Of a stretch of 64,000 bases of DNA, positions 1 to 64,000 are shown one piece after another. This DNA is from an uncultured Rhodospirillaceae bacterium. Lineage in GTDB: Bacteria > Pseudomonadota > Alphaproteobacteria > Rhodospirillales > Defluviicoccaceae. The number at the start of each line of letters is the position of its first letter. The first letter of the stretch is position 1. The translations under genes were made by a program, and so were the position numbers. The notes beneath the pieces are model-generated. The model had not been told where the DNA came from. It saw only the letters and a program-made list of their open reading frames with translations, and ran no database searches. The stretch covers positions 753 to 64,752 of the forward strand of contig CAZVRW010000006.1 in the NCBI GenBank assembly GCA_964630265.1, given 5' to 3'.

Positions 1-263
1 TTTGAAAGGCGCGCTAATCGCTCGCGTCAGTCAGCTTGACAGCATGCCGGTCTGGCGTAGAGCGCGCCTTCGTGTTGTCGTTAAAGCGGACGATTGCAGA
101 TGATCCAGGTACGGGGCGTCGACGACGCCGGCAGGGGATCGTTGGTGCGGCTCCCTGGGCGTCTGGGAAGTGGTTGCGCTTCGAAAGCTGGTGGCGATCT
201 GGTCACCGGCGCCAACATATGGTAAACATCACGGTCTTCTACCGACTTTGACATTTGGCTTCG

Positions 264-746
264 ATGAACGAGAAAAGCATCGCTATCGGCAGCGATCACG
301 CTGGCTTTCCGCTAAAGGACGCGCTGAAGCGGGAACTGGACACATGGGGATACACGGTTGTCGATCTCGGCGCGGCCGGGGCGGAGTCCGTCGACTACCC
401 GGATTTTGGTTATGCCGTCGCGCAGGCGCTGCGGGACGGTCGCGCCCGGCGGGGGATGCTGATCTGCGGCAGCGGCATCGGCATCAGCATCGCCGCCAAC
501 CGGTTCGCCGAGGTGCGCGCGGCGTTGGTGCACGACGCGTTGGGCGCGCGATTGGCGCGGCAACACAATGACGCCAATGTCGTCTGCTTCGGCGGGCGGA
601 TGATCGGTTTCGACGTTGCGCGGGACTGCCTGCGCGTGTTTCTTGAAACAGACTTTGAAGGCGGGCGGCACATCCGTCGGGTCGAGAAACTGTCACGACC
701 CGATGCGGCGGTTCTGCCCGCAACACCACGCAGCGAAAGGATATGA
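264..746 (+). CDS. rpiB: Ribose-5-phosphate isomerase B (RpiB/LacAB family)
   Basis: Translation [18 protein letters not shown]...[16 protein letters not shown]...ANVVCFGGR matches the RpiB family. The ATG at 264 is preferred over the in-frame TTG at 255. Confidence 0.9.
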
Positions 747-748
747 GG

Positions 749-2059
749 ATGTCGCTGATCGAGCCCAACGCGGACGTTTCGGCCCGCGACCGGTTCTTCG
801 CCCAACCGGTCGAGGAGACGGACCCCGAACTCGCCGCCGCCCTGGGCGACGAACTCCGGCGCCAGCGCGAGCACATCGAACTGATCGCCTCCGAGAACTA
901 TGTGTCCCGCGCCGTCCTGGATGCGCAGGGCTCGATCCTCACCAACAAGTACGCCGAAGGCTATCCCGGACGGCGCTACTACGGGGGCTGCGAGCATGTG
1001 GACGTCGCCGAGGCCCTCGCCATCGACCGCGCCTGCAAGCTGTTCGACTGCGATTTCGCGAATGTGCAGCCACATTCGGGCGCCCAAGCCAATGGTGCGG
1101 TCTATCTGGCGCTGTTGCAGCCGGGCGACGCGTTGATGGGGATGTCGCTCGCGGCGGGCGGACATCTCACCCACGGCGCGCCACCCGCGCAGTCCGGCAA
1201 ATGGTTCCATGCCGTGCAATACGGCGTTCGCCGCGAGGACGCGCTGATCGATTTCGACGAGGTGGAAGCCCTGGCGCGACAGCACCGGCCGAAACTGATT
1301 GTCGCCGGCGGGTCGGCCTATCCGCGGATCATCGATTTCGCCCGTTTCCGCCAGATCGCCGATGCGGTCGGCGCCTTGCTGCTGGTCGACATGGCGCATT
1401 TCGCCGGCCTCGTCGCCGCCGGCATCCATCCCAATCCGTTTCCCCATGCCCACGTCGTCACGACGACCACGCACAAGACGCTGCGCGGACCGCGCGGCGG
1501 GATGATCCTGACCTCCGATCCGGATCTCGCCAAGAAGTTCAACTCGGCGGTGTTTCCCGGACTTCAGGGCGGGCCGCTGATGCACGTGATCGCCGCCAAG
1601 GCCGTGGCCTTCGGCGAAGCCATGCGGCCCGGCTTCAAGATCTACGCGCAGCGGGTCGTGGAGAACGCGCGGGTGCTCGCCTCCGCGCTGCAGGATCGCG
1701 GGCTGGACATCGTCGCCGGCGGCACCGATACGCACCTGACGTTGGTGGATCTGCGCCCGAAACGGGTGACGGGCAAGGCCGCCGAGGCCTCCCTCGGCCG
1801 GGCGCATCTCACCTGCAACAAGAACGGCATTCCTTTCGATCCGGAGAAGCCGGCGATCACCTCGGGGATCCGGTTGGGCTCGCCGGCGGGCACGACACGG
1901 GGCTTCGGGCCGGCCGAGTTCCGCCGCATCGGCGACCTGATCGCCGACGTTGTCGACGGCCTGTCCGCCAATCCCGACGACAATTCCGCCGCCGAATCGG
2001 TCGCGCGCGAACAGGCGCGGGACCTCTGCCGACGCTTTCCCATTTATCCCGAGCAATGA
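749..2059 (+). CDS. glyA: Serine hydroxymethyltransferase
   Basis: Motifs [25 protein letters not shown] and [16 protein letters not shown] (PLP-lysine region). ATGs occur at 743 and 749; GAAAGGA at 735-741 favours 749. Confidence 0.95.
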
Positions 2060-2125
2060 ACTCAGCGGTGACGCCGCTCCGCGGCGGGAGCGGCGGCCGA
2101 TTGAACCAGGGGGAGACGACCATCG

Positions 2126-2578
2126 ATGCGCTGTCCGTTTTGCGGCCACGATGACACACAGGTGAAGGACTCCCGTCCAACCGAGGATCACGCGGCCATT
2201 CGGCGGCGGCGACACTGTCCGGCCTGCGGTGCGCGTTGGACCACCTTTGAACGGGTCCATTTGCGCGAATTGACGGTCATCAAGAAGTCCGGAGAAAAGT
2301 CGCCATTCGACCGTGACAAGCTGTTTCGATCGCTGAAAATCGCCTTGCGCAAGCGCCCCGTCGATGATGAACGCATCGAGCGGGTCGTCAACAGCATCCA
2401 ACGGCGCCTGGAAACCCTGGGGGAGCCGGAAATCCCGTCGAAGGTGATTGGCGAGATGGCCATGGAACAACTGGCTCAGTTGGATTCCGTCGCCTACGTC
2501 CGATTCGCATCCGTCTACAGAAACTTCCGCGAGGCCAAGGACTTCGAGACCTTCGTGGAACATCTGGGTGAGCGCTGA
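2126..2578 (+). CDS. nrdR: Transcriptional repressor NrdR (zinc ribbon + ATP-cone)
   Basis: [17 protein letters not shown]...[18 protein letters not shown] is the characteristic NrdR N-terminus. Length is 150 aa. Confidence 0.95.
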
Positions 2579-3713
2579 TTCCGCACCCGACGCTGATGCC
2601 GCGTGGATGCGCGTCGCGCTGTCGCTGGCGCGACGCGGCGTCGGGCGGGTCTGGCCCAATCCGGCGGTCGGCTGTCTTCTGGTCCGCGATGAACACGTCG
2701 TCGGCCGCGGTTGGACGCAGCCGGGCGGGCGGCCCCACGCCGAAACCGAAGCGCTCGGTCGCGCCGGCCCGGCGGCACGCGGCGCCACCGCCTATGTCAC
2801 GCTCGAGCCCTGCGCCCATCAAGGCGCCACGCCGCCGTGTGCCGACGCCCTGATCGCGGCAGGGGTGGCGCGTTGCGTCGTTGGCGTGGAGGATCCCGAC
2901 CCGCGCGTGCAGGGACGCGGCCTGGAGCGACTGCGCACCGCCGGCATCGATGTCGTGGTCGGCCGGGAGGCCGCGGCCGCCGCCGACGTCAACGCCGGCT
3001 TTTTCCGCCGCATTCGCGAGGGGCGTCCCCACGTCACGCTGAAATCCGCTAGTTCGCTCGACGGTCGCATCGCTGTGGCTTCGGGGGACAGCCGCTGGAT
3101 CACCGGCGAACGGGCGCGCGCGGTCGCCCACGGCCTCCGTTCTTGCCATGATGCCGTGCTGATCGGCTCCGAAACCGCGCTCGCCGACGATCCGGAGTTG
3201 ACCTGCCGGTTACCGGGGCTCGGCGACGCTTCACCGCTCCGCATCGTCCTGGACGGCCGGCTGCGCCTGCCGCTCGAAAGCAGGCTGGCGCGGAGCGCCG
3301 ATCGGTTGCCGCTCTGGATCTTCTGCCGGGAGGACGCGGCGCCGGAAAAACGCAGCGCCCTGGCGGCCCGCGGGGTCGACGTCATCGCCATGCCTCCCGG
3401 CGATACGCCACGTCTCGATCCCCGTGGCGACACGCCACATCTTGATCCCCGTGGCGTGGCATCGGTCCTCGGCGACCGCGGCCTGACCCGCGTGTTGATC
3501 GAGGGCGGCGGTCGCCTCGCCGCTTCCTTTCTCGCGGCCGACCTCGTCGACGAAATCGCCTGGTTTCGCGCGCCGCTGGTTCTTGGTGCCGCCGGAGTGC
3601 CGTCGGTCGCCGCCCTTGCCGTGCCCCGCGTCACGGACGCTCCGCGGTTCGATCGGCGGGAGATCCGCCAACTCGGCGACGATCTGCTCGAAACCTTCGT
3701 CCGAACGCGCTAG
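2568..3713 (+). CDS. ribD: Bifunctional diaminohydroxyphosphoribosylaminopyrimidine deaminase / 5-amino-6-(5-phosphoribosylamino)uracil reductase
   Basis: Deaminase motifs [16 protein letters not shown] and [14 protein letters not shown], followed by a reductase domain (ASSLDGRIA...SRWITG). A GTG at 2568 overlaps the nrdR stop; an internal ATG a few codons downstream is also possible. Confidence 0.9.
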
Positions 3714-3722
3714 AAGCGGAAC

Positions 3723-4310
3723 ATGTTTACCGGCATCATCACCGACCTCGGCCGCGTCCGGTCCGTGGAGCCGCACGGCGACACCCGTTTCGTCTTCGAC
3801 ACGGGCTTCGAAACCGCGACCATCGCCATCGGAGCGTCCGTCGCCTGCTCGGGCGCCTGCCTCACCGTGATCGATCGGGGGCCGGGGTGGTTCGCGGTCG
3901 ACGTGTCGGCCGAGACCATCGCCTGCACCACGCTCGGCGATTGGCGGCCCGGAACACCGGTCAACTTCGAACGCTCCCTCCGCATGGGCGACGAACTGGG
4001 CGGCCATCTCGTCACCGGCCACGTGGACGGCGTCGGCGTCATCGCCGACGTTCGGGCGGAGGGGGACTCGCGGCGCACCCTCATCACCGCGCCCGAAGCG
4101 CTGTTGCCCTACATCGCGCCGAAGGGGTCGATCGCCGTCGATGGCGTCTCGCTGACGGTCAACGAGGTCGACGCGCGCGGCTTCGGCGTCAATATAATTG
4201 AGCACACCTGGACGGTGACGACCTTCGGCAGTCTCCGTCCAGGGGACCGCGTCAACCTTGAGATCGATCTGATCGCCCGTTATGTCGCTCGTCTCCTCTC
4301 ACGCTCTTGA
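3723..4310 (+). CDS. ribE: Riboflavin synthase alpha chain
   Basis: MFTGIITDLGRV start and an internally duplicated barrel (SLTV motif), 195 aa. Confidence 0.92.
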   Translation: MFTGIITDLGRVRSVEPHGDTRFVFDTGFETATIAIGASVACSGACLTVIDRGPGWFAVDVSAETIACTTLGDWRPGTPVNFERSLRMGDELGGHLVTGHVDGVGVIADVRAEGDSRRTLITAPEALLPYIAPKGSIAVDGVSLTVNEVDARGFGVNIIEHTWTVTTFGSLRPGDRVNLEIDLIARYVARLLSRS

Positions 4311-4317
4311 CCCCACC

Positions 4318-5436
4318 ATGCCAGCCGACGTGCTGTCGCCCGCCGACGAGATCATCGAGGCGGCGCGCAATGGCCGAATGGTCGTTCTCGTCGACGACGA
4401 GGATCGCGAGAACGAAGGCGATCTGGTCATCCCGGCGCAGATGGCGACGCCCGATGCGATCAATTTCATGGCCAAGTACGGCCGCGGCTTGGTCTGCCTG
4501 GCCCTTACCCATGATCGGGTGAAGCAACTCGGTCTGCCGCCGATGGCGCGTCACAACGTCTCGCGCCACCAGACCGCCTTCACCGTCTCGATCGAGGCAC
4601 GAGATGGAGTCAGCACCGGCATTTCGGCCTCGGATCGCGCCCGCACCATCCACGTCGCCATCGATCCGACCAAGGGGTCGGAGGATCTGGTCTCGCCGGG
4701 CCACATTTTTCCCCTGGAGGCGCGGGCCGGCGGCGTGCTGGTTCGCGCCGGGCACACCGAGGCGGCCGTCGACATCGCTCGCTTGGCCGGCCTCAACCCG
4801 TCCGGCGTCATCTGCGAGATCATGAACGACGACGGGACCATGGCGCGGATGCCGGATCTGGTGCCGTTCGCCCGGCGCCATGGCTTGAAGATCGGCACGA
4901 TCGCCGACCTGATCGCCTATCGCCTGCGTTACGATCGCATCGTCGAACGGATGCTGGAGACCACCCTCGACAGCGTCCATGGCGGCCGCTTCCGCATGGT
5001 CGTCTATCTCAATCGCACCGCCTATGCCGAACACGTCGCGTTGGTGAAGGGTGATCTGGCTGGCGCCGATCCGGTGCTGGTGCGGATGCATGCGGTGAAC
5101 GTCGTTGAGGATCTGCTCGGCGACAACAGCGCCGGCAACGCCCGGCTGTTGCATCAGGCGATGCACATGATCGGCGAGGCCGGCCGGGGCGTCCTGGTGC
5201 TGATCCGGGAGCCCACCAAGACCAGCCTGTCCCGGCGTGTCCGCGATAAGATCGAAGGCACCACCGAGCGTACCCCGGAATTGCGCGACTATGGTGTCGG
5301 TGCGCAAATCCTGCTTGATCTCGGGGTCCGCGAGATGACGCTGCTCAGCAACAGCCGCCGCACCGTCGTCGGGCTCGAGGGCTACGGCCTGAGCATCGAC
5401 GGCCATCGGCCGATCCCCCTTGAAGAGGTAAGATGA
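4318..5436 (+). CDS. ribB: 3,4-dihydroxy-2-butanone-4-phosphate synthase fused to a GTP cyclohydrolase II-like domain that lacks cysteines
   Basis: DHBP synthase motif [20 protein letters not shown] and GHTEAAVD. The C-terminal half is GCH II-like but has no Cys. Start is ATG 4318, or ATG 4282 overlapping ribE. Confidence 0.88.
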
Positions 5437-5440
5437 GCCG

Positions 5441-5899
5441 ATGACCGACACGCCGCGCGTCCTGATCCTTGAAGCCCGTTTCTACGAGGAGATCGCCGAC
5501 GCCCTCGTCGCCGGTGCCGTTGCCGTGCTGGAGCGGGCAGGGGTGGCTTTCGATCGGCTGTCGGTACCGGGAGCATTCGAGTTGCCGGCAGCCGTAGCCT
5601 TCGCCCTGGACGCGGCGGAGGAGGTGCCCGATGCCCCGCACTATGACGGCTTCGTTGCCCTCGGCTGCGTCATTCGCGGCGAGACCGATCACTACGAACA
5701 CGTCTGCCGCGAAGCCAGCCGCGGCCTCATGGATCTGACGGTCGAGGACAGCATCGCTCTCGGCTTCGGGCTGCTGACCTGCGAGTCCTACGAGCAGGCC
5801 CGGATCAGGGCCGCTGCCGACCAGAAGAACAAGGGGGCCGACGCGGCCGAGGCGTGCCTCCGGATGATGGCGATCAAGCGTCAACTCGGTCTGGCATGA
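5441..5899 (+). CDS. ribH: 6,7-dimethyl-8-ribityllumazine synthase
   Basis: VPGAFELP, ALGCVIRGETDHYEHV and a C-terminal KG.EAA motif, 152 aa. Confidence 0.93.
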   Translation: MTDTPRVLILEARFYEEIADALVAGAVAVLERAGVAFDRLSVPGAFELPAAVAFALDAAEEVPDAPHYDGFVALGCVIRGETDHYEHVCREASRGLMDLTVEDSIALGFGLLTCESYEQARIRAAADQKNKGADAAEACLRMMAIKRQLGLA

Positions 5900-6390
5900 G
5901 CCGTCGCCCACACGGAACCGGGGTGCCGGGGCGCAAGGCCGCGCGGCTCGCCTGCGTCCAGGTGCTGTACGAGATCGACGTCTCGGGCGCCGGCTCGGAC
6001 CCGGTGCTGCGGGAGTTTCTCACCGATCGCTGGTCGGGCAATTCGAACGGCGACGCGATGGCGGTGCCCGACCGGTCGTTTCTCCGACGTCTGGTCTTCG
6101 GCGTCGACGAGCGCATGGCGGACCTGGACCGGGCGATCTCGGCGGCGTTGGCGCCCGATCTCGCGATTGACCGACTGGAAGTCCTGCTCCGCGCCGTGCT
6201 GCGGGCCGCGGCCTACGAGCTCATCGCCATGCCCGAGGTGCCGGTAAAAGTGGTCATCAACGAGTACATGGACGTGGCCCACGCGTTCTTCAGCGGCAGC
6301 GAGCCGGCCCTGGTCAATGGCGTGCTCGACCGCATCGCGCGCGAGACCCGCACCGCTCCACGCGCGATCTCCGCGGATGAACAGCCATAA
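5896..6390 (+). CDS. nusB: Transcription antitermination factor NusB
   Basis: The ATG at 5896 forms an ATGA overlap with the ribH stop. NusB-like helices are present (AARLACVQVLYE..., LRAAAYEL, INEYMDVAHAFF), and ribH-nusB synteny is conserved. Confidence 0.88.
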   Translation: MSRRPHGTGVPGRKAARLACVQVLYEIDVSGAGSDPVLREFLTDRWSGNSNGDAMAVPDRSFLRRLVFGVDERMADLDRAISAALAPDLAIDRLEVLLRAVLRAAAYELIAMPEVPVKVVINEYMDVAHAFFSGSEPALVNGVLDRIARETRTAPRAISADEQP

Positions 6391-7393
6391 GCCCCTGACC
6401 GAATTCGAGATCATCGCCCGCTATTTCGCACCGCTCGCGGCCGCCACGCCGGAAGCGTGTGGACTGCTCGACGATGCTGCGGTGCTGGCGCCGCGCGCCG
6501 GGCGGGACCTCGTCGTCAGCACGGACAGCATCGTCGAAGGGGTCCACTTCCTGGCCGGCGAGGACGGGGCGACCGTGGCGCTGCGGCTGCTCGCCGTCGG
6601 CTTTTCGGATATCGCCGCCATGGGCGCGGTTGCCACCGCTTACACGGTGGCCATGACCCTGCCGAAGGCCCTCCGTGGGGAGGCGCTGACGACATGGCTG
6701 GCGAGTTTCGCTGCGGGCCTTCAAGCCGGGCAGGAGGAGCTCGGGGCGCGCCTGATCGGCGGCGACACGGTGGTCGCTCCGGCACCGCTGACGCTGACGC
6801 TGACGGCGTTTGGCGAGGTTCCGTCCGGCGGCGCCCTGCGTCGGGCGGCTGCGGTGCCGGGCGACCGCATCTGGGTTTCCGGGACGATCGGGGATGCGGC
6901 GCTCGGCCTGATGGTGCTCAGGGGAGATCTGACGATCGATGCCCCGCCGCACCGCGAGCACCTCGTCGGGCGCTATCGTCGTCCTTCCGCGCGCATCGCC
7001 GTCGGCCGCGCCATCGCCGGTCTCGCGCATGGCGCCGCCGATGTCTCCGACGGCCTGCTCGCCGATCTTGGCCACATCTGCACGGCCTCCGGTGTCGACG
7101 CCGAGCTCACGGCGGACGCCGTCCCGCTGTCGGCGGCGGCCCGAACCGCAATGCTCACCACGCCGAACCTGTTGCCGACGATCCTTTCCGGCGGCGACGA
7201 TTATGAGCTCGTCTTCACGGCGCCGGCGGCGGCGACGGGCGCGATCCGCGCGGCGGCGGCGGACGTCGGCGTGGCGCTCAGCGACATCGGCCGGATCACC
7301 GCCCGAGCGGGTGGGGCGGCGGCGCATGTTCGCGTCATTGACGCGAATGGCGCGCGCCTGCGTCTCGATCGCACGGGCTTCACGCACCTTTAG
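6377..7393 (+). CDS. thiL: Thiamine-monophosphate kinase
   Basis: EFEIIARYFAPL, DDAAVL, VVSTDSIVEGVHF and GGDDYELVFT are ThiL/AIR-synthase-like motifs. It follows nusB as in many bacteria. Confidence 0.9.
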   Translation: MNSHKPLTEFEIIARYFAPLAAATPEACGLLDDAAVLAPRAGRDLVVSTDSIVEGVHFLAGEDGATVALRLLAVGFSDIAAMGAVATAYTVAMTLPKALRGEALTTWLASFAAGLQAGQEELGARLIGGDTVVAPAPLTLTLTAFGEVPSGGALRRAAAVPGDRIWVSGTIGDAALGLMVLRGDLTIDAPPHREHLVGRYRRPSARIAVGRAIAGLAHGAADVSDGLLADLGHICTASGVDAELTADAVPLSAAARTAMLTTPNLLPTILSGGDDYELVFTAPAAATGAIRAAAADVGVALSDIGRITARAGGAAAHVRVIDANGARLRLDRTGFTHL

Positions 7394-7579
7394 TTGGGCA
7401 GCACTCCACCGTCGGCATCCTTATGGTGCAATGCAACAAAGGTATGTTGCAACGGCCCGTTTCATCTGGCATTTTACATCGGTTGTGCGTGCGATCTCAT
7501 GACGTTGCGCGCTGGGGGGGAGCGGGGGAATTCGTCAGCTCCCGGTAGCGCGTGCCGACCGGGCAAAGGGCAAATCACC

Positions 7580-9679
7580 ATGTACGTCGTTGTTATTTTG
7601 TGTGGGCTTCTGGCGCTGGGGTATGGCGTCTGGGCGAGCCGCAGCGTGCTTGCCGCGAGCGCCGGCACCGACCGGATGCAACAGATTTCCGGTGCCATTC
7701 AGGAAGGCGCCTCGGCTTATTTGAACCGCCAGTATAAGACGATCGCGATCGTCGGCGTGGTTGTCGCCGTGATCCTGGCGCTGCTGCTGGGATTACCCGT
7801 GGCCATCGGCTATCTGATTGGCGGGATCCTCTCCGGCGCGGCCGGCTATATCGGCATGAACATTTCGGTCCGGGCCAACGTGCGCGTCGCCGAAGCGGCG
7901 CGGCGTGGCCTGGACGAAGGCCTGGGTGTGGCGTTTCGCGCCGGTGCCGTGACGGGCATGCTGGTGGCGGGACTCGCGCTGCTCGCGGTCGCCGTCTACT
8001 ACTTCATCCTCCTGGCCTTTGGCGCCGAAGGGCGCGGGATCATCGATCCGCTGGTCGGCCTCGGCTTTGGCGCGTCGCTGATTTCCATCTTTGCCCGTCT
8101 CGGTGGCGGCATCTTCACCAAGGGGGCCGACGTCGGTGCCGACCTCGTTGGCAAGGTCGAGGCCGGCATCCCCGAGGACGATCCGCGCAATCCGGCGGTG
8201 ATCGCCGACAACGTCGGCGACAATGTCGGCGACTGCGCCGGCATGGCCGCCGACCTGTTCGAGACCTACGTGGTCACCGTGGTTGCGACCATGGTTCTCG
8301 CGTCGATCTTCTTCGCCGGCGATGCCACGGTCGCCCGCAACATGATGCTCTATCCGCTGGCCATCGGCGCTGTCTGCATCCTGACCTCCGTGGTCGGCAC
8401 GTTCTTCGTCAAACTGGGCCGCAGTCAGAACATCATGGGCGCCCTCTACAAGGGCTTCATCGTAACCGCCGCGCTGTCGGCAGTGCTGATAATCCCGATC
8501 ACCTGGGTGAGCATCGGTTTCGGCCAGTTCACCGCCAATGACGTGACCTTCTCCGGCTGGAGCCTCTACTTCTGCGCCCTGGTCGGCTTGGTGCTGACCG
8601 GCATGCTCATCTGGGTCACCGAATACTACACCGGGTCGGACTATCGTCCGGTCAAGGTGATCGCCGATGCGTCGACCACCGGCCATGCAACCAACATCAT
8701 CCAGGGCCTTGCCATCTCCATGGAGGCGACGGCGGTGCCGGCGCTGCTGATCTGCGCCGCCATCATCAGCACCTACCTCCTCGCCGGTCTTCTCGGCATC
8801 GCCATCGCGGTGACTGCCATGTTGGCGCTGGCCGGCATGGTCGTCGCCCTCGATTCCTACGGGCCGGTGACCGACAATGCGGGTGGCATCGCCGAGATGT
8901 CGGAAATGCCGGAGGACGTGCGCAAGACCACCGATGCGCTGGATGCCGTCGGCAACACGACCAAGGCCGTCACCAAGGGCTACGCCATCGGGTCCGCCGG
9001 TCTCGGTGCTTTGGTGCTGTTCGCCGCGTACACCCAGGATCTCAAGTTCTTCATGGCGTTCCCGGACGAGTTCCCGTTCTTCGCCGATCTGTCCATCGAT
9101 TTCTCGCTATCGAACCCGTACGTGGTGGTCGGCCTGTTCATCGGCGGACTCTTGCCGTACCTGTTCGGGGCTCTTGGGATGATGGCCGTCGGTCGGGCCG
9201 CCAGCTCGGTGGTGAAGGAGGTGCGCCGCCAGTTCAAAGAGATTCCCGGCATCATGGACGGTACCGGCAAGCCGGAATACGGTACCTGCGTCGACCTGCT
9301 CACCCGCTCGGCGATCAAGGAGATGGTGATTCCCTCGATGCTGCCGGTGCTCTCGCCCATCGTCGTCTTCCTCATCATCTGGGCAATCGCCGGCCGGTCG
9401 GCGGGCTTCGAGGCGCTGGGGGCGATGCTGCTCGGCGTCATCGTCACCGGCCTCTTCGTCGCCGTCTCCATGACCGCCGGCGGCGGCGCCTGGGACAATG
9501 CCAAGAAGTACATCGAGGACGGGCATCACGGCGGCAAGGGCTCGGAGGCCCACAAGGCGGCCGTGACCGGTGACACCGTCGGCGATCCCTACAAGGACAC
9601 CGCCGGTCCGGCCGTCAACCCGATGATCAAGATCACCAACATCGTGGCGCTCCTGATCCTGGCCGTTCTCGCCCACTGA
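7580..9679 (+). CDS. hppA: Membrane-bound proton-translocating pyrophosphatase
   Basis: About 700 aa, polytopic. Motifs [60 protein letters not shown]. The ATG at 7580 begins the first TM helix. Confidence 0.95.
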
Positions 9680-9700
9680 TCCGCCACCGTTGACAGAAAA

Positions 9701-9737
9701 AGCCCCGGAAGCGTCCGCTTCCGGGGCTGTTTTGTTG
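9701..9737 (+). terminator. Rho-independent terminator of hppA
   Basis: Perfect 12-bp stem AGCCCCGGAAGC / GCTTCCGGGGCT with loop GTCC, followed by GTTTTGTTG, 22 nt after the stop codon. Confidence 0.75.
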
Positions 9738-9871
9738 CTGCGGCACGGTGCGATCGGCTCGCCGCAGCCTGATCGACCGTGATCTAAACGATTGATGTCG
9801 ACTGATCAGCCGGTCCGGTCGACCGGACCGACTCGGTCGAGTTGCCATGCATCAGCGGACGACCCCGGCGC

Positions 9872-10342
9872 CTACTTGCCGTCGCCCTCAAAGCGGCCGA
9901 TATTGCCGATGAATTGTTCGATGATCGTCATCTCGTTGCCGCGGGTCGGCGTTTCGCGCTCGACCACCTGTACCTCGCGGCCGCGCTCCTTGCCGAATAC
10001 ATCGACCGACTCGACGGTTCCCGTGGGGTCGAAGCGGACCGAGACGACCGAGCGGTCGATGACTTCGGGCTTCAGGAAGGCGAGGGTGGTCTGTTGATCG
10101 CCGATGTAATGCCAGGTTTCCTCGCCAAACAGCGACACGGTGGACGGCGAACCGAGGATCAGTTCCACATCCTGACGGGTATGCGTGCCCGGGACGATCT
10201 CGGCGAGCCGCGCGGGTTCCGGCGTGTTGCCATGAACGGAGATCTGCGGCGAGCAGGCCGCCGCCACCAGGGCTGCGGTGCCGCACAGCACCAAGCGACC
10301 GCCGAGGCGGTGCGTTTTGCGGAATCGACTCATTCTGCCCAT
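9872..10342 (-). CDS. bamE: Outer membrane protein assembly factor BamE (SmpA/OmlA lipoprotein)
   Basis: Lipobox LVAAAC, then GNTPEP..L..I.PG.HTRQDVELILGSPS...WHYI typical of BamE. Start is ATG 10342 or 10333; the longer track ORF extension is not supported. Confidence 0.8.
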   Translation of the reverse strand: MGRMSRFRKTHRLGGRLVLCGTAALVAAACSPQISVHGNTPEPARLAEIVPGTHTRQDVELILGSPSTVSLFGEETWHYIGDQQTTLAFLKPEVIDRSVVSVRFDPTGTVESVDVFGKERGREVQVVERETPTRGNEMTIIEQFIGNIGRFEGDGK

Positions 10343-10476
10343 ACTCTTGCTAGATGGTTCTGTTCGCTCGATGGTTCTGATAGCGTGAACCTTCCGGCAC
10401 GGCCGAGACCTGGAAGTTCGCATCGCCGTCGGGCGCTTGTCAACCAACGACCCGTGCCGCCGCCGGGAGGGGTGCG

Positions 10477-11040
10477 ATGAGACTGCCGAAGCTGTTCGCT
10501 GAAAAGCCGTCGCGGCGGATCGCCCTGCGGCTGTATACCACCGCCGTGCGCCAAGCACGGACACCCGCCTTTTACCTGGATCTGGGCGTCGCCGACACGC
10601 CGGATGGCCGCTTCGACATGGTCACATTGCACGTTATTCTGTTGCTGCGGCGCCTGAAACGGGACCACGACCGAACCGCCGAGGATGCGCAGGCGTTGTT
10701 CGATCTGATGTTCGACGACATGGACCAGAACCTGCGTGAGATGGGCGTCGGCGACATCGGGGTCGGCAAGCGAATCAAGGGCATGGCGCAGGGCTTTTAT
10801 GGCCGGCTCCAGGCCTATGATGTCGGCCTGGATGCCGCGGATGACAGCCTGCACCAGGCGCTGCTGCGGAACCTCTACCGCAAGACCGCGCCGACGGCGG
10901 CGCAGGTCGCCACAATGGCGGCATACGCCTGCCGCAACGATGAGTCGTTGGCGGCGATGTCGGTCGACGAGCTTTACGCCAGCGACGCGCCGTTCGTCGG
11001 GCCCTGCATCCCAACCGACGGAATGGTCGTCGATGAGTGA
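10477..11040 (+). CDS. Ubiquinol-cytochrome c chaperone (Cbp3-like) family protein
   Basis: Pattern YLDLGVADTPDGRFDMVTLHVILLLRRL...DDMDQNLREMGVGDIGVGKRIK matches the bacterial Cbp3-like family from memory. Confidence 0.65.
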   Translation: MRLPKLFAEKPSRRIALRLYTTAVRQARTPAFYLDLGVADTPDGRFDMVTLHVILLLRRLKRDHDRTAEDAQALFDLMFDDMDQNLREMGVGDIGVGKRIKGMAQGFYGRLQAYDVGLDAADDSLHQALLRNLYRKTAPTAAQVATMAAYACRNDESLAAMSVDELYASDAPFVGPCIPTDGMVVDE

Positions 11041-11602
11041 AGCCGGGCAGCCCGAATTCACCCGGCCGCTTTCAACGGAGACCCTCGCGGCGTCCGGCCG
11101 GGCGTTCCAGATCACGGCGGAACCGGCGGAGCGGGACGCCCTGGCCCGGCGGTTCCAACTGGTCGCCATCGACCGCCTCGCCGTCGCGGGCGACCTCATC
11201 CCCAGCGGTCGCGCCGGCGCCGTACGTCTCAGAGCTCGGCTCATCGCCGATGTCACCATGCAGTGCGTGGTGACACTCGAGCCGGTTCAACAGCATATCG
11301 ACGTCCGCTTCGAGCGCCTCTTTGATCCGACGATGGTCGACGAGTGGTCGGGACGTGGCGTCGAGGTGATGCTGTCGGCGAGCGATGACGATGATCGCGA
11401 GCCGTTGGTCGATTCGATGGTCGATCCGGCGATTGCCGCGGCCGATCAGCTGGGACTGGAACTGCCGCAGTTTCCGCGGTCTCCCGCAGCCGTTTTCCCG
11501 GGCTTCGACAGCGAATCTGCGGAGGATAGCGGCCGGCATCCGGGACCGGGACCGTTCGCCGACCTGGCTGCTCTGGCTCGGAAGTCCTCGGAAGGTCGCT
11601 AA
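11033..11602 (+). CDS. yceD: YceD/DUF177 family protein
   Basis: Position immediately upstream of plsX-fabH. Internal motif QCVVTLEPV and an acidic C-terminal half. The ATG at 11033 overlaps the upstream stop. Confidence 0.7.
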   Translation: MSEAGQPEFTRPLSTETLAASGRAFQITAEPAERDALARRFQLVAIDRLAVAGDLIPSGRAGAVRLRARLIADVTMQCVVTLEPVQQHIDVRFERLFDPTMVDEWSGRGVEVMLSASDDDDREPLVDSMVDPAIAAADQLGLELPQFPRSPAAVFPGFDSESAEDSGRHPGPGPFADLAALARKSSEGR

Positions 11603-11862
11603 GCGGGTTGCCCTTACGGGGAAATCCGATTAACTACGGCATCGGTGGAGGAGCGGTCGCGGAGAGCCCCGACGATCCGGGGTAGGGTTCGGCCCGCGCG
11701 GCACGTGCCCCGGCTGTTTCGCGGTCTTCCGTTCGTGCTTCGACGCCGCGCAGCGTACCGGTTTCGATGTGTACGCTAGCATACCGTCCCCGTCGTCCCG
11801 GCGGGATGTCTGGTCCCGGCGGCTGGCTGGTTTCGAGGCGGGCTTTCAGGTTTCGTACAAAC

Positions 11863-12915
11863 GTGTCCAAAACGATCTGCATTGCCGTCGATGCCATGGG
11901 CGGGGACCACGCCCCGCGAATGGTTGTGGCGGGTCTCAACACCGCCCTGAAGCGCCGGCCCGACACACGATTTCTGTTGTTCGGCGACGCCGACGGCATC
12001 CAGACGCTGTTGCGACGCAATCCGAGGGTGCGGCGTGCCTCCGAAGTGCGGCCGACATCGACGGTCATCGCCAGCGGTGAAAAGCCGTCCTCGGCGCTGC
12101 GCGGTGGGCGGGACAGCAGCATGCGCCGTGCCATCGATGCGGTGGTTAACGGCGAGGCGGACGCAATCGTCTCGGCGGGCAACACCGGCGCCCTGATGGC
12201 CATGGCGAAATACGTGCTGCGCACGCTGCCCGACATCGACCGTCCGGCCATCGCTTCGCTGTGCCCGACCAAACGTGGCAGTTCGGTGATGCTCGATCTC
12301 GGCGCCAACGTCGAATGCTCGGCCGAGAATCTGGTCCAGTTCGCGGTGATGGGTGAAGTGTTTGCCCGCACTTTGCTCGGCCTCGAGCGCCCGAGCGTCG
12401 GTCTTCTCAATATCGGCGAGGAGGAGGTGAAGGGGAATGAGGCGGTCAAACAGGCAGCGGCGATTCTGCAGCAGCACCACCATCGTTTTCGCTTCCACGG
12501 TTTCATCGAGGGCAACGACATCGGCGAAGGCGTGGTCGACGTGGTCGTCACCGACGGCTTCACCGGCAACGTTGCGTTGAAAACCATGGAAGGCACGGCC
12601 CGTCTCTGCAGCCACATTCTGCGCGGCACGCTGACCAACTCCTGGCTGGCGCGGCTCGGCGCCTTGCTCGCCCGCCCGTCGTTGCGCCGCATGCGCAAGC
12701 GCGTCGATCCGCGATCCTACAATGGGGCGATGTTCCTCGGTCTGAACGGGGTCTGCATCAAGAGCCACGGTGGCACCGATGCCCTCGGCTTCGCCAATGC
12801 GGTCGATTTGGCGATCCGGCTGGTGCGCGACCGGGTGATCGATGGGATTCGCGAGGACTACGAGCTGATGCGTGGGGCCCGCCCCGAAATCACGAGCCTC
12901 GCGTCCAACTCATGA
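11863..12915 (+). CDS. plsX: Phosphate acyltransferase PlsX
   Basis: [34 protein letters not shown] and [15 protein letters not shown]. The GTG at 11863 is the first start consistent with the conserved N-terminus. Confidence 0.92.
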
Positions 12916-13895
12916 CAATACGCCGGTCCAAGGTTCTCGGGTGCGGTGCCTATCTGCCGGACCGCATCGTCACCAACGCCGAGTTGTCGAACGACGTCGG
13001 ATCTTCGGACGAGTGGATCGTCCAGCGAACGGGGATCCACCAGCGGCACATCGCCGCCGCCGGACAGATGACGTCGGATCTCGGCGCTCGGGCGGCGGAG
13101 CGGGCCCTCGCCGCCTCGGGCGTCGACGCCGAAGGCGTCGACCTCATCATCGTCGCCACGACCACGCCGGACCACACCTTCCCGGCCACGGCGACCCGGA
13201 TCCAGAGTGAGATCGGCGCCATTGGCGGCGCGGCCTTCGACGTTCAGGCCGTTTGTGCCGGCTTCGTCTTCGGTCTCGCCGTCGCCGACAGCTTCCTCAA
13301 GACCGGACTGGCGCGAACGGCCCTGGTGATTGGCGCGGAGACGTACTCGCGGATCCTCGACTGGGAGGACCGGTCGACGTGCGTGCTGTTCGGCGATGGC
13401 GCCGGTGCCGTCGTCCTGCAGGCGACCGAGATCGACGAGGCCGACGCCGCCTCGGCGCGCGGGCTGTTGTCGGTGCATCTCCACAGCGACGGCCGCTACC
13501 GGGACATCCTTTACGTTGATGGCGGACCGTCGTCGACGCAAACCGTCGGCCACCTGCGGATGACCGGCAAGGAAGTGTTCCGCCATGCCGTCACCAATCT
13601 CGCCGCGGTATCGCGCGAAGCCGTGGAAGCCTGCGGCATGACCATGGCCGACGTCGACTGGCTGATCCCGCATCAGGCCAACATCCGCATCCTTGAGGGC
13701 GTCGCGCGCAAGCTTGAGGTTGACGCGAGCAAGGTTATCGCTACCGTCGACCGGCATGCCAATACGTCGGCCGCCTCCATCCCGTTGGCGTTGGACGAGG
13801 CCGTTCAGGATGGCCGGATCCAGCGCGGCGACCTGCTGCTGACGCAGGCCATCGGTGGTGGGCTGTCGTGGGGCGCCGCCCTGATCCGCTGGTAG
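12912..13895 (+). CDS. fabH: 3-oxoacyl-ACP synthase III
   Basis: [15 protein letters not shown] (active-site Cys), HQANIRIL and [12 protein letters not shown]. Start ATGA-overlaps the plsX stop. Confidence 0.95.
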
Positions 13896-13957
13896 CCGCG
13901 ACGGCGCCAAGTCCAACAACTGCGTCACGTCATGAAAAGACCGACAAACCTTTGACA

Positions 13958-13986
13958 TTGACGGTTTTCTGGCGGGACGATACCCT
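13958..13986 (+). promoter_or_regulatory. Candidate sigma-70 promoter for ihfA
   Basis: TTGACG at 13958-13963, a 17-bp spacer, then TACCCT (TAnnnT) at 13981-13986, about 35 nt upstream of the ihfA ATG. Pattern match only. Confidence 0.3.
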
Positions 13987-14018
13987 ACACGAACGGCTGC
14001 GATCGGGGGGGGCCGGCA

Positions 14019-14333
14019 ATGGTCCAGAACACCATTACGCGTGCCCACTTGAGTGAGGCTGTTTACCAGGAAGTCGGTTTGTCGAGGAACGAATCGGCGG
14101 ATCTGGTGGAAGCCATCCTGGAAGAGATCGCGGCCGCTCTCGAGCGATCCGAGACCGTCAAGATCTCGTCGTTCGGCACCTTCGCGGTGCGCCAGAAGGG
14201 AAAGCGTGTCGGCCGCAATCCGAAGACCGGCGAGGAGGTCCCGATCCTGCCGCGACGGGTGCTGGTGTTTCGTGCGTCCCAGGTGCTCAAGAACCGCATC
14301 AACCAAGAGCGCTCGCCCGATACGCCCCTGTGA
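14019..14333 (+). CDS. ihfA: Integration host factor subunit alpha
   Basis: [16 protein letters not shown]..., [32 protein letters not shown] is the canonical IHF/HU fold sequence. Confidence 0.93.
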
Positions 14334-14389
14334 GCCCTATCGCCCCTGTGAGCCCGACACGCCCTGTGAGCCCGATACGCCCCTGTGAG
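14316..14389. repeat. Four tandem copies of an 18-19 nt unit (CCCGAYACGCCCCTGTGAG)
   Basis: Units at 14316-14334, 14335-14352, 14353-14370 and 14371-14389. Unit 1 contains the ihfA stop TGA; unit 4 contains a possible GTG start of the downstream gene. Confidence 0.9.
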
Positions 14390-14390
14390 A

Positions 14391-14831
14391 ATGGCTGAAT
14401 CGTCCCTCCCGGACCCGGATGTCCGAAGATCTGCGGGCAAGTCGCCCGAAGCGTTCCGCACAATCGCCGAGGTGTCGGATGAACTCGACGTTCCGCAGCA
14501 CGTGCTGCGCTTCTGGGAGACCCGGTTCCCGCAGATCCGCCCGCTGAAGCGGGGCGGCGGCCGGCGCTATTACCGTCCTCGGGACATCGCCGCGATTCGC
14601 CGGATCCGCGATCTGCTCTACGGTCAGGGCTACACCATCCGCGGTGCCCAGAAGGTGCTGCGGGAGAACGGGGCCGAGAACGGCGCCGGCGAAGGCGCTG
14701 GGCCGGAGTGCGGTGACGCCGCCGGTGACGCCCCTAACGTCGATCTCAGCCCGGAGACGCGCGCGGCCTTGCGCGCCGTTCTCGACGACCTGGAAGAAAT
14801 CCGCCGGCTGATCGACGACCCGGGCTGCTAA
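14391..14831 (+). CDS. MerR family transcriptional regulator
   Basis: [45 protein letters not shown] is a MerR-type HTH. This is the conserved ihfA-downstream gene of alphaproteobacteria. Start is ATG 14391 or GTG 14385. Confidence 0.85.
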
Positions 14832-14895
14832 AACCGGTCCTTTCCGTCGGCGTGTTGCGGCCATGGCCTGGGCGGGAGTATAGTCGCGACGGTGG

Positions 14896-14972
14896 CGGAG
14901 CGTGGCGCAGCCTGGTAGCGCACTACACTGGGGGTGTAGGGGTCGCCGGTTCGAATCCGGCCGCTCCGACCA
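14896..14972 (+). tRNA. tRNA-Pro (anticodon GGG)
   Basis: Hand-folded cloverleaf: acceptor CGGAGCG/CGCTCCG, anticodon stem CTACA/TGTAG with loop CTGGGGG, T-arm GCCGG TTCGAAT CCGGC, encoded CCA. Confidence 0.9.
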
Positions 14973-15063
14973 ACCGCCTGCATCAGCGTCCGGTCGTGGT
15001 GGAGGCTTTTGCCGGTGGCTTGGCGGCAAGACGGTATGACGATGGTAACATGAAGACGGTAAG

Positions 15064-15603
15064 ATGATCCGCTGGTTGATGGTGGCCGCGCTGTTGCTGG
15101 TATCTCTCGGCGCCGTCGGCACGCCGGTCCACGCAGCGGACATCGATCCTTTTGTCGGCCGCTATCAAGGCACCGCGATCCAGGGGGATGCCGAGGGCCT
15201 GACACGGCGGGACATCTCGGTGACGATCGAGAAGCGCAACGAAGGCTTCACCGTCAGCTGGACCACGTCGATCCCGACCAACGGCAGCTTCAGTCGCAAG
15301 TCCTACACGATCGAGTTCGAGCGGAGCAATCGTCCGAACGTCTTCGGTTCGGCGATGCGCAAGGACATGTTCGGCAACCGCGTGCCGTTGAATCCGCTGA
15401 AGGGCGATCCCTACGTCTGGGCGACGATTTATGGCGACACGCTGACGGTCTACTCCCTGCTCATCGACGAGTCCGGCGGCTACGACCTGCAACAGTACGA
15501 CCGCACTCTGACCGACGGTGGTCTTCGTCTGGAATTCTCGCGCCTGCATCAGGGGCGCGAAGTCAAACGCTTCAGTGGCGTCCTGAAGCGGGTCGACGGG
15601 TAA
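15064..15603 (+). CDS. Hypothetical secreted protein
   Basis: Sec-type signal peptide MIRWLMVAALLLVSLGAVGTPVHA/AD. I recognise no family. Confidence 0.55.
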   Translation: MIRWLMVAALLLVSLGAVGTPVHAADIDPFVGRYQGTAIQGDAEGLTRRDISVTIEKRNEGFTVSWTTSIPTNGSFSRKSYTIEFERSNRPNVFGSAMRKDMFGNRVPLNPLKGDPYVWATIYGDTLTVYSLLIDESGGYDLQQYDRTLTDGGLRLEFSRLHQGREVKRFSGVLKRVDG

Positions 15604-16030
15604 CGGTCGCCCGTACCCCGGCGCAATCTTCGTTCGATCGACCCGTCGCCGTCGATCGGACCGGAGCGTATTTCAGCCGCGCCGCCGTACCGACCACGAC
15701 CGTGAAGCCCGCATGCAGGGCGAGCAGGGCGGCCAGCGCTCGGCCGATCTCGGCCACGGCCGGGACGATTTCGATGGCGTGGACACGGCGGGCGAGTTGG
15801 CTCAGGACCGCAGCATGGGAACCGGGCCGGTGCCGATCTCGAGGTCGGTCTCGTCGCCCTGTCCCGTCGAGCAGTTTGGACATCAGCGCCACGATGAACG
15901 GCTGCGAGCTGCTTTGCCCGCAGCCAATGGGCAGCGGCCGAACGTCATCGGCTTCGCGGCGGCGACCGTCGTGCGTGCTATGCTTGGCCACCACCGACGG
16001 GACACGAGGGGAGAAGCCAACGATGGACAT
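15604..16030 (-). pseudogene. Decayed, truncated protein-L-isoaspartate O-methyltransferase paralogue
   Basis: Reads ...RPLPIGCGQSSSQPFIVALMSKLLD... then ...GSHAAVLSQLARRVHAIEIV..., compared with PLPIGFDKTISQPFIVALMTDLLD...LEVGTGLGYHAAVLASLA..V.TVEIV in the intact pcm at 45014-45682. The SAM motif (DLEIGTGP) is present only in a different frame. Both ends are cut by neighbouring genes. Confidence 0.7.
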
Positions 16031-16343
16031 GGTTCTGATCTACGTGACGACGTCATCCCGCGAGGAGGCGACGGTGATCGGGCGTACCCTGGTTGCCGAA
16101 CGCTTGGCGGCCTGCGCGAACGTGCTGGCTGGGATCACGTCGCTGTTCTGGTGGGAGGGCGCCGTCCAGGAGGAGTCCGAGGTGCCGCTCATCCTGAAAA
16201 GCCGTGCCGATCTCGTCGATCGCGTGGTCGCGCGGGTGACGGCGCTGCACAGCTACAGCTGCCCCTGCGTGGTCGCGCTGCCGATCGCCGCCGGCAACCC
16301 GGCGTTTCTCGATTGGATCGCCGGAGAGACGGCCGGCGCCTGA
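16023..16343 (+). CDS. cutA: Divalent-cation tolerance protein CutA
   Basis: VLIYVTTSSREEA..I...LV.ERLAACANV......S.FWWEG.V..E.E..LILK...HSY..P is the typical CutA1 pattern, about 106 aa. Confidence 0.88.
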   Translation: MDMVLIYVTTSSREEATVIGRTLVAERLAACANVLAGITSLFWWEGAVQEESEVPLILKSRADLVDRVVARVTALHSYSCPCVVALPIAAGNPAFLDWIAGETAGA

Positions 16344-16348
16344 CGCGG

Positions 16349-17515
16349 CTACGCCAACCTTGGCACGCAGACGGTGGCGACCGCCTGGGCGGCGATGCCT
16401 TCACCGCGGCCGGTGAACCCAAGGGCCTCCGTCGTCGTCGCCTTGATGCCGACGCGCCCCGGCGTGATGCCGAGAATGTCGGCGACGCGCGCCGTCATCG
16501 CCGCCCGGTGCGGGCCGATGCGCGGTCGTTCGGCGACGATCGTCACGTCGACGTTGACGATGTCCCCGCCCGCGGCCCGCACCCGCGCGGCGGCGTCGCG
16601 CAGGAACACGTCCGAGGCCTGGCCCTTCCACTGCGGATCGCTCGGCGGAAAATGCTGGCCGATGTCGCCGTCGGCGATCGCCCCGAGCACCGCGTCGGTG
16701 AGGGCATGCAGGGCAACGTCGGCGTCGGAGTGTCCCAGCAGACCGGCATCATGGGGCACGGCGACGCCGGCCAGCATGACGTGGTCGCCAGGGCCGAAGC
16801 GATGCACGTCGAAGCCGAACCCGGTCCGGGTCTCAGCCTTGGCCGCGAGGATCCGCGCGGCGCGATCCAGGTCGTCACGGGTCGTCACTTTCAGATTATC
16901 CTCGTCTCCCGGTACCAGCGCCACCGCCAAGCCATGGCGCTCGGCCACCTGCGCATCATCCGTGCAGTCGGTGCCGGCGAGCGCCCGGTGCGCCGCCAGG
17001 ATCTCTGCAAAGCGGAAGCCCTGCGGTGTCTGCGCCCGCCACAGGCCGCTGCGCTCGACCGTTGCGGCAATCCGTGGCGGCTCATCGCCGGGCGTGGCCC
17101 GCTTCAACGTATCTTGGACCGGGACCGCCGGGATCGCCCCGGGCCAGTTCGCCAGTCCGTCGAGAACACGGCAGATCACGTCCGCGGAGACGAACGGCCG
17201 CGCCGCGTCGTGGATCAGCACCGATCGCGGCGGTGCATCGGCCACGCTCTCCAGCCCGTTCAGCACCGACTGCTGGCGCGAGTGGCCGCCGAACGCCGGC
17301 GGCAGCAGGGGAAGCCCCGCCGTTGCCGCCCGATAGACGTCGACGGCATCGGCGGCGATCACCACGCGCACCGCGTCGACCTGCGGATGCGACAGAAAGG
17401 CCGTGAGCGTATGGCGGATCAAGGCGACACCGCCAAGCCGCTGGTATTGCTTCGGCAGTGCGGTGCCGAAGCGGCTGCCGTGTCCGCCGGCAACGATCAG
17501 GGCGAGGGTCGACAT
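16349..17515 (-). CDS. ispDF: Bifunctional 2-C-methyl-D-erythritol 4-phosphate cytidylyltransferase / 2-C-methyl-D-erythritol 2,4-cyclodiphosphate synthase
   Basis: IspD motifs ALIVAGGHGSRFG...PKQY and VLIHDAARPF. IspF motifs GFGFDVHRF and GHSDADVALHALTDAVLGA. The longer track ORF is an upstream extension. Confidence 0.93.
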   Translation of the reverse strand: MSTLALIVAGGHGSRFGTALPKQYQRLGGVALIRHTLTAFLSHPQVDAVRVVIAADAVDVYRAATAGLPLLPPAFGGHSRQQSVLNGLESVADAPPRSVLIHDAARPFVSADVICRVLDGLANWPGAIPAVPVQDTLKRATPGDEPPRIAATVERSGLWRAQTPQGFRFAEILAAHRALAGTDCTDDAQVAERHGLAVALVPGDEDNLKVTTRDDLDRAARILAAKAETRTGFGFDVHRFGPGDHVMLAGVAVPHDAGLLGHSDADVALHALTDAVLGAIADGDIGQHFPPSDPQWKGQASDVFLRDAAARVRAAGGDIVNVDVTIVAERPRIGPHRAAMTARVADILGITPGRVGIKATTTEALGFTGRGEGIAAQAVATVCVPRLA

Positions 17516-17677
17516 GCGGGCATCACCCAGGGGGGTCGTGGGCGTCGTCCCGAACGGGACAACCACCACGGTAGCCGCCGCCCGGCGTCTTGCCAAGCCG
17601 CGCATCGGCAGCTCCGCACCGGTAGCCCCCGCGGCAGGCCGTTGCACCCGCCGGCGGTTCTGCCATACTTCCGCGGC

Positions 17678-18478
17678 ATGGATTTCGTGGTTCTGAATCT
17701 CTCCGCGGTGGCGGCCATGGTGCCGGCGTCGCTCCAGGCGTTGCGCCGCTTGCCGGCGCGCGACACGCTGTTCTGGGTGCTGGTCGGCCTCGCCGCGGCG
17801 GGCGCGCTGGTGCGGGCCGGTGTCCAACTTGCCGGGCCCTGGCAGACAAGCTTCGCCGCCGCCCTCTGGGTCAGCATCGCCGCCACCTCGGTGCTGTTCC
17901 TCCTCATCGCCGCGGTCACCCCGCAAGCTTGGCGGTTGACGCCGATCGTCAGTGGCACCCTGGTCGTGCTCGGCTTGCTGGCCACCGTTTGGCAGCATGC
18001 GCCGGGACGGCCGCTGGTGGCCGGCGACGCCGAGGCCGCATGGATCGTCACCCACATCGCCGTCGCCGTTGCCACCTACGCGCTCGTGACGCTGGCGGCG
18101 GCGGCGGCGGTCGCGGCCTGTCTGCAACAGCGGGCGCTGAAACGGAAGCGGCCGACGGCCTTGACGCGGCTGCTGCCGTCGGTCAGCGATTGTGACCGCT
18201 TGGTGTTTCGGCTGCTGCTGGTGGGGGAGGCGGTGCTCGCCGTCGGCGTCGCCACCGGCCTCGCGTTGACCTGGCGGGAGACGGGGTCGCTGGTTCCCTT
18301 CGACCACAAGACCATTCTCACGCTCTTGGCCTTCGTGCTGATCGGCGGCGTGCTCCTCGCCCACTGGCGCACCGGCGTGCGCGGCCGCCAGGCGGCGCGC
18401 TACGTGCTCGTCGCCTATCTCTTGCTCACGCTCGGTTATCCCGGCGTCAAGTTCGTCACCGACGTGTTGCTGGCCTGA
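17678..18478 (+). CDS. Cytochrome c assembly (CcsA/YpjD-like) inner membrane protein
   Basis: About 266 aa polytopic protein with a C-terminal W/H-containing segment (...LAHWRTG...). Only the last third of the 921-aa track ORF is credible; the rest is antisense to ispDF. Confidence 0.55.
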   Translation: MDFVVLNLSAVAAMVPASLQALRRLPARDTLFWVLVGLAAAGALVRAGVQLAGPWQTSFAAALWVSIAATSVLFLLIAAVTPQAWRLTPIVSGTLVVLGLLATVWQHAPGRPLVAGDAEAAWIVTHIAVAVATYALVTLAAAAAVAACLQQRALKRKRPTALTRLLPSVSDCDRLVFRLLLVGEAVLAVGVATGLALTWRETGSLVPFDHKTILTLLAFVLIGGVLLAHWRTGVRGRQAARYVLVAYLLLTLGYPGVKFVTDVLLA

Positions 18479-18577
18479 CCTTCGGGCGTCGACCGCGATG
18501 TTGCATCGGAAGCAGGCAACCCGTTGCGTCTCGACGCAGATGCCTATCTAATAAGCACCTTGCGGTGGGAGTGCCGA

Positions 18578-19564
18578 ATGACGTTTCGCATTGGCGATGT
18601 TGAGTTGCGTTGGCCGGTGATCCTGGCGCCGATGTCCGGGGTCACCGACCTGCCGTTCCGCCGCCTGGTCAGCCGGTTCGGCGCCGGCCTCGTGGTGTCG
18701 GAGATGATTGCCAGCCGGGCGATGATCCAGGAGAGACGGAAGACGTTCCGGCGCTCGGTGGCGGCGCCGGACGAGCGGCCGATGGCGATTCAGATCGCCG
18801 GCTGTGATGCGCCGACCATGGCCGATGCCGCACGGCTCTGTCGTGACCAGGGCGCCGATCTGATCGACATCAACATGGGCTGCCCGGCGAAGAAGGTGAC
18901 CAACGGTGCGGCCGGGGCGGCACTGATGCGCCAGGCGTGCCGGGCGCAGGAGATTATTGCCGCGGTGGTGGCGGCGGTCGACGTGCCGGTGACCGTGAAG
19001 ATGCGCACCGGCTGGGACGATGCGTCGCGCAACGCGCCGGAACTCGCCCGGATCGCCGAGGCCTGTGGCGCGCGGGCGGTGACGGTCCACGGGCGAACCC
19101 GCTGCCAGTTCTACAATGGCCGCGCCGACTGGTCGTTCATTCGCCGGGTGAAGGAGGCGGTATCGATCCCCGTCATCGCCAACGGCGATATCTGTGACGA
19201 GGACGACGCGGTCGCCGTGCTCGCCGAATCGGGCGCCGATGCCGTGATGATCGGCCGCGGCACCTATGGTCGCCCCTGGCTGATCCGTCGGGTCGCCCGC
19301 TTTCTCGCGACCGGCCATCGCGTTGCCGATCCGTCCCTGGCCGAGCAGCGCGATGTGGTGCTCGAGCACTACGAGGCGATGCTCGAGCATTACGGTCGCG
19401 ATGTCGGCATGCGGGCGGCGCGCAAGCATGTGGCGTGGTATTCCCACGGACTTCCGGGGGCGGCGCGGTTCCGCTCGGAGATCATGCGCGAGACCGATCC
19501 GGAGACGGTGCAGGCGATGATCCACGCGTTCTATCGGCCGGCGATCGACCGTTTGGCGGCGTGA
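18578..19564 (+). CDS. dusB: tRNA-dihydrouridine synthase B
   Basis: VILAPMSGVTDLPFRRL, IDINMGCPAKKV, VTVKMRTGWD and VTVHGRTR. Conserved position upstream of ntrBC. Confidence 0.92.
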   Translation: MTFRIGDVELRWPVILAPMSGVTDLPFRRLVSRFGAGLVVSEMIASRAMIQERRKTFRRSVAAPDERPMAIQIAGCDAPTMADAARLCRDQGADLIDINMGCPAKKVTNGAAGAALMRQACRAQEIIAAVVAAVDVPVTVKMRTGWDDASRNAPELARIAEACGARAVTVHGRTRCQFYNGRADWSFIRRVKEAVSIPVIANGDICDEDDAVAVLAESGADAVMIGRGTYGRPWLIRRVARFLATGHRVADPSLAEQRDVVLEHYEAMLEHYGRDVGMRAARKHVAWYSHGLPGAARFRSEIMRETDPETVQAMIHAFYRPAIDRLAA

Positions 19565-19570
19565 GGACGC

Positions 19571-20688
19571 GTGCCTGTGCCCAAAAAGGTCGTCCAGTTG
19601 GAGCCGCCGCCCTCGCCCGAGATCGGCGCGGAGGCGATCCTGTCGGCCTTGGCGACGGCCGTCGTCGTCGTCGATGCCGCCGGGACGATCCTCTACGTCA
19701 ACGAAGCGGCGCAGGACGTCCTGCGCGGCAGCGCGGCGCACCTGCGCGGAACCCGGCTGCAGGATTTGGTGCCCGAGGACAGTCCCCTGTTTTCCCTGGT
19801 GCGGCAGGTCCTGGACGTCGGCCATCCCGTCTCCGAGAACCACGTGACGCTGTCGAGCCCGCGCATCGGCGAGCATCTGGTCAACATCCACGCGGCGCCG
19901 TTGCCGGAACTGCCCGGCGCCGTCGTCCTGTCACTGCACGAGCGCTCGATCGCGGCGCAGATCGACCGCCGGCTGACCCATCGCGGTGCCGCCCGCTCGG
20001 TCGTCGCGCTGGCGGCAATGCTGGCGCACGAGGTGAAGAACCCGGTCGCCGGCATTCGCGGGGCCGCGCAGCTTCTCGAACAGAGCGTCTCCCTGCCGGA
20101 CCGTCCGCTGACCCAGCTGATCCGCGACGAGGCCGACCGCGTGTGCTCGCTGGTCGATCGGCTGGAGGTGTTCGACTCGGGCGGGGCGATGCAGCGGAGC
20201 GCCATCAACATCCATGAGGTATTGAACCGGGTTCGCTTGCTGGCCGAGAGCAGCTTCGGCCGCCACGTGCGTTGGGTGGAGGCTTACGATCCGTCGCTGC
20301 CGGCCGTCTACGGCGATCACGATCAACTGGTGCAGGTATTCCTGAACCTGGTGAAGAACGCGGTCGAAGCGGCGCCGGAGGCGGGTGCCGAGATCGCCAT
20401 CACCACGGCCTATCGGCACGGCGTGCGGTTCGCCGCACCGGGACGCCGCGAGCGCGTCCACTTGCCGCTCATGGTCAGCATCCAGGACAATGGCGAGGGC
20501 ATTCCCGAAGACCTGAAGCCGCACCTGTTCGATCCGTTCGTCAGTTCCAAGCCAAAAGGGACGGGCCTCGGGCTGGCGCTGGTCGCCAAGATCATCGGTG
20601 ACCATGGCGGCGTCATCGAGTTCGAGAGCCGGCCGGGGCGCACCGTCTTTCGCGTCATGTTGGCGATGACTCCCCGCCGGGTTTCGGC

Positions 20689-20692
<4 letters not shown>
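19571..20692 (+). CDS. ntrB: Nitrogen regulation sensor histidine kinase NtrB
   Basis: PAS-like N-terminus, H-box [21 protein letters not shown] boxes ([23 protein letters not shown]). GTG start. Confidence 0.9.
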
Positions 20693-22127
<1,435 letters not shown>

Positions 22128-22131
<4 letters not shown>

Positions 22132-24461
22132 CGACCATGTCAGACGGCGTCGCGACGTCGACCCTGTCGGCTGCCGACGGCTCGCCGAAGCGCGCGGGCG
22201 TCTATAGAATCCTCGCGTTCGCGCTGACCGCGGCGGCGGTCGCGTCGGGCATCGCCACGGCCGTCGCGCTGAGCGATTCCGGCACCGGCGGGACCAGCAT
22301 CGAGACCATCCGCATTCTGTTCCTGCTCGACTTGGCGTTCGTCCTCGTCCTCGGCGCGCTGGTCACGGTGAGACTGATGCGCCTGTGGGCAGAGCGCCGC
22401 CGCGGCCTCGCCGGCTCGGGCCTGCTCGTCCGCATGGTGGTGATCTTCAGCCTGGTGGCGGTCACGCCGGCGGTGCTGGTGGCGGCATTTTCCGTGCTGT
22501 TCGGCGGCATTGGCCTGCAGACGTGGTTCAGCGATCAGGTGCGCACCGCCGTCCTCGCCTCCAATGCGGTTGCCCAGTCCTACCTGAAGGAACATCGCCA
22601 GGGAATCGTCGCCGAGGCCTTCGCCATGGCCAACGATCTCAATCGCGACGCCGCCGAGTTGATGAGCGATCCGCGCCTGTTCAGTCATCGCCTGTCGTTG
22701 CAGGCCAACCTGCGTTCGCTGCCGGAAGCGCTGGTCTTCGACAGCAACGGCCGCGTCCTGGCGCGGACGCCGCTCAGCCTCAGCCTGGAGCTCGACCTCG
22801 GCTTGATCTCCGGCCGCGATATCGATCTCGCCGACCGGGGGCTCGTGGCAATGCTGGCGACGGAGAGCGAGGATCGGGCGCGCGCGCTCGTCCGGCTCGC
22901 CGGCTTCCCCGATGCCTATCTGGTGATTGGTCGCTTCGTCGACGTGGACGTGCTGTCACATATCGAGCAGACCGCGCAGGCGGTTTCGATCTACAAGGGG
23001 CTGGAGGAACGGCGCGAGGGTTTGCTGTGGATGTTCGTCGCCATCTTCGCGGTGATGACCCTGCTGCTGTTGCTCGCCGCCGTCTGGACGGGCCTGACCC
23101 TTTCCGGTCAGATCTCGAAACCGGTCAGCGACCTGATCATCGCCGCCGACCGGATCCGCAAGGGCGATCTCGGTGTCCGCGTCGACACCAGCCACACGGT
23201 CGAGGAACTCGACACTCTGGGGCGCGCGTTCAATCGCATGACGGGTCAGTTGGAGACGCAGCGCCACAGCCTGGTCGTCGCCAATCGGCAATTGGATGAG
23301 CGCCGGCAGTTCACCGAAGCGGTGTTGAGCGGTGTCTCGGCCGGCGTCATCGGCCTCGATCGCGACGGCCGGATCAATCTGCCGAACCGCTCGGCCTCGG
23401 AGCTTCTGGGCACCGAACTGGAGGAACGAATCGGCGCGCCGCTGCGGGACATTGCGCCGGAGATGGGGAAACTCGTCGACACCGCGCGTGTGTCGCCGGA
23501 TCGCACCTGGGAGTCCGAGATCGTCATCGTTCGCGACGGCCGCCCGGCCACCTTCTTCGTCCGCATCGTTGCCGAACGGCTGCGCAATCAGGTGGTCGGC
23601 TTCGTCGCCACCTTTGACGACATCACGCCACTGGTGGCCGCGCAACGCACCGCCGCCTGGGCGGATGTCGCCCGGCGAGTGGCGCACGAGATCAAGAACC
23701 CGTTGACGCCTATCCAGCTCGCGGCCGAACGCCTGAACCGCAAATACGCCGGGCAGATCGAAAGCGAGCGCGACACCTTCAAGGCGTGCGTCGATACGAT
23801 CGTTCGGCGCGTCGAGGATATAAGGCGCATGGTCGACGAGTTTTCCTCGTTCGCGCGGATGCCGCGACCCGACCCGAAAATGGAGAATCTCAGTGAACTT
23901 CTCCGCCAGGCGGTGTTCCTGGAACGCACGCGCTCGCCCCGCATCCGCTTCGAGCTTGACCTGCCGCGCTCCGAGGTCAAACTGCGCTGCGATGGTCGGC
24001 AGATCGCCCAAGCGCTGACCAACCTGTTGAAAAATGCCGCCGAGGCGATCTCCGAGCGCGGCACGGACGACGACGACAGCCCCGTCGACGGAGTCATTCG
24101 CGCGGTTCTCAACCAGGATCGCGACCCCCAGGGCGCCGACCGCATCCGCTTGGTGATCGAGGATGATGGGCCGGGCTTGCCAGACAGCCTGCGCGACCGG
24201 TTGACCGAGCCCTATGTGACCTCCCGGGCCGGTGGGACAGGGCTGGGACTGGCGATCGTTCGAAAAATCGTGGAAGATCACGGTGCCGAGTTGATTATCG
24301 AAAATCGCGAAAAGGGTGGCGCACGGGTTTCGATCGTGTTTCACGGCGGCGACGGAGCGGCGGCCGCGACCGCCGATGCGGTCGAAGCCGGCGCGTTTGC
24401 CGGCACGCGTGAGTTCCTCGCCAACGGCTTGCCGGCCACCGGCGGGATCGGAGAAGGGTGA
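22128..24461 (+). CDS. ntrY: Sensor histidine kinase NtrY
   Basis: Multi-TM N-terminus, HAMP, PAS, H-box [19 protein letters not shown] and an HATPase domain. ntrBC-ntrYX synteny. Confidence 0.9.
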
Positions 24462-25891
24462 TCATGTCGACCGTCAGACGCTCCAAGGTCGAGGACATTC
24501 TGATCGTCGACGACGAGGCGGACATCTGCATCCTGGTCGCCGGCGTCCTCGAGGACGAGGGCTTCGGCTCGCGCGATGCCTACGACAGCGACGCGGCGCT
24601 GCGGGCGATCGAGGAGCGGCGGCCGAGCTTGGTCCTGCTCGACATCTGGTTGCAGGGCAGCCGGCTGGATGGACTGCAGCTCCTGGAACAGCTCAAGCGC
24701 GAGCACCCGGCGCTGCCGATCGTCATCATGAGCGGCCACGGCACCATCGAGACCGCCGTCCAGGCGATCAAGCTCGGGGCCTACGACTTCATCGAAAAGC
24801 CGTTCAATTCCGATCGCCTGATCCTGGTCACCCAGCGCGCCATCGAGACGGCGCGGCTGCGCCGCGAGAACGAGGAGTTGCGCCAGCGCGGCAGCCAGCC
24901 GACCGAGATGATCGGCCGCTCGACGGTGATGAATCAGCTCCGCCAAAGCATCGAGCGGGTGGCGCCGACGAACAGCCGGGTCTTGATCACCGGGCCCGCC
25001 GGCTCGGGCAAGGAGGTGGTCGCGCGGATGATCCATGCGCGCTCGACCCGCGCCGAAGGCCCGTTCGTCGTCATGAGTTGCGCCTCCATGGCGCCGGAGC
25101 GGATCGAGATGGAGATCTTCGGGGTCGAGGGCGGCATCGATGGTCTCGAGGGACCGCGCAAGATCGGCACCTTCGAAGCGGCGCACAACGGCACCCTCTA
25201 TCTCGACGAGGTCGCCGACATGCCCTTGGAGAGTCAGGGCAAGATCGTTCGAGTGTTGCAGGAACAGGTGTTCCAGCGCGTCGGCGGCAGCACCCCGGTG
25301 AATGTCGACGTGCGCGTCATCGCGTCGACGACGCGCGACCTCACGGCCGAGATCGGCAACGGCCGCTTCCGCGAAGATCTGTTCTATCGCCTGAGCGTCG
25401 TGCCGTTGCGGGTGCCGGCGCTGCGCGAGCGGCGCGACGACATTCCGCTGCTGGCCGTCTATTTCATGGAACGCGCGGCGGAGGCGCAGGGACATCGGCC
25501 GCGGGCGCTGAACGACGATGCCATGGCGACGTTGCAGGCCCACGAATGGCCTGGCAACGTGCGCGAATTGCGCAATATCATCGAGCGGTTGTTGATCATG
25601 GCGCCGGGTGGCGTCGACGATCCGATCCGTGCCGACATGTTGCCACCGGAACTGGAGAGCAATTTCGCCGCCACCCGCAGTCCGGAACGGAACACCGACA
25701 TCATGAGCCTGCCGTTGCGCGACGCCCGTGAGATCTTTGAACGCGAATACCTGCTCGCGCAGGTCACGCGCTTCGGCGGCAACATTTCGCGCACCGCGGC
25801 CTTCGTCGGCATGGAGCGTTCGGCGCTGCATCGCAAGCTCAAGTCTCTCGGCATCCAGACCGACGAGAAGTTCCGCAACGTCGGGCCGTGA
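24458..25891 (+). CDS. ntrX: Sigma-54-dependent response regulator NtrX
   Basis: Receiver domain (ILIVDDE, LLDIWL), AAA+ domain (GPAGSGKE) and a C-terminal HTH (GGNISRTAAFVGMERSALHRKLK). Confidence 0.9.
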   Translation: MIMSTVRRSKVEDILIVDDEADICILVAGVLEDEGFGSRDAYDSDAALRAIEERRPSLVLLDIWLQGSRLDGLQLLEQLKREHPALPIVIMSGHGTIETAVQAIKLGAYDFIEKPFNSDRLILVTQRAIETARLRRENEELRQRGSQPTEMIGRSTVMNQLRQSIERVAPTNSRVLITGPAGSGKEVVARMIHARSTRAEGPFVVMSCASMAPERIEMEIFGVEGGIDGLEGPRKIGTFEAAHNGTLYLDEVADMPLESQGKIVRVLQEQVFQRVGGSTPVNVDVRVIASTTRDLTAEIGNGRFREDLFYRLSVVPLRVPALRERRDDIPLLAVYFMERAAEAQGHRPRALNDDAMATLQAHEWPGNVRELRNIIERLLIMAPGGVDDPIRADMLPPELESNFAATRSPERNTDIMSLPLRDAREIFEREYLLAQVTRFGGNISRTAAFVGMERSALHRKLKSLGIQTDEKFRNVGP

Positions 25892-25942
25892 CGCGCATCA
25901 CCCGGCGCCTGCCGCTCCCCGCCTTCTGACAATGGCCGAACC

Positions 25943-27319
25943 ATGAACATCGTGATCTGCGGGGCCGGCGAGGTCGGCTTCACCATCGCCCGCCACTTGG
26001 CCATGGAAAACAACAGCATCACCGTCGTCGACAAGTCGCCGGAACTGATCCGTCGCATCAACGACACGCTGGACGCCCAGGGCGTCGTCGGCCACGGCTC
26101 GCGCCCCGACGTGCTGCAACGGGCCGGCGCCGAGGACGCCGACATGCTGATCGCCGTCACCCAGTCGGACGAAGTGAACATGGTGGCGTGCCAGGTGGCC
26201 CATTCCCTGTTCGAGGTGCCGACGAAGATCGCTCGCATCCGGCATCAGAGCTATCTCGATGCGACCTGGGCCAACCTGTTCTCCCGCGACCACCTGCCGA
26301 TCGACGTCATCATCTCGCCCGAGGTCGAGGTCGCGCGCGCCATCATGCGGCGGCTGCGGGTTCCGGGCGCCTTCGAGATGATCCCGCTGGTCGACGACAA
26401 GGTCCGCCTGCTCGGCATTCGTTGCGAGGCGAATTGTCCGGCCATCAACACGCCGGTGGGCCGCCTGTCCCAGCTGTTTCCCAATCTCAACCTGGTCGTC
26501 GTCAGCCTCATCCATGGCGACCAACCGGTCCGGCTCCGGAGTGACGACGTCATCTCGGCCGGCGACGACGTCTACGTGGTCGTCGAGACCGAGCAGGTGA
26601 CGCAGGCGCTCGTGGCGTTCGGACATGAGGAGCCGCAAACCAAGCGGTTGCTGATCTGCGGTGGCGGCAATATCGCCCTGTTGCTGGCGCAGGGGATCGA
26701 GCGCGACTATCCCTGGATCAACGCCAAGATCATCGAGAGCAGCGTCGAGCGGGCCGCCCTGGTGGCGAGCATGCTCGGCCGGTCGGTGGTCCTGCACGGC
26801 GATGTCCTTGATCCGGAGATCCTGGACGAGGCCAGCGTCGAGGCGACCGACACCGTCGTTGCCATCACCGATGATGACGAAACCAACATCCTGTCGTCGA
26901 TGCTGGCCAAGCGCTACGGCGCCAAGCGGGCGATCACGCTGCTCAACAAGAGCATCTACGAGCCGCTCATCGCCACCCTCGGCATCGATGTCGTCGTCAG
27001 CCCGCGCAACATCACCGTCTCCTCGATCCTGCAGCACGTCCGACGCGGCCGCATCTACTCCGTGCATACGCTGCGCGAAGGCTTCGGCGAGTTGATCGAG
27101 GCGGAAGCGCTGGAAACGTCGAGCCTCGCCGGCGTTTCCCTCAAGGAAGCCCATCTGCCCGACGGCGTCATGGTCGGGGCCATCGTTCGCCATGGCCAAG
27201 TGATCACGCCCACGGGCAATACGGTGATCGAGGCCGGCGATCGCGTCGTGCTGTTCGCCGCACCGGATACGGTGCGCCGCGTCGAGAAGCTGTTCTCGGT
27301 ACGGCTCGAATACTTTTGA
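25943..27319 (+). CDS. trkA: Trk system potassium uptake protein TrkA
   Basis: Two RCK_N/RCK_C repeats with Rossmann motifs ICGAGEVG and ICGGGNIA, 458 aa. Confidence 0.93.
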   Translation: MNIVICGAGEVGFTIARHLAMENNSITVVDKSPELIRRINDTLDAQGVVGHGSRPDVLQRAGAEDADMLIAVTQSDEVNMVACQVAHSLFEVPTKIARIRHQSYLDATWANLFSRDHLPIDVIISPEVEVARAIMRRLRVPGAFEMIPLVDDKVRLLGIRCEANCPAINTPVGRLSQLFPNLNLVVVSLIHGDQPVRLRSDDVISAGDDVYVVVETEQVTQALVAFGHEEPQTKRLLICGGGNIALLLAQGIERDYPWINAKIIESSVERAALVASMLGRSVVLHGDVLDPEILDEASVEATDTVVAITDDDETNILSSMLAKRYGAKRAITLLNKSIYEPLIATLGIDVVVSPRNITVSSILQHVRRGRIYSVHTLREGFGELIEAEALETSSLAGVSLKEAHLPDGVMVGAIVRHGQVITPTGNTVIEAGDRVVLFAAPDTVRRVEKLFSVRLEYF

Positions 27320-27335
27320 TGGTCGGTCGGCTGCC

Positions 27336-28205
27336 ATGACCAGGGTGGTTTACGTCGACGGTCGCTACGTCCCGTACGCGGCGGCGCACGTTCACGTCGA
27401 AGACCGCGGCTACCAGTTCGCCGATGGCGTCTACGAGGTGATCGCCGTGCGCAACGACCGCTTCGTCGACGCCGACGCCCATCTCGACCGCCTGGATCGG
27501 TCCCTCGGCGAGCTGCGGATCGCCTGGCCGGTGGCCCGCGCGGCGCTGATGCCGATCCTGAAGGAGGTGGTGCGACGCAACCGGGCGGGCGGCTGCGGCG
27601 CCGTCTATCTGCAGGTGACCCGCGGCGTCGCCCCCCGGGCCCACGCCTTCCCGAAGGCTGCCAAGAGCGTGCTCGTGGCCATGGCCCGGCGGCTGCCGGT
27701 GCCGAGCCGGGAGGCGATGGCGCGCGGTGTCGCCGTCATCACCACCGACGATCTGCGCTGGAAGCGGGCCGACATCAAGTCGGTCTCCCTGCTACCCAAC
27801 GTCCTCGGCAAGCAGGCGGCGATCGAGGCCGGGGCGGACGAGGCTTGGCTGGTCGACGCCGACGGTCGCATTACCGAGGGGACGGCGTCCAACGCCTGGA
27901 TCGTGACGCCGACGGGGGAGGTGGTCACCCGCCACCTCGACCGGGCGATACTCGCCGGCATCACCCGGCAGAGCGTGCTCGACATTGCCGCCGAGCTCGG
28001 CCTCGCCGTCGTCGAGCGCCCGTTCACGGTCGCCGAGGCCGAGGGCGCCCGCGAGGCGTTCCTCACCAGCACCACGTCCTGGGTCAAGCCGGTCGTACGG
28101 ATCAACGGCGTGCCGGTGGGTGAGGGCGGCATCGGGCCGGTCAGCGGCCGGCTGCTCGAGCGTTATCTGCGCCACATGGGCGCCGGCCCGGATCGCGGCG
28201 CATGA
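27336..28205 (+). CDS. dat: D-amino-acid (class IV) aminotransferase
   Basis: VHVEDRGYQFADGVYEV, KSVSLLPNVL and EGTASNAWIV are class IV PLP aminotransferase signatures closest to D-alanine transaminases. Confidence 0.8.
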   Translation: MTRVVYVDGRYVPYAAAHVHVEDRGYQFADGVYEVIAVRNDRFVDADAHLDRLDRSLGELRIAWPVARAALMPILKEVVRRNRAGGCGAVYLQVTRGVAPRAHAFPKAAKSVLVAMARRLPVPSREAMARGVAVITTDDLRWKRADIKSVSLLPNVLGKQAAIEAGADEAWLVDADGRITEGTASNAWIVTPTGEVVTRHLDRAILAGITRQSVLDIAAELGLAVVERPFTVAEAEGAREAFLTSTTSWVKPVVRINGVPVGEGGIGPVSGRLLERYLRHMGAGPDRGA

Positions 28206-28861
28206 CGGCCGATCTCACCCGTCCCCGCGCGGTGATTTTCGACTGGGACAACACCTTGATCGATAGCTGGGGGGCGATCCATGACGCCCAGAACCACGTC
28301 TTCGAACGCTTCGGCATGCGGCCGTGGAGCATGGAGGAGATTCGCCGACGGGTGCGGGGCTCAATGCGCGACAGCTATCCGGCACTGTTCGGCGACCGCT
28401 GGCGGGAGGCCGGCGAGATCTTTTATGCCCGCTTCACCCAATACCACCTGGAGACGCTGACGCCGCTGCCCGGCGCCGCGGCGTTGATCGAGCGGCTGCA
28501 CGCCGCCGGCATCTATCTGGCGGTGGTCAGCAACAAGAAGGGCGACTACCTCCGCCAGGAGGCGGCTCACCTTGGCTGGGACCGCTGGTTCGGCCGCATC
28601 GTCGGCGCCTTCGATGCGGCCGAGGACAAGCCGTCGGTCATCCCTGTCGATCTGGCGCTGGCCGACAGTGGCATTGCGCCGGGCCCCGACGTGTGGTTCG
28701 CCGGCGACGCGGATATTGACCTCGAATGCGCAACGAGGGCAGGGTGTGTGCCGGTGCTCGTTCGCGCCGAGGCCCCCGCCGCTGGCGAGTTCGACGTGCA
28801 CCCGCCGACACTGCACGCCTGTGATTGTATCGCACTTTCCAACATGCTGATGAGGCTCTAG
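28202..28861 (+). CDS. HAD-superfamily hydrolase (phosphoglycolate phosphatase-like)
   Basis: Motif I VIFDWDNTLIDS, motif II VVSNK, motif IV GDADIDLECA. Confidence 0.8.
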   Translation: MTADLTRPRAVIFDWDNTLIDSWGAIHDAQNHVFERFGMRPWSMEEIRRRVRGSMRDSYPALFGDRWREAGEIFYARFTQYHLETLTPLPGAAALIERLHAAGIYLAVVSNKKGDYLRQEAAHLGWDRWFGRIVGAFDAAEDKPSVIPVDLALADSGIAPGPDVWFAGDADIDLECATRAGCVPVLVRAEAPAAGEFDVHPPTLHACDCIALSNMLMRL

Positions 28862-28998
28862 AGTGCGAGTGAAATGAGCGGTGCCGGGGCTGTGCCGGCG
28901 AAGTTCGGGGGAGGGGACGCGAGAGCCCGTCGGTCGCCGATCAGCGAGGGCGCACCGTCGAGAATGCGATGCCTGTTTTTGTGCAGAAAAGAAGAGAG

Positions 28999-29262
28999 AT
29001 GAGCCCGATGTCCTCCGAAAAGCCGCAGAACGTACAGGACGTGTTCCTGAACTACATCCGAAAAAACAAAACGCCGGTCACCATCTTTCTTGTCAACGGG
29101 GTGAAGCTCCAGGGGATCGTGACGTGGTTTGACAATTTTTCTCTTTTGCTGCGTCGCGACGGGCACACCCAGTTAGTCTACAAGCACGCGATCTCCACGG
29201 TAATGCCATCCGTCCAGGTTCACCTGTTCGAACCGGACAAGGAGACGACGGCGGAGGAGTGA
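28999..29262 (+). CDS. hfq: RNA chaperone Hfq
   Basis: [58 protein letters not shown]. ATGs at 28999 (behind GAAGAGAG) and 29008 are both plausible. Confidence 0.95.
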
Positions 29263-30617
29263 GCACGGACCCGTCGCGTCATCCGGGCGCGGCGCTGCCC
29301 AATGGCGGCGCCGGAAGCTGCGTCGTCCTCCACCCACGCCTGTCGATCGAGGCGTCCGGTGACGGCCGCGAGGCCGAATCGGTTCTCGCCGAGGCCGAAG
29401 GACTTGCGGCTGCCATCGGCCTGACCGTGGCCCACGGCGAAGTCATCAACGTGCCGAAGATCCGGCCGGCGACGTTGTTCGGCACCGGCACCGTCGAGCG
29501 TCTCGCTGCGCTGATCGGCGCGGCGCAGGAGGATGCGGAGACCCGGATCGCCGTCGTCATCGTCGATTCGGCGCTCACCCCGGTGCAGCAGCGAAACCTG
29601 GAAAAGGCCTGGACCTGCAAGGTCATCGACCGGACCGGCGTGATCCTCGAGATCTTCGGGGAGCGGGCGCGCACCGCCGAAGGCCGTCTGCAGGTGGAAC
29701 TGGCGGCGCTCACCTACCAGCGCAGCCGCCTGGTGCGGAGTTGGACCCACCTGGAGCGGCAGCGTGGCGGCTTCGGCTTCATGGGCGGCCCCGGCGAATC
29801 CCAGCTGGAGACCGACCGCCGGCTCATCGGCGAACGCATCGCGCGCGTCAAACGCGAGTTGCAGGACGTCAAGCGGACCCGCGGCCTGCACCGGCAGGCG
29901 CGCCGGCGCGTGCCGTTCCCCATCGTCGCCCTGGTCGGCTACACCAATGCCGGCAAATCGACCCTCTTCAACCGGCTGACCGCGGCGCAGGTCGAGGCGC
30001 GCGACCAACTCTTCGCGACCCTCGATCCGACCATGCGGCGTCTAGACCTGCCGTCGGGGCAGACCGTCATCCTGTCGGACACCGTGGGCTTCATCTCCAA
30101 CCTGCCGCACGAACTGGTCGAGGCCTTCCACGCGACGCTGGAAGAGGTGACCGAGGCCGACGTGATCCTCCACGTCCGCGATATCGCGCATCCGGAGACC
30201 GAGCAGCAGAAGGCCGACGTGCTCACGGTCCTGCTCGAACTGGGGCTCGGCGACGAGATCGAGGGTCGGCTTGTCGAGGTGCTGAACAAGATCGACCTGC
30301 TGGCCGGCGCGGATCTGCAGGAGCGGATCGGACGGGTGAAGCGCAGCAACGTTGCGATCGTGGCCCTGTCGGCGAAGACCGGCGAGGGCTGTGCGGAGCT
30401 CACGGCGGTGCTCGACGCTCGCTTGGCCGAACGGATGCCGGTCATCGATGTCTCGCTCGCCCACGGCGACGGACGGACGCTCGCCTGGCTCTACGATCAC
30501 GGTCATGTGTTGCAGCGAACCGAGAGCGCCGACGGGGTGCGCTTGCGCGTCCGCCTGACACCGGCGGATGCCGCTCGCTTCGACCATCGCGGCGTGCGGC
30601 CGACCGGCACCGGCTGA
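29259..30617 (+). CDS. hflX: GTPase HflX
   Basis: [30 protein letters not shown]1 [18 protein letters not shown] and NKID. The GTG start overlaps the hfq stop. Confidence 0.93.
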
Positions 30618-30678
30618 GCGCCCGACCGGCCGGCGATCGCGCGACGACCATCTGCATGGGCAACACGACGAGGTCTTG

Positions 30679-31503
30679 ATGGATCCCGATGTGGCGGCGG
30701 TTGCGGCCCTGATCCGGGAGGTCGCCGCGGCCGAAGTCCTGCCGCGGTTTCGCCGGCTGGCGGCGGCGGACATCAGCGAGAAATCCGGGCCGCAGGACCT
30801 GGTGACCACGGCCGATGTCGAGGCCGAACGGGCGCTGGCGGCGCGGCTGCCGGCGCTGGTGCCGGGCTCGCTGGTGGTTGGCGAGGAGGCGGCGGCGGCG
30901 GACCCGGACCTGCTCGGCCGACTTGCCGGCGAGGCGCCGGTGTGGCTGGTCGATCCGGTGGACGGCACCGCCAATTTCGTCCGCGGCGAGGCGTGCTTCG
31001 CCGTCATCGTCGCCTATTGCGTTGGTGGCGAGACCCGCGCCGGCTGGATCCTCGATCCGCTGACCGACCGCATGATCTGGGCCGTCGCGGGGCAGGGGGC
31101 CTGGACCGGCGACGCCGAGGCGCACCGCCTGTGGTTGTCGTCGCCGCGACCGCTCGCCGAGATGCGCGGCTCGCTCGGCTACACCCTCGGCAAACGGCTC
31201 CGCACCCGTATCGCCGCGGGCCTGCAGGACGGGCCGGGGGAGATCGTCCGCTATGGCTGCACCGGCCAGGAATACATGGACCTGGCGCGGGGCCGGCTCG
31301 ACTTCGCCCGCTATCGCCGTCTGAAGCCGTGGGACCATGCCGCCGGGGTGCTGATCCACGCCGAGGCCGGCGGCCATGCCGCCTTGGTGGAGGACGGACG
31401 ACCCTACCGGCCGGAGCCGCGACTGATGCCGGAGACGGTGCTGCTGGCGCCCGACCGGCCGAACTGGGAGCGCCTGCGCACCGCCCTGGATGCCGCCACC
31501 TGA
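30679..31503 (+). CDS. Inositol monophosphatase family protein
   Basis: GEE...WLVDPVDGTANF and WDHAAG motifs. The upstream part of the track ORF has no support. Confidence 0.85.
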   Translation: MDPDVAAVAALIREVAAAEVLPRFRRLAAADISEKSGPQDLVTTADVEAERALAARLPALVPGSLVVGEEAAAADPDLLGRLAGEAPVWLVDPVDGTANFVRGEACFAVIVAYCVGGETRAGWILDPLTDRMIWAVAGQGAWTGDAEAHRLWLSSPRPLAEMRGSLGYTLGKRLRTRIAAGLQDGPGEIVRYGCTGQEYMDLARGRLDFARYRRLKPWDHAAGVLIHAEAGGHAALVEDGRPYRPEPRLMPETVLLAPDRPNWERLRTALDAAT

Positions 31504-31551
31504 GCCGCCGCCTGAGCCGGCACCGTCAACCAAACTGGGAGGAAATGACCG

Positions 31552-32421
31552 ATGTCCACTGTCCGTGCGAGTTTTCTCGGTCTCGGCGTCATGGGGTATC
31601 CCATGGCCGGGCACCTGATCCGGGCCGGCCATGCGGTCACCGTCTACAACCGCACCCGGAGCCGCGCCGCGCGCTGGGTCGCCGAGCATGGCGGCCGGGT
31701 CGCCGAAACCCCGGCCGACGCGGCCCGCGATGCCGATCTGGTAATGGTCTGCGTCGGCAACGACGACGACGTGCGCGGCGTAGTGTTGGGCGAGCAGGGC
31801 GCCTTCGCCGGCATGACCGCCGGCGCCATCCTCATCGACCACACCACCGCCTCGGCCGACTTGGCGCGCGAGCTGGCAGCCGTCGGCGCCAAAACGGGCG
31901 TGCACGTTCTCGACGCGCCGGTCTCCGGCGGCCAGGCCGGTGCCGAAGCGGGGCAGCTCACGGTGATGGTCGGCGGCGAGGACGCGCCGTTCGCCCGCGC
32001 CCAACCGGTGCTCGCCGCCTACGCCCGCGCCGTCACGCTGATGGGGCCGATCGGCAGCGGCCAGCTCACCAAGATGGTCAATCAGATCTGCATCGCCGGG
32101 CTGGTGCAGGGGTTGGCGGAAGCGCTCGCCTTCGCCGGCCGCGCCGGCCTCGACGCCGAGAAGGCCGTCGCCGTGATCGCCAAGGGTGCGGCCCAGTCGT
32201 GGCAGATGGACAATCGCGCCGCCACCATGCTCGACGACCGCTTCGACTTCGGCTTCGCCGTCGACTGGATGCGGAAGGACCTGGCCATCTGCCTCGCCGA
32301 GGCGCGGCGCAACGGCGCCCGGCTGCCCGTCGCGGCGCTGGTCGACCAGTTCTACGCCGAGATCCAGCAACGCGGCGGCGGCCGCTGGGACACCTCGAGC
32401 TTGATCCGCCTGCTGCGCTGA
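31552..32421 (+). CDS. NAD(P)-dependent 3-hydroxyisobutyrate/beta-hydroxyacid dehydrogenase family oxidoreductase
   Basis: FLGLGVMGYPMAGHL Rossmann motif, DAPVSGG and GSGQLTKMVNQ. Confidence 0.85.
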   Translation: MSTVRASFLGLGVMGYPMAGHLIRAGHAVTVYNRTRSRAARWVAEHGGRVAETPADAARDADLVMVCVGNDDDVRGVVLGEQGAFAGMTAGAILIDHTTASADLARELAAVGAKTGVHVLDAPVSGGQAGAEAGQLTVMVGGEDAPFARAQPVLAAYARAVTLMGPIGSGQLTKMVNQICIAGLVQGLAEALAFAGRAGLDAEKAVAVIAKGAAQSWQMDNRAATMLDDRFDFGFAVDWMRKDLAICLAEARRNGARLPVAALVDQFYAEIQQRGGGRWDTSSLIRLLR

Positions 32422-32425
32422 GCCG

Positions 32426-33244
32426 TCACTCGTCGGCCTTGGCGCGCTGCCAGAGCGCCTCCAATTCGTCCAGGGTCATCGCCGCAAGCGGTGTGTCGCC
32501 GGCCGCCGCCGCCAGCGCCTCGATGCGACGGAAGCGGCGCTCGAACTTGGCATTGGCCCGGCGCAGCGCCGCCTCGGGATCGAGATCCAGCTTGCGGGCG
32601 ACGTTGACGCAGGTGAACAGGAGGTCGCCCAGCTCGTCCTCCAGCCGGTCCCGGTCGGCGCCGTCGGCCATCTCCAACGCCAGCTCGTCCGCTTCCTCGG
32701 CAAACTTGGCCAGCGCCGACGTGGCGTCCGGCCAGTCGAAGCCGACCCGAGCCGCGCGCTTCTGCAGCTTCGCCGCCCGCGTCGTCGCCGGCAGCGCCAG
32801 CGGCACGCCGTCCAGCGCACTGTGCGGTTCCATGTCGGCGACCGCGTCCTTGGCGGCCAGCCGTTCGGCCGCCTTCTGCTCCTCCCAGGCCCGCGTCTGT
32901 GCCGCCGCCGAGTCGACCACGGCGTCGGCGAAGACGTGCGGGTGCCGGCGCTCCATCTTGTCGCAGATGGCCGCGACCACGTCGGCGAAGGCGAAGGCGC
33001 AGGTCTCCTCGGCCATGCGCGCGTGGAACACCACCTGCAGCAGCAGATCCCCGAGCTCGTCGCGCAGGTTGGCCAGGTCGCCGCGGGCGATGGCGTCGGC
33101 CACCTCGTAAGCTTCCTCGATGGTGTAGGGGGCGATGCTGGCGAACGTCTGCTCCACGTCCCAAGGGCAGCCGCCCACGGGATCCCGCAACCGCGCCATG
33201 ATCGCCAACAACCGCCGAATATCCCCGTCCATTCCAACCGTCAT
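32426..33244 (-). CDS. mazG: Nucleoside triphosphate pyrophosphohydrolase MazG
   Basis: IRRLLAIMARLRDPVGGCPWDVEQTF, EEAYEVADAI and tandem MazG domains. Possible starts are at 33268, 33244 and 33232. Confidence 0.9.
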   Translation of the reverse strand: MTVGMDGDIRRLLAIMARLRDPVGGCPWDVEQTFASIAPYTIEEAYEVADAIARGDLANLRDELGDLLLQVVFHARMAEETCAFAFADVVAAICDKMERRHPHVFADAVVDSAAAQTRAWEEQKAAERLAAKDAVADMEPHSALDGVPLALPATTRAAKLQKRAARVGFDWPDATSALAKFAEEADELALEMADGADRDRLEDELGDLLFTCVNVARKLDLDPEAALRRANAKFERRFRRIEALAAAAGDTPLAAMTLDELEALWQRAKADE

Positions 33245-33442
33245 GCCAGACCTGGCGGTCGCTGCCAACCGTCAAAGGGGGGCCCGGCGCCAGCCCCGGC
33301 AGGGGCGACACTGCGCAAGCTCGGCCTGGAACGGCGGTGGGCAGTCCAAGTCCACGCGATACGCGCCGGCCGATACGCACCGGCGTCTTAAAGTCGCATA
33401 AGATATATTATGGCAAATAATAACGCCCGTCGAAGCAGGCGG

Positions 33443-34216
33443 TTACGCCTCGATGACCATGCCGTCCCAGGCCGGTTCGATGCCGGCGGGCAGCCGCGCC
33501 GCCAGCGTTTCGTGGTCCAACGCGCCGCCGAGATGGGTCAGCACGCCGCGCTCAGGGCCGACGCGGGCGAACCACGCCAGCGCCTTGTCCACGTCGCAGT
33601 GCGTCGGGTGCGGCCGGTCGGTGAGCGTGCCGACGATCCAGACGCGCACGCCCGCCAGCAGCGAAAACGCATGCTCGGGCAGCTCCACCACGTCCGTCGT
33701 GTACGCCACCGGCCCGAAGCGAAAGCCGAACGTCCGGGAAAACCCGTGGCTCTGCTCGATCACCGCGACCGGAATCGTGCCGATGTCCAACGCGTCGCCG
33801 TCGCCGATGGCGTGCGGTGTCAGCGTCGGCTTGTAGTAGAACCGCGCCCCGGCATCCAAGGGTTCGAAAACATAGGGAAACCGCGCGCCGATGATGGCCA
33901 GCGTCCGCGTGTCGCCATAGACATCCAGCGGCGCGTTGCGCATCCGGTTGATCGCCCGGAGATCGTCGATACCGTGCAGATGGTCGGCGTGCGCGTGCGT
34001 GTACAGCACCGCGTCCACCGTCGCGACGCCCGCCGCCAGCAGTTGTTCGCGCAAATCCGGCGGCGTGTCGACCAGCAGCCGCGTCGTGCCGTCGTCCACC
34101 AGGATCGCCGGTCGCGTCCGCCGGTTCTTCGGGTTGGCGGGATCGCACGCCCCCCAGCCCCAGTCGATGGCCGGCGTCCCGCTCGAGGCGCCGGATCCGA
34201 GGATGGTTACCCTCAT
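33443..34216 (-). CDS. MBL-fold metallo-hydrolase (PhnP-like)
   Basis: MRVTILGSGASSGTP and YTHAHADHLHGIDDLR (HxHxDH motif). Confidence 0.85.
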   Translation of the reverse strand: MRVTILGSGASSGTPAIDWGWGACDPANPKNRRTRPAILVDDGTTRLLVDTPPDLREQLLAAGVATVDAVLYTHAHADHLHGIDDLRAINRMRNAPLDVYGDTRTLAIIGARFPYVFEPLDAGARFYYKPTLTPHAIGDGDALDIGTIPVAVIEQSHGFSRTFGFRFGPVAYTTDVVELPEHAFSLLAGVRVWIVGTLTDRPHPTHCDVDKALAWFARVGPERGVLTHLGGALDHETLAARLPAGIEPAWDGMVIEA

Positions 34217-34986
34217 GCGGCTTTTCTGAACAATCTGAAGAAGTTGTCGGTCGTCGCCGCGGCCAGGTCGTCGAGCGCCATGCCGCGGATCCGGGCGACC
34301 TCGGCGGCGGTGTGGTGGACGAACGCCGGCTCGTTGCGCTTGCCGCGCTTCGGCACCGGCGCCAGGTACGGCGCGTCGGTCTCCACCAGGATGCGGTCCA
34401 GCGGCAGCGCCGCCGCGGTCTCGCGCAGGGCCTCGGCCTTCTTGAAGGTGACGATGCCGGCGAAGGAGATGGAGAAGCCGAGATCGACTGCGGTTTCAGC
34501 AAGTTGTCGCGTCGAGCTGAAGCAATGCAGCAGGCCCGGAAAGGGCCCCTGCCCCATCTCCTCCGCGAGGATCCGGGCGGTATCGGCGTCGGCTTCGCGG
34601 GTGTGCACGACCAGCGGCAACTGTGCCGACCGTGCCGCCGCGATGTGGGCGCGGAAACTCCGCTGCTGCGCCTCGGCCGGGCTGTGCAGGTAGTGGTAGT
34701 CGAGGCCGGTCTCGCCGAAGCCGACCACCTTCGGGTGCTCGGCGAGACGGACCAGCGTCGCCGCCGACGTCTCCGGTTCCGACGCCGCCTCGTGCGGATG
34801 GATGCCCACGGTGCACCAGACGTTGTCGAACCGTTCCGCCACCGCCAGCACCCGCGGAAACCGGGTAAGGTGGGTGCAGATGGTCAGCATCGTCGCCACG
34901 CCCGCCTCGCCGGCCCGCGCGACGACGTCATCGAGTTCGTTGGCGAACTCCGGAAAGTCCAGATGACAATGGCTGTCGACGAGCAT
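34213..34986 (-). CDS. tatD: TatD family metal-dependent hydrolase
   Basis: MLVDSHCHLDF, GIHPHEA, LPLVVHTREA and ETDAPYL. The 521-aa track ORF is an unsupported N-terminal extension that overlaps the S8 gene in another frame. Confidence 0.92.
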   Translation of the reverse strand: MLVDSHCHLDFPEFANELDDVVARAGEAGVATMLTICTHLTRFPRVLAVAERFDNVWCTVGIHPHEAASEPETSAATLVRLAEHPKVVGFGETGLDYHYLHSPAEAQQRSFRAHIAAARSAQLPLVVHTREADADTARILAEEMGQGPFPGLLHCFSSTRQLAETAVDLGFSISFAGIVTFKKAEALRETAAALPLDRILVETDAPYLAPVPKRGKRNEPAFVHHTAAEVARIRGMALDDLAAATTDNFFRLFRKAA

Positions 34987-35123
34987 GCGCAATTCCCTTC
35001 CGGCGTCACGGCCCGACAGATATCGCGGCCGCTCCGGCGGTTGTCCAGACGCAGAAACGCGCGGTCGCTGCCGACCGCGCGTCTCCCGTTCGAGCGGACC
35101 CGCCGCGGCGGGTGGTCCGTTGG

Positions 35124-36623
35124 TCAGAAGTTGGCCAGGGCGAACGCCACGGCCGCGTCCACGTCGACCAGACCGTGACCCGTTGCCGCATCGACCCCGG
35201 CGTGGGCCTGAACGTTGAACCGCGGATGGTTGCTGCCCAGCGTGACGTCCACCGCGGTCGCCTTCAGCGCCTGCGTCACTTGGGCCGGCTTCAGCCCCGG
35301 CTTGGCGCCGAGGATCGCCGCCGCCGCACCGGCGATCTGCGGCGCCGCCGCCGAGGTCCCGGAAAACAGCGCCCAGCCATCGCCCGCCGTGGTGCCGTCG
35401 CCCTCGGGATCGTGGGGCAGCGCCGGCTGACTCTGGCCGACGTCGATCTGACAGCCGGGCGGGATCGGCAACATGATGTACTGGGCCCGCGGCAACATGC
35501 CGACCAGACCGGACACGTCGGGCACGATGACGTCCTGAAACCAGGGGCTCATATAGCCGCTGGTGTAGTTCGATGCCTGCAATTCCAGCGCCGCGCTGGC
35601 GAACGTGCCGCCGGCCGCCAGGACGCCGGGAACCTGCGGTTCGATGGTGAAGCTGCCGTTGCCGGCGGAGAAGACGACGAAAATGTCCTGTTCGACGGCG
35701 TCGAGAATCTCCATGGCCCAGGCGATGTCGAACGGATCGAGCGGTCCGGACGGCGGAAACGGACCATCGCCGCCCCACGAGTTGGTGAGGATCGCCGGCG
35801 CCATTTCCTTGGCGCGGAGGAAGCCGGCGATGGCGCCGACCAACCGCCCGGCGTTGTCGCTAGCGCGGATCGCATGCAGTTCGGCCGCCGGGGCGACGGC
35901 GAAGATGTTGGCCGACTCGCCGGTGCCGTGACCCACCGGATCCCGCGAGGGACTGGTATTCGGCACCACGGTGATCGTCGGTTTGACCGCGTAGCCGTGG
36001 GCCAGGAAGAACGGGTGGACCGCCTGACCGCTGTCCACCATGGCCACCTTGACGCCCTCCCCGACCATACCCTTGCGTTGCGCCGTCAGGGCATTCAGCA
36101 GCAGCGCCACATCGCCGGGAACGCGCAGGTGGAACTTCGACACCAACGGCGGGATCGGCGTCGGAAAGACGGCCTGCAACATCCGCGGCCGCTCCACCAG
36201 AACCGCCTCCAGTTCGGTCTCCTTGCGGCTCTTGATGCTAGCGGCGCAGCGCACCTCGGGCTGCCCCTTGCCGATCACGTCGATGTGGGTGACATAGCGC
36301 AGGCGGTCCACTTCGGCGTGCATCAGGCGTTCGAAGGCGACCAGCTTGCCGCCGGTCAGTTCTTCGAACGCGGCGGGACTCCCCGAGACGGCGATGCCGA
36401 TGCCGCTCGACGCCAGCACGGTGAAACCGTTCTTCTCCAGCGTCTTGCAGGCCGTGTCTCGATCCTCACGGCTCGCCCGATAGGGGGCGGTTCCGGCGGT
36501 GAGCGCGTCGATGCCGGCGTCGAGCACCGACTTGCCGCCTTGCGAGCGGACCGAGACATAGCCCTGCAGAACCTCGGGAATCGGCGTGCTCGATGGGATC
36601 TCGAGTGGCAGACGGGAATGCAT
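35124..36623 (-). CDS. Subtilisin-like (S8) serine peptidase with an N-terminal propeptide-like region and no signal peptide
   Basis: Asp box VKVAMVDSGQ, His box VGHGTGES, oxyanion NSWGG, Ser box FSGTSAAAPQIAG. The ATG at 36623 is preceded by AAGGAGGT. Confidence 0.85.
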   Translation of the reverse strand: MHSRLPLEIPSSTPIPEVLQGYVSVRSQGGKSVLDAGIDALTAGTAPYRASREDRDTACKTLEKNGFTVLASSGIGIAVSGSPAAFEELTGGKLVAFERLMHAEVDRLRYVTHIDVIGKGQPEVRCAASIKSRKETELEAVLVERPRMLQAVFPTPIPPLVSKFHLRVPGDVALLLNALTAQRKGMVGEGVKVAMVDSGQAVHPFFLAHGYAVKPTITVVPNTSPSRDPVGHGTGESANIFAVAPAAELHAIRASDNAGRLVGAIAGFLRAKEMAPAILTNSWGGDGPFPPSGPLDPFDIAWAMEILDAVEQDIFVVFSAGNGSFTIEPQVPGVLAAGGTFASAALELQASNYTSGYMSPWFQDVIVPDVSGLVGMLPRAQYIMLPIPPGCQIDVGQSQPALPHDPEGDGTTAGDGWALFSGTSAAAPQIAGAAAAILGAKPGLKPAQVTQALKATAVDVTLGSNHPRFNVQAHAGVDAATGHGLVDVDAAVAFALANF

Positions 36624-36624
36624 G

Positions 36625-37017
36625 TCACCAACCTCCTTTCTGGTACGCAGGCGGGCGACGAATGGAAATCGCAGAGATGGCGTCACGAAGCGCCTCGGGA
36701 ACCGGCAGGGCGATGGGCATCTCCCGTCCTTCCAGAGTAACGTCGAAGGCCTTTTCGAACGTCGCCCGGTCACCCGCGGCCAACAGGCCCTGCCGCATCG
36801 GCAGGACCGTCAGCCCCCGTTCGGCGAGCCAATGGTCGGCCGCGCGATCCGGGCCGGCCTTCGCCCAGAGCAGCATGGCCTCGAGATGATCCCCGGCTTC
36901 CGGGGTGTCCCCGCCCGCCTGTCCGTGCTTCGATGACTTTCCGTGCGTCATCCGACGCTGTCCTGCATGGGCGCGGCCGCTTGCTGCGGCACCGCGGTTG
37001 TGACGCGAGCGCGTCAT
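36625..37017 (-). CDS. Small hypothetical protein resembling the S8 peptidase N-terminal (propeptide-like) region
   Basis: Its stop codon ends 1 nt before the peptidase ATG. LAERGLTVLPMRQGLLAAGDRATFEKAF parallels LEKNGFTVLASSGIGIAVSGSPAAFEEL of the peptidase. Start is 37017 or ATG 36951. Confidence 0.5.
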   Translation of the reverse strand: MTRSRHNRGAAASGRAHAGQRRMTHGKSSKHGQAGGDTPEAGDHLEAMLLWAKAGPDRAADHWLAERGLTVLPMRQGLLAAGDRATFEKAFDVTLEGREMPIALPVPEALRDAISAISIRRPPAYQKGGW

Positions 37018-37181
37018 GGAGCAAAAAGTTCACCACATCCCGCAAGGCTTGTCTGTAAAATCCATCACAGTCCCACGGCGACCACCCCTCCCGCTTGATC
37101 GCGCGCCGGCCGGCGGTATCTGACCCGGTGGCCGGCGATGTCCACACAGGGTCATTCAGCGGCGCGACGGGTTGGCGGGAA

Positions 37182-37269
37182 ATCCTACAAAATCCTACTT
37201 TTTCCTACAAAAGCATACATTTCGACGAGCCGCCGAAAACAGAGTGCTTTTGTTTCAGTCAGTTGTAGG
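37182..37269. promoter_or_regulatory. Phased TCCTACA direct repeats plus one inverted copy in an AT-rich intergenic region
   Basis: ATCCTACAA at 37182, ATCCTAC at 37192, TTCCTACAA at 37202 (10-11 bp phasing), a degenerate GCATACA at 37213, and an inverted TTGTAGG at 37263-37269. It lies between the metG stop and the small ORF/S8 operon start. Confidence 0.4.
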
Positions 37270-37314
37270 TTTTTTCAATGGCTTAAGGTGGTCAAGACCC
37301 GCCTTTTTGCGGCA

Positions 37315-38889
37315 TCATTCGTGCACATTTGGCAACGGAGTCGCCATTTCGACGGCCAGTCGCGGGAACACCGGCGTCGGCTTCGGCAGCGGCGTGCCGG
37401 GTTCGAGCGCGTGGTCGGGGCCGAGGCAAGCGAAGCCGCGCCGGTCGGCGTCGACGGCAAGCTGATCGAGCATGCGGGCCGCGGTTTCCGGCGTCACCGG
37501 CTGCATCAGGATCGCCAGGTGGCGGATCGCCTCGCAGAGCACGTACAGCACCGTCGCCATGCGGTCCGGGTCGGCCTTGCGCAGGGCCCACGGGGCTTGG
37601 CGGTCGACATAGCCGTTGGCGGCGCGGACCACCGTCCACAACCGGTCGAGCACCTCGTGGAAGGCCTGGATGTCCATCGCCTCGCGCAGCGCCGGCAGCA
37701 GCGCATGGGCCGCGGCGAGCAGGCTCTCGTCCTCGGGGGTCAGCGGCCCCGGCGCCGGCACACATTCGGCGCAGTTGCGATTGACCATGGAGAGCACCCG
37801 TTGCGCCAAGTTGCCCAGTTCGTTGGCGAGTTCGCCGTTGACCCGGTTGACGACGCTCTCGTGGCTGAAGTCGCCATCGTTGCCGAACGGCACCTCGCGC
37901 AACATGACATAGCGCACCGGGTCGAGGCCGTAGGTCGCCACCAGGTGCAGCGGGTCGATGGCGTTGCCGAGGGATTTGGACATCTTCTGTCCCTCGACCG
38001 TCCACCAGCCGTGGGCGAAGACCCGCTTCGGCGGCTCCAGCCCTGCCGCCATCAGGAACGCCGGCCAGTAGACGGCGTGGAAGCGCAGGATGTCCTTGCC
38101 GACCATGTGAACGTCGGCCGGCCAATAGCGGGCATAGTCGCCGCCTTCGATCTCCGGATAGCCGACCGCGGTGATGTAGTTGGTGAGCGCGTCCAGCCAG
38201 ACGTACATGACGTGCTTCGGGTCGCCCGGCACCGGCACGCCCCAGTCGAAGGTGGTGCGCGAGACCGAGAGGTCCTGCAGCCCGCCCTTGACGAAGCTGA
38301 CGACCTCGTTCAGCCGGGTGCGCGGCAGCACGAAGTCCGGCCGCTCCGCATAGAGGGCCAGCAGTCGGTCCTGCCAGGCGGACAGGCGGAAGAAATAGCT
38401 GGGCTCCTCCACCCACTCCACCGGCGCGCCGGAGGGGCCGACCCGGGTGCCGTCGGCCAGCGTCGAAAGTTCGCTCTCCGTATAGAACGCCTCGTCGCGC
38501 ACCGCGTACCAGCCGGCATAGGCACCGGCGTAGATCTCGCCGGCATCGACCAGTGCCTGCCACAGGGCCTGGCAGGACCGCCGGTGCCGCGCTTCCGTGG
38601 TGCGGATGAAATCGTCGTTGGAGAAGTTCATGACCCGCGCCAGGTCGCGGAAGTTCTGCGAGACCCGGTCGGTGAAGTCGTGCGGCGTGATGCCGGCCGC
38701 GGCCGCCGCCTTGACCACCTTCTGGCCATGCTCGTCGGTCCCGGTCAGGAACTTGACGTCGAAGCCGTCCAGTCGCTTGAAGCGGGCGAGCACGTCGCAC
38801 GCGAGCGTCGTGTACATGTGGCCGATGTGCGGCACGTCGTTGACATAATAGATGGGAGTCGTGACGTAAAAGCTGTTCGCCGCGGCCAT
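37315..38889 (-). CDS. metG: Methionyl-tRNA synthetase (short form)
   Basis: YVTTPIYYVNDVPHIGH (HIGH motif) and KMSKSLGN (KMSKS motif), 524 aa. Confidence 0.95.
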   Translation of the reverse strand: MAAANSFYVTTPIYYVNDVPHIGHMYTTLACDVLARFKRLDGFDVKFLTGTDEHGQKVVKAAAAAGITPHDFTDRVSQNFRDLARVMNFSNDDFIRTTEARHRRSCQALWQALVDAGEIYAGAYAGWYAVRDEAFYTESELSTLADGTRVGPSGAPVEWVEEPSYFFRLSAWQDRLLALYAERPDFVLPRTRLNEVVSFVKGGLQDLSVSRTTFDWGVPVPGDPKHVMYVWLDALTNYITAVGYPEIEGGDYARYWPADVHMVGKDILRFHAVYWPAFLMAAGLEPPKRVFAHGWWTVEGQKMSKSLGNAIDPLHLVATYGLDPVRYVMLREVPFGNDGDFSHESVVNRVNGELANELGNLAQRVLSMVNRNCAECVPAPGPLTPEDESLLAAAHALLPALREAMDIQAFHEVLDRLWTVVRAANGYVDRQAPWALRKADPDRMATVLYVLCEAIRHLAILMQPVTPETAARMLDQLAVDADRRGFACLGPDHALEPGTPLPKPTPVFPRLAVEMATPLPNVHE

Positions 38890-38931
38890 GGGACTGATCC
38901 TTCGCTCGCTTTTGCTACCGCCACGCCGGGG

Positions 38932-40029
38932 TCAGGCGCGGACTGCGCTTTGCAGGTGCGTGAACACGGTCAGGGTCACCTGTTTGCGATCGAGGGAAGC
39001 GCTGTCGACGCGGGCGAGAAGAGCGCCGACCTTGTCCCACACCTCCAGCCATCGATCAAGGCCACCGGCGCCGGCGAGCCGACCGATCACGGCCGCCGGC
39101 CCGGGGTCATCGGCTCCACAGGCGCCGGTGCCGGCGGCGCGGATGATGCTCGCGAGCAGGCCGCGCAGCATCTCCATGGCCACCGCAAACGTCTCGCCGG
39201 CGTCCGCCTTGCCGATCCGCTCGCCGAAGGCAAGCACGGCCGCGACATCGAGCCGCGGCAGGTCGGCGATCAGCCGCAGCAGCTCGTCATGCAGGCCGCC
39301 GCCCCCCTGCCCCGCCAGCGTCAGGGCGCGGCCGATGCTGCCGGCCGCCAGGTGCGCCAGCGCCGCCGCGTCGGCCGGGGCGAGGTCCGGCGCGTAGCGG
39401 CCGAGCAGCTCCACCACGGTCGCGTCGGCGAGCGGCCCGAGCGTCAGCCGCCGGCAGCGGGAGCGGATGGTCGGCAGCAGCCGGCCGAAATTGTGGGCGA
39501 CGAGCAGCAGCAGCGTCCGCGCCGGCGGCTCCTCCAGCACCTTGAGCAGGGCGTTGGCGGCGTTGATGTTCATCTCGTCCGCGGCATCGACGATTACCAC
39601 CCGCCAGCCGCCCTCGGCCGCCGTGTGCGCCACCAGGCCCTGCACGGCACGCACATCGTCGACGACGATCTCGCTGCGCCGCCGACTGGCCTTCTCGTCC
39701 CAGCGCCGTTCCACCGTGACCAGGTCGAGATGGCCACCGGCCGCAACGCGCTGGAACACCGGCGCGTCCGCAGCGACGAACAGGCAGCCGGGCGGCGGCG
39801 GCGCGCCGAACAGCGACGGTGCCGGCGCCGCCGCATCGCCGTGCGCCAGGAGAAAACGGCCCAAGCGGAACGCCAGCGTCGCCTTGCCGATGCCGCGCGG
39901 CCCGGTGATCAGCCAGGCATGCGGCAGCCGGCCGCTCAGCCATGCCGCCAGCAGCGTCTGCTCCGCCGCCGCGTGACCGAGCAGGTCCGGATTGGCGCGC
40001 GGCTCCGGCCAAGGGGCAGCGCTCATCAC
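38932..40029 (-). CDS. holB: DNA polymerase III delta-prime subunit
   Basis: HAWLITGPRGIGKATLAFR, VVIVDAADEMN, NALLKVLEEPP and SRC motif TIRSRCRRL. Confidence 0.9.
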   Translation of the reverse strand: MMSAAPWPEPRANPDLLGHAAAEQTLLAAWLSGRLPHAWLITGPRGIGKATLAFRLGRFLLAHGDAAAPAPSLFGAPPPPGCLFVAADAPVFQRVAAGGHLDLVTVERRWDEKASRRRSEIVVDDVRAVQGLVAHTAAEGGWRVVIVDAADEMNINAANALLKVLEEPPARTLLLLVAHNFGRLLPTIRSRCRRLTLGPLADATVVELLGRYAPDLAPADAAALAHLAAGSIGRALTLAGQGGGGLHDELLRLIADLPRLDVAAVLAFGERIGKADAGETFAVAMEMLRGLLASIIRAAGTGACGADDPGPAAVIGRLAGAGGLDRWLEVWDKVGALLARVDSASLDRKQVTLTVFTHLQSAVRA

Positions 40030-40685
40030 GCCGTCTCCCGGAGCATCGCGAACTCGGGGAAGCGCTCGGCGACGATCCGCCGGATGTCCGCTGCCACCGC
40101 GTCTTCCGGGCGAGCGGCGTCGACGACGACGCAGCGCTCGGGCTCACGCCGGGCGATCTCCAGGAATCCGGCACGCACCCGGGCGTGGAACGGCCGGTCC
40201 ATGCGTTCGTAGCGATCGCCGTCCGGGGTTCGCGCCCGGGCCCGGTCGAGGCCGGCATCGACGTCGAGGTCGAGCAGGATCGTCAGGTCGGGCTTGACGC
40301 CGCGCAGCACCCATGTGTGCAGGGCGGCGACCACCTCATGCCCGAGCCCTTGAGCGTATCCCTGGTAGGCGGTGGTCGAGTCGGCGAAGCGGTCGCACAC
40401 CACGCAGTCGCCGCGGGCGAGCGCCGGCAGAACGGCGTGATCCAGGTGGTCGCGCCGCGCCGCAGAATGCAGCAGCGCCTCGGTCATCGGACTCCAGGTG
40501 GCGTCCGCGGGGTCGACGAGCAGCGCGCGGATCGCCTCGGCGCCGCGGGAGCCACCGGGTTCGCGGGTGACCAGCACCGGCCGGCCCGCACGCTCCAACG
40601 TCAACGCCAGCCGGCGGACTTGGGTGGACTTGCCGGCCCCCTCGCCGCCCTCGACGGTGAGAAAACGGCCGCGTGGTCCGGTCAG
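40026..40685 (-). CDS. tmk: Thymidylate kinase; the conserved N-terminus requires a non-canonical (CTG) start
   Basis: REPGG and the DRF motif lie inside the track ORF (from TTG 40604). The P-loop GRFLTVEGGEGAGKST is encoded in frame upstream of it, with no ATG/GTG/TTG before the upstream stop. A CTG at 40683-40685 overlaps the dacC stop. Confidence 0.8.
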   Translation of the reverse strand: MTGPRGRFLTVEGGEGAGKSTQVRRLALTLERAGRPVLVTREPGGSRGAEAIRALLVDPADATWSPMTEALLHSAARRDHLDHAVLPALARGDCVVCDRFADSTTAYQGYAQGLGHEVVAALHTWVLRGVKPDLTILLDLDVDAGLDRARARTPDGDRYERMDRPFHARVRAGFLEIARREPERCVVVDAARPEDAVAADIRRIVAERFPEFAMLRETA

Positions 40686-41869
40686 TTCAGCCGCTCCGTG
40701 ATCATCCCCTCCAACGTGGCGATCAGCCGCCAGAACAGGCCCAGCTCACCGACATCGGCGGCGGCGACCAGCGGCTGGCGCACCGGCTCGTGACCGGGGG
40801 CGGTGATCACCACGACCGCAAGGGGGTCGCCGGCCTTGATCGGCGCCGGGATCGGGCCGTCGTACTTGACGGTCACCGTCATGTTCTCCCGCGCCTCCCG
40901 CTGCATCGTGACCAGGAGATCGCGATCGGTGGTCAACGGAACCGTCTTCTGGTCGCCGAGCCACACTTCGGCCTCGGAGATCGGCTCGCCGGCCGTCAGC
41001 AGGCGGTAGGTGTCGAACTCGCGGAAACCCCAGTCGAGGATCCGCTCCGCCTCGGTGGCCCGCTCGCGGGCGCTCTCCAGGCCGTTGACGACGAGGATCA
41101 GTCGGCGACCGTCGCGGACGCCCGATGCGGTGAGACCGTAGCCGGCGGCGCGGGTGTGTCCCGTTTTCAGGCCATCGGCCCCCTTCTGCAGCAGCGGGTT
41201 GCGGTTGCCCTGTCGGATGCCGTTGTGGGTGAACTCCGGCTCGGCGTAGAACGCTGCATAGAGTTCCGGGAAATCGGCGATCGTCCGCATGGCGAGGGTT
41301 GCCATGTCTCGTGCCGTTGTCAGGTGTCCCTCGTCCGGCCATCCGGTCGCGTTCTTGAAGGTGCTGTTGGTCAGCCCGATCTCCAAGCCGCGCCGGGTCA
41401 TCGCCTCGGCGAAGGCGGCCTCGCCGCCGGAAATCGCTTCGGCGGCGACGATCGAGGCATCGTTTCCGGACGAAACGATGATCCCGTGCAGCAGGTCCTC
41501 GATGGTCACCGATTCGCCGGGCTGCAGAAACATGGTCGAGCCGCCGCTGGCGGCGCCACCCTTTTGCCAAGCGTTGTCGCTGACCGTCACCGTGTCGTCC
41601 AGCTTCAGCCGACCGTCGTGCAGCCGCTCGAAGATCATGTAGACGGTCATCATCTTGCTCATGGACGCCGGCGGCATCGGCCGGTCGGCGTCCTTCTCGA
41701 GCAGCACGGCGCCGGTCTGGAAGTCCATGAGGACCGCCTCACGGGCATTGGTCTCGAAGGCGTGGGCCGGGACGATGAGTGTCCACGCCGCAAGCAACGC
41801 CAGGGCGACGACGCTCAACACCGATCGGTGGCAAGAATTGCGTTCGGCCCGTGTCGTCTGAGATTTCAC
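40682..41869 (-). CDS. dacC: D-alanyl-D-alanine carboxypeptidase (S11, PBP5/6-like)
   Basis: Signal peptide, SxxK motif ASMSKMMT, SGN motif VSSGND, KTG motif LKTGHT. Confidence 0.9.
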   Translation of the reverse strand: MKSQTTRAERNSCHRSVLSVVALALLAAWTLIVPAHAFETNAREAVLMDFQTGAVLLEKDADRPMPPASMSKMMTVYMIFERLHDGRLKLDDTVTVSDNAWQKGGAASGGSTMFLQPGESVTIEDLLHGIIVSSGNDASIVAAEAISGGEAAFAEAMTRRGLEIGLTNSTFKNATGWPDEGHLTTARDMATLAMRTIADFPELYAAFYAEPEFTHNGIRQGNRNPLLQKGADGLKTGHTRAAGYGLTASGVRDGRRLILVVNGLESARERATEAERILDWGFREFDTYRLLTAGEPISEAEVWLGDQKTVPLTTDRDLLVTMQREARENMTVTVKYDGPIPAPIKAGDPLAVVVITAPGHEPVRQPLVAAADVGELGLFWRLIATLEGMITERLN

Positions 41870-41972
41870 GACTGTATCCTGCCTTGCTGGTCAATCAATG
41901 TGTTCGCTGGCACTCGGTTCGCTGGCACTGGGTTCGCCGACGCTGGGCTCGCCGGTCGGCACGAGCGCTCCG

Positions 41973-42905
41973 TCACTCCATGACGATCCGCGATTCAGGG
42001 TAGCCGGCGCGGACCACCTGCGCCAACACCTCTTGCGCGGCGGCGTGCGTTTCCACCGGACCAACGCGCACCCGGTAGAAGTCGGCGTCGCCGAGCCGGA
42101 CGGTGGAGATGATCACGGGCCCGACATCGGCGAGCCGGCTGCGGACGGCATCGGCCCTTGGATAGGCCGAGAAGGCTCCCGCCTGAACCCAGGTCCCCGA
42201 CGGCGCGTAGCCGACGAGTGCAGTGGGGGCGGCGGCCTCGGGGGACGGTTGCGCCGTCGCGGGCTGCGGCACGACCGCCGGCTCCCCCGCCGCAGCGGCG
42301 TCGGGGATCGGGTCCGGCACAGCCACCGCGGCGACGGCGACGGGTTCTTCGGCCGGCGCGCCGCTGGCCAAGCGCAGTTCGCTCGGATCGAGCCCCTGGG
42401 CGATCAGGCTTTGTTCGGCCAGCACGCGGACGCGAACACGGGCCACGCCTTGGCTCTTGAAGTCGAGCAGCTCCGCCGCCCGTCTCGAGACGTCGATGAT
42501 TCGGCCCTCGGCGAACGGCCCGCGATCGTTGACCCTGAGTTCCAGGCTGCGACCGTTCTCCAGGTTGGTGACCTGGACGATGCTCGGCAGCGGCAGTGTG
42601 GGGTGGGCGGCGGTCAGGGCATTCATGTTGAAGCGCTCGCCGCTGGCGGTCAGGCGACCGTGAAAATGCCCCCCATACCACGATGCCTTGCCTTCCTCGT
42701 CATAGGCATAGTCGGCCCGCGGCTCATAGCGCACCCCGTTGATCTCATAGGGTCGCCCGATCTTAGCACCCCGAGGCGGCTCGACGCGGCTCAAGTGCTT
42801 CGCCGTCTGCGCCGCGAACTCGGTCTCAGCACAGCCGGCGAGGCCGACAAGCGCCGCCATGGCGGCGAGACAAATGATGCGGGACGGCGCCCGGCGGAAT
42901 CTCAT
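41973..42905 (-). CDS. rlpA: Septal ring lytic transglycosylase RlpA with a C-terminal SPOR domain
   Basis: Lipobox LAGC. DPBB region [21 protein letters not shown]...[29 protein letters not shown] Pro/Ala linker, then a SPOR-like end (WVQAGAF...FYRVRVGP). Confidence 0.9.
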
Positions 42906-44110
42906 CGGATGGTTGCCCTCCGGAGCTGGTGCAGCAGGGCCGGGCTGGCATAGCCGTCCGCCGGCAGCGCCGCCGTTTGCTGGAAGTGTCGGATCGCGCG
43001 CCGGGTCTCCGAGCCGACGATGCCGTCGACCCCGCCGGTGTCGTAGCCGAGGCCCAGGAGCAGGCGCTGCATTTCCATCACGTCGGATCGTGCCAGCGGA
43101 TCGTCGCGCACGGGCCGCGGCGTTTGAAACGGCGCGCCGCCGGCGAGGCGATCCGACAGGTGACCGACGGCAACGGCATAAAGGAACGACCGGTTCCAGG
43201 CCATGATCGCCTGGAAGTTGGCATAGGTCATCAGCGCCGGCCCGTGCAGCGCACCGCCCGGCAGCAGGATCGCGCCGTCGATGTCGACCGCCGGCAGGGC
43301 GCCGCCATCGATGCGACGCACGCCCAGGGCCTGCCACTCGGCCAGTCGGCGCGGCCGCTCGAGGCCGCTTTTGGCGAAGTCGAAGCCGGCCGGCAGCCGC
43401 ACCTCGCGTCCCCAGATCCGGTCGCCGTCCCAACCCACCGCTTGGAGGTAGTTGGCGCCGGACGCGAAGATGTCAGGCAGGCTGCGCCACAGGTCGATGC
43501 GGCCGTCGCCGTCGAAATCAACGGCGTGGTCACGATAGGTCGTCGGCATGAATTGCAACTGTCCCATGGCGCCGGCCCAGGACGACTTGGCATCGAGGGG
43601 GATGTCGCCCCGCTCGACCCCTTGCAACGCCGCCAGCAACTGCTCGGTGAAGAAGGCGCGGCGGCGCTCATCGTAGGCCAGCGTCGCCAGCGCCTGGAAC
43701 AGCGGCCACTTCCCGGTATAGCCGCCATAGCTGGTTTCCAGCCCCCAGAAGGCGACCAGAAGGCGCGGCTGCACGCCATACCGCGCCTGCACGCTCTCCA
43801 GCAGCGACCGATGTCGTTCCAACAGCGCGCGCCCGCGCGCGACGCGGTCGGCGGTCACCCGCTTGTCCAGATACGACCAGAAGGTCTGCGTGAATTCCGG
43901 CTGCTGGCGGTCGAGCTCGATGATCCGCGGATCCGGCTGGACACGCGCGAGGGCGCGATCGACCGTCGTCGGCGAGATCCCTGCGGCGATCGCCCGTTGC
44001 GAAAGGTCGGCCCGCCACGCATCGAACGTCTCCGCCGCCGCGTGGCCGCTGCCGACGGCCAGCACCATGACGGCCATGACTGCCGCGACGGCGGCTCGTG
44101 CTTTGGTCAT
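42902..44110 (-). CDS. Lytic murein transglycosylase (MltB family) with a peptidoglycan-binding domain
   Basis: Signal peptide. [24 protein letters not shown] and a C-terminal PG_binding_1-like [27 protein letters not shown]. Confidence 0.88.
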
Positions 44111-44191
44111 CCGCGTCCTGCGTCTTGGTGCGCGGGCGGCCCTTTCGCCCGCCTTTGAGAGAACTCGAGTGGCCCGATTCGCAGGGCCCTG

Positions 44192-44986
44192 TCAACCGTC
44201 GGCGCGCGGAAACAGCGCGTCGGACCGTCCGGTGAGTCGATAGGCGACGAGGCCGAGCCATTCGTGCGCGGCGAGATCCAGGTTCCGCAGGTTGCCACCG
44301 AAGGCGATGGCCGGTGGCCACCAGGCGGTGACGCCGTCGGTGCGGTAGTCGGCGGGATACGGGATCACCGGCCAGCCGACGCGGCGGAAGCAACCGACGG
44401 TGCGCGGCAGGTGGAAGGCCGAGGTGACGACGACCCAAACCTCACCCGGCTGCGGATCGACAAGCTCGGCGGTCAGCGCGGCATTCTCGAAGGTGTTCCG
44501 CGACCGACCCTCATAGAGGACGCGGTCGCCGACGCCGAGCTGCGCGAACACCGGCCGGATCACCAGCGATTCGCTGAGATCAGGGCGAAACAGGTTGCCC
44601 GAACCCCCGGTGAACACCAGCCGCGCTTCGGGGTGACGCGCGGCCAACTCGGCACCGACGAGCACCCGCTCGATGGCATGGTTCAGCGCCGGCACGCCGC
44701 GGCCCTCGGAGGTGGTGAGATCGACCATGCCGGCCAGCACGACGATACCGTCCACCCGCTCCGGCAACTCCGGCCGCGGGAAGCGATCCTCCAGCACGAT
44801 CAACGCCCGTTCCGGCCATGGCGTGACGGCAATGAGTACGGCCGCCAGCCCGGTCGCCGTCAGCAGCCAGCGCCCCAGTCGCCGCCGCCGCGTCCACAGC
44901 AGCACCACCCCGATCAGTAGCGCGAGAACCATCAGGTTGAACGGCGCCGTCACCATCCAGACCACTTTGGACAGGGAAAAGAACAT
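44192..44986 (-). CDS. YdcF/DUF218 family membrane protein
   Basis: N-terminal TM helices, then the DUF218-like core (IVVLAG..., LVFTGGSG, NTFENA). Confidence 0.7.
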   Translation of the reverse strand: MFFSLSKVVWMVTAPFNLMVLALLIGVVLLWTRRRRLGRWLLTATGLAAVLIAVTPWPERALIVLEDRFPRPELPERVDGIVVLAGMVDLTTSEGRGVPALNHAIERVLVGAELAARHPEARLVFTGGSGNLFRPDLSESLVIRPVFAQLGVGDRVLYEGRSRNTFENAALTAELVDPQPGEVWVVVTSAFHLPRTVGCFRRVGWPVIPYPADYRTDGVTAWWPPAIAFGGNLRNLDLAAHEWLGLVAYRLTGRSDALFPRADG

Positions 44987-45013
44987 CGGGGGGCGCCGTC
45001 CGGGGCGAGCGGA

Positions 45014-45682
45014 TCAGCTTCCCGATTCGAGCAACGCAAACCGCACGGGCAAGATCTCGCGGGTGCGGATCCGCCCGGCCATGTCCTTCTCCACCAGGGT
45101 CAGGCTCTGGGAGTCGGGCAGACCCGTCGGCGCGACCATGCGTCCGCCCGGCTTGAGTTGTGACAACAGGCCGGCCGGCACCAGGTCACTGGCGGCGCAG
45201 ACGAGGATCTTGTCGAAGGGACCGTGCTCGGGCCAGCCGTACTGCCCGTTGCCGATCCGGGACTCCACGTTGTGGATGCCGATGGAGTCGAGCCGCCGGC
45301 GGGCCTCGGTGCCCAACTCTTCGACGATCTCGACCGTGTAGACGTGGGCGGCGAGCGAGGCGAGCACGGCGGCGTGATAGCCGAGGCCGGTGCCGACCTC
45401 GAGCACGCGGTCGTTGGGCTGGAGGTCCAGAAGGTCGGTCATCAGGGCGACGATGAACGGCTGCGAGATGGTCTTGTCGAAACCGATCGGCAGCGGTTGA
45501 TCGGCATAGGCGTAGGCCACCAATTCCGCCGGCACAAAGGTGTGGCGCGGGATCCGGCCCATCACCGCCATGACCCGGTCGTCGAGATGGTCGCGGCCGA
45601 TCTGCTCGCTGGCATGGCGCGCGTGGGCGGCGATGACTTCCACCAATTGTTCGAGCATCATCGCGACGAGCTTTTCCGTCAT
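45014..45682 (-). CDS. pcm: Protein-L-isoaspartate O-methyltransferase
   Basis: IPRHTFVP, ISQPFIVALM, SAM motif VLEVGTGLGYHAAVL and PFDKILVCAA. Confidence 0.93.
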   Translation of the reverse strand: MTEKLVAMMLEQLVEVIAAHARHASEQIGRDHLDDRVMAVMGRIPRHTFVPAELVAYAYADQPLPIGFDKTISQPFIVALMTDLLDLQPNDRVLEVGTGLGYHAAVLASLAAHVYTVEIVEELGTEARRRLDSIGIHNVESRIGNGQYGWPEHGPFDKILVCAASDLVPAGLLSQLKPGGRMVAPTGLPDSQSLTLVEKDMAGRIRTREILPVRFALLESGS

Positions 45683-45775
45683 GACCGCTCCCTCGGGCTG
45701 CCGGTTGATCAGATGCAGCTTAGCCGAGCCGGCGCGCGAAAAACACCGTAGAGAGGCAAAAGGGGTGGCGCGTCG

Positions 45776-48247
45776 TCAGGCGGACGCCGCGGGCATTTCC
45801 GCGCCGGTGGTGTCGCGCGGCAGGAAGAGACGCATGGTGGTCCCGTGCCCGAGGGCGCTTTCGACGGTGATCTGGCCTCCCGATTGCGTCACGAACCCAT
45901 ACACCATGCTGAGGCCGAGCCCACTGCCTTCGCCAAACGACTTGGTGGTGAAGAACGGCTCGAACACCCGTTCGACCACCTCCGGGGGCATGCCGCAGCC
46001 GGTGTCGGCGATGGCGATGAGCACCGCATCTCCGAGGTTCGCTCCTCCCCCGCCGCCGAGCGAGCCGCCGGGCACGTTCTGCGTGGTGATCGTCAGCACG
46101 CCGCCCTCCGGCATCGAGTCGCGGGCGTTGACGACCAGGTTGACGAGGGCGTTTTCCAACTGACCGCGATCGATCATCGCCCGCCACAGATCGTCGGCGA
46201 ACACCTCGCGGAAGGCGATGCGATCGCCCAAGGTCCGGCGCAGCAGTTTGGTCATCCGGGCAATGACGTGGTTCACGTCCGTTGCCTTCGGCTGCAGGTT
46301 TTGGCGCCGGGCGAACGCCAGCAGCCGGCTGGTCAACTGCGCCCCCCGCTCCGCCGACCAGATGGCGTCCGTCACCAGTTCCTTGCGCGCATCGTCGGCC
46401 GGCAGACTCTCGTCGAGAAGCTGCAAGTTACCCATAATGATGGCGAGCAAGTTATTGAAATCGTGCGCGACGCCGCCGGTCAGCTCGCCGATCGCCTTCA
46501 TCTTCGATACCTGGCGCAGCCGCTCCTCGGTGGCCTTGCGTTCCGTGATGTCCTCCTTCACCGCGACGAAGTGGGTGATCCGGCCACGAACGTCCCGCAC
46601 CGGTGCAATGGCGGCCAACTCCCAGAACAGCTGCCCGCTCTTCGAGCGGTTGTGAAACTCGCCGCGCCAGACTTCGCCCCGCGATATGGTCTTCCACAGT
46701 TTTTCGTATTCGGCGCCGGTGGTGTGACCCGATTTCAGCACCCGCGGATTCTTGCCGACGACTTCGGCATAGGTGTAGCCGGTCGCCTGGGTGAACTTCG
46801 GATTGACGTATTCGATCCTGCCTTCGATATCGGTGATGACTACCGACGCCGGGCTTTGCTCGATCGCCTGGAACAGCTTGCGCAGGTCGCCCTGGGTGCG
46901 CCGATGCTCCGAAATGTCGCGAATGAACAGCAGGAACTGCTGCTGGCCGGCCACCTCCAGGGGCATCACCTGCATCTCGGCGAACGCGACGGTGCCGGTC
47001 GGCCGGATCACCTCGATCTCGGCCGGCGCATTCGAGGCGACGGGAAAGCCGAACGGTTGGCCGACCAGGTCTTCGGCCGATTTGCCGAAGAGACTCTGGG
47101 CGGCGGCATTGACATCGACGATGCGGTGGCTGGCATCGAGAATGACGGTGGCGTCCGACTGCCGCTCGAACACCGACCGCCAGCGCGCCTCGCTGTCGCG
47201 GCGTCCGTGCTCGCTGCGTTTCTCCTCGGTCACATCCTGCAGCAGGACCACGATCTCGCCATTGGGCAGGCGGTAGACATAGCTCTCCCGCCAGCCTGAG
47301 ATGCGATCATCCTGATAGAACATGGCCGGCTGCTGCTCCGGCGTCCCGGTCTTCCAGACCCGCCGGACCATGTCGAGCAGGCCGGTCCAGCCGGCTTCCG
47401 GCATGGCCTCGAGAAAGCTCTTGCCGATGAGTTCCTGGCGCGGCCGTTCCTCGAGCCGTTCGGCGCTGCGGTTGACATCGCGAACCACGAAATCCCCGCC
47501 GGAGTCGACGGCCGCCAGAACCACGGCGCCGCCTTTCATGTTGTTAAAGAGCTCGTGGAAGCGGACCTCGCCATCGCGCAGCCTGCGGATGATCGGCTCG
47601 CTCACCCCCATCACCACGAACACGCCGAGCGCGATGACGAACGCGGCGAACGCCAGCACGGTGAGGCCGGCCTTGACGTACGGGGCGCGAAACGCCGAGA
47701 GGTCGGTCATGGCGACGACCGCGAGATCGAGACCGTCGACCGGGGCAAAGGCGCCCAGCACCCGCACGCCCCGTGGATCAAGCCCCTCGAAGGTGCCAGC
47801 TTCCCCGGCAAAGACCCGCTGCGCGATGGGCCAGGCCGCCCACGCGTCATCGCCGGCGGGCGCGCCCTCGGTCGAGGCACCGCGGTGCAGGACGACGGCG
47901 ATGCCGGCCTCGGTATTCGACAGAACGACGTAACGTTCGCCCCGGTTGAAACCGTGATCGGGGATCAGCATCGCATCGATCGGCGCCGCCGCCGGTTGCG
48001 AGGGTTCGCCCGCCGCGTGGCGAACGGCGTGGAGCCCTTCCGCGAGCGCCACGTGACCGCGAATGACCTGCAGCAGCCGCTGTTCCTCTACCGCGACGCC
48101 GGTGCGGAAGAGGACACCGAGGGCGGTGCCGCCGACGGCGAGTGCAACGGCGGTCATGATGCCACAGAGGACGAGCAGGCGGCGACCGCCGGCAAGCCGT
48201 GGCTCGCTCAATCCCGATCTCCCGGATCCACGGGCATCGGCGCGCAA
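45776..48247 (-). CDS. Membrane sensor histidine kinase with a periplasmic loop, multiple PAS/PAC domains, HisKA and HATPase domains, and no receiver
   Basis: Two TM segments flank a loop of about 150 aa. There are several PAS-like repeats (for example ITDIEGRIEYVNPKF...TGY). H-box GGVAHDFNNLLAIIMGNLQLL; N/G boxes NLVVNARDSMP, DTGCGMP, GSGLGLSMV. Confidence 0.88.
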   Translation of the reverse strand: MRADARGSGRSGLSEPRLAGGRRLLVLCGIMTAVALAVGGTALGVLFRTGVAVEEQRLLQVIRGHVALAEGLHAVRHAAGEPSQPAAAPIDAMLIPDHGFNRGERYVVLSNTEAGIAVVLHRGASTEGAPAGDDAWAAWPIAQRVFAGEAGTFEGLDPRGVRVLGAFAPVDGLDLAVVAMTDLSAFRAPYVKAGLTVLAFAAFVIALGVFVVMGVSEPIIRRLRDGEVRFHELFNNMKGGAVVLAAVDSGGDFVVRDVNRSAERLEERPRQELIGKSFLEAMPEAGWTGLLDMVRRVWKTGTPEQQPAMFYQDDRISGWRESYVYRLPNGEIVVLLQDVTEEKRSEHGRRDSEARWRSVFERQSDATVILDASHRIVDVNAAAQSLFGKSAEDLVGQPFGFPVASNAPAEIEVIRPTGTVAFAEMQVMPLEVAGQQQFLLFIRDISEHRRTQGDLRKLFQAIEQSPASVVITDIEGRIEYVNPKFTQATGYTYAEVVGKNPRVLKSGHTTGAEYEKLWKTISRGEVWRGEFHNRSKSGQLFWELAAIAPVRDVRGRITHFVAVKEDITERKATEERLRQVSKMKAIGELTGGVAHDFNNLLAIIMGNLQLLDESLPADDARKELVTDAIWSAERGAQLTSRLLAFARRQNLQPKATDVNHVIARMTKLLRRTLGDRIAFREVFADDLWRAMIDRGQLENALVNLVVNARDSMPEGGVLTITTQNVPGGSLGGGGGANLGDAVLIAIADTGCGMPPEVVERVFEPFFTTKSFGEGSGLGLSMVYGFVTQSGGQITVESALGHGTTMRLFLPRDTTGAEMPAASA

Positions 48248-48621
48248 CCGTGCGCATCGCTCAGGGCTTGGCGCAGCCGCGGCAGGCTCACCGGCTTGCT
48301 CAGGGTCTTGACCGAGCGCAGCCCCTTGTACTCAGCGAGCAACCGTGCGTTGGTGGCATATTGCGGGCTGTAACCGGTGATGATGATGATGTGCGATCGG
48401 CACTGCTCGCCGACGAGCCAAAGGATGAGTTCGTTGCCGTCTATCTCCGGCATGACCATGTCCAGAACGACCGTATCGGGGGGCTCACGGCGATAAGCCT
48501 CCATGAAGTCCCGCCCCTGGGTTGTGATCTCGACATCGTAGCCGAGCGGCTCGGCGACTTTTCGCACGAGAGCCGCGAACTTCGGTTCGTCATCAACGAT
48601 CAAAAGTCGCTTATTTGCCAT
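48208..48621 (-). CDS. Single-domain CheY-like response regulator
   Basis: RLLIVDDEP (acidic pair), VVLDMVMPEIDG (phospho-acceptor Asp), IIIITG (Thr) and LSKP (Lys). No output domain. The 3' end overlaps the kinase start by 40 nt. Confidence 0.88.
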   Translation of the reverse strand: MANKRLLIVDDEPKFAALVRKVAEPLGYDVEITTQGRDFMEAYRREPPDTVVLDMVMPEIDGNELILWLVGEQCRSHIIIITGYSPQYATNARLLAEYKGLRSVKTLSKPVSLPRLRQALSDAHGCAPMPVDPGDRD

Positions 48622-48794
48622 CCATGTTCGCTCCGACGTCGCGTTTCCATCTAAGGTAAAGTTTCCAACCGAGGCAAAGTGATGAGTGCACAAGCCGTGA
48701 CGCCAGCCGAAGGTCAAGCTTCATCCGCACCGGCGACTGTGGTACCACGCGGCCGCACCGGATTCGCCCCCAATTTCAATTGGGCCCCGTCAAG

Positions 48795-49685
48795 ATGGGC
48801 ACGCCAATGACCGATTCTCCACTGCGGCTGCTCGTCGTCAACGTCGCTGCCGATTCCTTGGCCGATTTGCCGCGCCGATTGGCGATCGTCGCCGATGACT
48901 TGGTCGTGCAACCGGACGTCCGCGCCGTTGGCGCCCCGCTTCCCGAGCAGGTGGCCGATTACGATCTCGTGGTCATCGATGGACAGGGCGATGCGGGCAT
49001 GGTGATCCGGCTGCTCGCCGAGGTTCGGCGCCTCGGCCCGACGATGCCAATCGCTCTGGCCGCCGGCACCGCGGCCGCCGGGACCGGCGAAGCGGCCGAC
49101 ATCACCGCCAGCGCGATCGGCGACGGGCTGTTCCTGATCGAATCCTGTATCACCGACGCGGGCTTCAGGTCGGCGATCTCCGGCGTCTTCGCGACGATTC
49201 ACGACGCCCGCGAACGCTGGCGCGGCGATCTCGATGCGGCGCACCGGGAACTTGCCGATTTGACGACGGCCTGCAGCCCCGCCCCCCTCGCAGCATCGTC
49301 CCGCATGCTCGGCGGACGTCCGCTCCGCGAATCGGCGCCGGAGCGGTTCAAACGGATGAAGAGCGATTACCGGGGATTGCTCGACGAAGCTTTGGCACTA
49401 CGCATTCGCGGCATCGACCAAGCCGACCGCGAGGAGTTGCAAGCGTTGGCCGACCGTCTCGGCACCTTGAACGCCGGGCCCCGCGACGTCATCGACCTGC
49501 ACCGACTGACGATCGCCGATATCGTCAGCGAGCAGCCGCCGCAGAAAGCAAGGGCTTACGTCGACGAGGGCCGTCTTGTGTTGATCCAATTGATGGGGTA
49601 CTTGGCGTCGTTTTATCGATCGCTGACGTGGGGCGGCCGTCGTGCCCCACAACCGAGGAGTCGGCCGTGGGCAAGTTCATCTTGA
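48795..49685 (+). CDS. KaiA-like protein: receiver-like (degenerate) N-terminal domain + KaiA-C/RsbU-N-type helical C-terminal domain
   Basis: The N-terminus has a receiver beta-alpha pattern ([25 protein letters not shown]) but lacks the DD pair, Thr and Lys. The C-terminus KSDYRGLL...[10 protein letters not shown]...[20 protein letters not shown] aligns with my recollection of Synechococcus KaiA (SYREIVL...TKVVEIHMEL...LDYRLTLIDVIAHLCEMYRRS). The 3' end overlaps the kaiB start by 19 nt. Start is ATG 48795 or 48807. Confidence 0.65.
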
Positions 49686-49981
49686 AGCTCTACGTCGCGG
49701 GGCAGACGTCGCGGACGCGGCAGGCGATTCGCAATATCCACGAGATCTGCGAGCGCAGTCTCGGTGGGATGTACGATCTCGTCGTGATTGATGTTCTCGA
49801 ACGTCCGCAGTTGGCAGAAAATGAACGCATCCTGGCAACACCAACCCTGGTCAAGGAGTTGCCACCGCCGTTGCGCAGAGTGGTGGGGGATCTTTCGGAT
49901 CGGGAACGCGTTCTCATCGGCCTGGACCTCTCAGTCCATGATGAGGGTCCCGGCGCCTTGGACGACGCTCCAGAGGACTGA
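49667..49981 (+). CDS. kaiB: Circadian clock protein KaiB
   Basis: [61 protein letters not shown] is almost colinear with cyanobacterial KaiB. The GTG at 49667 lies 6 nt after GAGGAG. Confidence 0.93.
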
Positions 49982-49987
49982 GCAAAG

Positions 49988-51511
49988 ATGAAACAAGTTC
50001 ACCCGACCCTGGAAAAGATCCCGACGCATATCCCCGGTTTCGACTTCATCTCGGACGGCGGCCTGCCGAAGGGGCGAACGATGCTGCTGGCCGGCAGCTC
50101 GGGCAGCGGCAAGACCATTTTCGCTTGCCAGTTCCTGATCGAGGGAATCCGCAAGAGCGGCGACAACGCCGTGTTCGTCACCTTCGAGGAGCACCCCGAA
50201 GACGTTCGCACCAACGTCCGCTCCTTCGGCTGGGATATCGACGCGCTGGAAAGCGCCGGCCAATGGAAATTCGTCGATGCCGCGCCCGACCCCAGCATCG
50301 AGGTGTCGATCACCGGAGACTATGATTTCGGCGCCCTGCTCGCCCGTATCGAGCACGCGGTCCGCGCGGTCGACGCCAAGCGTGTCGTGCTCGACTCCCT
50401 CGGCGCGATCTTCGGCCACTTCCTCGACGGCGTCCGCGTCCGCCACGAACTGTTCCGCATCGCCACGGCGTTGCGGCAGATGGGCGTGACGGCACTGCTG
50501 ACGGCGGAGCGGACGGCGGAATATGGCGAGATCGCCCGCCATGGGATCGAGGAGTTCGTCGCCGACGGCGTGCTGATCGCCCGCAACGTCCTCGAGGAGG
50601 AGAAGCGGCGGCGGACCATCGAGATCCTCAAGATCCGGGGCACCAGCCATCGGAAGGGGGAGTACGCCTTCACCATCATTCCCGGCGAAGGCATCATCGT
50701 CGTCCCGATCTCGGCGATCGAGTTGCGTCAGCGGTCCGGTGACATTCGCGTCACCTCCGGCAATGGCGAACTCGATCAGATGTGCGGCGGCGGCCTGTTC
50801 CGCGATTCGGTCATCCTGGTTTCGGGGGCCACCGGCACCGGCAAGACGCTGATGGTGACGCACTTCATCGACGGCGGCGTTTCCGCCGGCGAACGCTGTC
50901 TGCTGTTCGCCTTCGAGGAGAGCCGCGAACAGCTCGGCCGTAACGCCATCGGCTGGGGCATCGACTTCGAGAGCATGGAACAGGGGGGCAAGCTCCGGAT
51001 CGTTTGTGAATATCCGGAGTCCGCGAGCCTCGAAGATCACCTCGTCCGCTTCAAGGAGCACATCGACGACTTCAAGCCGGACCGTCTCGCCATCGACAGC
51101 CTGTCGGCGCTGGAGCGGATTTCAACGATCCGCAGTTTCCGGGAGTTCGTGCTCGGCGTCACCTCGTTCATCAAGCACAAGGAGCTCACCGGGCTGTTCA
51201 CCTCGACGACACCGACGCTGACCGGCGGCACGTCGGTCACCGAGGCGCACATCTCGTCGATCACCGATACCATCTTGCTGCTGCGCTATGTCGAGCTGTT
51301 CGGCGAGATGCATCGCGGCATCACCGTGCTGAAAATGCGCGGCTCGGGCCACGACAAAGATATCCGCGAGCTGGTGATCGACGGTCAGGGCATGCACATC
51401 GGCGCCCCGTTCCGCAATGTCGCCGGCATTCTCGCCGGCAACCCGATGCAGATCGCGGCCTCCGAGGTGGATCGTCTGGACAAGATGTTTCCGTCCGATC
51501 CGGGGATCTGA
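49988..51511 (+). CDS. kaiC: Circadian clock protein KaiC (two RecA-like domains)
   Basis: IPTHIPGFDFISDGGLP. CI Walker A GSSGSGKT and FVTFEEHPED. CII Walker A GATGTGKT and FAFEESREQL. Phosphosite region EAHISSITDTILLLRYVE. 507 aa. Confidence 0.95.
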   Translation: MKQVHPTLEKIPTHIPGFDFISDGGLPKGRTMLLAGSSGSGKTIFACQFLIEGIRKSGDNAVFVTFEEHPEDVRTNVRSFGWDIDALESAGQWKFVDAAPDPSIEVSITGDYDFGALLARIEHAVRAVDAKRVVLDSLGAIFGHFLDGVRVRHELFRIATALRQMGVTALLTAERTAEYGEIARHGIEEFVADGVLIARNVLEEEKRRRTIEILKIRGTSHRKGEYAFTIIPGEGIIVVPISAIELRQRSGDIRVTSGNGELDQMCGGGLFRDSVILVSGATGTGKTLMVTHFIDGGVSAGERCLLFAFEESREQLGRNAIGWGIDFESMEQGGKLRIVCEYPESASLEDHLVRFKEHIDDFKPDRLAIDSLSALERISTIRSFREFVLGVTSFIKHKELTGLFTSTTPTLTGGTSVTEAHISSITDTILLLRYVELFGEMHRGITVLKMRGSGHDKDIRELVIDGQGMHIGAPFRNVAGILAGNPMQIAASEVDRLDKMFPSDPGI

Positions 51512-51571
51512 CCGGGATTCGACTTGGTCGCCTCGCCGACGGCGGTGGGGCGGCGGTCCGGCCAGGGTGCC

Positions 51572-51649
51572 TGGGGCGAGAGATGGGATTCGAACCCACG
51601 ACCTCCTGGACCACAACCAGGCGCTCTAACCGACTGAGCTACTCCCGCC
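51572..51649 (-). tRNA. tRNA-His (anticodon GUG) with encoded G-1 and CCA
   Basis: Reverse complement folds as G-1, acceptor GCGGGAG/CTCTCGC (one G-U pair), anticodon stem CCTGG/CCAGG with loop TTGTGGT, T-arm GTGGG TTCGAAT CCCAT, discriminator C, CCA. Confidence 0.9.
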
Positions 51650-51745
51650 ATCGCGGACGGACGACATACCCCTCGCCCGCCGCCTCGTCAAGCGCGCCGC
51701 CGCCCGCGCCTGGGCCCGCACGCGTGGCGTCAACTCGGCCGTCGC

Positions 51746-54310
51746 TCAGGCCCGAGGGCGGCGCACGCGCGATTGGCCGACAAGAGTCAGCCCGGCGAAG
51801 GCCGCCAGCAGTACCGACAGCGATGTCGGTGCAGCCACGGCCACCGGTACTTGGACGAGGAATTGCGCGACGATGGGATCGTGGTCGCTCAGCAGGGTCT
51901 CGAACAGCCGTCCCGTGTTCATGTGCACGAAGTCGACGCCGACGAACCGGTCGAACACGCTCTGGCTGACCAGGATGTGATCCAGCGCCTGGGAGTTGCC
52001 CTCGAACTCGAAGGTGAAGATGTCCGTCGGGTCCGGGTTGCTGAACGCCAGGTTGATCAATACGTTGCTGCCATCATCGGCGCCGGTGAGAATGCTGAGC
52101 GGCTCGAAGAACTGGAACTCGTTGAGGTCACCGAGCACGATGATGTTGGCGAGCGGATCGAAGGCCAGCAGCGAGTCGACTGCGGCATTGACCGCGGCCG
52201 CCTGGGCGTTGCGCTCGTCGACGCTGCCGTTGGCCGGCGGCTGGGTGCTGCCGAACAGGGGATCGCTTCCGCTCTTCGATGAAAAGTGGTTGTTGATGAT
52301 GGTGAAGCTCTCCCCGGCGAAGCTGAATTCCATGACCAGGGGAAGGCGGGTGTCGAAGAACGGGCTCGCCGGGTCGCTCTGCAGGCCGGCGCTGGGGATG
52401 TCGGTGATCGTCCCATCTTGATCAATGGTGGCGACGCTGTCCGGGGCGACGGGCACGCGATCGGCGTTGTACAGGAACGCCGTGCGGATGTTGGCGCCGG
52501 GAGCGCCGCCGCTGGTGTTGTCGCCGATGAAGGGGTTGTCCACGAAGCTGTAGCTCGGACCGCCCGCGTCGGCGATGGCATCCACCAGTGTCTGCAGGGT
52601 CAATGCGGCGCTGACCGTGCCATCGTTGGCCGCTCCCGAATTGTCCTGGATCTCCTGCAGGGCGAGGACGTCGGGGGCGCCCATGTTGGTGACGATCTGC
52701 CGGGCGAGGCCGGCGAAGCGGCCGCTGCCGATGTCGTCATTGCCGTCCTGATCATTGGGATCGAGGTTGAAGACGTTGTAGGTGGCGACGGTGAAGTTCA
52801 TGGCGTCGCCGGCCAACGTCGTCACCTCGTCGGGCCGGTCGAGCTCGGTGGTCACGACCGGCGCCAGCGGCCGGATTCGGTAGTCGTTGAAGCTGAACTG
52901 GACGACCCCGGTGATGTCGCCGCCGTCGCTGCCCACCAAGTCGCCCATCTCGGGGGGCATCTCGGGACGGGTATCGGAGTCGACGGTGCCGACGATCAGG
53001 ATCCGCTCGGGATTCAGGTCGGCCTGCAGCGGATTGTCATTGAAACTGTTGACGGTGTCGGCGCTGATGGTGATGCCGCCGCGGGAATTGAGGCTGGTCA
53101 GGTTGCCGTCTTCGTCGTCGCGGCTGACGGCATAGAACTCGCCACGGCTCGGCCGGGTATCCTCGTCACTGACGGCCTGGGCGCCCACCAGCGTCACCAG
53201 CATGCCCTCGAGGCTCTCGTAGAAATCGCGGCCATCGGTGGCCGGGTCGAAGACGACCGATCCCAGGTCGTCGACGATGGTGTTGGGCTGCGTCCGGTGC
53301 GGATTGGTGGACGGTGCCGCCAGGTCGGTGCTGATGGTCACCGGCACGATCTCGTTGCCGGAGTTGAGGACGGTGACGACCGGCGTGTTGGCGAGTTGGG
53401 TCTCGTTGAAGAACTCAGCGACGGTTCCCTCCACGTCCACCGCATCGCCGACCGCGACGCCCGGCGCGCCGCCGGTGAAGACGAAGATGCCATCCGACGT
53501 GCGATCGTCGCCGTCGCCGACGGGGTCCTGCAAATAGAAACCGTTACTGGCGACCGCGGTGACGAGGCCGCTGGTGACGACCCGGTTTCCCTCCGCGGGC
53601 GAGACGTGCCCCGGCCCCTGGATCTCCATGATCGACAGGACTTGTGACGACGGCGGATTGGGATCGACGGCGTTCGTCGTCCCCGGCGTGTTGAAGGTCG
53701 TGCCCGCCGCCGGCGTTCCGGCGACGATGCCGGCGAGATCGAAGTCGTTGCGGGTCCAGTCCCCGTCGCTGTCGGTGTCGACGCCGTCCGGCAGCCGCGA
53801 AGCGCCGCCGACGGTGAACGAATTGCCATCGAAGCCCGGCGCCAGGACCGGCGCACCGAAGTTGGAATCGCCGGCGCCGCCATCCCAGATGCCGATCGAG
53901 TCGACGACGCGCGACCAGGGGGTGACGTCGAACACGCCCGTATTACTCGTGTCCAGATCCTGGCCGAGGGTGCCGCTGAAGTCCTCGACGAGGAACAGGC
54001 TCATGGTCCCGTTCTCGATCAGGTTGTTGGAAAAATTCGTCACCCAGAAGCCGTGGACATCGGTCGTGCCCACTTGAAAGACGCTGTCGATGATGCCAAC
54101 CGAGGAGTCGCCCTCGATCTGCAAAATGCTCAGAGCGGAATAGTCGAAATCGGCCAATCCGAAAATTTCGACGTACTCGTTGACGTCTGTGCCAGCGTGA
54201 TTGGCCACAAATTCGTTGATTGTCTGTGCCCGCCCGTCGTCACACATCAAAACGACCAGAGCAGTGCTTGCCAGCAAGGTGCGGATTCGCGTCCCACCGG
54301 GCATATTCAT
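51746..54310 (-). CDS. ExeM/NucH-type extracellular nuclease (lamin-tail domain + endonuclease/exonuclease/phosphatase domain) with a C-terminal sorting-signal-like tail
   Basis: Signal peptide. LTD-like INEFVANHAGTDVNEYVEIFG. EEP motifs VATYNVFNL, VLALQEIQDN, IINNHFSSK, VLGDLNEF, SDHDP. Tail VPVAVAAPTSLSVLLAAFAGLTLVGQSRVRRPRA. Confidence 0.8.
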   Translation of the reverse strand: MNMPGGTRIRTLLASTALVVLMCDDGRAQTINEFVANHAGTDVNEYVEIFGLADFDYSALSILQIEGDSSVGIIDSVFQVGTTDVHGFWVTNFSNNLIENGTMSLFLVEDFSGTLGQDLDTSNTGVFDVTPWSRVVDSIGIWDGGAGDSNFGAPVLAPGFDGNSFTVGGASRLPDGVDTDSDGDWTRNDFDLAGIVAGTPAAGTTFNTPGTTNAVDPNPPSSQVLSIMEIQGPGHVSPAEGNRVVTSGLVTAVASNGFYLQDPVGDGDDRTSDGIFVFTGGAPGVAVGDAVDVEGTVAEFFNETQLANTPVVTVLNSGNEIVPVTISTDLAAPSTNPHRTQPNTIVDDLGSVVFDPATDGRDFYESLEGMLVTLVGAQAVSDEDTRPSRGEFYAVSRDDEDGNLTSLNSRGGITISADTVNSFNDNPLQADLNPERILIVGTVDSDTRPEMPPEMGDLVGSDGGDITGVVQFSFNDYRIRPLAPVVTTELDRPDEVTTLAGDAMNFTVATYNVFNLDPNDQDGNDDIGSGRFAGLARQIVTNMGAPDVLALQEIQDNSGAANDGTVSAALTLQTLVDAIADAGGPSYSFVDNPFIGDNTSGGAPGANIRTAFLYNADRVPVAPDSVATIDQDGTITDIPSAGLQSDPASPFFDTRLPLVMEFSFAGESFTIINNHFSSKSGSDPLFGSTQPPANGSVDERNAQAAAVNAAVDSLLAFDPLANIIVLGDLNEFQFFEPLSILTGADDGSNVLINLAFSNPDPTDIFTFEFEGNSQALDHILVSQSVFDRFVGVDFVHMNTGRLFETLLSDHDPIVAQFLVQVPVAVAAPTSLSVLLAAFAGLTLVGQSRVRRPRA

Positions 54311-54589
54311 TCAGAAATCTCCAATCCTATCACAATCTGTTGTGTTTCGGGTCTTGTGTTTTGATGGGTAGAGGCCGGAGAGCGAGAATAACCAGCAAGC
54401 GCTTGCCAGTCGACGTCACCCAGGGCCGCCGCACTCTGGCCGTTCCCACAGCACAGACACGGCAGGCCGCCCAACGATTGCATTGGAATTAGCCGGCTTC
54501 CGGCGCGGACTTCCAATGAAACTTTTACGAATATTTGGAGAATGGCGCCGCCCCGCCGGGGAACCGGCAGCGGCAGCTTCAGAAACGCG

Positions 54590-55495
54590 TCAGTCGCCGT
54601 GCTCGGGGCCGCCGACGGGGCGGCTGATCAGCACCGTCACGCCGTCGCGCTCGCGGAGGACGTCGACCTCCTCGTGGGTGCGTACCGAAATCTGTGGTTC
54701 CGCCCGTTCCTCTTCGGTGCGCCGGTCCGGCGGTGTGACGATGCCGCCGGAAATCACCATCTTGATCGCTTCCTCGACGGTCATGGTCAGCGGCAGGATG
54801 TCCTTCCGCGGGACGAACAGGAGAAAGCCCGAGGTGGGGTTCGGCGTCGTCGGCAGGAAGATGTTGACCATCTCCTCGTCGGTCAGGTTCTGCACCTCGC
54901 CTTCCGTTCGCCCGGTGATGAAGGCGATGGCCCACAGCCCGCGCCGCGGGTATTCGACCAGCACCGCCTGGCGAAACGCCGCCGACTGCTGGGCGAGGAT
55001 GGTCTCGACGATCTGCTTGATCGCGCCATAGATACTGCGGATCACCGGCATCCGCGCGAGCACCCCCTCGTACATGCGGATCATCAAGCGGCCGATGAAG
55101 CCGGCGGCGAAAAAGCCGATGAGGATCAGGACGGCGACGATGATGACGACGCCGAGGCCGGGAAGCGCGAAGGGGAGATAGGTTTCGGGGTTGTAGCGCG
55201 CCGGGATCAGCGCGGTGACCTTGGAGTCGATGAAGGTGATCACCAGCCACGCCAGATAGAAGGTGATGGCGACCGGCGCGGTGATCAGGATGCCGGCGAA
55301 GAAATAGGCGCGAATGCGCGCGCCGAAACCGACCCGCGGCGCGACCCGCGGCGGTTTCACCGTCGGGTCGTCCGCGCGGCGTCGCGACTTCCGCCGCTCC
55401 TTGCGTCGGGACCTCGGCTCCTCGTGACCCGGCTCGTCGGGGCCCCGCGTGTCGTCCGTCGGCTCGTCGGTCATCCCATCGGCCTCAGTCGGCAC
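54590..55495 (-). CDS. DUF502 family membrane protein
   Basis: Charged N-terminus, two TM helices and the conserved IPGLG-like ALPGLGVVI...RMPVIRSIYGAIKQI...VLVEYPRRGLWAIAFITG core. Confidence 0.75.
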   Translation of the reverse strand: MPTEADGMTDEPTDDTRGPDEPGHEEPRSRRKERRKSRRRADDPTVKPPRVAPRVGFGARIRAYFFAGILITAPVAITFYLAWLVITFIDSKVTALIPARYNPETYLPFALPGLGVVIIVAVLILIGFFAAGFIGRLMIRMYEGVLARMPVIRSIYGAIKQIVETILAQQSAAFRQAVLVEYPRRGLWAIAFITGRTEGEVQNLTDEEMVNIFLPTTPNPTSGFLLFVPRKDILPLTMTVEEAIKMVISGGIVTPPDRRTEEERAEPQISVRTHEEVDVLRERDGVTVLISRPVGGPEHGD

Positions 55496-56360
55496 CGAAG
55501 AACGCGGTCAGCGCAGCCAGGGTCTCCTCCGGCGCTTCCTCGGGCAGGAAATGGCCACACGGCACGGCCTGCCCCCGGACGTCCGCGGCACGTTCACGCC
55601 ACGTCGCCAACACGTCGTAATGATTGTCCATCAGCCCGCGGGCACCCCAGAGCGCCAGGAGCGGACAGGTGACCTTGGTTGCCATGTCGGCCTCGTCGTG
55701 GCGGAGGTCGATGGACGCCGCGGCGCGATAGTCCTCGCATGAGGCGTGGATGCAGGCCGGATCGCTGAAGCAGCGAACGTATTCGGCCACCGCCGCGTCC
55801 GTAAAGTGCTCCATGCCACCGCCCCACTGCCGCAGCTTCTGCCTCAAGTACCAGCCTGGGTCGTGACCGATCATGATCTCCGGCAGTCCGTTTCCCTGGA
55901 TCAGGAAGAACCAGTGATAGTAGCCTGTTGCGACGGCCTGATTCACCGTCGAAAAAATCTTGTGGGTGGGAACGATGTCGAGCACGGCCAAGCGAGCAAC
56001 CGAACCAGGATGATCGAGGGCCAACCGATGGGCGACGCGGCCGCCGCGATCGTGTCCGGCGACAAAGAAGCGCTCGAAACCGAGCGCCGCCATCAGCTTG
56101 ACTTGGTCGCTCGCCATCGCCCGCTTCGAATAGGCGACGTGGGTCGTATCGGAGGGGGGCCTGCCGCTATCGCCGTACCCGCGCAGATCGGCGGCGACGA
56201 CCGTGAAGGTCTGGGCAAGGCGCGGCGCGATCTTGTGCCAGATGACGTGGGTTTGCGGATAGCCGTGCAGCAGCAGCAACGGTGGCCCCGACCCGCCGCG
56301 AACGAAATGGATCACCGTCTCGCCGACGTCGATGTCGTCCGTCTCGAAGCCTTCGAACAT
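55485..56360 (-). CDS. Alpha/beta hydrolase, haloacetate (fluoroacetate) dehalogenase family
   Basis: MFEGFE..., LLLLHGYPQTH, nucleophile elbow GHDRGGRVAHR, YYHWFFL, EDYRAA, PCGHFLPEE. An upstream in-frame ATG at 56375 is also possible. Confidence 0.8.
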   Translation of the reverse strand: MFEGFETDDIDVGETVIHFVRGGSGPPLLLLHGYPQTHVIWHKIAPRLAQTFTVVAADLRGYGDSGRPPSDTTHVAYSKRAMASDQVKLMAALGFERFFVAGHDRGGRVAHRLALDHPGSVARLAVLDIVPTHKIFSTVNQAVATGYYHWFFLIQGNGLPEIMIGHDPGWYLRQKLRQWGGGMEHFTDAAVAEYVRCFSDPACIHASCEDYRAAASIDLRHDEADMATKVTCPLLALWGARGLMDNHYDVLATWRERAADVRGQAVPCGHFLPEEAPEETLAALTAFFGAD

Positions 56361-56454
56361 GGAGCCCCCGTGCATGAACCGGCCGGCGTCTTTTGGCGCA
56401 CCGACGCAAAACGCACATTATAAGAGGGCTTTGCAGAGGAAAAGGATCATTGCC

Positions 56455-56910
56455 GTGGCTCCCATTGTCCGCGACTATCCCGCCTGCCCGCTGGTCGGCG
56501 TTGGGGTAGTGGTCTTTCGCGTCCGCCACGTGCTGTTGATCCGGCGTGGCGCACCCCCCCTTGCCGGCGAATGGAGCCTGCCCGGTGGCTTGCAGGAACT
56601 CGGCGAGACGGTCGCCGAGGCGGCGCGGCGCGAGGTTCTGGAAGAAACCGGCGTGACGGCCCGAATCCATAGCGTCGTCGACGTCATCGACCTGATCCGG
56701 CGCGATCCGCCCGGCGACACCGTCCGCACCCATTACACGCTGATCGACATGCTCGGCGTCTGGGAAGCCGGCGAGGCGGTCGCCGCATCCGATGCAACCG
56801 ATGCGGCATGGATCCCGATCACGGAGGTTCCCCGGCTCGGGTTGTGGTCGGAGACCGAGCGCGTCATCCGGCTCGCCCATCACCGCCTCGCCGCCGAGCC
56901 GCCGATCTGA
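56455..56910 (+). CDS. NUDIX hydrolase
   Basis: Nudix box GEWSLPGGLQELGETVAEAARREVLEETG. The GTG at 56455 follows an AGAGGAAAAGGA purine tract. Confidence 0.85.
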   Translation: MAPIVRDYPACPLVGVGVVVFRVRHVLLIRRGAPPLAGEWSLPGGLQELGETVAEAARREVLEETGVTARIHSVVDVIDLIRRDPPGDTVRTHYTLIDMLGVWEAGEAVAASDATDAAWIPITEVPRLGLWSETERVIRLAHHRLAAEPPI

Positions 56911-56988
56911 ACCAGGTGCGGCGTTTTCCCGATCGACGCCGCCGGATGGCATGCTAGTCTCGCGCGTGTCCAAACGGCGAGGTTGTCC

Positions 56989-57519
56989 ATGACCATCAGC
57001 GCCCGTGTCTCCGTCTCCTCTGCCGATCACGTCGGGCTGGTCGCCGCGATCTCCGGACGGCTGTTCGATCTCGGCGGCAATCTGGGTGACACCACGTTCG
57101 CCGTCGTCGGCGGCTCCGCCGAGTTCTTCGCCATCGTCGAGTTTCCCGACGCCACCTCCCTCGTGGACGTGGCAGCAGAACTCCGCGCCGTGCCGGAACT
57201 GGCCGACGCGGTGGTGTCCGTGACGCCCGCGGTCAGCCCGTCGGACGGCATTCCCGCCACCGCGATCACCCACACGATCACCGTCTTCGGCGGCGACCGC
57301 CCCGGTCTGGTGGCGCGATTGAGCGAAGCCTTGGCCGATTTCCGAGCCAACATCGTGCGGCTGGACGCCGAGCGGATGCCGACCTCCGGCGGCTTGGCGT
57401 ACGCCGTTCGGATCGCCGCGCACATTCCGCCCGACGCCGCCGCGTCGTGCCTCGCGACGGTGACCAACACGGCGGGAAGCCTGGGGCTCAGCTGTCAGAT
57501 CGACCAGTCGATTCCCTGA
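56989..57519 (+). CDS. Tandem ACT-domain protein (GcvR-like)
   Basis: Two ACT-like repeats (VSSADHVGLVAAISGRLFDLGGNL; VFGGDRPGLVARLSEALADFRANI), about 176 aa. Confidence 0.65.
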   Translation: MTISARVSVSSADHVGLVAAISGRLFDLGGNLGDTTFAVVGGSAEFFAIVEFPDATSLVDVAAELRAVPELADAVVSVTPAVSPSDGIPATAITHTITVFGGDRPGLVARLSEALADFRANIVRLDAERMPTSGGLAYAVRIAAHIPPDAAASCLATVTNTAGSLGLSCQIDQSIP

Positions 57520-57522
57520 ACG

Positions 57523-58311
57523 TCACCGATGGCCCGGCGGATCAAGCGCGGACACCCGGTCGGCGAGCCGGCGTGCGTGGACGTCCCGCACCGCCGCGGC
57601 GATTTCGCCACCCAGGTCGGCAAGCGCGTCACTCAGGGCCGCCACGATCGCCCGGTAGGATTCCGGCGGCAGCGATTTCGTGCCATCGGCTTCGATCACG
57701 ACCGGAACGTCGAGCGACGGGCGGAACGTCGAGCGGCCGAAGGCAAGTTCGCGCGTGCCGTCGCCGTCGAGAATGCTCCATTGGGCGGTGACCAGCACCG
57801 CCGCCTCCCAGATCCACTCGAAGGCGAGGACGTTTGCCTCGACGCGATAGTCGACGTCGATGGCGCGGCTGGTCGGCAGCGGCAAAACGCGATCCGTCGG
57901 CACCAGGGCCGTCAGGTTCTCCGCCAGCACGATGGCGATGTGCTGATCGAGCGGCGCTGCCCACTGGTCGAATTCGGCCAGCGTCAACTCGTTGGGCCCG
58001 GTGCGGGCGGCGACCGAGCGATGATCGAGGTGTTGCGCGAGCGTCACCGGTGCAATGCCGATGGTCGGCGCGGCGCCTGACGCCGGTGCGACGGCGGTCG
58101 CTGGCAGCGAAGCGAGCACGTAATGCCGCGTCGGCGGGCTCTCCGATCGCAGCAAAGGCGTGCAGGCGCTGAGGGCTGCGGCGAGCAGGGCCACCGAGCC
58201 GGCGGCGAGCAGGGCCACCGAGCCGGCGGCGAACAGGGGCACCGAGCCGGCGGCGAACAGGGGCACCGAGCCGGCGGCGAAGAAGCGACGAAGGGTGTGG
58301 CGTCCGGCCAT
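57523..58311 (-). CDS. ABC-transport auxiliary lipoprotein (PqiC/DUF330-like) with a repeat-expanded signal peptide
   Basis: Lipobox LSAC, followed by a domain of about 190 aa directly downstream of an MCE gene. The N-terminal h-region holds 4 x 8-aa repeats. Confidence 0.65.
   Translation of the reverse strand: MAGRHTLRRFFAAGSVPLFAAGSVPLFAAGSVALLAAGSVALLAAALSACTPLLRSESPPTRHYVLASLPATAVAPASGAAPTIGIAPVTLAQHLDHRSVAARTGPNELTLAEFDQWAAPLDQHIAIVLAENLTALVPTDRVLPLPTSRAIDVDYRVEANVLAFEWIWEAAVLVTAQWSILDGDGTRELAFGRSTFRPSLDVPVVIEADGTKSLPPESYRAIVAALSDALADLGGEIAAAVRDVHARRLADRVSALDPPGHR
58178..58273. repeat. 4 x 24-bp perfect-phase tandem repeat (AABB arrangement) inside the lipoprotein signal peptide
   Basis: Units at 58178-58201 and 58202-58225 (GCGGCGAGCAGGGCCACCGAGCCG), then 58226-58249 and 58250-58273 (GCGGCGAACAGGGGCACCGAGCCG). 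They encode AAGSVPLF x2 and AAGSVALL x2 on the minus strand. Confidence 0.92.
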
Positions 58312-58314
58312 GGG

Positions 58315-59349
58315 TTACCGTCCGAACAGAATGGAACTGGGATTGCGTTCGAGGGAATCGGCGAGCGAGCGGATCGCTCGTGCCGCCGAGTTGAGCTGTC
58401 GCAACGTGCCGATCATTTCCACGTATATCGGCGAGCCCGGCTCGACCAAGCCATCGGCGGCACGGAGCAGAGAGTCGGCGCGCGCGATCGCCGCCCGCGC
58501 CTCGGCCAGCAACGGTCCGATCTGTGCCACGGCCGGACGGCTGTCGGCGAGCAGCGCCTTGGCTTCGCCAGCCGCGCCGGTGACGCCATCGGCGGCGGCC
58601 ATCAGGCTCGCCGCCAGGGGTTCCACCTGGGTTTCGACGGTGGCAATCAAATCCCGGGTTTCGGCGAGCAGCGCCTGGGCGTCGCCAAGGACCTGGTCCA
58701 GGCCCGGATCCTCGATCCGTGCGCGGACGGCGAGCAGGGTGTCGTTGAGATTTCGGACGATGTCCTCGAGCGGCAACTCGGCGAGCTTGCCCATGACGTT
58801 CTTTGCCGTTGCCCGGATCTCGGCGATGTCCGAACGAACGGTCGGGATCTCGGTGGGGTCGTCGCTGATGAAGACGGGATCGCTGCCCGGCCGCATCACC
58901 AGATTGATCTGCAGCTTGCCGGTGAGAATGCTGCTGACGCCCAGCTGCGCGCGAATGCCGCGATCGATCAGGCTCACGGTCTGCCCACTGCGGCCGCGGC
59001 GGATCTCGCGGATCAGTTCCTCCGATCCGCCCGTGTACTGCAACGCCTGCGGCAGCAGCACGACGGACACCGGTGTGTGGAAGCTGTCGTCCTCCAGGTT
59101 CCAGACGAGGGCGATGTCAGTGACGGAGCCGATCTGCACGCCGTTCAGCAGGACCGGCGCGCCGACGTCGAGACCGGTGACCGCTTCGCTGAAAAACATG
59201 ACGGCCGGGACGCGGGACTGAAACAGCCGGCCGCTGCCGAACAGAACGAGTCCGGTGACAATCAGGGCAATGGCGCCAAGGACGAAAGCACCGGTAAGCT
59301 TGTAACTCGGGCGGCCATTCATCGGCGGTCGGCGGCTCCTCGGCGCCAA
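58315..59349 (-). CDS. MlaD/MCE family protein
   Basis: N-terminal TM helix, then the MCE fold motif FFSEAVTGLDVGAPVLLNGVQIGSVTDI and a long helical C-terminus. Confidence 0.85.
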   Translation of the reverse strand: MAPRSRRPPMNGRPSYKLTGAFVLGAIALIVTGLVLFGSGRLFQSRVPAVMFFSEAVTGLDVGAPVLLNGVQIGSVTDIALVWNLEDDSFHTPVSVVLLPQALQYTGGSEELIREIRRGRSGQTVSLIDRGIRAQLGVSSILTGKLQINLVMRPGSDPVFISDDPTEIPTVRSDIAEIRATAKNVMGKLAELPLEDIVRNLNDTLLAVRARIEDPGLDQVLGDAQALLAETRDLIATVETQVEPLAASLMAAADGVTGAAGEAKALLADSRPAVAQIGPLLAEARAAIARADSLLRAADGLVEPGSPIYVEMIGTLRQLNSAARAIRSLADSLERNPSSILFGR

Positions 59350-59398
59350 ACCCTGGCGCTCGCGGCGTGAACAGGGGCGCGGCGGGCGGGACGGTCAC

Positions 59399-60643
59399 TT
59401 ATATCCCCAACACGTTGGTGATGACGGCGAACAGCCCATCGGCGACGACGATCGCGACGATCGACGCAACCACGGCCGACGTCGCCGCCGAGCCGACGGC
59501 CGACGCGCTCCGGCCGCTCTGCATGCCGTACATGCACCCGGCGACGGCGATGATGACACCAAAGACGACGCTCTTGAAGATGCCGATGGCGAAATCGGTA
59601 ATGCCGAGCGCGCCCTGGGTCTGCACCAGATACTGCATCGGCTCGATGCCGAGCATGGCGACGCCGACGATCATGCCGCCGATGATGCCGAGAACGATGG
59701 CATAGACGCATAGTAGCGGCATCATGATGATCAGCGCCACCGTGCGCGGTGCGACCAGGAAGTCCATGGACGAGACGCCGATGGTGCGGAGCGCGTCCAC
59801 CTCCTCGTTGACCTGCATGGTGCCAATCTGCGCGGCGAACGCCGCACCCGTGCGCCCGGCCATGACGATGGCCGTCATCATCGCACCCATCTCGCGCGCC
59901 ATGGCGATGCCGACCAGATTGGCGACGAAGATCTGCGCGCCGAACTGCTGCAACTGCACGGCGCCGACAAACGCCAGGATGAGACCGACGAGGACGCTGA
60001 TCAGTGAGACAATGGGCAGCGCTTGAGCGCCACAGTCGCTGAGCAGCGTCCACAGGTCGGCGCGGCGGAATCGCGCCCGGCCGACGACAAATCGCAAGAG
60101 CGACATTGTCAACTCGCCGACGAAGGCGAGCGTTGCGTTGAACCCGTCGACGACGCGGTGGGCGAACACGCCCAGGCGGTGCAAGAGCGACCCGTTATCC
60201 TCGGGCCTCGGCCCGCCGCGCGCCGCGACGGTCGAAGCCAGCTCCAGCAGCGCTCGAGACCCCTCGGGCAGCCCGTCGGACTCTACAGCAATGTCGAGCT
60301 CGGTACAGCTCTTGGTGACGGCCCGGATGAAAGTCAGCAAGCTGCTGTCCCACGCCTCGACCGCGGCGCCATCGAGCGCCAGGGTCTGCACCGGCGGCCC
60401 TTGGCGCAGGCTGGCGACGACGGCGTCAGGATCGGGACGGCTGCCGTGCACAGTCCATCCTCCGGCGAGGCGCAGCCGCGCCCGCCCGCCCTCCAAGTAT
60501 TCGATGTCCGCGACGGGGGGCGATTCGGTCCCGGCCTTTGCTTCTGAGCGCGACTTCAGCCCGTCCTCGCTTTCGATCCGCAGGGCACAAGATGCGTTGT
60601 TCCACCGGTCTCGGATGGCGTCAAGCGGCGCAACGGCCCGCAT
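59399..60643 (-). CDS. MlaE-family ABC transporter permease with an N-terminal extension of about 150 aa (STAS/MlaB-like?)
   Basis: Permease core GAQALPIVSLIS...FGAQIFVANLVGIAMAREMGAMMTAIVMAGRTGAAFAAQIGTMQVNEEVDAL. The start codon is uncertain. Confidence 0.8.
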   Translation of the reverse strand: MRAVAPLDAIRDRWNNASCALRIESEDGLKSRSEAKAGTESPPVADIEYLEGGRARLRLAGGWTVHGSRPDPDAVVASLRQGPPVQTLALDGAAVEAWDSSLLTFIRAVTKSCTELDIAVESDGLPEGSRALLELASTVAARGGPRPEDNGSLLHRLGVFAHRVVDGFNATLAFVGELTMSLLRFVVGRARFRRADLWTLLSDCGAQALPIVSLISVLVGLILAFVGAVQLQQFGAQIFVANLVGIAMAREMGAMMTAIVMAGRTGAAFAAQIGTMQVNEEVDALRTIGVSSMDFLVAPRTVALIIMMPLLCVYAIVLGIIGGMIVGVAMLGIEPMQYLVQTQGALGITDFAIGIFKSVVFGVIIAVAGCMYGMQSGRSASAVGSAATSAVVASIVAIVVADGLFAVITNVLGI

Positions 60644-60815
60644 CGAGGGGCGTCAGGCTCATCCGAGGGTGATCGAGCGACATGCTGATGGACGCATCAT
60701 CGCCGATCCGGTATTCACGCCGGTAACGTGACTGCTATTTTGTGGCCGTCAGGCGCGATACCGCGCGGCCGGTCTCGACTTGGCCCGCCGGACGGCGTCG
60801 GTTGGGGGGAGGTTC

Positions 60816-62420
60816 ATGGTGGACTTGGTTTCCACTCGGCGCGGCTGGACGCGTGCCTGCCGGCAGACATCCAAGACGGCGTCACTTTTGGTCGCCGCGA
60901 CGGTTTTGGCGGCATGTACCGCCGTCGGCCCGGACTACACACCGCCGGCCACGCAGATGCCGGATCTCTGGTATCAGGAGTTGAGCCGCGGACTGGAGTC
61001 GGGCGACGCCGACCTGAGGACGTGGTGGACCACCCTCAACGATCCGACGCTGAACGATCTCGTCGATCGCGCGGCCCAAGGCAACCTGGACGTTCAGGTG
61101 GCCCTCGCCCGGGTACAGGCCGCGCGGGCGTTGATCGGCGTCGCCTCGGGCGAGCAGTTGCCCTCGGTCGACGCATCCGGTGTGGTGGAGTACGGCCGGG
61201 TCAGCGAGGGAACCGCTCCCAACGTCGCCGGCAGAAACCGCTCCGACACGCTGTTCAGCACCGGGCTCGACGCCACCTGGGAAATCGATTTCTGGGGGCG
61301 GATCGCGCGCTCCGTGGAGTCCGCGGACGCCGACTTCCAGGCGACGGTCGAGGACTATCGGGACGCCCTGGTGGTGCTCTATGCCGAGGTGGCATCGACA
61401 TACGTCGATGTCCGAACGCTGCAGCAACGCATTCGCTCGGCGATCGGCAACGTCCAGACGCAGCGGGAGACGCTTCGCCTCGTCCAGGAGCGGCGTCGCG
61501 CCGGTCTGGCCTCCGACCTGGAGGTCGCTCAGGCCCGCCTCAACCTGTCGCGCACCGAATCGGCGGTGCCGCCGTTGCGCGAGGCGCTCGGACGCGCCGT
61601 GCATCAATTGGGCGTGCTGCTCGGCGAGCCACCGCCGGCGCTCTACGCGACGTTGGGCGAGGTGGAGCCGATTCCGGATGTCCCGGCAGAGGTGATCGTC
61701 GGCCTGCCGCACGAATTGCTCCGGCAACGGCCGGATATCCGCAGCGCCGAGCGGCAGTTGGCCGCGCAGACGGCGCGCATCGGCGTCGCCACGGCGGACC
61801 TCTATCCCCGCTTCTCCCTGTTCGGCTTCTTCGCCTTCGAGGCCTTCGATGCCGCCATGTGGTTCAATGGCGGCAGCCTCGCCTACGGTCTCGGGCCCTC
61901 GGTGCGCTGGAACCTGTTCGACGGTGGCCGCGTGCGCAGCCGCATCGATCTCGAGGACGCGTTGACGCAGCAACGGCTTGCCACCTACGAGCAGACGGTG
62001 CTCAACGCCTTGCGCGAGGCGGAAGACGCGATGGTCGGCTTTGTCCAGGAGCAGCAGCGCCGCGACGCGCTGGCGCGGTCGGTCGAGGCTGCGCGCACCG
62101 CGACCCGCCTCGTGAACGAACTCTACGTCACCGGCCTGACCGACTTCCAGAACGTGCAGGACACCGAGCGCAACCGCTTCGAGCAGGAGGACCAGTTCGC
62201 CGAGAGCGAAGGCCGGGTGGTGCAGAACCTGATCGCGCTCTACAAGGCCCTGGGCGGCGGCTGGAACCCCGAAGGTACGCGCCCGTCCGACGGGCGACCG
62301 GCGGCCGCCACTGCAACCGCACCTGCCGCCGCGCCGGCGTCCGACACCACCGGCGCGGTGGCGGCACCCGTCGCCGGTGAGGTGAGCGGCGACGCGCCGT
62401 CCTTGTCCGGCCGATCCTGA
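60816..62420 (+). CDS. Efflux transporter outer membrane factor lipoprotein (NodT family)
   Basis: Lipobox LAAC followed by VGPDYTPP, TolC-like repeats and the ALGGGW motif near the C-terminus. The ATG at 60816 follows GGGGGAGG. Confidence 0.88.
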   Translation: MVDLVSTRRGWTRACRQTSKTASLLVAATVLAACTAVGPDYTPPATQMPDLWYQELSRGLESGDADLRTWWTTLNDPTLNDLVDRAAQGNLDVQVALARVQAARALIGVASGEQLPSVDASGVVEYGRVSEGTAPNVAGRNRSDTLFSTGLDATWEIDFWGRIARSVESADADFQATVEDYRDALVVLYAEVASTYVDVRTLQQRIRSAIGNVQTQRETLRLVQERRRAGLASDLEVAQARLNLSRTESAVPPLREALGRAVHQLGVLLGEPPPALYATLGEVEPIPDVPAEVIVGLPHELLRQRPDIRSAERQLAAQTARIGVATADLYPRFSLFGFFAFEAFDAAMWFNGGSLAYGLGPSVRWNLFDGGRVRSRIDLEDALTQQRLATYEQTVLNALREAEDAMVGFVQEQQRRDALARSVEAARTATRLVNELYVTGLTDFQNVQDTERNRFEQEDQFAESEGRVVQNLIALYKALGGGWNPEGTRPSDGRPAAATATAPAAAPASDTTGAVAAPVAGEVSGDAPSLSGRS

Positions 62421-62428
62421 GACTTGGC

Positions 62429-62449
62429 GGGGGCCGAGAGACTGCCCCC
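62429..62449 (+). terminator. Possible terminator hairpin after the NodT gene
   Basis: GGGGGC / GCCCCC stem with a 9-nt loop, 9 nt after the stop. There is no U-tract, so support is weak. Confidence 0.25.
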
Positions 62450-62667
62450 AAGCGCGCCAGGCGTGGACCACTCGCCCGCGGCATTCGCCTCCGATCTAGC
62501 CACACGCCCTCCGGCATGATAGGTTTGCTGCAGTGCACAATGTCAATGCTGCACGCGCACAAGGAGCGCTTGGCGGCCCGGGCGCCCAGCATCGTGATCC
62601 GTGCAGCAACGTTCGCAGGTTCGACGGTTGCGTGTCCTGAACGCGGGATCGAAAGGGGTCGAGGTCG

Positions 62668-64000
62668 ATGAGCGAATGCCTTGAAAACAAGACGTTTGAC
62701 GAGATTGAGGTAGGGGAAAGCGCGTCGCTGATCCGTGCCTTCCGCCGCAACGACCTGGAAACGTGGGCGGCGGTCACCGGCAACGCCGCGCTGGTCCATG
62801 CCTACGAGGTGGCGGAGCGCGAGGGCATCGCCCGCGCCGGCGGTGGCCATGGAACCTGGGGAACGGCGCTGATCTCGACGATCATCAGCACGCTGCTTCC
62901 CGGCGCCGGCACCACCATCCGGTCGAGCCAAGTGGAATACCTGAAGCCCCTGGACGTGGGCATGAAGGTGACCGGCACCGTCACGGTGACCGCGAAGGAC
63001 GCCACAGACCGATCGGTCACGCTGCAGTGCCGCTGTGTCGACGAAGCCGGCAACGACATCGTCAAGGGAACCGTCGACGCCCTGGCGCCGGCTAAAAAAA
63101 TCAAGGAAACGGTCGAAGATCTGCCACAGGTGCAGCTCCGGCGTCACGACCGGTTTCTTGAACTTTTGAAAAGGTGTGAAGGCCTGCCGGCGGCGGCGAC
63201 TGCCGTCGTTCACCCCTGCAGCGAGGACTCGCTTGCCGCCGCGATCCAGGCGGCGGAGCGTGACCTGATCCGTCCTTTTCTGGTCGGCCCCGAGGCCAAG
63301 ATCAAGGCGGTGGCCGACGCCGCCGATCTCGACATCTCCCCCTACCCGTTGATCCCGGCGCAGCACAGCCACCACGCGGCCGAGCAGGCGGTGGCGATGG
63401 TGCGCGCCGGCGAGGCGGAACTGTTGATGAAGGGCAGCCTGCACACCGACGAGTTGCTGACGGAAGTGTTGCGACGCGACACGGGCATCCGCACCGAACG
63501 CCGCCTGAGCCACTGCTTCCTGCTCAGCGTGCCGACCTATGCCCGCCCTTTCATTCTGACCGATGCGGCCATCAACATCGCGCCCGACCTGATGGCCAAA
63601 CGGGACATCTGCCAGAACGCCATCGACATCGCCCACGCCATGGGCAACCCAGAGCCGAAGGTGGCGATCCTCGCCGCGGTCGAGACCGTCAACCCCGGCA
63701 TGCCGGCGACCCTGGACGCCGCCGCCCTGTGCAAGATGGCGGACCGCGGCCAGATCACCGGCGGCGTGCTGGATGGCCCCCTCGCGTTCGACAACGCCGC
63801 CGACGAGGAGGCGGCCCAGACGAAGGGGATCGTTTCGCCGGTCGCCGGTAGGGCCGAGATTCTTGTCGTGCCCGACCTGGAGGCCGGCAACATGCTGGCC
63901 AAGCAGCTGACATTCATGGCCAATGCGGACGCCGCCGGCATCGTCGCCGGCGCCCGCGTCCCCATCATCCTCACCAGTCGCGCCGACAGCGTGCGCACGC
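62668..64000 (+). CDS. Bifunctional MaoC-like enoyl-CoA hydratase / phosphate acetyl(butyryl)transferase (3' end outside the window)
   Basis: My own translation from ATG 62668 gives a hot-dog domain (FDEIEVGESAS...) followed by a PTA_PTB domain (LLMKGSLHTDELL, FILTDAAINIAPD, GPLAFDNA, VPDLEAGNMLAK). It is absent from the ORF track because no stop is reached. Confidence 0.85.
   Translation, partial: MSECLENKTFDEIEVGESASLIRAFRRNDLETWAAVTGNAALVHAYEVAEREGIARAGGGHGTWGTALISTIISTLLPGAGTTIRSSQVEYLKPLDVGMKVTGTVTVTAKDATDRSVTLQCRCVDEAGNDIVKGTVDALAPAKKIKETVEDLPQVQLRRHDRFLELLKRCEGLPAAATAVVHPCSEDSLAAAIQAAERDLIRPFLVGPEAKIKAVADAADLDISPYPLIPAQHSHHAAEQAVAMVRAGEAELLMKGSLHTDELLTEVLRRDTGIRTERRLSHCFLLSVPTYARPFILTDAAINIAPDLMAKRDICQNAIDIAHAMGNPEPKVAILAAVETVNPGMPATLDAAALCKMADRGQITGGVLDGPLAFDNAADEEAAQTKGIVSPVAGRAEILVVPDLEAGNMLAKQLTFMANADAAGIVAGARVPIILTSRADSVRT

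Follow-up and report, generated by a model that had tools for sequence, protein, structure and literature searches.

The window, that is, the whole 64-kb stretch of DNA analysed here, holds a three-gene kai cluster that is a further member of the known alphaproteobacterial KaiA3-KaiB-KaiC group and adds clade-specific details to it. We consider it fairly probable that a Rhodospirillaceae bacterium carries this locus on its chromosome as a kaiABC system of the KaiA3 type, in which a dimer of helical domains would activate KaiC and KaiB would antagonise this action, giving a phosphorylation cycle. Judged from the sequences, the most likely roles would be those of a KaiA-like activator for the upstream product, an antagonist for KaiB, and a KaiC of the KaiC1/KaiC3 lineage for the third.

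Organization of the kai locus

The kaiA3-like gene (48795..49685, + strand) encodes a protein of 296 aa with a degenerate receiver domain, a long linker helix, and a C-terminal domain of four predicted helices that is KaiA-like; by ORF reading, it starts at ATG 48795 or TTG 48780 and stops at 49683-49685. It is followed on the same strand by kaiB (49667..49981, 104 aa), whose GTG start at 49667 lies six nt behind GAGGAG at 49655-49660, as read directly, and by kaiC (49988..51511, 507 aa), which encodes a double-domain protein. The tight packing claimed in a sequence-only reading of this DNA was found at every point: the kaiA3-like frame overlaps kaiB by 19 nt, the first 19 nt of kaiB, and a gap of 6 nt separates the kaiB stop from the kaiC ATG at 49988. 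The three genes form a single tightly coupled unit. The alphaproteobacterial core-genome setting given in that reading was likewise recovered, with dusB-ntrB-ntrC-ntrY-ntrX, a membrane pyrophosphatase, PCMT, and SLT_2 in the window. No KaiAB1C1 system was seen within the 64 kb, and no homologs of SasA, CikA, or RpaA were identified in the window.

The nearest relative of the window is a locus of a Rhodospirillaceae MAG (hereafter, L001). The taxonomic placement of the window is based on this relative and on the gene setting. In the gene-neighbourhood survey that the earlier reading had proposed, kaiB lay directly downstream of the kaiA3-like relatives in 78 of the 80 fetched loci. In most loci kaiC then follows, and 62 complete KaiCs were recovered. 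This is the order of the KaiA3 family in Köbler et al. 2024, where kaiB3 comes immediately after kaiA3 and kaiC3 is usually next. The Microcystis loci lacked kaiC, which agrees with the exception of M. aeruginosa NIES-843 in that paper (PMC11372060).

KaiB and KaiC

KaiB passed the curated cut-offs of Pfam KaiB (2.1e-28; 98.3 bits against 27) and NCBIfam PRK09301 (119.6 bits against 110), and scored 115.4 bits against TIGR02654, below its cut-off of 145.3. Its best matches among PDB sequences were cyanobacterial (2qke, 111 bits), with Rhodobacter KaiB 8fwj at 91 bits. The protein is a clock-type KaiB, in agreement with its earlier description as a bona fide KaiB.

KaiC scored 689.8 bits against NCBIfam PRK09302 (cut-off 408) and 616.3 bits against TIGR02655 (cut-off 546). 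The double-domain architecture described from the letters was confirmed with these cut-offs and by direct reading of the two Walker A motifs (GSSGSGKT and GATGTGKT), both EE pairs (FEEH and FEES), and the phosphosite segment HISSITDT. Against PDB sequences, the scores were 711 bits for 8zn5 (ancestral KaiC-beta), 565-592 bits for KaiC1, and 320 bits for Rhodobacter KaiC2 (8dba). The A-loop and C-terminal tail aligned colinearly with those of KaiC1, and the C-terminal extension of the KaiC2 type (~50 aa) was absent, the protein ending in a short tail. The placement of KaiC, which had been set out as a check, is thus supported by the PDB bit scores and the missing extension: sequence comparison points to the KaiC1/KaiC3 lineage, group III of Mukaiyama 2025, and not to the Rhodobacter KaiC2 hourglass type. 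A KaiC2-type hourglass reading was ruled out by score (320 against 565-711 bits) and length (507 aa).

The equivalents of T426 and S431 are kept and T432 is replaced by Ser, so that HISSITDT holds a Ser-Ser phosphosite. This Ser-Ser phosphosite in Rhodospirillales KaiCs is a new detail. The tail of the KaiA3-linked KaiCs carries a motif conserved across phyla, GILAGNP...SE[VI][DE]RL..[LM]F. In a neighbour-joining tree, built without an outgroup and bearing no bootstrap values, the alphaproteobacterial KaiCs formed their own deep clade; recent transfer from cyanobacteria was rejected on the separate position of this clade in the same tree.

C-terminal domain of the kaiA3-like protein

By BLASTP, the C-terminal domain of the upstream protein is the one found in Synechocystis KaiA3. 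The domain (aa 146-296; 49230..49685, + strand) matched KaiA3 (Sll0485; sequence from Supplementary Data S1 of PMC11372060) within its C-terminal ~150 aa with 33% identity over 167 aa (E=9e-28), and the R. rubrum ortholog matched it with 42% identity over 113 aa (E=7e-21). Motifs common to Sll0485 and the window protein include ASPRD/AGPRD..IH, and a further conserved motif of the domain in the kaiA3-like protein is EGRLxxLxLMGYLxSFYR.

Structure comparison pointed to KaiA. The top PDB matches of the full-length AF2 model (pLDDT 78) were full-length KaiA, 1r8j (E 4.7e-5) and 4g86 (E 1.1e-4). When the C-domain was modelled alone (four helices, pLDDT 80), the top Foldseek matches in the PDB were the KaiA C-domains 1r5q, 1q6a, 5jwr, 5n8y, and 1v2z with TM 0.51-0.69 by target (1r5q, TM 0.68 by target and rmsd 3.3 Å), and KaiA C-domains made up nine of the 14 top matches; the E-values for the isolated domain were 0.14-0.6, and small helical bundles match easily. 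The C-domain is accordingly predicted to have a KaiA-type four-helix-bundle fold. RsbU_N, considered as a closer structural relative, was absent from the top 50 fold matches.

At the level of sequence families, the kaiA3-like ORF had no Pfam or NCBIfam match of its own. In 108 relatives, RsbU_N and KaiA were the only recurrent families listed besides scattered weak matches and N-terminal sensor-domain families (receiver, PAS, GAF, and related), and the matches of these two stayed below the Pfam thresholds (RsbU_N in 9 and KaiA in 5 of the 108, the best KaiA E-value being 0.0014). When the full-length family profile was searched against PDB sequences, receiver domains swamped the result, and a profile of the C-domain only found no KaiA and chance-level matches only. 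With hhalign, the C-domain family gave an E-value of 0.011 and a probability of 3.8% against a KaiA alignment of two sequences, and a local P of 0.048 and a probability of 1.1% against one of 114 sequences. These values are not significant, and therefore we do not claim sequence homology to canonical KaiA. The hhalign register looked plausible (VIDLH with VVEIH, YLASFYR with HLCEMYRR), yet it was not significant. The KaiA-like C-domain that had been proposed for the upstream ORF is consequently retained as regards the fold and the homology to KaiA3, and not as a domain that reaches a curated sequence-family threshold; of the profile and structure searches suggested for the 48795-49685 product, Pfam gave no match and Foldseek on the AlphaFold model placed KaiA on top.

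N-terminal domain of the kaiA3-like protein

The N-terminal domain (aa 1-145; 48795..49229, + strand) gave no match to Pfam Response_reg at E<=1. Its AF2 model was predicted to have a receiver-like beta-alpha fold, in which a helix is missing at the alpha4 position (aa 91-104, low pLDDT). The residues at the CheY positions D12/D13/D57/T87/K109 read N/V/D/A/E, the Asp57 equivalent being kept; with D12, D13, T87, and K109 replaced, its active site is not the intact one that, together with a phosphorylatable Asp, marks the receiver of the KaiA3 family in Köbler et al. 2024. A receiver's acidic pocket, Thr, and Lys have all been lost, and the domain is therefore probably not phosphorylated. By analogy with canonical KaiA, it may act as a pseudo-receiver, serving as a structural or a ligand/partner-binding module.

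Divergent response regulator, PAS kinase, and intergenic region

A single-domain response regulator is encoded divergently from the kai genes (48208..48621, - strand; Pfam Response_reg, 6.8e-18), and its phosphorylation pocket is intact (DD, D, T, and K read directly). Each of the seven Rhodospirillales loci has an ortholog (66-98% identity) that is placed and oriented alike, and none of the other fetched loci has one; dN/dS against L001 was 0.02. Downstream of the regulator lies a membrane sensor histidine kinase (45776..48247, - strand; likely start 48211), in which Pfam and NCBIfam domains were recognised (three PAS, HisKA, and HATPase_c). Its third PAS (aa 459-581) matches NifL PAS1 (TIGR02938, 9.8e-39). 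The kinase has a match with 48-91% identity in six of the seven Rhodospirillales loci, and the locus of the seventh, L062, ends 763 bases past the response-regulator gene. In L081, whose DNA is that of the window itself, there is an overlap of 4 nt between the kinase gene call and the regulator stop. The response-regulator and PAS-kinase pair beside the kai cluster in the Rhodospirillales relatives is a new detail. This pair, a candidate for signalling partners, may be what ties the Kai proteins to cell physiology in this particular lineage, on either the input or the output side.

The intergenic region between the regulator gene and the kaiA3-like gene (48622..48794) presumably holds the promoters of both divergent units, and it is largely conserved with L001. 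It contains an 18-bp tandem duplication at 48643-48678 and the palindrome GTGGTACCAC at 48738-48747, which is common only to L001 and L081 apart from two stray matches elsewhere. The palindrome was rejected as a conserved operator, being absent from the remaining Rhodospirillales loci. A promoter and terminator scan of 48100-51800, uninformative in this GC-rich DNA, gave one weak promoter-like site on the - strand at 48841-48814, just inside the kaiA3-like gene, and no terminator-like site.

Prior reports and proposed mechanism

Köbler et al. 2024 list kaiA3-kaiB3-kaiC3 in Rhodospirillum and Bradyrhizobium and explicitly bring up the possibility of an oscillator in R. rubrum (PMC11372060), and Géron et al. 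2024 name Rru_A3293 as the R. rubrum gene of this kind (PMC10931921). These reports refute the view in the sequence-only reading that Synechocystis KaiA3 was the only precedent, and the arrangement being already catalogued, the novelty claimed for a three-component system in a non-cyanobacterium is withdrawn. That reading had itself named, as a ground against it, an architecture already catalogued and characterised in this lineage; we found it catalogued and not characterised. The dependence on KaiA fared better: since the upstream ORF belongs to the KaiA3 family and KaiC to the KaiC1/KaiC3 lineage, a KaiA-dependent three-component system is the best reading of the locus.

In such a system, the dimer of the KaiA3-like helical domain would bind the A-loop and C-terminal tail of KaiC, and this binding would switch KaiC from autodephosphorylation to autophosphorylation. 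In canonical KaiA, a domain-swapped homodimer contacts the C-terminal peptide of KaiC. KaiB would then bind phosphorylated KaiC and counteract the KaiA3-like activator, so that a phosphorylation cycle might result. In Synechocystis, KaiA3 stimulates KaiC3 phosphorylation, KaiB3 promotes dephosphorylation, and all three together oscillate in vitro (PMC11372060, PMC12081879). In the window system, the dynamics could be altered by the Ser that replaces Thr at the second phosphosite, and also by the N-terminal domain, which is degenerate and evolves fast.

The same parts could also make up an environmentally driven hourglass or a damped timer with daily resetting, in which the KaiA3-like protein tunes KaiC phosphorylation on a signal from the kinase and regulator or from the pseudo-receiver. 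We take this to be possible, if unlikely. The KaiC of R. rubrum, grouped with the KaiC3s in group III by Mukaiyama et al. 2025, showed no rhythm in vitro in the protein sets assayed (PMC12081879), and the proteobacterial Kai timers studied so far are hourglass-like (PMC11372060); the altered Ser-Ser phosphosite of the alphaproteobacterial clade and the conserved sensor kinase with a NifL-like PAS adjoining the cluster are also consistent with a driven timer. However, only S. elongatus KaiA was used in the arrhythmic assays, and it has no effect on KaiC3 either (PMC11372060), so that little can be learned from them on how the three cognate proteins behave together. Matching sets of KaiA3, KaiB3, and KaiC3 from Synechocystis and Cyanothece do oscillate in vitro (PMC12081879). 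The window KaiC is also without the KaiC2 extension, which forms a coiled coil between hexamers and frees the Rhodobacter timer from the need for KaiA.

It appears improbable that the upstream protein is instead a Kai-associated adaptor or output factor, whose helical domain binds KaiB or KaiB-KaiC and relays the clock state while KaiC phosphorylation is intrinsic. Its similarity to canonical KaiA is statistically weak, Köbler et al. describe low conservation, in Synechocystis KaiA3 and KaiC3, of the residues by which KaiA and KaiC interact (PMC11372060), and the C-domain is fused to many sensor domains (receiver, PAS, and GAF), as is often the case in signalling adaptors. Yet the homologous Synechocystis protein promotes KaiC3 phosphorylation (PMC11372060), the KaiC tail is conserved across phyla as expected for a docking peptide, and the A-B-C order with translational coupling mirrors kaiABC.

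The comparison of the window with L001 further argues for a functional KaiA3-like activator. The dN/dS values were 0.53 for the N-terminal domain, 0.037 for the C-domain, 0.032 for KaiB, and 0.041 for KaiC, and the identities were 61% and 97% for the N-terminal and C-domains, respectively. Purifying selection acts on the C-domain no less strongly than on KaiB and KaiC, whereas the N-terminal receiver is degenerate and under relaxed selection (0.53 vs 0.04 for the C-domain), which is a new detail. That the upstream gene is a decaying remnant of a receiver-KaiA3 fusion beside a working kaiBC system, as the degenerate, Pfam-unrecognised, and fast N-terminal domain might suggest, is highly improbable in view of the C-domain value, an N-terminal dN/dS still <1, a frame intact in the window, L001, and two metagenomic relatives, and the kaiB overlap and kaiB Shine-Dalgarno sequence preserved in L001.

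We put forward only tentatively, and with considerable doubt, that the Rhodospirillales would carry a clock module of five genes specific to their lineage (pseudo-receiver KaiA3-like activator, KaiB, Ser-Ser KaiC, divergent single-domain regulator, and flavin-PAS-like membrane kinase). This module would be a complete circadian oscillator, self-sustained and dependent on KaiA, with a two-component input or output of its own, and would have evolved on a deep branch apart from the cyanobacterial KaiC3 clade and without recent transfer. The locus matters for the question of whether a Kai oscillator that depends on KaiA free-runs in any prokaryote outside the cyanobacteria. The R. rubrum KaiC is the only group-III proteobacterial KaiC that has been assayed, and it was given S. 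elongatus KaiA and not its own KaiA3-like protein; the present locus and its relatives offer a compact, well-defined protein set for an experiment with the cognate trio. The oscillator idea is already in the literature, and the window adds a member and clade-specific details to it, not a discovery.

Comparison with known Kai systems

One of the nearest described counterparts is Synechocystis KaiA3-KaiB3-KaiC3, with which the window shares a receiver-type N-terminal domain, a kaiA3 gene directly upstream of kaiB, and a KaiC of the same lineage (66-68% identity to KaiA3-linked KaiCs of cyanobacteria) that has a short C-terminal tail and no KaiC2 extension. In contrast, the receiver of Sll0485 reads E-D-D-S-L, whereas that of the window protein reads N-V-D-A-E and is undetected by Pfam; kaiC3 lies elsewhere in the Synechocystis genome, whereas the window genes are contiguous and overlapping; and the phosphosite is Ser-Thr there and Ser-Ser here. 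The dedicated divergent response regulator and PAS kinase and the alphaproteobacterial host also set the window apart.

The Rru_A3293-kaiB-kaiC genes of R. rubrum have the same three-gene order and a Rhodospirillaceae host (a label taken from the L001 and R. rubrum records), and the N-terminal receiver is degenerate there as well, reading H-G-G-L-A at the five key positions. The Asp57 equivalent is lost in R. rubrum but kept in the window protein, and the N-terminal domains of the two are not alignable.

With S. elongatus KaiABC, the window shares the A-B-C gene order, the predicted build of a pseudo-receiver and a helical bundle, a colinear KaiC A-loop and tail, and a KaiB of the cyanobacterial type. 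The window protein differs in having no significant profile match to KaiA PF07688, its KaiC falls into group III with an SS phosphosite whereas that of S. elongatus belongs to group I with ST, and the cluster is linked instead to an unrelated membrane PAS kinase and a single-domain regulator. The KaiBC timers of Rhodobacter sphaeroides and Rhodopseudomonas palustris, which are of the KaiC2 type, likewise have an alphaproteobacterial host and a kaiB-kaiC operon. Unlike in these timers, kaiB-kaiC of the window is preceded by a KaiA-like gene, and the window KaiC, at 320 bits against Rhodobacter KaiC, is without the ~50-aa extension.

Structure and surroundings of the kai gene cluster

The cluster consists of three ORFs on the forward strand: the upstream kaiA3-like ORF (48795-49685, 296 aa, with an alternative TTG start at 48780), kaiB (49667-49981, 104 aa), whose GTG start lies six nt downstream of GAGGAG, and kaiC (49988-51511, 507 aa). 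The upstream ORF overlaps kaiB by 19 nt and the kaiC start follows the kaiB stop after 6 nt, which confirmed the tight packing described in the sequence-only reading; the motifs quoted there were all found in the window. KaiB matched its Pfam family (2.1e-28) and NCBIfam PRK09301 (119.6 bits, cut-off 110), and KaiC matched PRK09302 (689.8 bits, cut-off 408) and TIGR02655 (616.3 bits, cut-off 546). With both proteins above the curated NCBIfam cut-offs, the KaiB and the double-domain KaiC are bona fide, as had been proposed. The observation of the cluster was thus confirmed, and its interpretation was partly supported. The C-terminal ~19 aa of the KaiA3-like protein (49629-49685), located outside the folded domain (pLDDT <50), were identical in the window, in its nearest relative (L001), and in two metagenomic relatives; they are probably conserved because they overlap with the ribosome-binding site and start codon of kaiB.

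The alphaproteobacterial core-genome context was also borne out, since housekeeping DNA surrounds the cluster and, among genomes, the closest relative (L001) is a Rhodospirillaceae MAG. This DNA includes a dusB-ntrB-ntrC-ntrY-ntrX run (18524-25891, forward strand), which is a classical alphaproteobacterial arrangement, a membrane pyrophosphatase gene (7394-9679, forward strand), and PCMT, DUF218, and SLT_2 genes. A tRNA-His gene (anticodon GTG; 51572-51648, reverse strand) converges on the kaiC end 60 nt past the stop codon, and no terminator-like hairpin was detected between them. Four long ORFs of 479-1024 aa (410-2788 and 25898-27337 on the reverse strand; 15713-18478 and 37138-40212 on the forward strand) had no NCBIfam match at E<=1e-20; as the DNA is GC-rich, some of them may be shadow ORFs. 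The intergenic region that separates the response-regulator gene from the kaiA3-like ORF carries an 18-bp tandem duplication (48643-48678; GTTTCCATCTAAGGTAAA / GTTTCCAACCGAGGCAAA), the unit of which occurs once in L001, and a perfect 10-bp palindrome (GTGGTACCAC, 48738-48747) common to L001 and absent from the other Rhodospirillales loci.

The C-terminal domain of the upstream ORF product belongs to the KaiA3 family

No Pfam or NCBIfam model matched the upstream ORF alone. A search of 5.8 billion proteins recovered a family of related proteins of ~300 aa, most of which had an N-terminal receiver recognized by Pfam and all of which had a conserved C-terminal domain of ~130 aa with motifs including EEGRLxVLELMGYLxSFYR. 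The same C-domain motifs were present in Synechocystis KaiA3 (Sll0485) and its orthologs, the sequences of which were taken from Supplementary Data S1 of Köbler et al. 2024 (PMC11372060). In BLASTP, the ORF showed 33% identity to Sll0485 over 167 aa (E=9e-28) and 42% identity to the R. rubrum ortholog over 113 aa (E=7e-21). Based on these matches and the common motifs, the C-terminal domain (aa 146-296) is assigned by sequence to the KaiA3 family.

Sequence similarity to KaiA itself was weak. The C-domain profile retrieved no KaiA from the PDB sequences, and hhalign gave an E of 0.011 (probability 3.8%) with two verified KaiA sequences and a non-significant P=0.048 (probability 1.1%) with a 114-sequence KaiA alignment; the register was as expected (VIDLH with VVEIH, YLASFYR with HLCEMYRR), likewise without significance. 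Among 108 relatives, sub-threshold Pfam matches to RsbU_N (9/108) and KaiA (5/108) were the only recurrent ones listed, besides a few scattered weak matches, when the N-terminal sensor-domain families (receiver, PAS, GAF, and related) were set aside. Chance alone would give about 0.01 such matches to these two named families; as the 108 relatives are mutually related, the matches are supportive, not decisive.

The predicted fold gave stronger evidence. The full-length AF2 model (pLDDT 78) found full-length S. elongatus KaiA as its best PDB matches (1r8j, E 4.7e-5; 4g86, E 1.1e-4). The C-domain model (pLDDT 80) had four helices, and KaiA C-domains made up nine of the 14 top Foldseek matches in the PDB and occupied ranks 1-4, including 1r5q with a TM of 0.68 by target and an rmsd of 3.3 Å over 94 columns, with E-values for the isolated domain of only 0.14-0.6. 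We therefore place the C-domain in the KaiA3 family and describe its fold as KaiA-like, without assigning it to Pfam KaiA. Accordingly, the earlier claim that the ORF ends in a KaiA-type domain stands as to predicted fold and KaiA3 homology and not as to a significant KaiA profile match: in the checks proposed with it, neither Pfam KaiA nor RsbU_N matched the window ORF, and KaiA topped the fold matches.

Distribution of the family

Scanning a single genome for each species identified relatives of the KaiA3-like protein in 280 genomes. The neighbourhood survey suggested in the sequence-only reading placed the KaiA3-like gene directly before kaiB in 78 of the 80 loci fetched; a complete kaiC follows in most of them, and 62 KaiC sequences were recovered. 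kaiC was absent from the Microcystis loci, and M. aeruginosa NIES-843 is also a kaiC-lacking exception in Köbler et al. (PMC11372060). An exhaustive HMM search of 1.84 billion cluster representatives (clusters defined at 50% identity) yielded 1830 clusters at E<=1e-3, of which 1556 also passed E<=1e-10. The KaiA3-type domain was C-terminal in all matches listed; in the 108 relatives scanned against Pfam, it was preceded by a receiver (63/108), PAS (~27/108), or GAF module. The family thus extends far beyond the 15 cyanobacterial species and five genera published in 2024 (PMC11372060).

In some loci (L077, 5001-9253; L031; L037; L079), kaiB, kaiC, or both were present in two copies next to the KaiA3-like gene. 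Of these, L077 comes from a MAG assigned to the Helarchaeota (Asgard archaea), which may be a binning artefact or reflect transfer. In several non-alphaproteobacterial loci (L037, L046, L071), a histidine kinase gene lies directly 3' of kaiC on the same strand.

Types of KaiC and KaiB

Against PDB sequences, the window KaiC scored 711 bits with 8zn5, the reconstructed ancestor KaiC-beta at the node joining KaiC groups I-III (PMC12081879), 565-592 bits with cyanobacterial KaiC1, and 320 bits with Rhodobacter KaiC2. Its A-loop and tail were colinear with KaiC1, and it ends at a short tail (...GILAGNPMQIAASEVDRLDKMFPSDPGI) without the KaiC2-type extension. The tail motif GILAGNP...SE[VI][DE]RL..[LM]F was common to KaiA3-linked KaiCs from many phyla and is compatible with a docking peptide. 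The best match of KaiB was cyanobacterial KaiB. The phosphosite was Ser-Ser in all seven alphaproteobacterial KaiA3-linked KaiCs recovered, including that of the window (HISSITDT, 51245-51268); the comparison covered L001, L004, L028, L055, L062, and L065, and L002 only where its KaiC was recovered. Outside this group, 51 KaiCs belonging to other phyla had Ser-Thr. By neighbour joining, the KaiCs of Alphaproteobacteria formed a monophyletic, deep-branching group separate from the clade of cyanobacterial KaiC3.

Degenerate receiver of the KaiA3-like protein

At the positions corresponding to CheY D12, D13, D57, T87, and K109, the KaiA3-like protein has N-V-D-A-E in the window, N-I-D-T-D in L001, and H-G-G-L-A in R. 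rubrum; the receiver is likewise degenerate in the remaining Rhodospirillales loci. The corresponding residues are E-D-D-S-L in Sll0485 and E-D/N-D-T/S-K in most receiver-containing Chloroflexota members and in several other phyla. The model of the N-domain (aa 1-145) lacks a helix at the expected alpha4 (aa 91-104), as does the KaiA pseudo-receiver according to Köbler et al. (PMC11372060). Since degenerate receivers also occur in some cyanobacterial members, namely those of Microcystis and Pleurocapsa (PMC11372060) and several further cyanobacterial loci compared here, the degeneration is recurrent, not unique. The dN/dS against L001 was 0.53 for the N-domain, 0.037 for the C-domain, 0.032 for KaiB, 0.041 for KaiC, and 0.020 for the neighbouring response regulator, values that indicate relaxed selection on the N-domain.

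Response regulator and PAS kinase

A regulator-kinase gene pair (45776-48621, reverse strand) adjoins the kai cluster divergently. Orthologs of the single-domain response regulator were found divergently upstream of the cluster in all seven Rhodospirillales loci (L001, L002, L004, L028, L055, L062, L065; 66-98% identity) and in none of the other fetched loci; these seven loci also have in common that the receiver of their KaiA3-like protein is degenerate. As read from the sequence, the D-D-D-T-K pocket of the window regulator is intact. The membrane PAS histidine kinase lies beyond the regulator in six of the seven loci (48-91% identity); the DNA fetched for L062 stops 763 bases past the regulator gene, before the kinase position. 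The third PAS domain (aa 459-581) of the window kinase (45776-48247, reverse strand) matched NifL PAS1 (TIGR02938, 9.8e-39) and reads GKNPRVLKSG at the position of the photoactive cysteine motif in LOV domains. This domain may therefore sense flavin or redox state.

Comparison with known Kai systems

The cluster is a coupled three-gene unit with a KaiC of the KaiA-responsive lineage and a KaiA3-type domain under strong constraint. In Synechocystis, phosphorylation of KaiC3 is promoted by KaiA3 and its dephosphorylation by KaiB3; together, these three proteins oscillate in vitro (PMC11372060), as do those of Cyanothece (PMC12081879). By the same logic, the KaiA3-like protein would activate KaiC via the KaiC tail and KaiB would antagonise it; the N-domain would be a pseudo-receiver that is not phosphorylated, and the regulator and kinase would serve as input or output of the Kai system. 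R. rubrum KaiC was arrhythmic in an assay with S. elongatus KaiA only (PMC12081879); S. elongatus KaiA had no effect on KaiC3 either (PMC11372060).

The premise of Synechocystis as the sole KaiA3 precedent did not hold, because Köbler et al. 2024 had listed Rhodospirillum and Bradyrhizobium as carriers of KaiA3 orthologs with kaiA3B3C3 synteny and suggested this system as a possible explanation of R. rubrum rhythms (PMC11372060). Géron et al. 2024 (PMC10931921) named the R. rubrum gene Rru_A3293, and in the literature searched we found no pairing of KaiA3 with Rhodospirillum beyond these two papers and Mukaiyama 2025 (PMC12081879). What we did not find stated in the literature compared are the degenerate receiver, the relaxed selection on the N-domain, the Ser-Ser phosphosite, the deep KaiC clade, and the regulator-kinase neighbours. 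The canonical kaiABC outside cyanobacteria, regarded as probable lateral transfer (Dvornyk and Mei 2021), is a different matter from the KaiA3-type cluster, and the cluster of the window belongs to the latter, already catalogued kind.

Follow-up and report, generated by a model that had tools for sequence, protein, structure and literature searches.

The question of a self-sustained KaiABC clock outside cyanobacteria hinges largely on a KaiA-type activator. A gene that may encode one is found in a 64,000-nucleotide stretch of DNA from an uncultured Rhodospirillaceae bacterium (GenBank contig CAZVRW010000006.1; the whole stretch is hereafter called the window). Is the product of this gene, which was initially annotated from the DNA letters as a degenerate receiver joined to a helical bundle of KaiA-C or RsbU-N type, a partner of KaiC, and does its receiver half still accept a phosphoryl group? 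With a probability of roughly 80 per cent, we conclude that the open reading frame (ORF) encodes a KaiA3-family protein, the partner of a KaiB3–KaiC3 clock. The KaiA3 family, its architecture, and its occurrence in Rhodospirillum were already published in 2024, and the locus is no new kind of system.

The gene and its neighbourhood

The kaiA3-type ORF (48795–49685, plus strand; 296 aa) runs from an ATG at 48795 to a TGA at 49685, with alternative starts at 48780 (TTG) and 48807 (ATG). It is a genuine coding gene under purifying selection. The GC content of its three codon positions (0.69, 0.52, and 0.78) and a whole-gene dN/dS of 0.22, calculated against the 78 per cent identical orthologue in L002, rule out a pseudogene or a wrong-frame reading, and gene calls in public assemblies include an identical protein. 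Two antisense ORFs (48714–49244 and 49398–49652) are spurious ORFs typical of a high-GC genome. A scan of positions 48500–51800 for promoters and terminators was uninformative: no terminator turned up, and the single promoter-like site, a weak one, lies within the ORF on the minus strand.

The 3' end of the gene shares 19 nt with kaiB and has a reduced dS (0.175). Inside this end, a Shine–Dalgarno-like GAGGAG for kaiB can be read off the sequence (49655–49660, plus strand), 6 nt 5' of the GTG start at 49667. The kaiB gene (49667–49981, plus strand; 104 aa) matches Pfam KaiB (E = 2e-28) and scores 119.6 bits, which is above the cut-off, with NCBIfam PRK09301. The kaiC gene (49988–51511, plus strand; 507 aa) begins 7 nt after kaiB. 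Its product is KaiC3-like, scores 616 bits with the NCBIfam circ_KaiC model (cut-off 546), and is 65–68 per cent identical to the KaiC proteins encoded after kaiA3–kaiB in cyanobacterial loci. Its phosphosite motif is HISSITD, a Ser-Ser pair also found in this Rhodospirillales clade, whereas the KaiC of the Synechocystis system has a Ser-Thr pair; kinetics may therefore differ from those of the Synechocystis system. The conserved tail of the window KaiC is FRNVAGILAGNPMQIAASEVDRLDKMF (residues ~478–507, GNPMQIAASEVDRLDKMFPSDPGI, ending in …SEVDRLDKMF), and its motif SE..RL..(L/M)F is kept across phyla.

Divergently from these genes, on the minus strand, lies a single-domain response regulator of 137 aa (48208–48621; Pfam Response_reg, E = 7.5e-18) whose receiver is canonical (DD, D, T, and K). 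It is co-operonic with a membrane sensor histidine kinase (45776–48247, minus strand; the public gene call starts at ~48211), which has two transmembrane segments and in which Pfam recognizes three PAS domains, HisKA, and HATPase_c. Both genes are found at the same positions in 10 of 10 Rhodospirillales loci, with identities of 68–97 per cent for the regulator and 53–91 per cent for the kinase. This conserved operon sets the window cluster apart from the Synechocystis KaiA3 system. We rejected the idea that the regulator is a split-off KaiA3 receiver, as tblastn searches with the regulator (E < 1e-10) matched upstream regulator genes only and no KaiA3 receiver in any locus.

Homology to the KaiA3 family

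When compared to the KaiA3 reference sequences of Koebler et al. (2024, Suppl. Dataset 1), the window protein matched Synechocystis KaiA3 (Sll0485) along residues 109–275 (167 aa) with 33 per cent identity (BLASTP, E = 9e-28), followed by orthologues from Roseiflexus (8e-24), R. rubrum (Rru_A3293; 3e-20), and Bradyrhizobium (1e-10). A family HMM centred on the window protein also gives Sll0485 a score of 170 bits. Pfam and NCBIfam scans of the protein returned nothing relevant (the sole match being CpeS, with E = 0.32), and a search of PDB sequences with the single sequence returned noise only.

A profile of the C-terminal module detected relatives in 331 species genomes, and the module family comprises 1,827 clusters at 50 per cent identity. 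Among the best 80 related loci, over which synteny was counted, kaiB lies immediately 3' of the related gene in every case and kaiC follows kaiB in 66. The module is C-terminal in 150 of the 150 best representatives, where it is preceded by REC, PAS, or MEDS domains and never fused to a PP2C phosphatase.

Sll0485 and its orthologues resemble the window protein in length (~300 aa), in having an N-domain of receiver fold, a linker, and a C-domain with four helices like that of KaiA, in the signature AGPRDVI(D/E)(L/I)H ... EGRL.VLELMGYL.SFYR, and in a gene position directly 5' of kaiB and kaiC. In R. rubrum, a cultured relative, Rru_A3293 likewise precedes kaiB and kaiC. A chimeric protein with a receiver and a KaiA-like C-terminus has been described as the partner of KaiB3–KaiC3 in Synechocystis and noted in Rhodospirillum, and the Synechocystis protein, the only one for which these activities are known, forms homo-oligomers, binds KaiC3, raises its phosphorylation, and forms complexes with KaiB3–KaiC3 (Koebler et al. 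2024, PMC11372060). From its homology to canonical KaiA and to the KaiA3 of Synechocystis, we infer that the window protein would dimerize via its bundle, bind the conserved tail at the C-terminus of the KaiC encoded beside it, and stimulate KaiC autophosphorylation. Its sequestration in a KaiB–KaiC complex would then allow dephosphorylation.

A probable N-terminal pseudo-receiver

The AlphaFold2 model of the full-length protein (pLDDT 77) comprises a receiver-like (β/α)5 domain, a long helix, the conserved linker, and a four-helix bundle. In the N-domain (residues 9–120; 48819–49154, plus strand), strands are predicted at residues 10–15 (β1), 38–43 (β2), 58–62 (β3), 86–90 (β4), and 112–116 (β5), with helices between them, of which α2 is nearly missing. 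The receiver-type alternation proposed in the initial annotation is borne out, as the strands that it named (LRLLVV, DLVVID, and PIALA) are β1, β3, and β4 of the model. Foldseek matched the N-domain to receiver domains (TM 0.6–0.7; E-values from 3e-4 to 3e-3), with 4dn6 and 4dad as the best single-domain matches.

The phosphotransfer pocket of this domain is largely gone. In alignments with receiver-bearing homologs, from which the signature residues were assigned, the four positions are occupied by N16-V17, D62, A90, and E116; of these only the Asp is retained, as had been claimed from the sequence along with the Ala in place of the β4 Thr/Ser and the absence of the β5 Lys. The acidic pair had been given as 'VN', which correctly contained no acidic residue but was placed one position too early. 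Of the NarL-type receiver expected in KaiA3, the window protein has the predicted fold and Asp62, and none of the other three signature features (acidic pair, Thr/Ser, and Lys); the Pfam Response_reg model does not match it even at E ≤ 1. Sll0485, in contrast, has retained both the Asp and the acidic pair. Published KaiA3 orthologues from Microcystis, Pleurocapsa, and R. rubrum also deviate from the phosphorylatable-Asp feature of the receiver. In the loci studied here, the Asp site is Ser in Microcystis and Asn in Pleurocapsa, in exact agreement with the published residues (Koebler et al. 2024, PMC11372060), and in R. rubrum Rru_A3293, the receiver of which is likewise degenerate, Gly is aligned at the Asp position.

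This decay extends across the order. All four receiver positions are kept in none of the 10 Rhodospirillales relatives, compared to 17 of 27 in other phyla, and 6 of the 10 have another residue in place of the Asp (M, A, T, A, G, and E). Response_reg is not matched in four of these relatives and is matched only below threshold in two; the decay is recent enough for some of the relatives to score above the Pfam threshold. Given an N-domain dN/dS of 0.53 (against L002), as opposed to 0.05 for the bundle, which points to relaxed constraint, and the losses in the pocket, we regard the domain as a pseudo-receiver. Its anatomy suggests a regulatory or interaction surface and not a phospho-acceptor, and Asp62 is probably vestigial, with a residual role conceivable because its closest relatives, P0002, P0003, and L002, have it too.

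Receiver folds in which the phosphotransfer pocket is incomplete are also known from the pseudo-receivers of KaiA and CikA and from the N-domains of TadZ/CpaE (4DN6 and 4DAD). Set against this group, the window domain is one that has kept the Asp itself and lost the Thr, the Lys, and the residue pair that binds the metal. The KaiA pseudo-receiver lacks the Asp and helix α4 (PMC11372060), whereas the window protein keeps the Asp and has nearly lost α2.

Could the N-domain nevertheless be a working receiver, with the neighbouring PAS kinase phosphorylating Asp62 and thereby switching the KaiA-like domain on or off? The persistence of Asp62 in the window protein and its three closest relatives and the conserved place of the kinase beside kaiA3 in every one of the 10 Rhodospirillales loci are in line with such a switch, and Koebler et al. 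(PMC11372060) deemed this type of input to Synechocystis KaiA3 possible. We nonetheless consider it improbable, since substitutions have removed the acidic pair that binds Mg2+ as well as the Thr/Ser and the Lys, the Response_reg profile is silent, most Rhodospirillales relatives have no Asp at the site, the domain evolves at a dN/dS of 0.53, and the kinase shares its operon with a canonical receiver protein of its own. Phosphotransfer from the kinase to the Asp, as initially suggested, is the weakest part of the earlier interpretation. Environmental input or clock output would more likely pass through the kinase and its canonical single-domain regulator.

The linker and the C-terminal bundle

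The pseudo-receiver is followed by an α5 helix (residues 121–159) and a conserved extended linker (residues ~160–181), which together occupy positions 49155–49337 (plus strand) and were delimited by AlphaFold2 secondary structure, conservation, and dN/dS. The linker has low pLDDT at residues 160–180, a dN/dS of 0.12, and the motif ...G173..PL177RES.P182..F185; in and around it, E152, L156, G173, L177, P182, and F185 are invariant or near-invariant. The predicted KaiA-like four-helix bundle (residues 182–278; 49338–49628, plus strand) consists of helices at 182–204, 213–224, 229–246, and 249–278, and its family signature ends in KARAYV.EGRL.L..LMGYL.SFYR. The AlphaFold2 model of the C-domain has a pLDDT of 83.5, with values above 90 across the bundle, and the bundle dN/dS is 0.048 (against L002). 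Purifying selection is very strong on the bundle and linker, more so than elsewhere in the protein, and their invariant residues are common to Synechocystis KaiA3. The KaiA-C-type bundle of the initial annotation is supported by prediction, but the conserved module measures ~135 aa (residues 147–281) and not ~95 aa, and includes the constrained linker motif N-terminal to the bundle.

Structure prediction followed by a Foldseek search, which had been proposed as a check, returned KaiA as the best PDB match of both models. The full-length model matched KaiA 1r8j_A (E = 1e-4), and the top four matches of the C-domain model were all KaiA C-domains (1q6a, 1r5q, 5jwr_E, and 5jwr_G), with target-normalized TM scores of 0.68–0.70 for the first two; the E-values of the isolated bundle are weak (0.13–0.7), which is usual for short helical bundles. 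Like the window protein, Synechococcus elongatus KaiA (1R8J; 1Q6A, 1R5Q, and 5JWR) consists of a pseudo-receiver and a C-terminal four-helix bundle, and both genes lie upstream of kaiBC. Tyr192, His236, Arg260, and Tyr274-Arg275 of the window protein align with conserved KaiA residues. The conserved linker motif is extra relative to canonical KaiA, and Synechococcus KaiA is no substitute for KaiA3 in vitro (PMC11372060).

At the level of sequence, the resemblance to canonical KaiA is reproducible in its details but not significant. Both hhalign and hmmsearch aligned a 17-residue segment of the window protein with KaiA YRLTLIDVIAHLCEMYRR and recovered the register described initially, with DYRGLL opposite EYREIVL, DLH opposite EIH, and a spacing difference of one residue. 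The conserved and functionally important His of KaiA (...AHLCEMYR) is replaced by Tyr269, as had been noted, and Tyr is the majority residue at this position across the family (MGYLASFYR in the window protein). The hhalign alignments to canonical KaiA span 70–91 columns and score 15–22, with reversed controls at 12–18 and column-shuffled ones reaching 20.3; the P-value was 0.027 for small and 0.13 for larger alignments (range 0.003–0.13, and likewise for the controls). Because reversed and column-shuffled controls score alike, we do not count this resemblance as evidence. When the family profile was searched against PDB sequences, four KaiA chains were found at E-values of 0.8–1.8, ranked under three unrelated matches. 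The Pfam KaiA model (PF07688) has no match in the window protein at E ≤ 1 and matches 3 of 22 family members, at E = 0.04 or worse.

Alternative roles of the C-terminal module

It is very unlikely, in our estimation, that the protein, though a member of the KaiA3 family, has switched roles in Rhodospirillales and serves mainly as an adaptor or output component on the KaiB–KaiC complex and not as an activator, resembling the CikA pseudo-receiver and linking that complex to the regulator and the kinase. Such a change would fit the clade-specific pseudo-receiver state and conserved five-gene arrangement, the Ser-Ser phosphosites of KaiC in the same clade, and the existence of KaiBC without KaiA in other alphaproteobacteria, for example in the Rhodobacter KaiC2 system (cited in PMC11372060). 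It is at odds with the strength of selection on the bundle and linker (dN/dS 0.05–0.12), in which the invariant residues are as in Synechocystis, and with a KaiC tail motif conserved as in other phyla. In addition, the window KaiC, at 507 aa, fits the circ_KaiC equivalog and does not have the C-terminal extension found in the Rhodobacter type that works independently of KaiA.

The last alternative is that the helical domain serves as a partner-switching adaptor of RsbU-N type, which would recruit a partner other than KaiC, such as an RsbT-like kinase or the two-component proteins encoded nearby. RsbU-N and KaiA-C have a common fold (PMC11372060), and the RsbU N-domain (1W53 and 2J6Y) and the window module are both helical bundles of the KaiA-C class with a short resemblance at (P)xxxIIxIH. 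The caution in the initial annotation that sequence is unable to separate the two was justified: against the B. subtilis RsbU sequence, which we confirmed against PDB, hhalign found a local match of 24–25 columns around PPEEIISIHRKVL with a score of 18–20, equal to the KaiA scores, whereas the KaiA alignment is full-length but insignificant. The RsbU-N match is, however, confined to one helix. The Pfam RsbU_N model (PF08673) has no match in the window protein and a sub-threshold match in 1 of 22 family members. RsbU structures are not among the top 50 Foldseek matches of either the full-length or the C-domain model, and RsbU is absent from the PDB profile matches at E ≤ 10, among which the four KaiA chains are present. 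In RsbU the domain sits at the N-terminus, joined to PP2C, whereas the window module is C-terminal, neighbours kaiB and kaiC, and has no partner-switching context. Because of the homology to Sll0485, which binds KaiC3 experimentally (PMC11372060), the ranking of fold matches, and the rigid synteny with kaiB (80 of 80 loci), we favour a KaiA-type domain over an RsbU-N-type one, and the KaiC-directed role that had been argued from genomic coupling is strengthened. On fold ranking, domain position, and gene context, RsbU-N is rejected as the nearer relative, and an adaptor of this type is hardly credible.

Implications for KaiABC clocks outside cyanobacteria

The locus adds a clean kaiA3–kaiB–kaiC operon from an uncultured Rhodospirillaceae bacterium to the KaiA3 family. 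It also adds the observation that the receiver half is a pseudo-receiver across Rhodospirillales, with a conserved response-regulator/PAS-kinase operon alongside, which makes the regulator and the kinase concrete candidate input or output partners. More speculatively, and with considerable doubt on our part, the Rhodospirillales KaiA3 receiver may have decayed independently, as did that of canonical KaiA, while a five-gene module of kinase and receiver genes divergent from kaiA3–kaiB–kaiC became fixed. If true, non-cyanobacterial and possibly non-phototrophic bacteria would run a complete oscillator of KaiABC type with a two-component input or output of its own, and KaiA-like activators, carrying REC, PAS, or MEDS sensor domains in several phyla, would be widespread partners of KaiBC far beyond cyanobacteria.

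The kaiA3-type gene and its cluster

The kaiA3-type open reading frame (ORF; 48795-49685, +) runs from an ATG start to a TGA stop and encodes 296 amino acids, with alternative starts at TTG 48780 (in-frame) and ATG 48807. The initial annotation had allowed for a wrong or untranslated frame. The frame is coding, because its GC content by codon position is 0.69/0.52/0.78 and dN/dS for the whole ORF is 0.22 (Nei-Gojobori, compared to the 78 per cent identical orthologue in L002, a related locus from an uncultured Rhodospirillaceae MAG). Public assemblies also contain a gene call for an identical protein.

The 3' end of the ORF overlaps by 19 nt with kaiB (start GTG 49667, +; Pfam KaiB, E 2e-28), ahead of whose start lies the sequence GAGGAG (49655-49660, +), and kaiC follows 7 nt after kaiB (49988-51511, +; 507 aa; NCBIfam circ_KaiC equivalog, 616 bits, cut-off 546). 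Upstream of and divergent from the kaiA3-type gene, one operon encodes a canonical single-domain response regulator (48208-48621, -; receiver DD/D/T/K) and a membrane histidine kinase (45776-48247, -) with 2 TM segments, three PAS domains, HisKA and HATPase_c. Beyond the kinase gene, and transcribed in its direction, comes a PCMT gene (protein-L-isoaspartate O-methyltransferase, E 2e-54; 45014-45682, -) after a gap of 93 nt; the two may be co-transcribed. On the other side, a tRNA-His gene (51572-51648, -) bounds the kai cluster. Just past it is the gene for an 854-aa protein (51746-54310, -) with a C-terminal endonuclease/exonuclease/phosphatase domain and an N-terminal hydrophobic segment suggestive of an export signal. 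The wider neighbourhood consists of housekeeping genes.

Assignment to the KaiA3 family

We assign the window protein to the KaiA3 family because of its homology, its predicted C-domain fold and its synteny. KaiA3 (Sll0485) of Synechocystis combines a NarL-type receiver with a KaiA-like C-terminus in one chimeric protein, and its gene lies upstream of kaiB3 (Koebler et al. 2024, PMC11372060). In BLASTP comparisons to published orthologues (Koebler et al. 2024, Supplementary Dataset 1), the window protein matched Sll0485 (E 9e-28; 33 per cent identity, residues 109-275), the Roseiflexus orthologue (E 8e-24; 34 per cent over 130 aa), R. rubrum Rru_A3293 (E 3e-20; 42 per cent over 113 aa) and the Bradyrhizobium orthologue (E 1e-10; 26 per cent over 153 aa), and Sll0485 scores 170 bits on the family profile. 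A protein search recovered about 30 relatives of about 300 aa, most with a Pfam receiver at the N-terminus, that share a highly conserved C-terminal module including KARAYVEEGRL.VLELMGYL.SFYR.

The initial annotation had aligned the C-terminal bundle with KaiA, cautioning that sequence alone could not separate KaiA from the N-terminal domain of RsbU (RsbU-N). Two methods reproduced its register, hmmsearch of PDB sequences and hhalign with 25 aligned, real KaiA C-domains as the target: DYRGLL pairs with EYREIVL of KaiA, DLH with EIH, and a 17-residue segment with YRLTLIDVIAHLCEMYRR. The two spacings differ by a single one-residue gap, as claimed, and Tyr269 stands opposite the His that canonical KaiA carries in its last helix. 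KaiA chains score E 0.8-1.8 in hmmsearch, and hhalign gives P of 0.003-0.13 with scores of 15-22, compared to 12-18 for reversed and up to 20.3 for column-shuffled controls; taken alone, this resemblance to canonical KaiA does not exceed chance. B. subtilis RsbU-N (sequence confirmed against PDB) attains an equal hhalign score, but over only 24-25 columns. The caution was justified, as the domain cannot be assigned from its sequence alone.

The initial annotation had also proposed a fold comparison. The top PDB match (Foldseek) of the full-length AlphaFold2 model (input, a 24-sequence family alignment; pLDDT 77) is S. elongatus KaiA 1r8j_A, with both domains aligned (E 1e-4). When the C-terminal 136 aa are modelled on their own (pLDDT 83.5; bundle > 90), the top four matches are all KaiA C-domains (1q6a and 1r5q, with probability 0.99-1.00 and target-normalised TM 0.68-0.70, followed by 5jwr_E and 5jwr_G), and RsbU is absent from the top 50. 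Canonical KaiA was rejected as an identity on the grounds of no profile match, insignificant similarity and Tyr in place of His; RsbU-N was rejected because domain position and gene context are both wrong.

Synteny likewise places the window protein among KaiA3 proteins. A C-domain profile scan of 185,579 species genomes found 331 relatives, and among the best 80 of these kaiB is directly downstream in all 80 and kaiC then follows in 66. The 14 loci without kaiC comprise seven from Microcystis, in agreement with published synteny, six other cyanobacterial contigs (one of which is cut near kaiB) and a truncated contig from Chloroflexaceae. An exhaustive profile search delimits 1,827 clusters at 50 per cent identity, in the best 150 of which the KaiA3-type module is always C-terminal.

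Besides a plain receiver, this module is joined to varied N-terminal sensors (REC-PAS, REC-PAS-PAS, five PAS, MEDS-PAS-PAS), MEDS being a sensory domain; examples are L051:4561-6417 and L024:226-1782 in Spirochaetes, loci L008, L046, L005 and L062, and proteins P0063, P0126, P0124 and P0065. The family extends across Chloroflexota, Acidobacteriota (Blastocatellia), Spirochaetota, Verrucomicrobiota, Nitrospinota, Latescibacterota, Rhodospirillales and a Candidatus Obscuribacterium MAG, and is thus far larger and wider in range than the five non-cyanobacterial genera given in 2024 (PMC11372060). In some loci a further kaiB-kaiC pair, more divergent, sits beside the kaiA3-kaiB-kaiC cluster (L015, ~8107-9922, -; L036, ~3634-5530), with about 41-50 per cent (KaiB) and 54 per cent (KaiC) identity to the window proteins.

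A probable pseudo-receiver in Rhodospirillales

The phosphorylatable receiver of the KaiA3 family is only partly present in the window protein. AlphaFold2 predicts a (beta/alpha)5 receiver-like N-terminal half, with strands at residues 10-15, 38-43, 58-62, 86-90 and 112-116, a nearly absent alpha2 and a long alpha5 helix that runs on up to residue 159. In Foldseek, this domain matches solved receivers with target-normalised TM of 0.6-0.7 (E about 3e-4 to 3e-3); among single domains, it matches the atypical receivers of CpaE/TadZ best. In alignments with homologues bearing a bona fide receiver, the acidic pair after beta1 is N16-V17, the beta4 Thr/Ser is A90, the beta5 Lys is E116, and only the beta3 phospho-acceptor, D62, is kept. 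Pfam Response_reg gave no match to the window protein, even at E <= 1, and dN/dS compared to L002 is 0.53 in the N-domain, 0.12 in the linker and 0.048 in the C-terminal bundle. The earlier description of a degenerate receiver is correct because of these signature losses, the missing Pfam match and the dN/dS of 0.53. Its individual residue calls also hold, except that the pair read as VN, rightly non-acidic, lies one position later.

We read the N-domain as a pseudo-receiver. Phosphorylation of Asp62 is unlikely, because the metal-binding pair, Thr and Lys are gone, because the kinase nearby shares an operon with a canonical receiver of its own (DD/D/T/K), and because the Asp position varies among relatives: it is M, A, T, A, G or E in 6/10 Rhodospirillales proteins, and the aligned R. 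rubrum protein has Gly. KaiA3 of Microcystis and Pleurocapsa also lacks the Asp (PMC11372060); the retrieved loci have Ser and Asn there, respectively.

All four receiver positions are kept in none of the 10 Rhodospirillales proteins (loci L002, L003, L004, L007, L015, L019, L020, L039, L047 and L066), in 2/29 from Cyanobacteria and in 17/27 members of about 300 aa from other phyla. Response_reg is above threshold in four of the 10, sub-threshold in two and absent from four. A divergent response regulator (68-97 per cent identity) and a PAS histidine kinase (53-91 per cent) lie upstream of kaiA3 in 10/10 loci, forming a five-gene module of kinase and regulator (window 45776-48621, minus strand) divergent from kaiA3-kaiB-kaiC. 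Because 0/10 keep the four positions and 10/10 keep the regulator and kinase, receiver degeneration characterises the lineage, goes together with the conserved five-gene arrangement, and is no peculiarity of a single genome. The regulator/kinase operon may serve the clock as an input or output pathway.

At the KaiC phosphosites (residues ~415-425; window 49988-51511 and the KaiC genes of loci L002-L081), Rhodospirillales have HISSITD (Ser-Ser) and nearly all other phyla HISTITD (Ser-Thr). The KaiC tail SE..RL..(L/M)F is conserved in both. Many non-Rhodospirillales loci have a PAS-containing protein or kinase directly downstream of kaiC (~8300-9300; for example L005, L018, L025, L026, L032, L037, L042, L044, L052 and L073). 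It is 30-40 per cent identical to one of the PAS domains in the window kinase and may be the equivalent partner on the cluster's other side.

Proposed mode of action

Synechocystis KaiA3 is an oligomer that binds KaiC3 and stimulates its autophosphorylation; it joins a large complex with KaiB3, which promotes dephosphorylation, and KaiC3 (PMC11372060). Modelled on this protein, the C-terminal bundle of the window protein would dimerise and engage the adjacent KaiC at its C-terminal tail, an interaction that would promote KaiC autophosphorylation, and the protein would then be sequestered by KaiB. The tail motif FRNV.GIL.G.P......SE..RL..(L/M)F is common to all phyla sampled. The linker also belongs to the functional module: its motif, FG..PLRES.P..F (49155-49337; residues 121-181), with E152, L156, G173, L177, P182 and F185 conserved, is predicted to be disordered between receiver and bundle (AlphaFold2), though it is strongly constrained (dN/dS 0.12). 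The same linker was uninterpretable to Koebler et al. (PMC11372060).

Earlier publications (PMC11372060; PMC10931921) already describe the architecture, name the family, give the function of its founding member and record an orthologue in Rhodospirillum. In these publications, we found no comment on the pseudo-receiver state across Rhodospirillales, on the linked regulator/kinase operon or on the breadth of the family; these three features are incremental over the KaiA3 already described.
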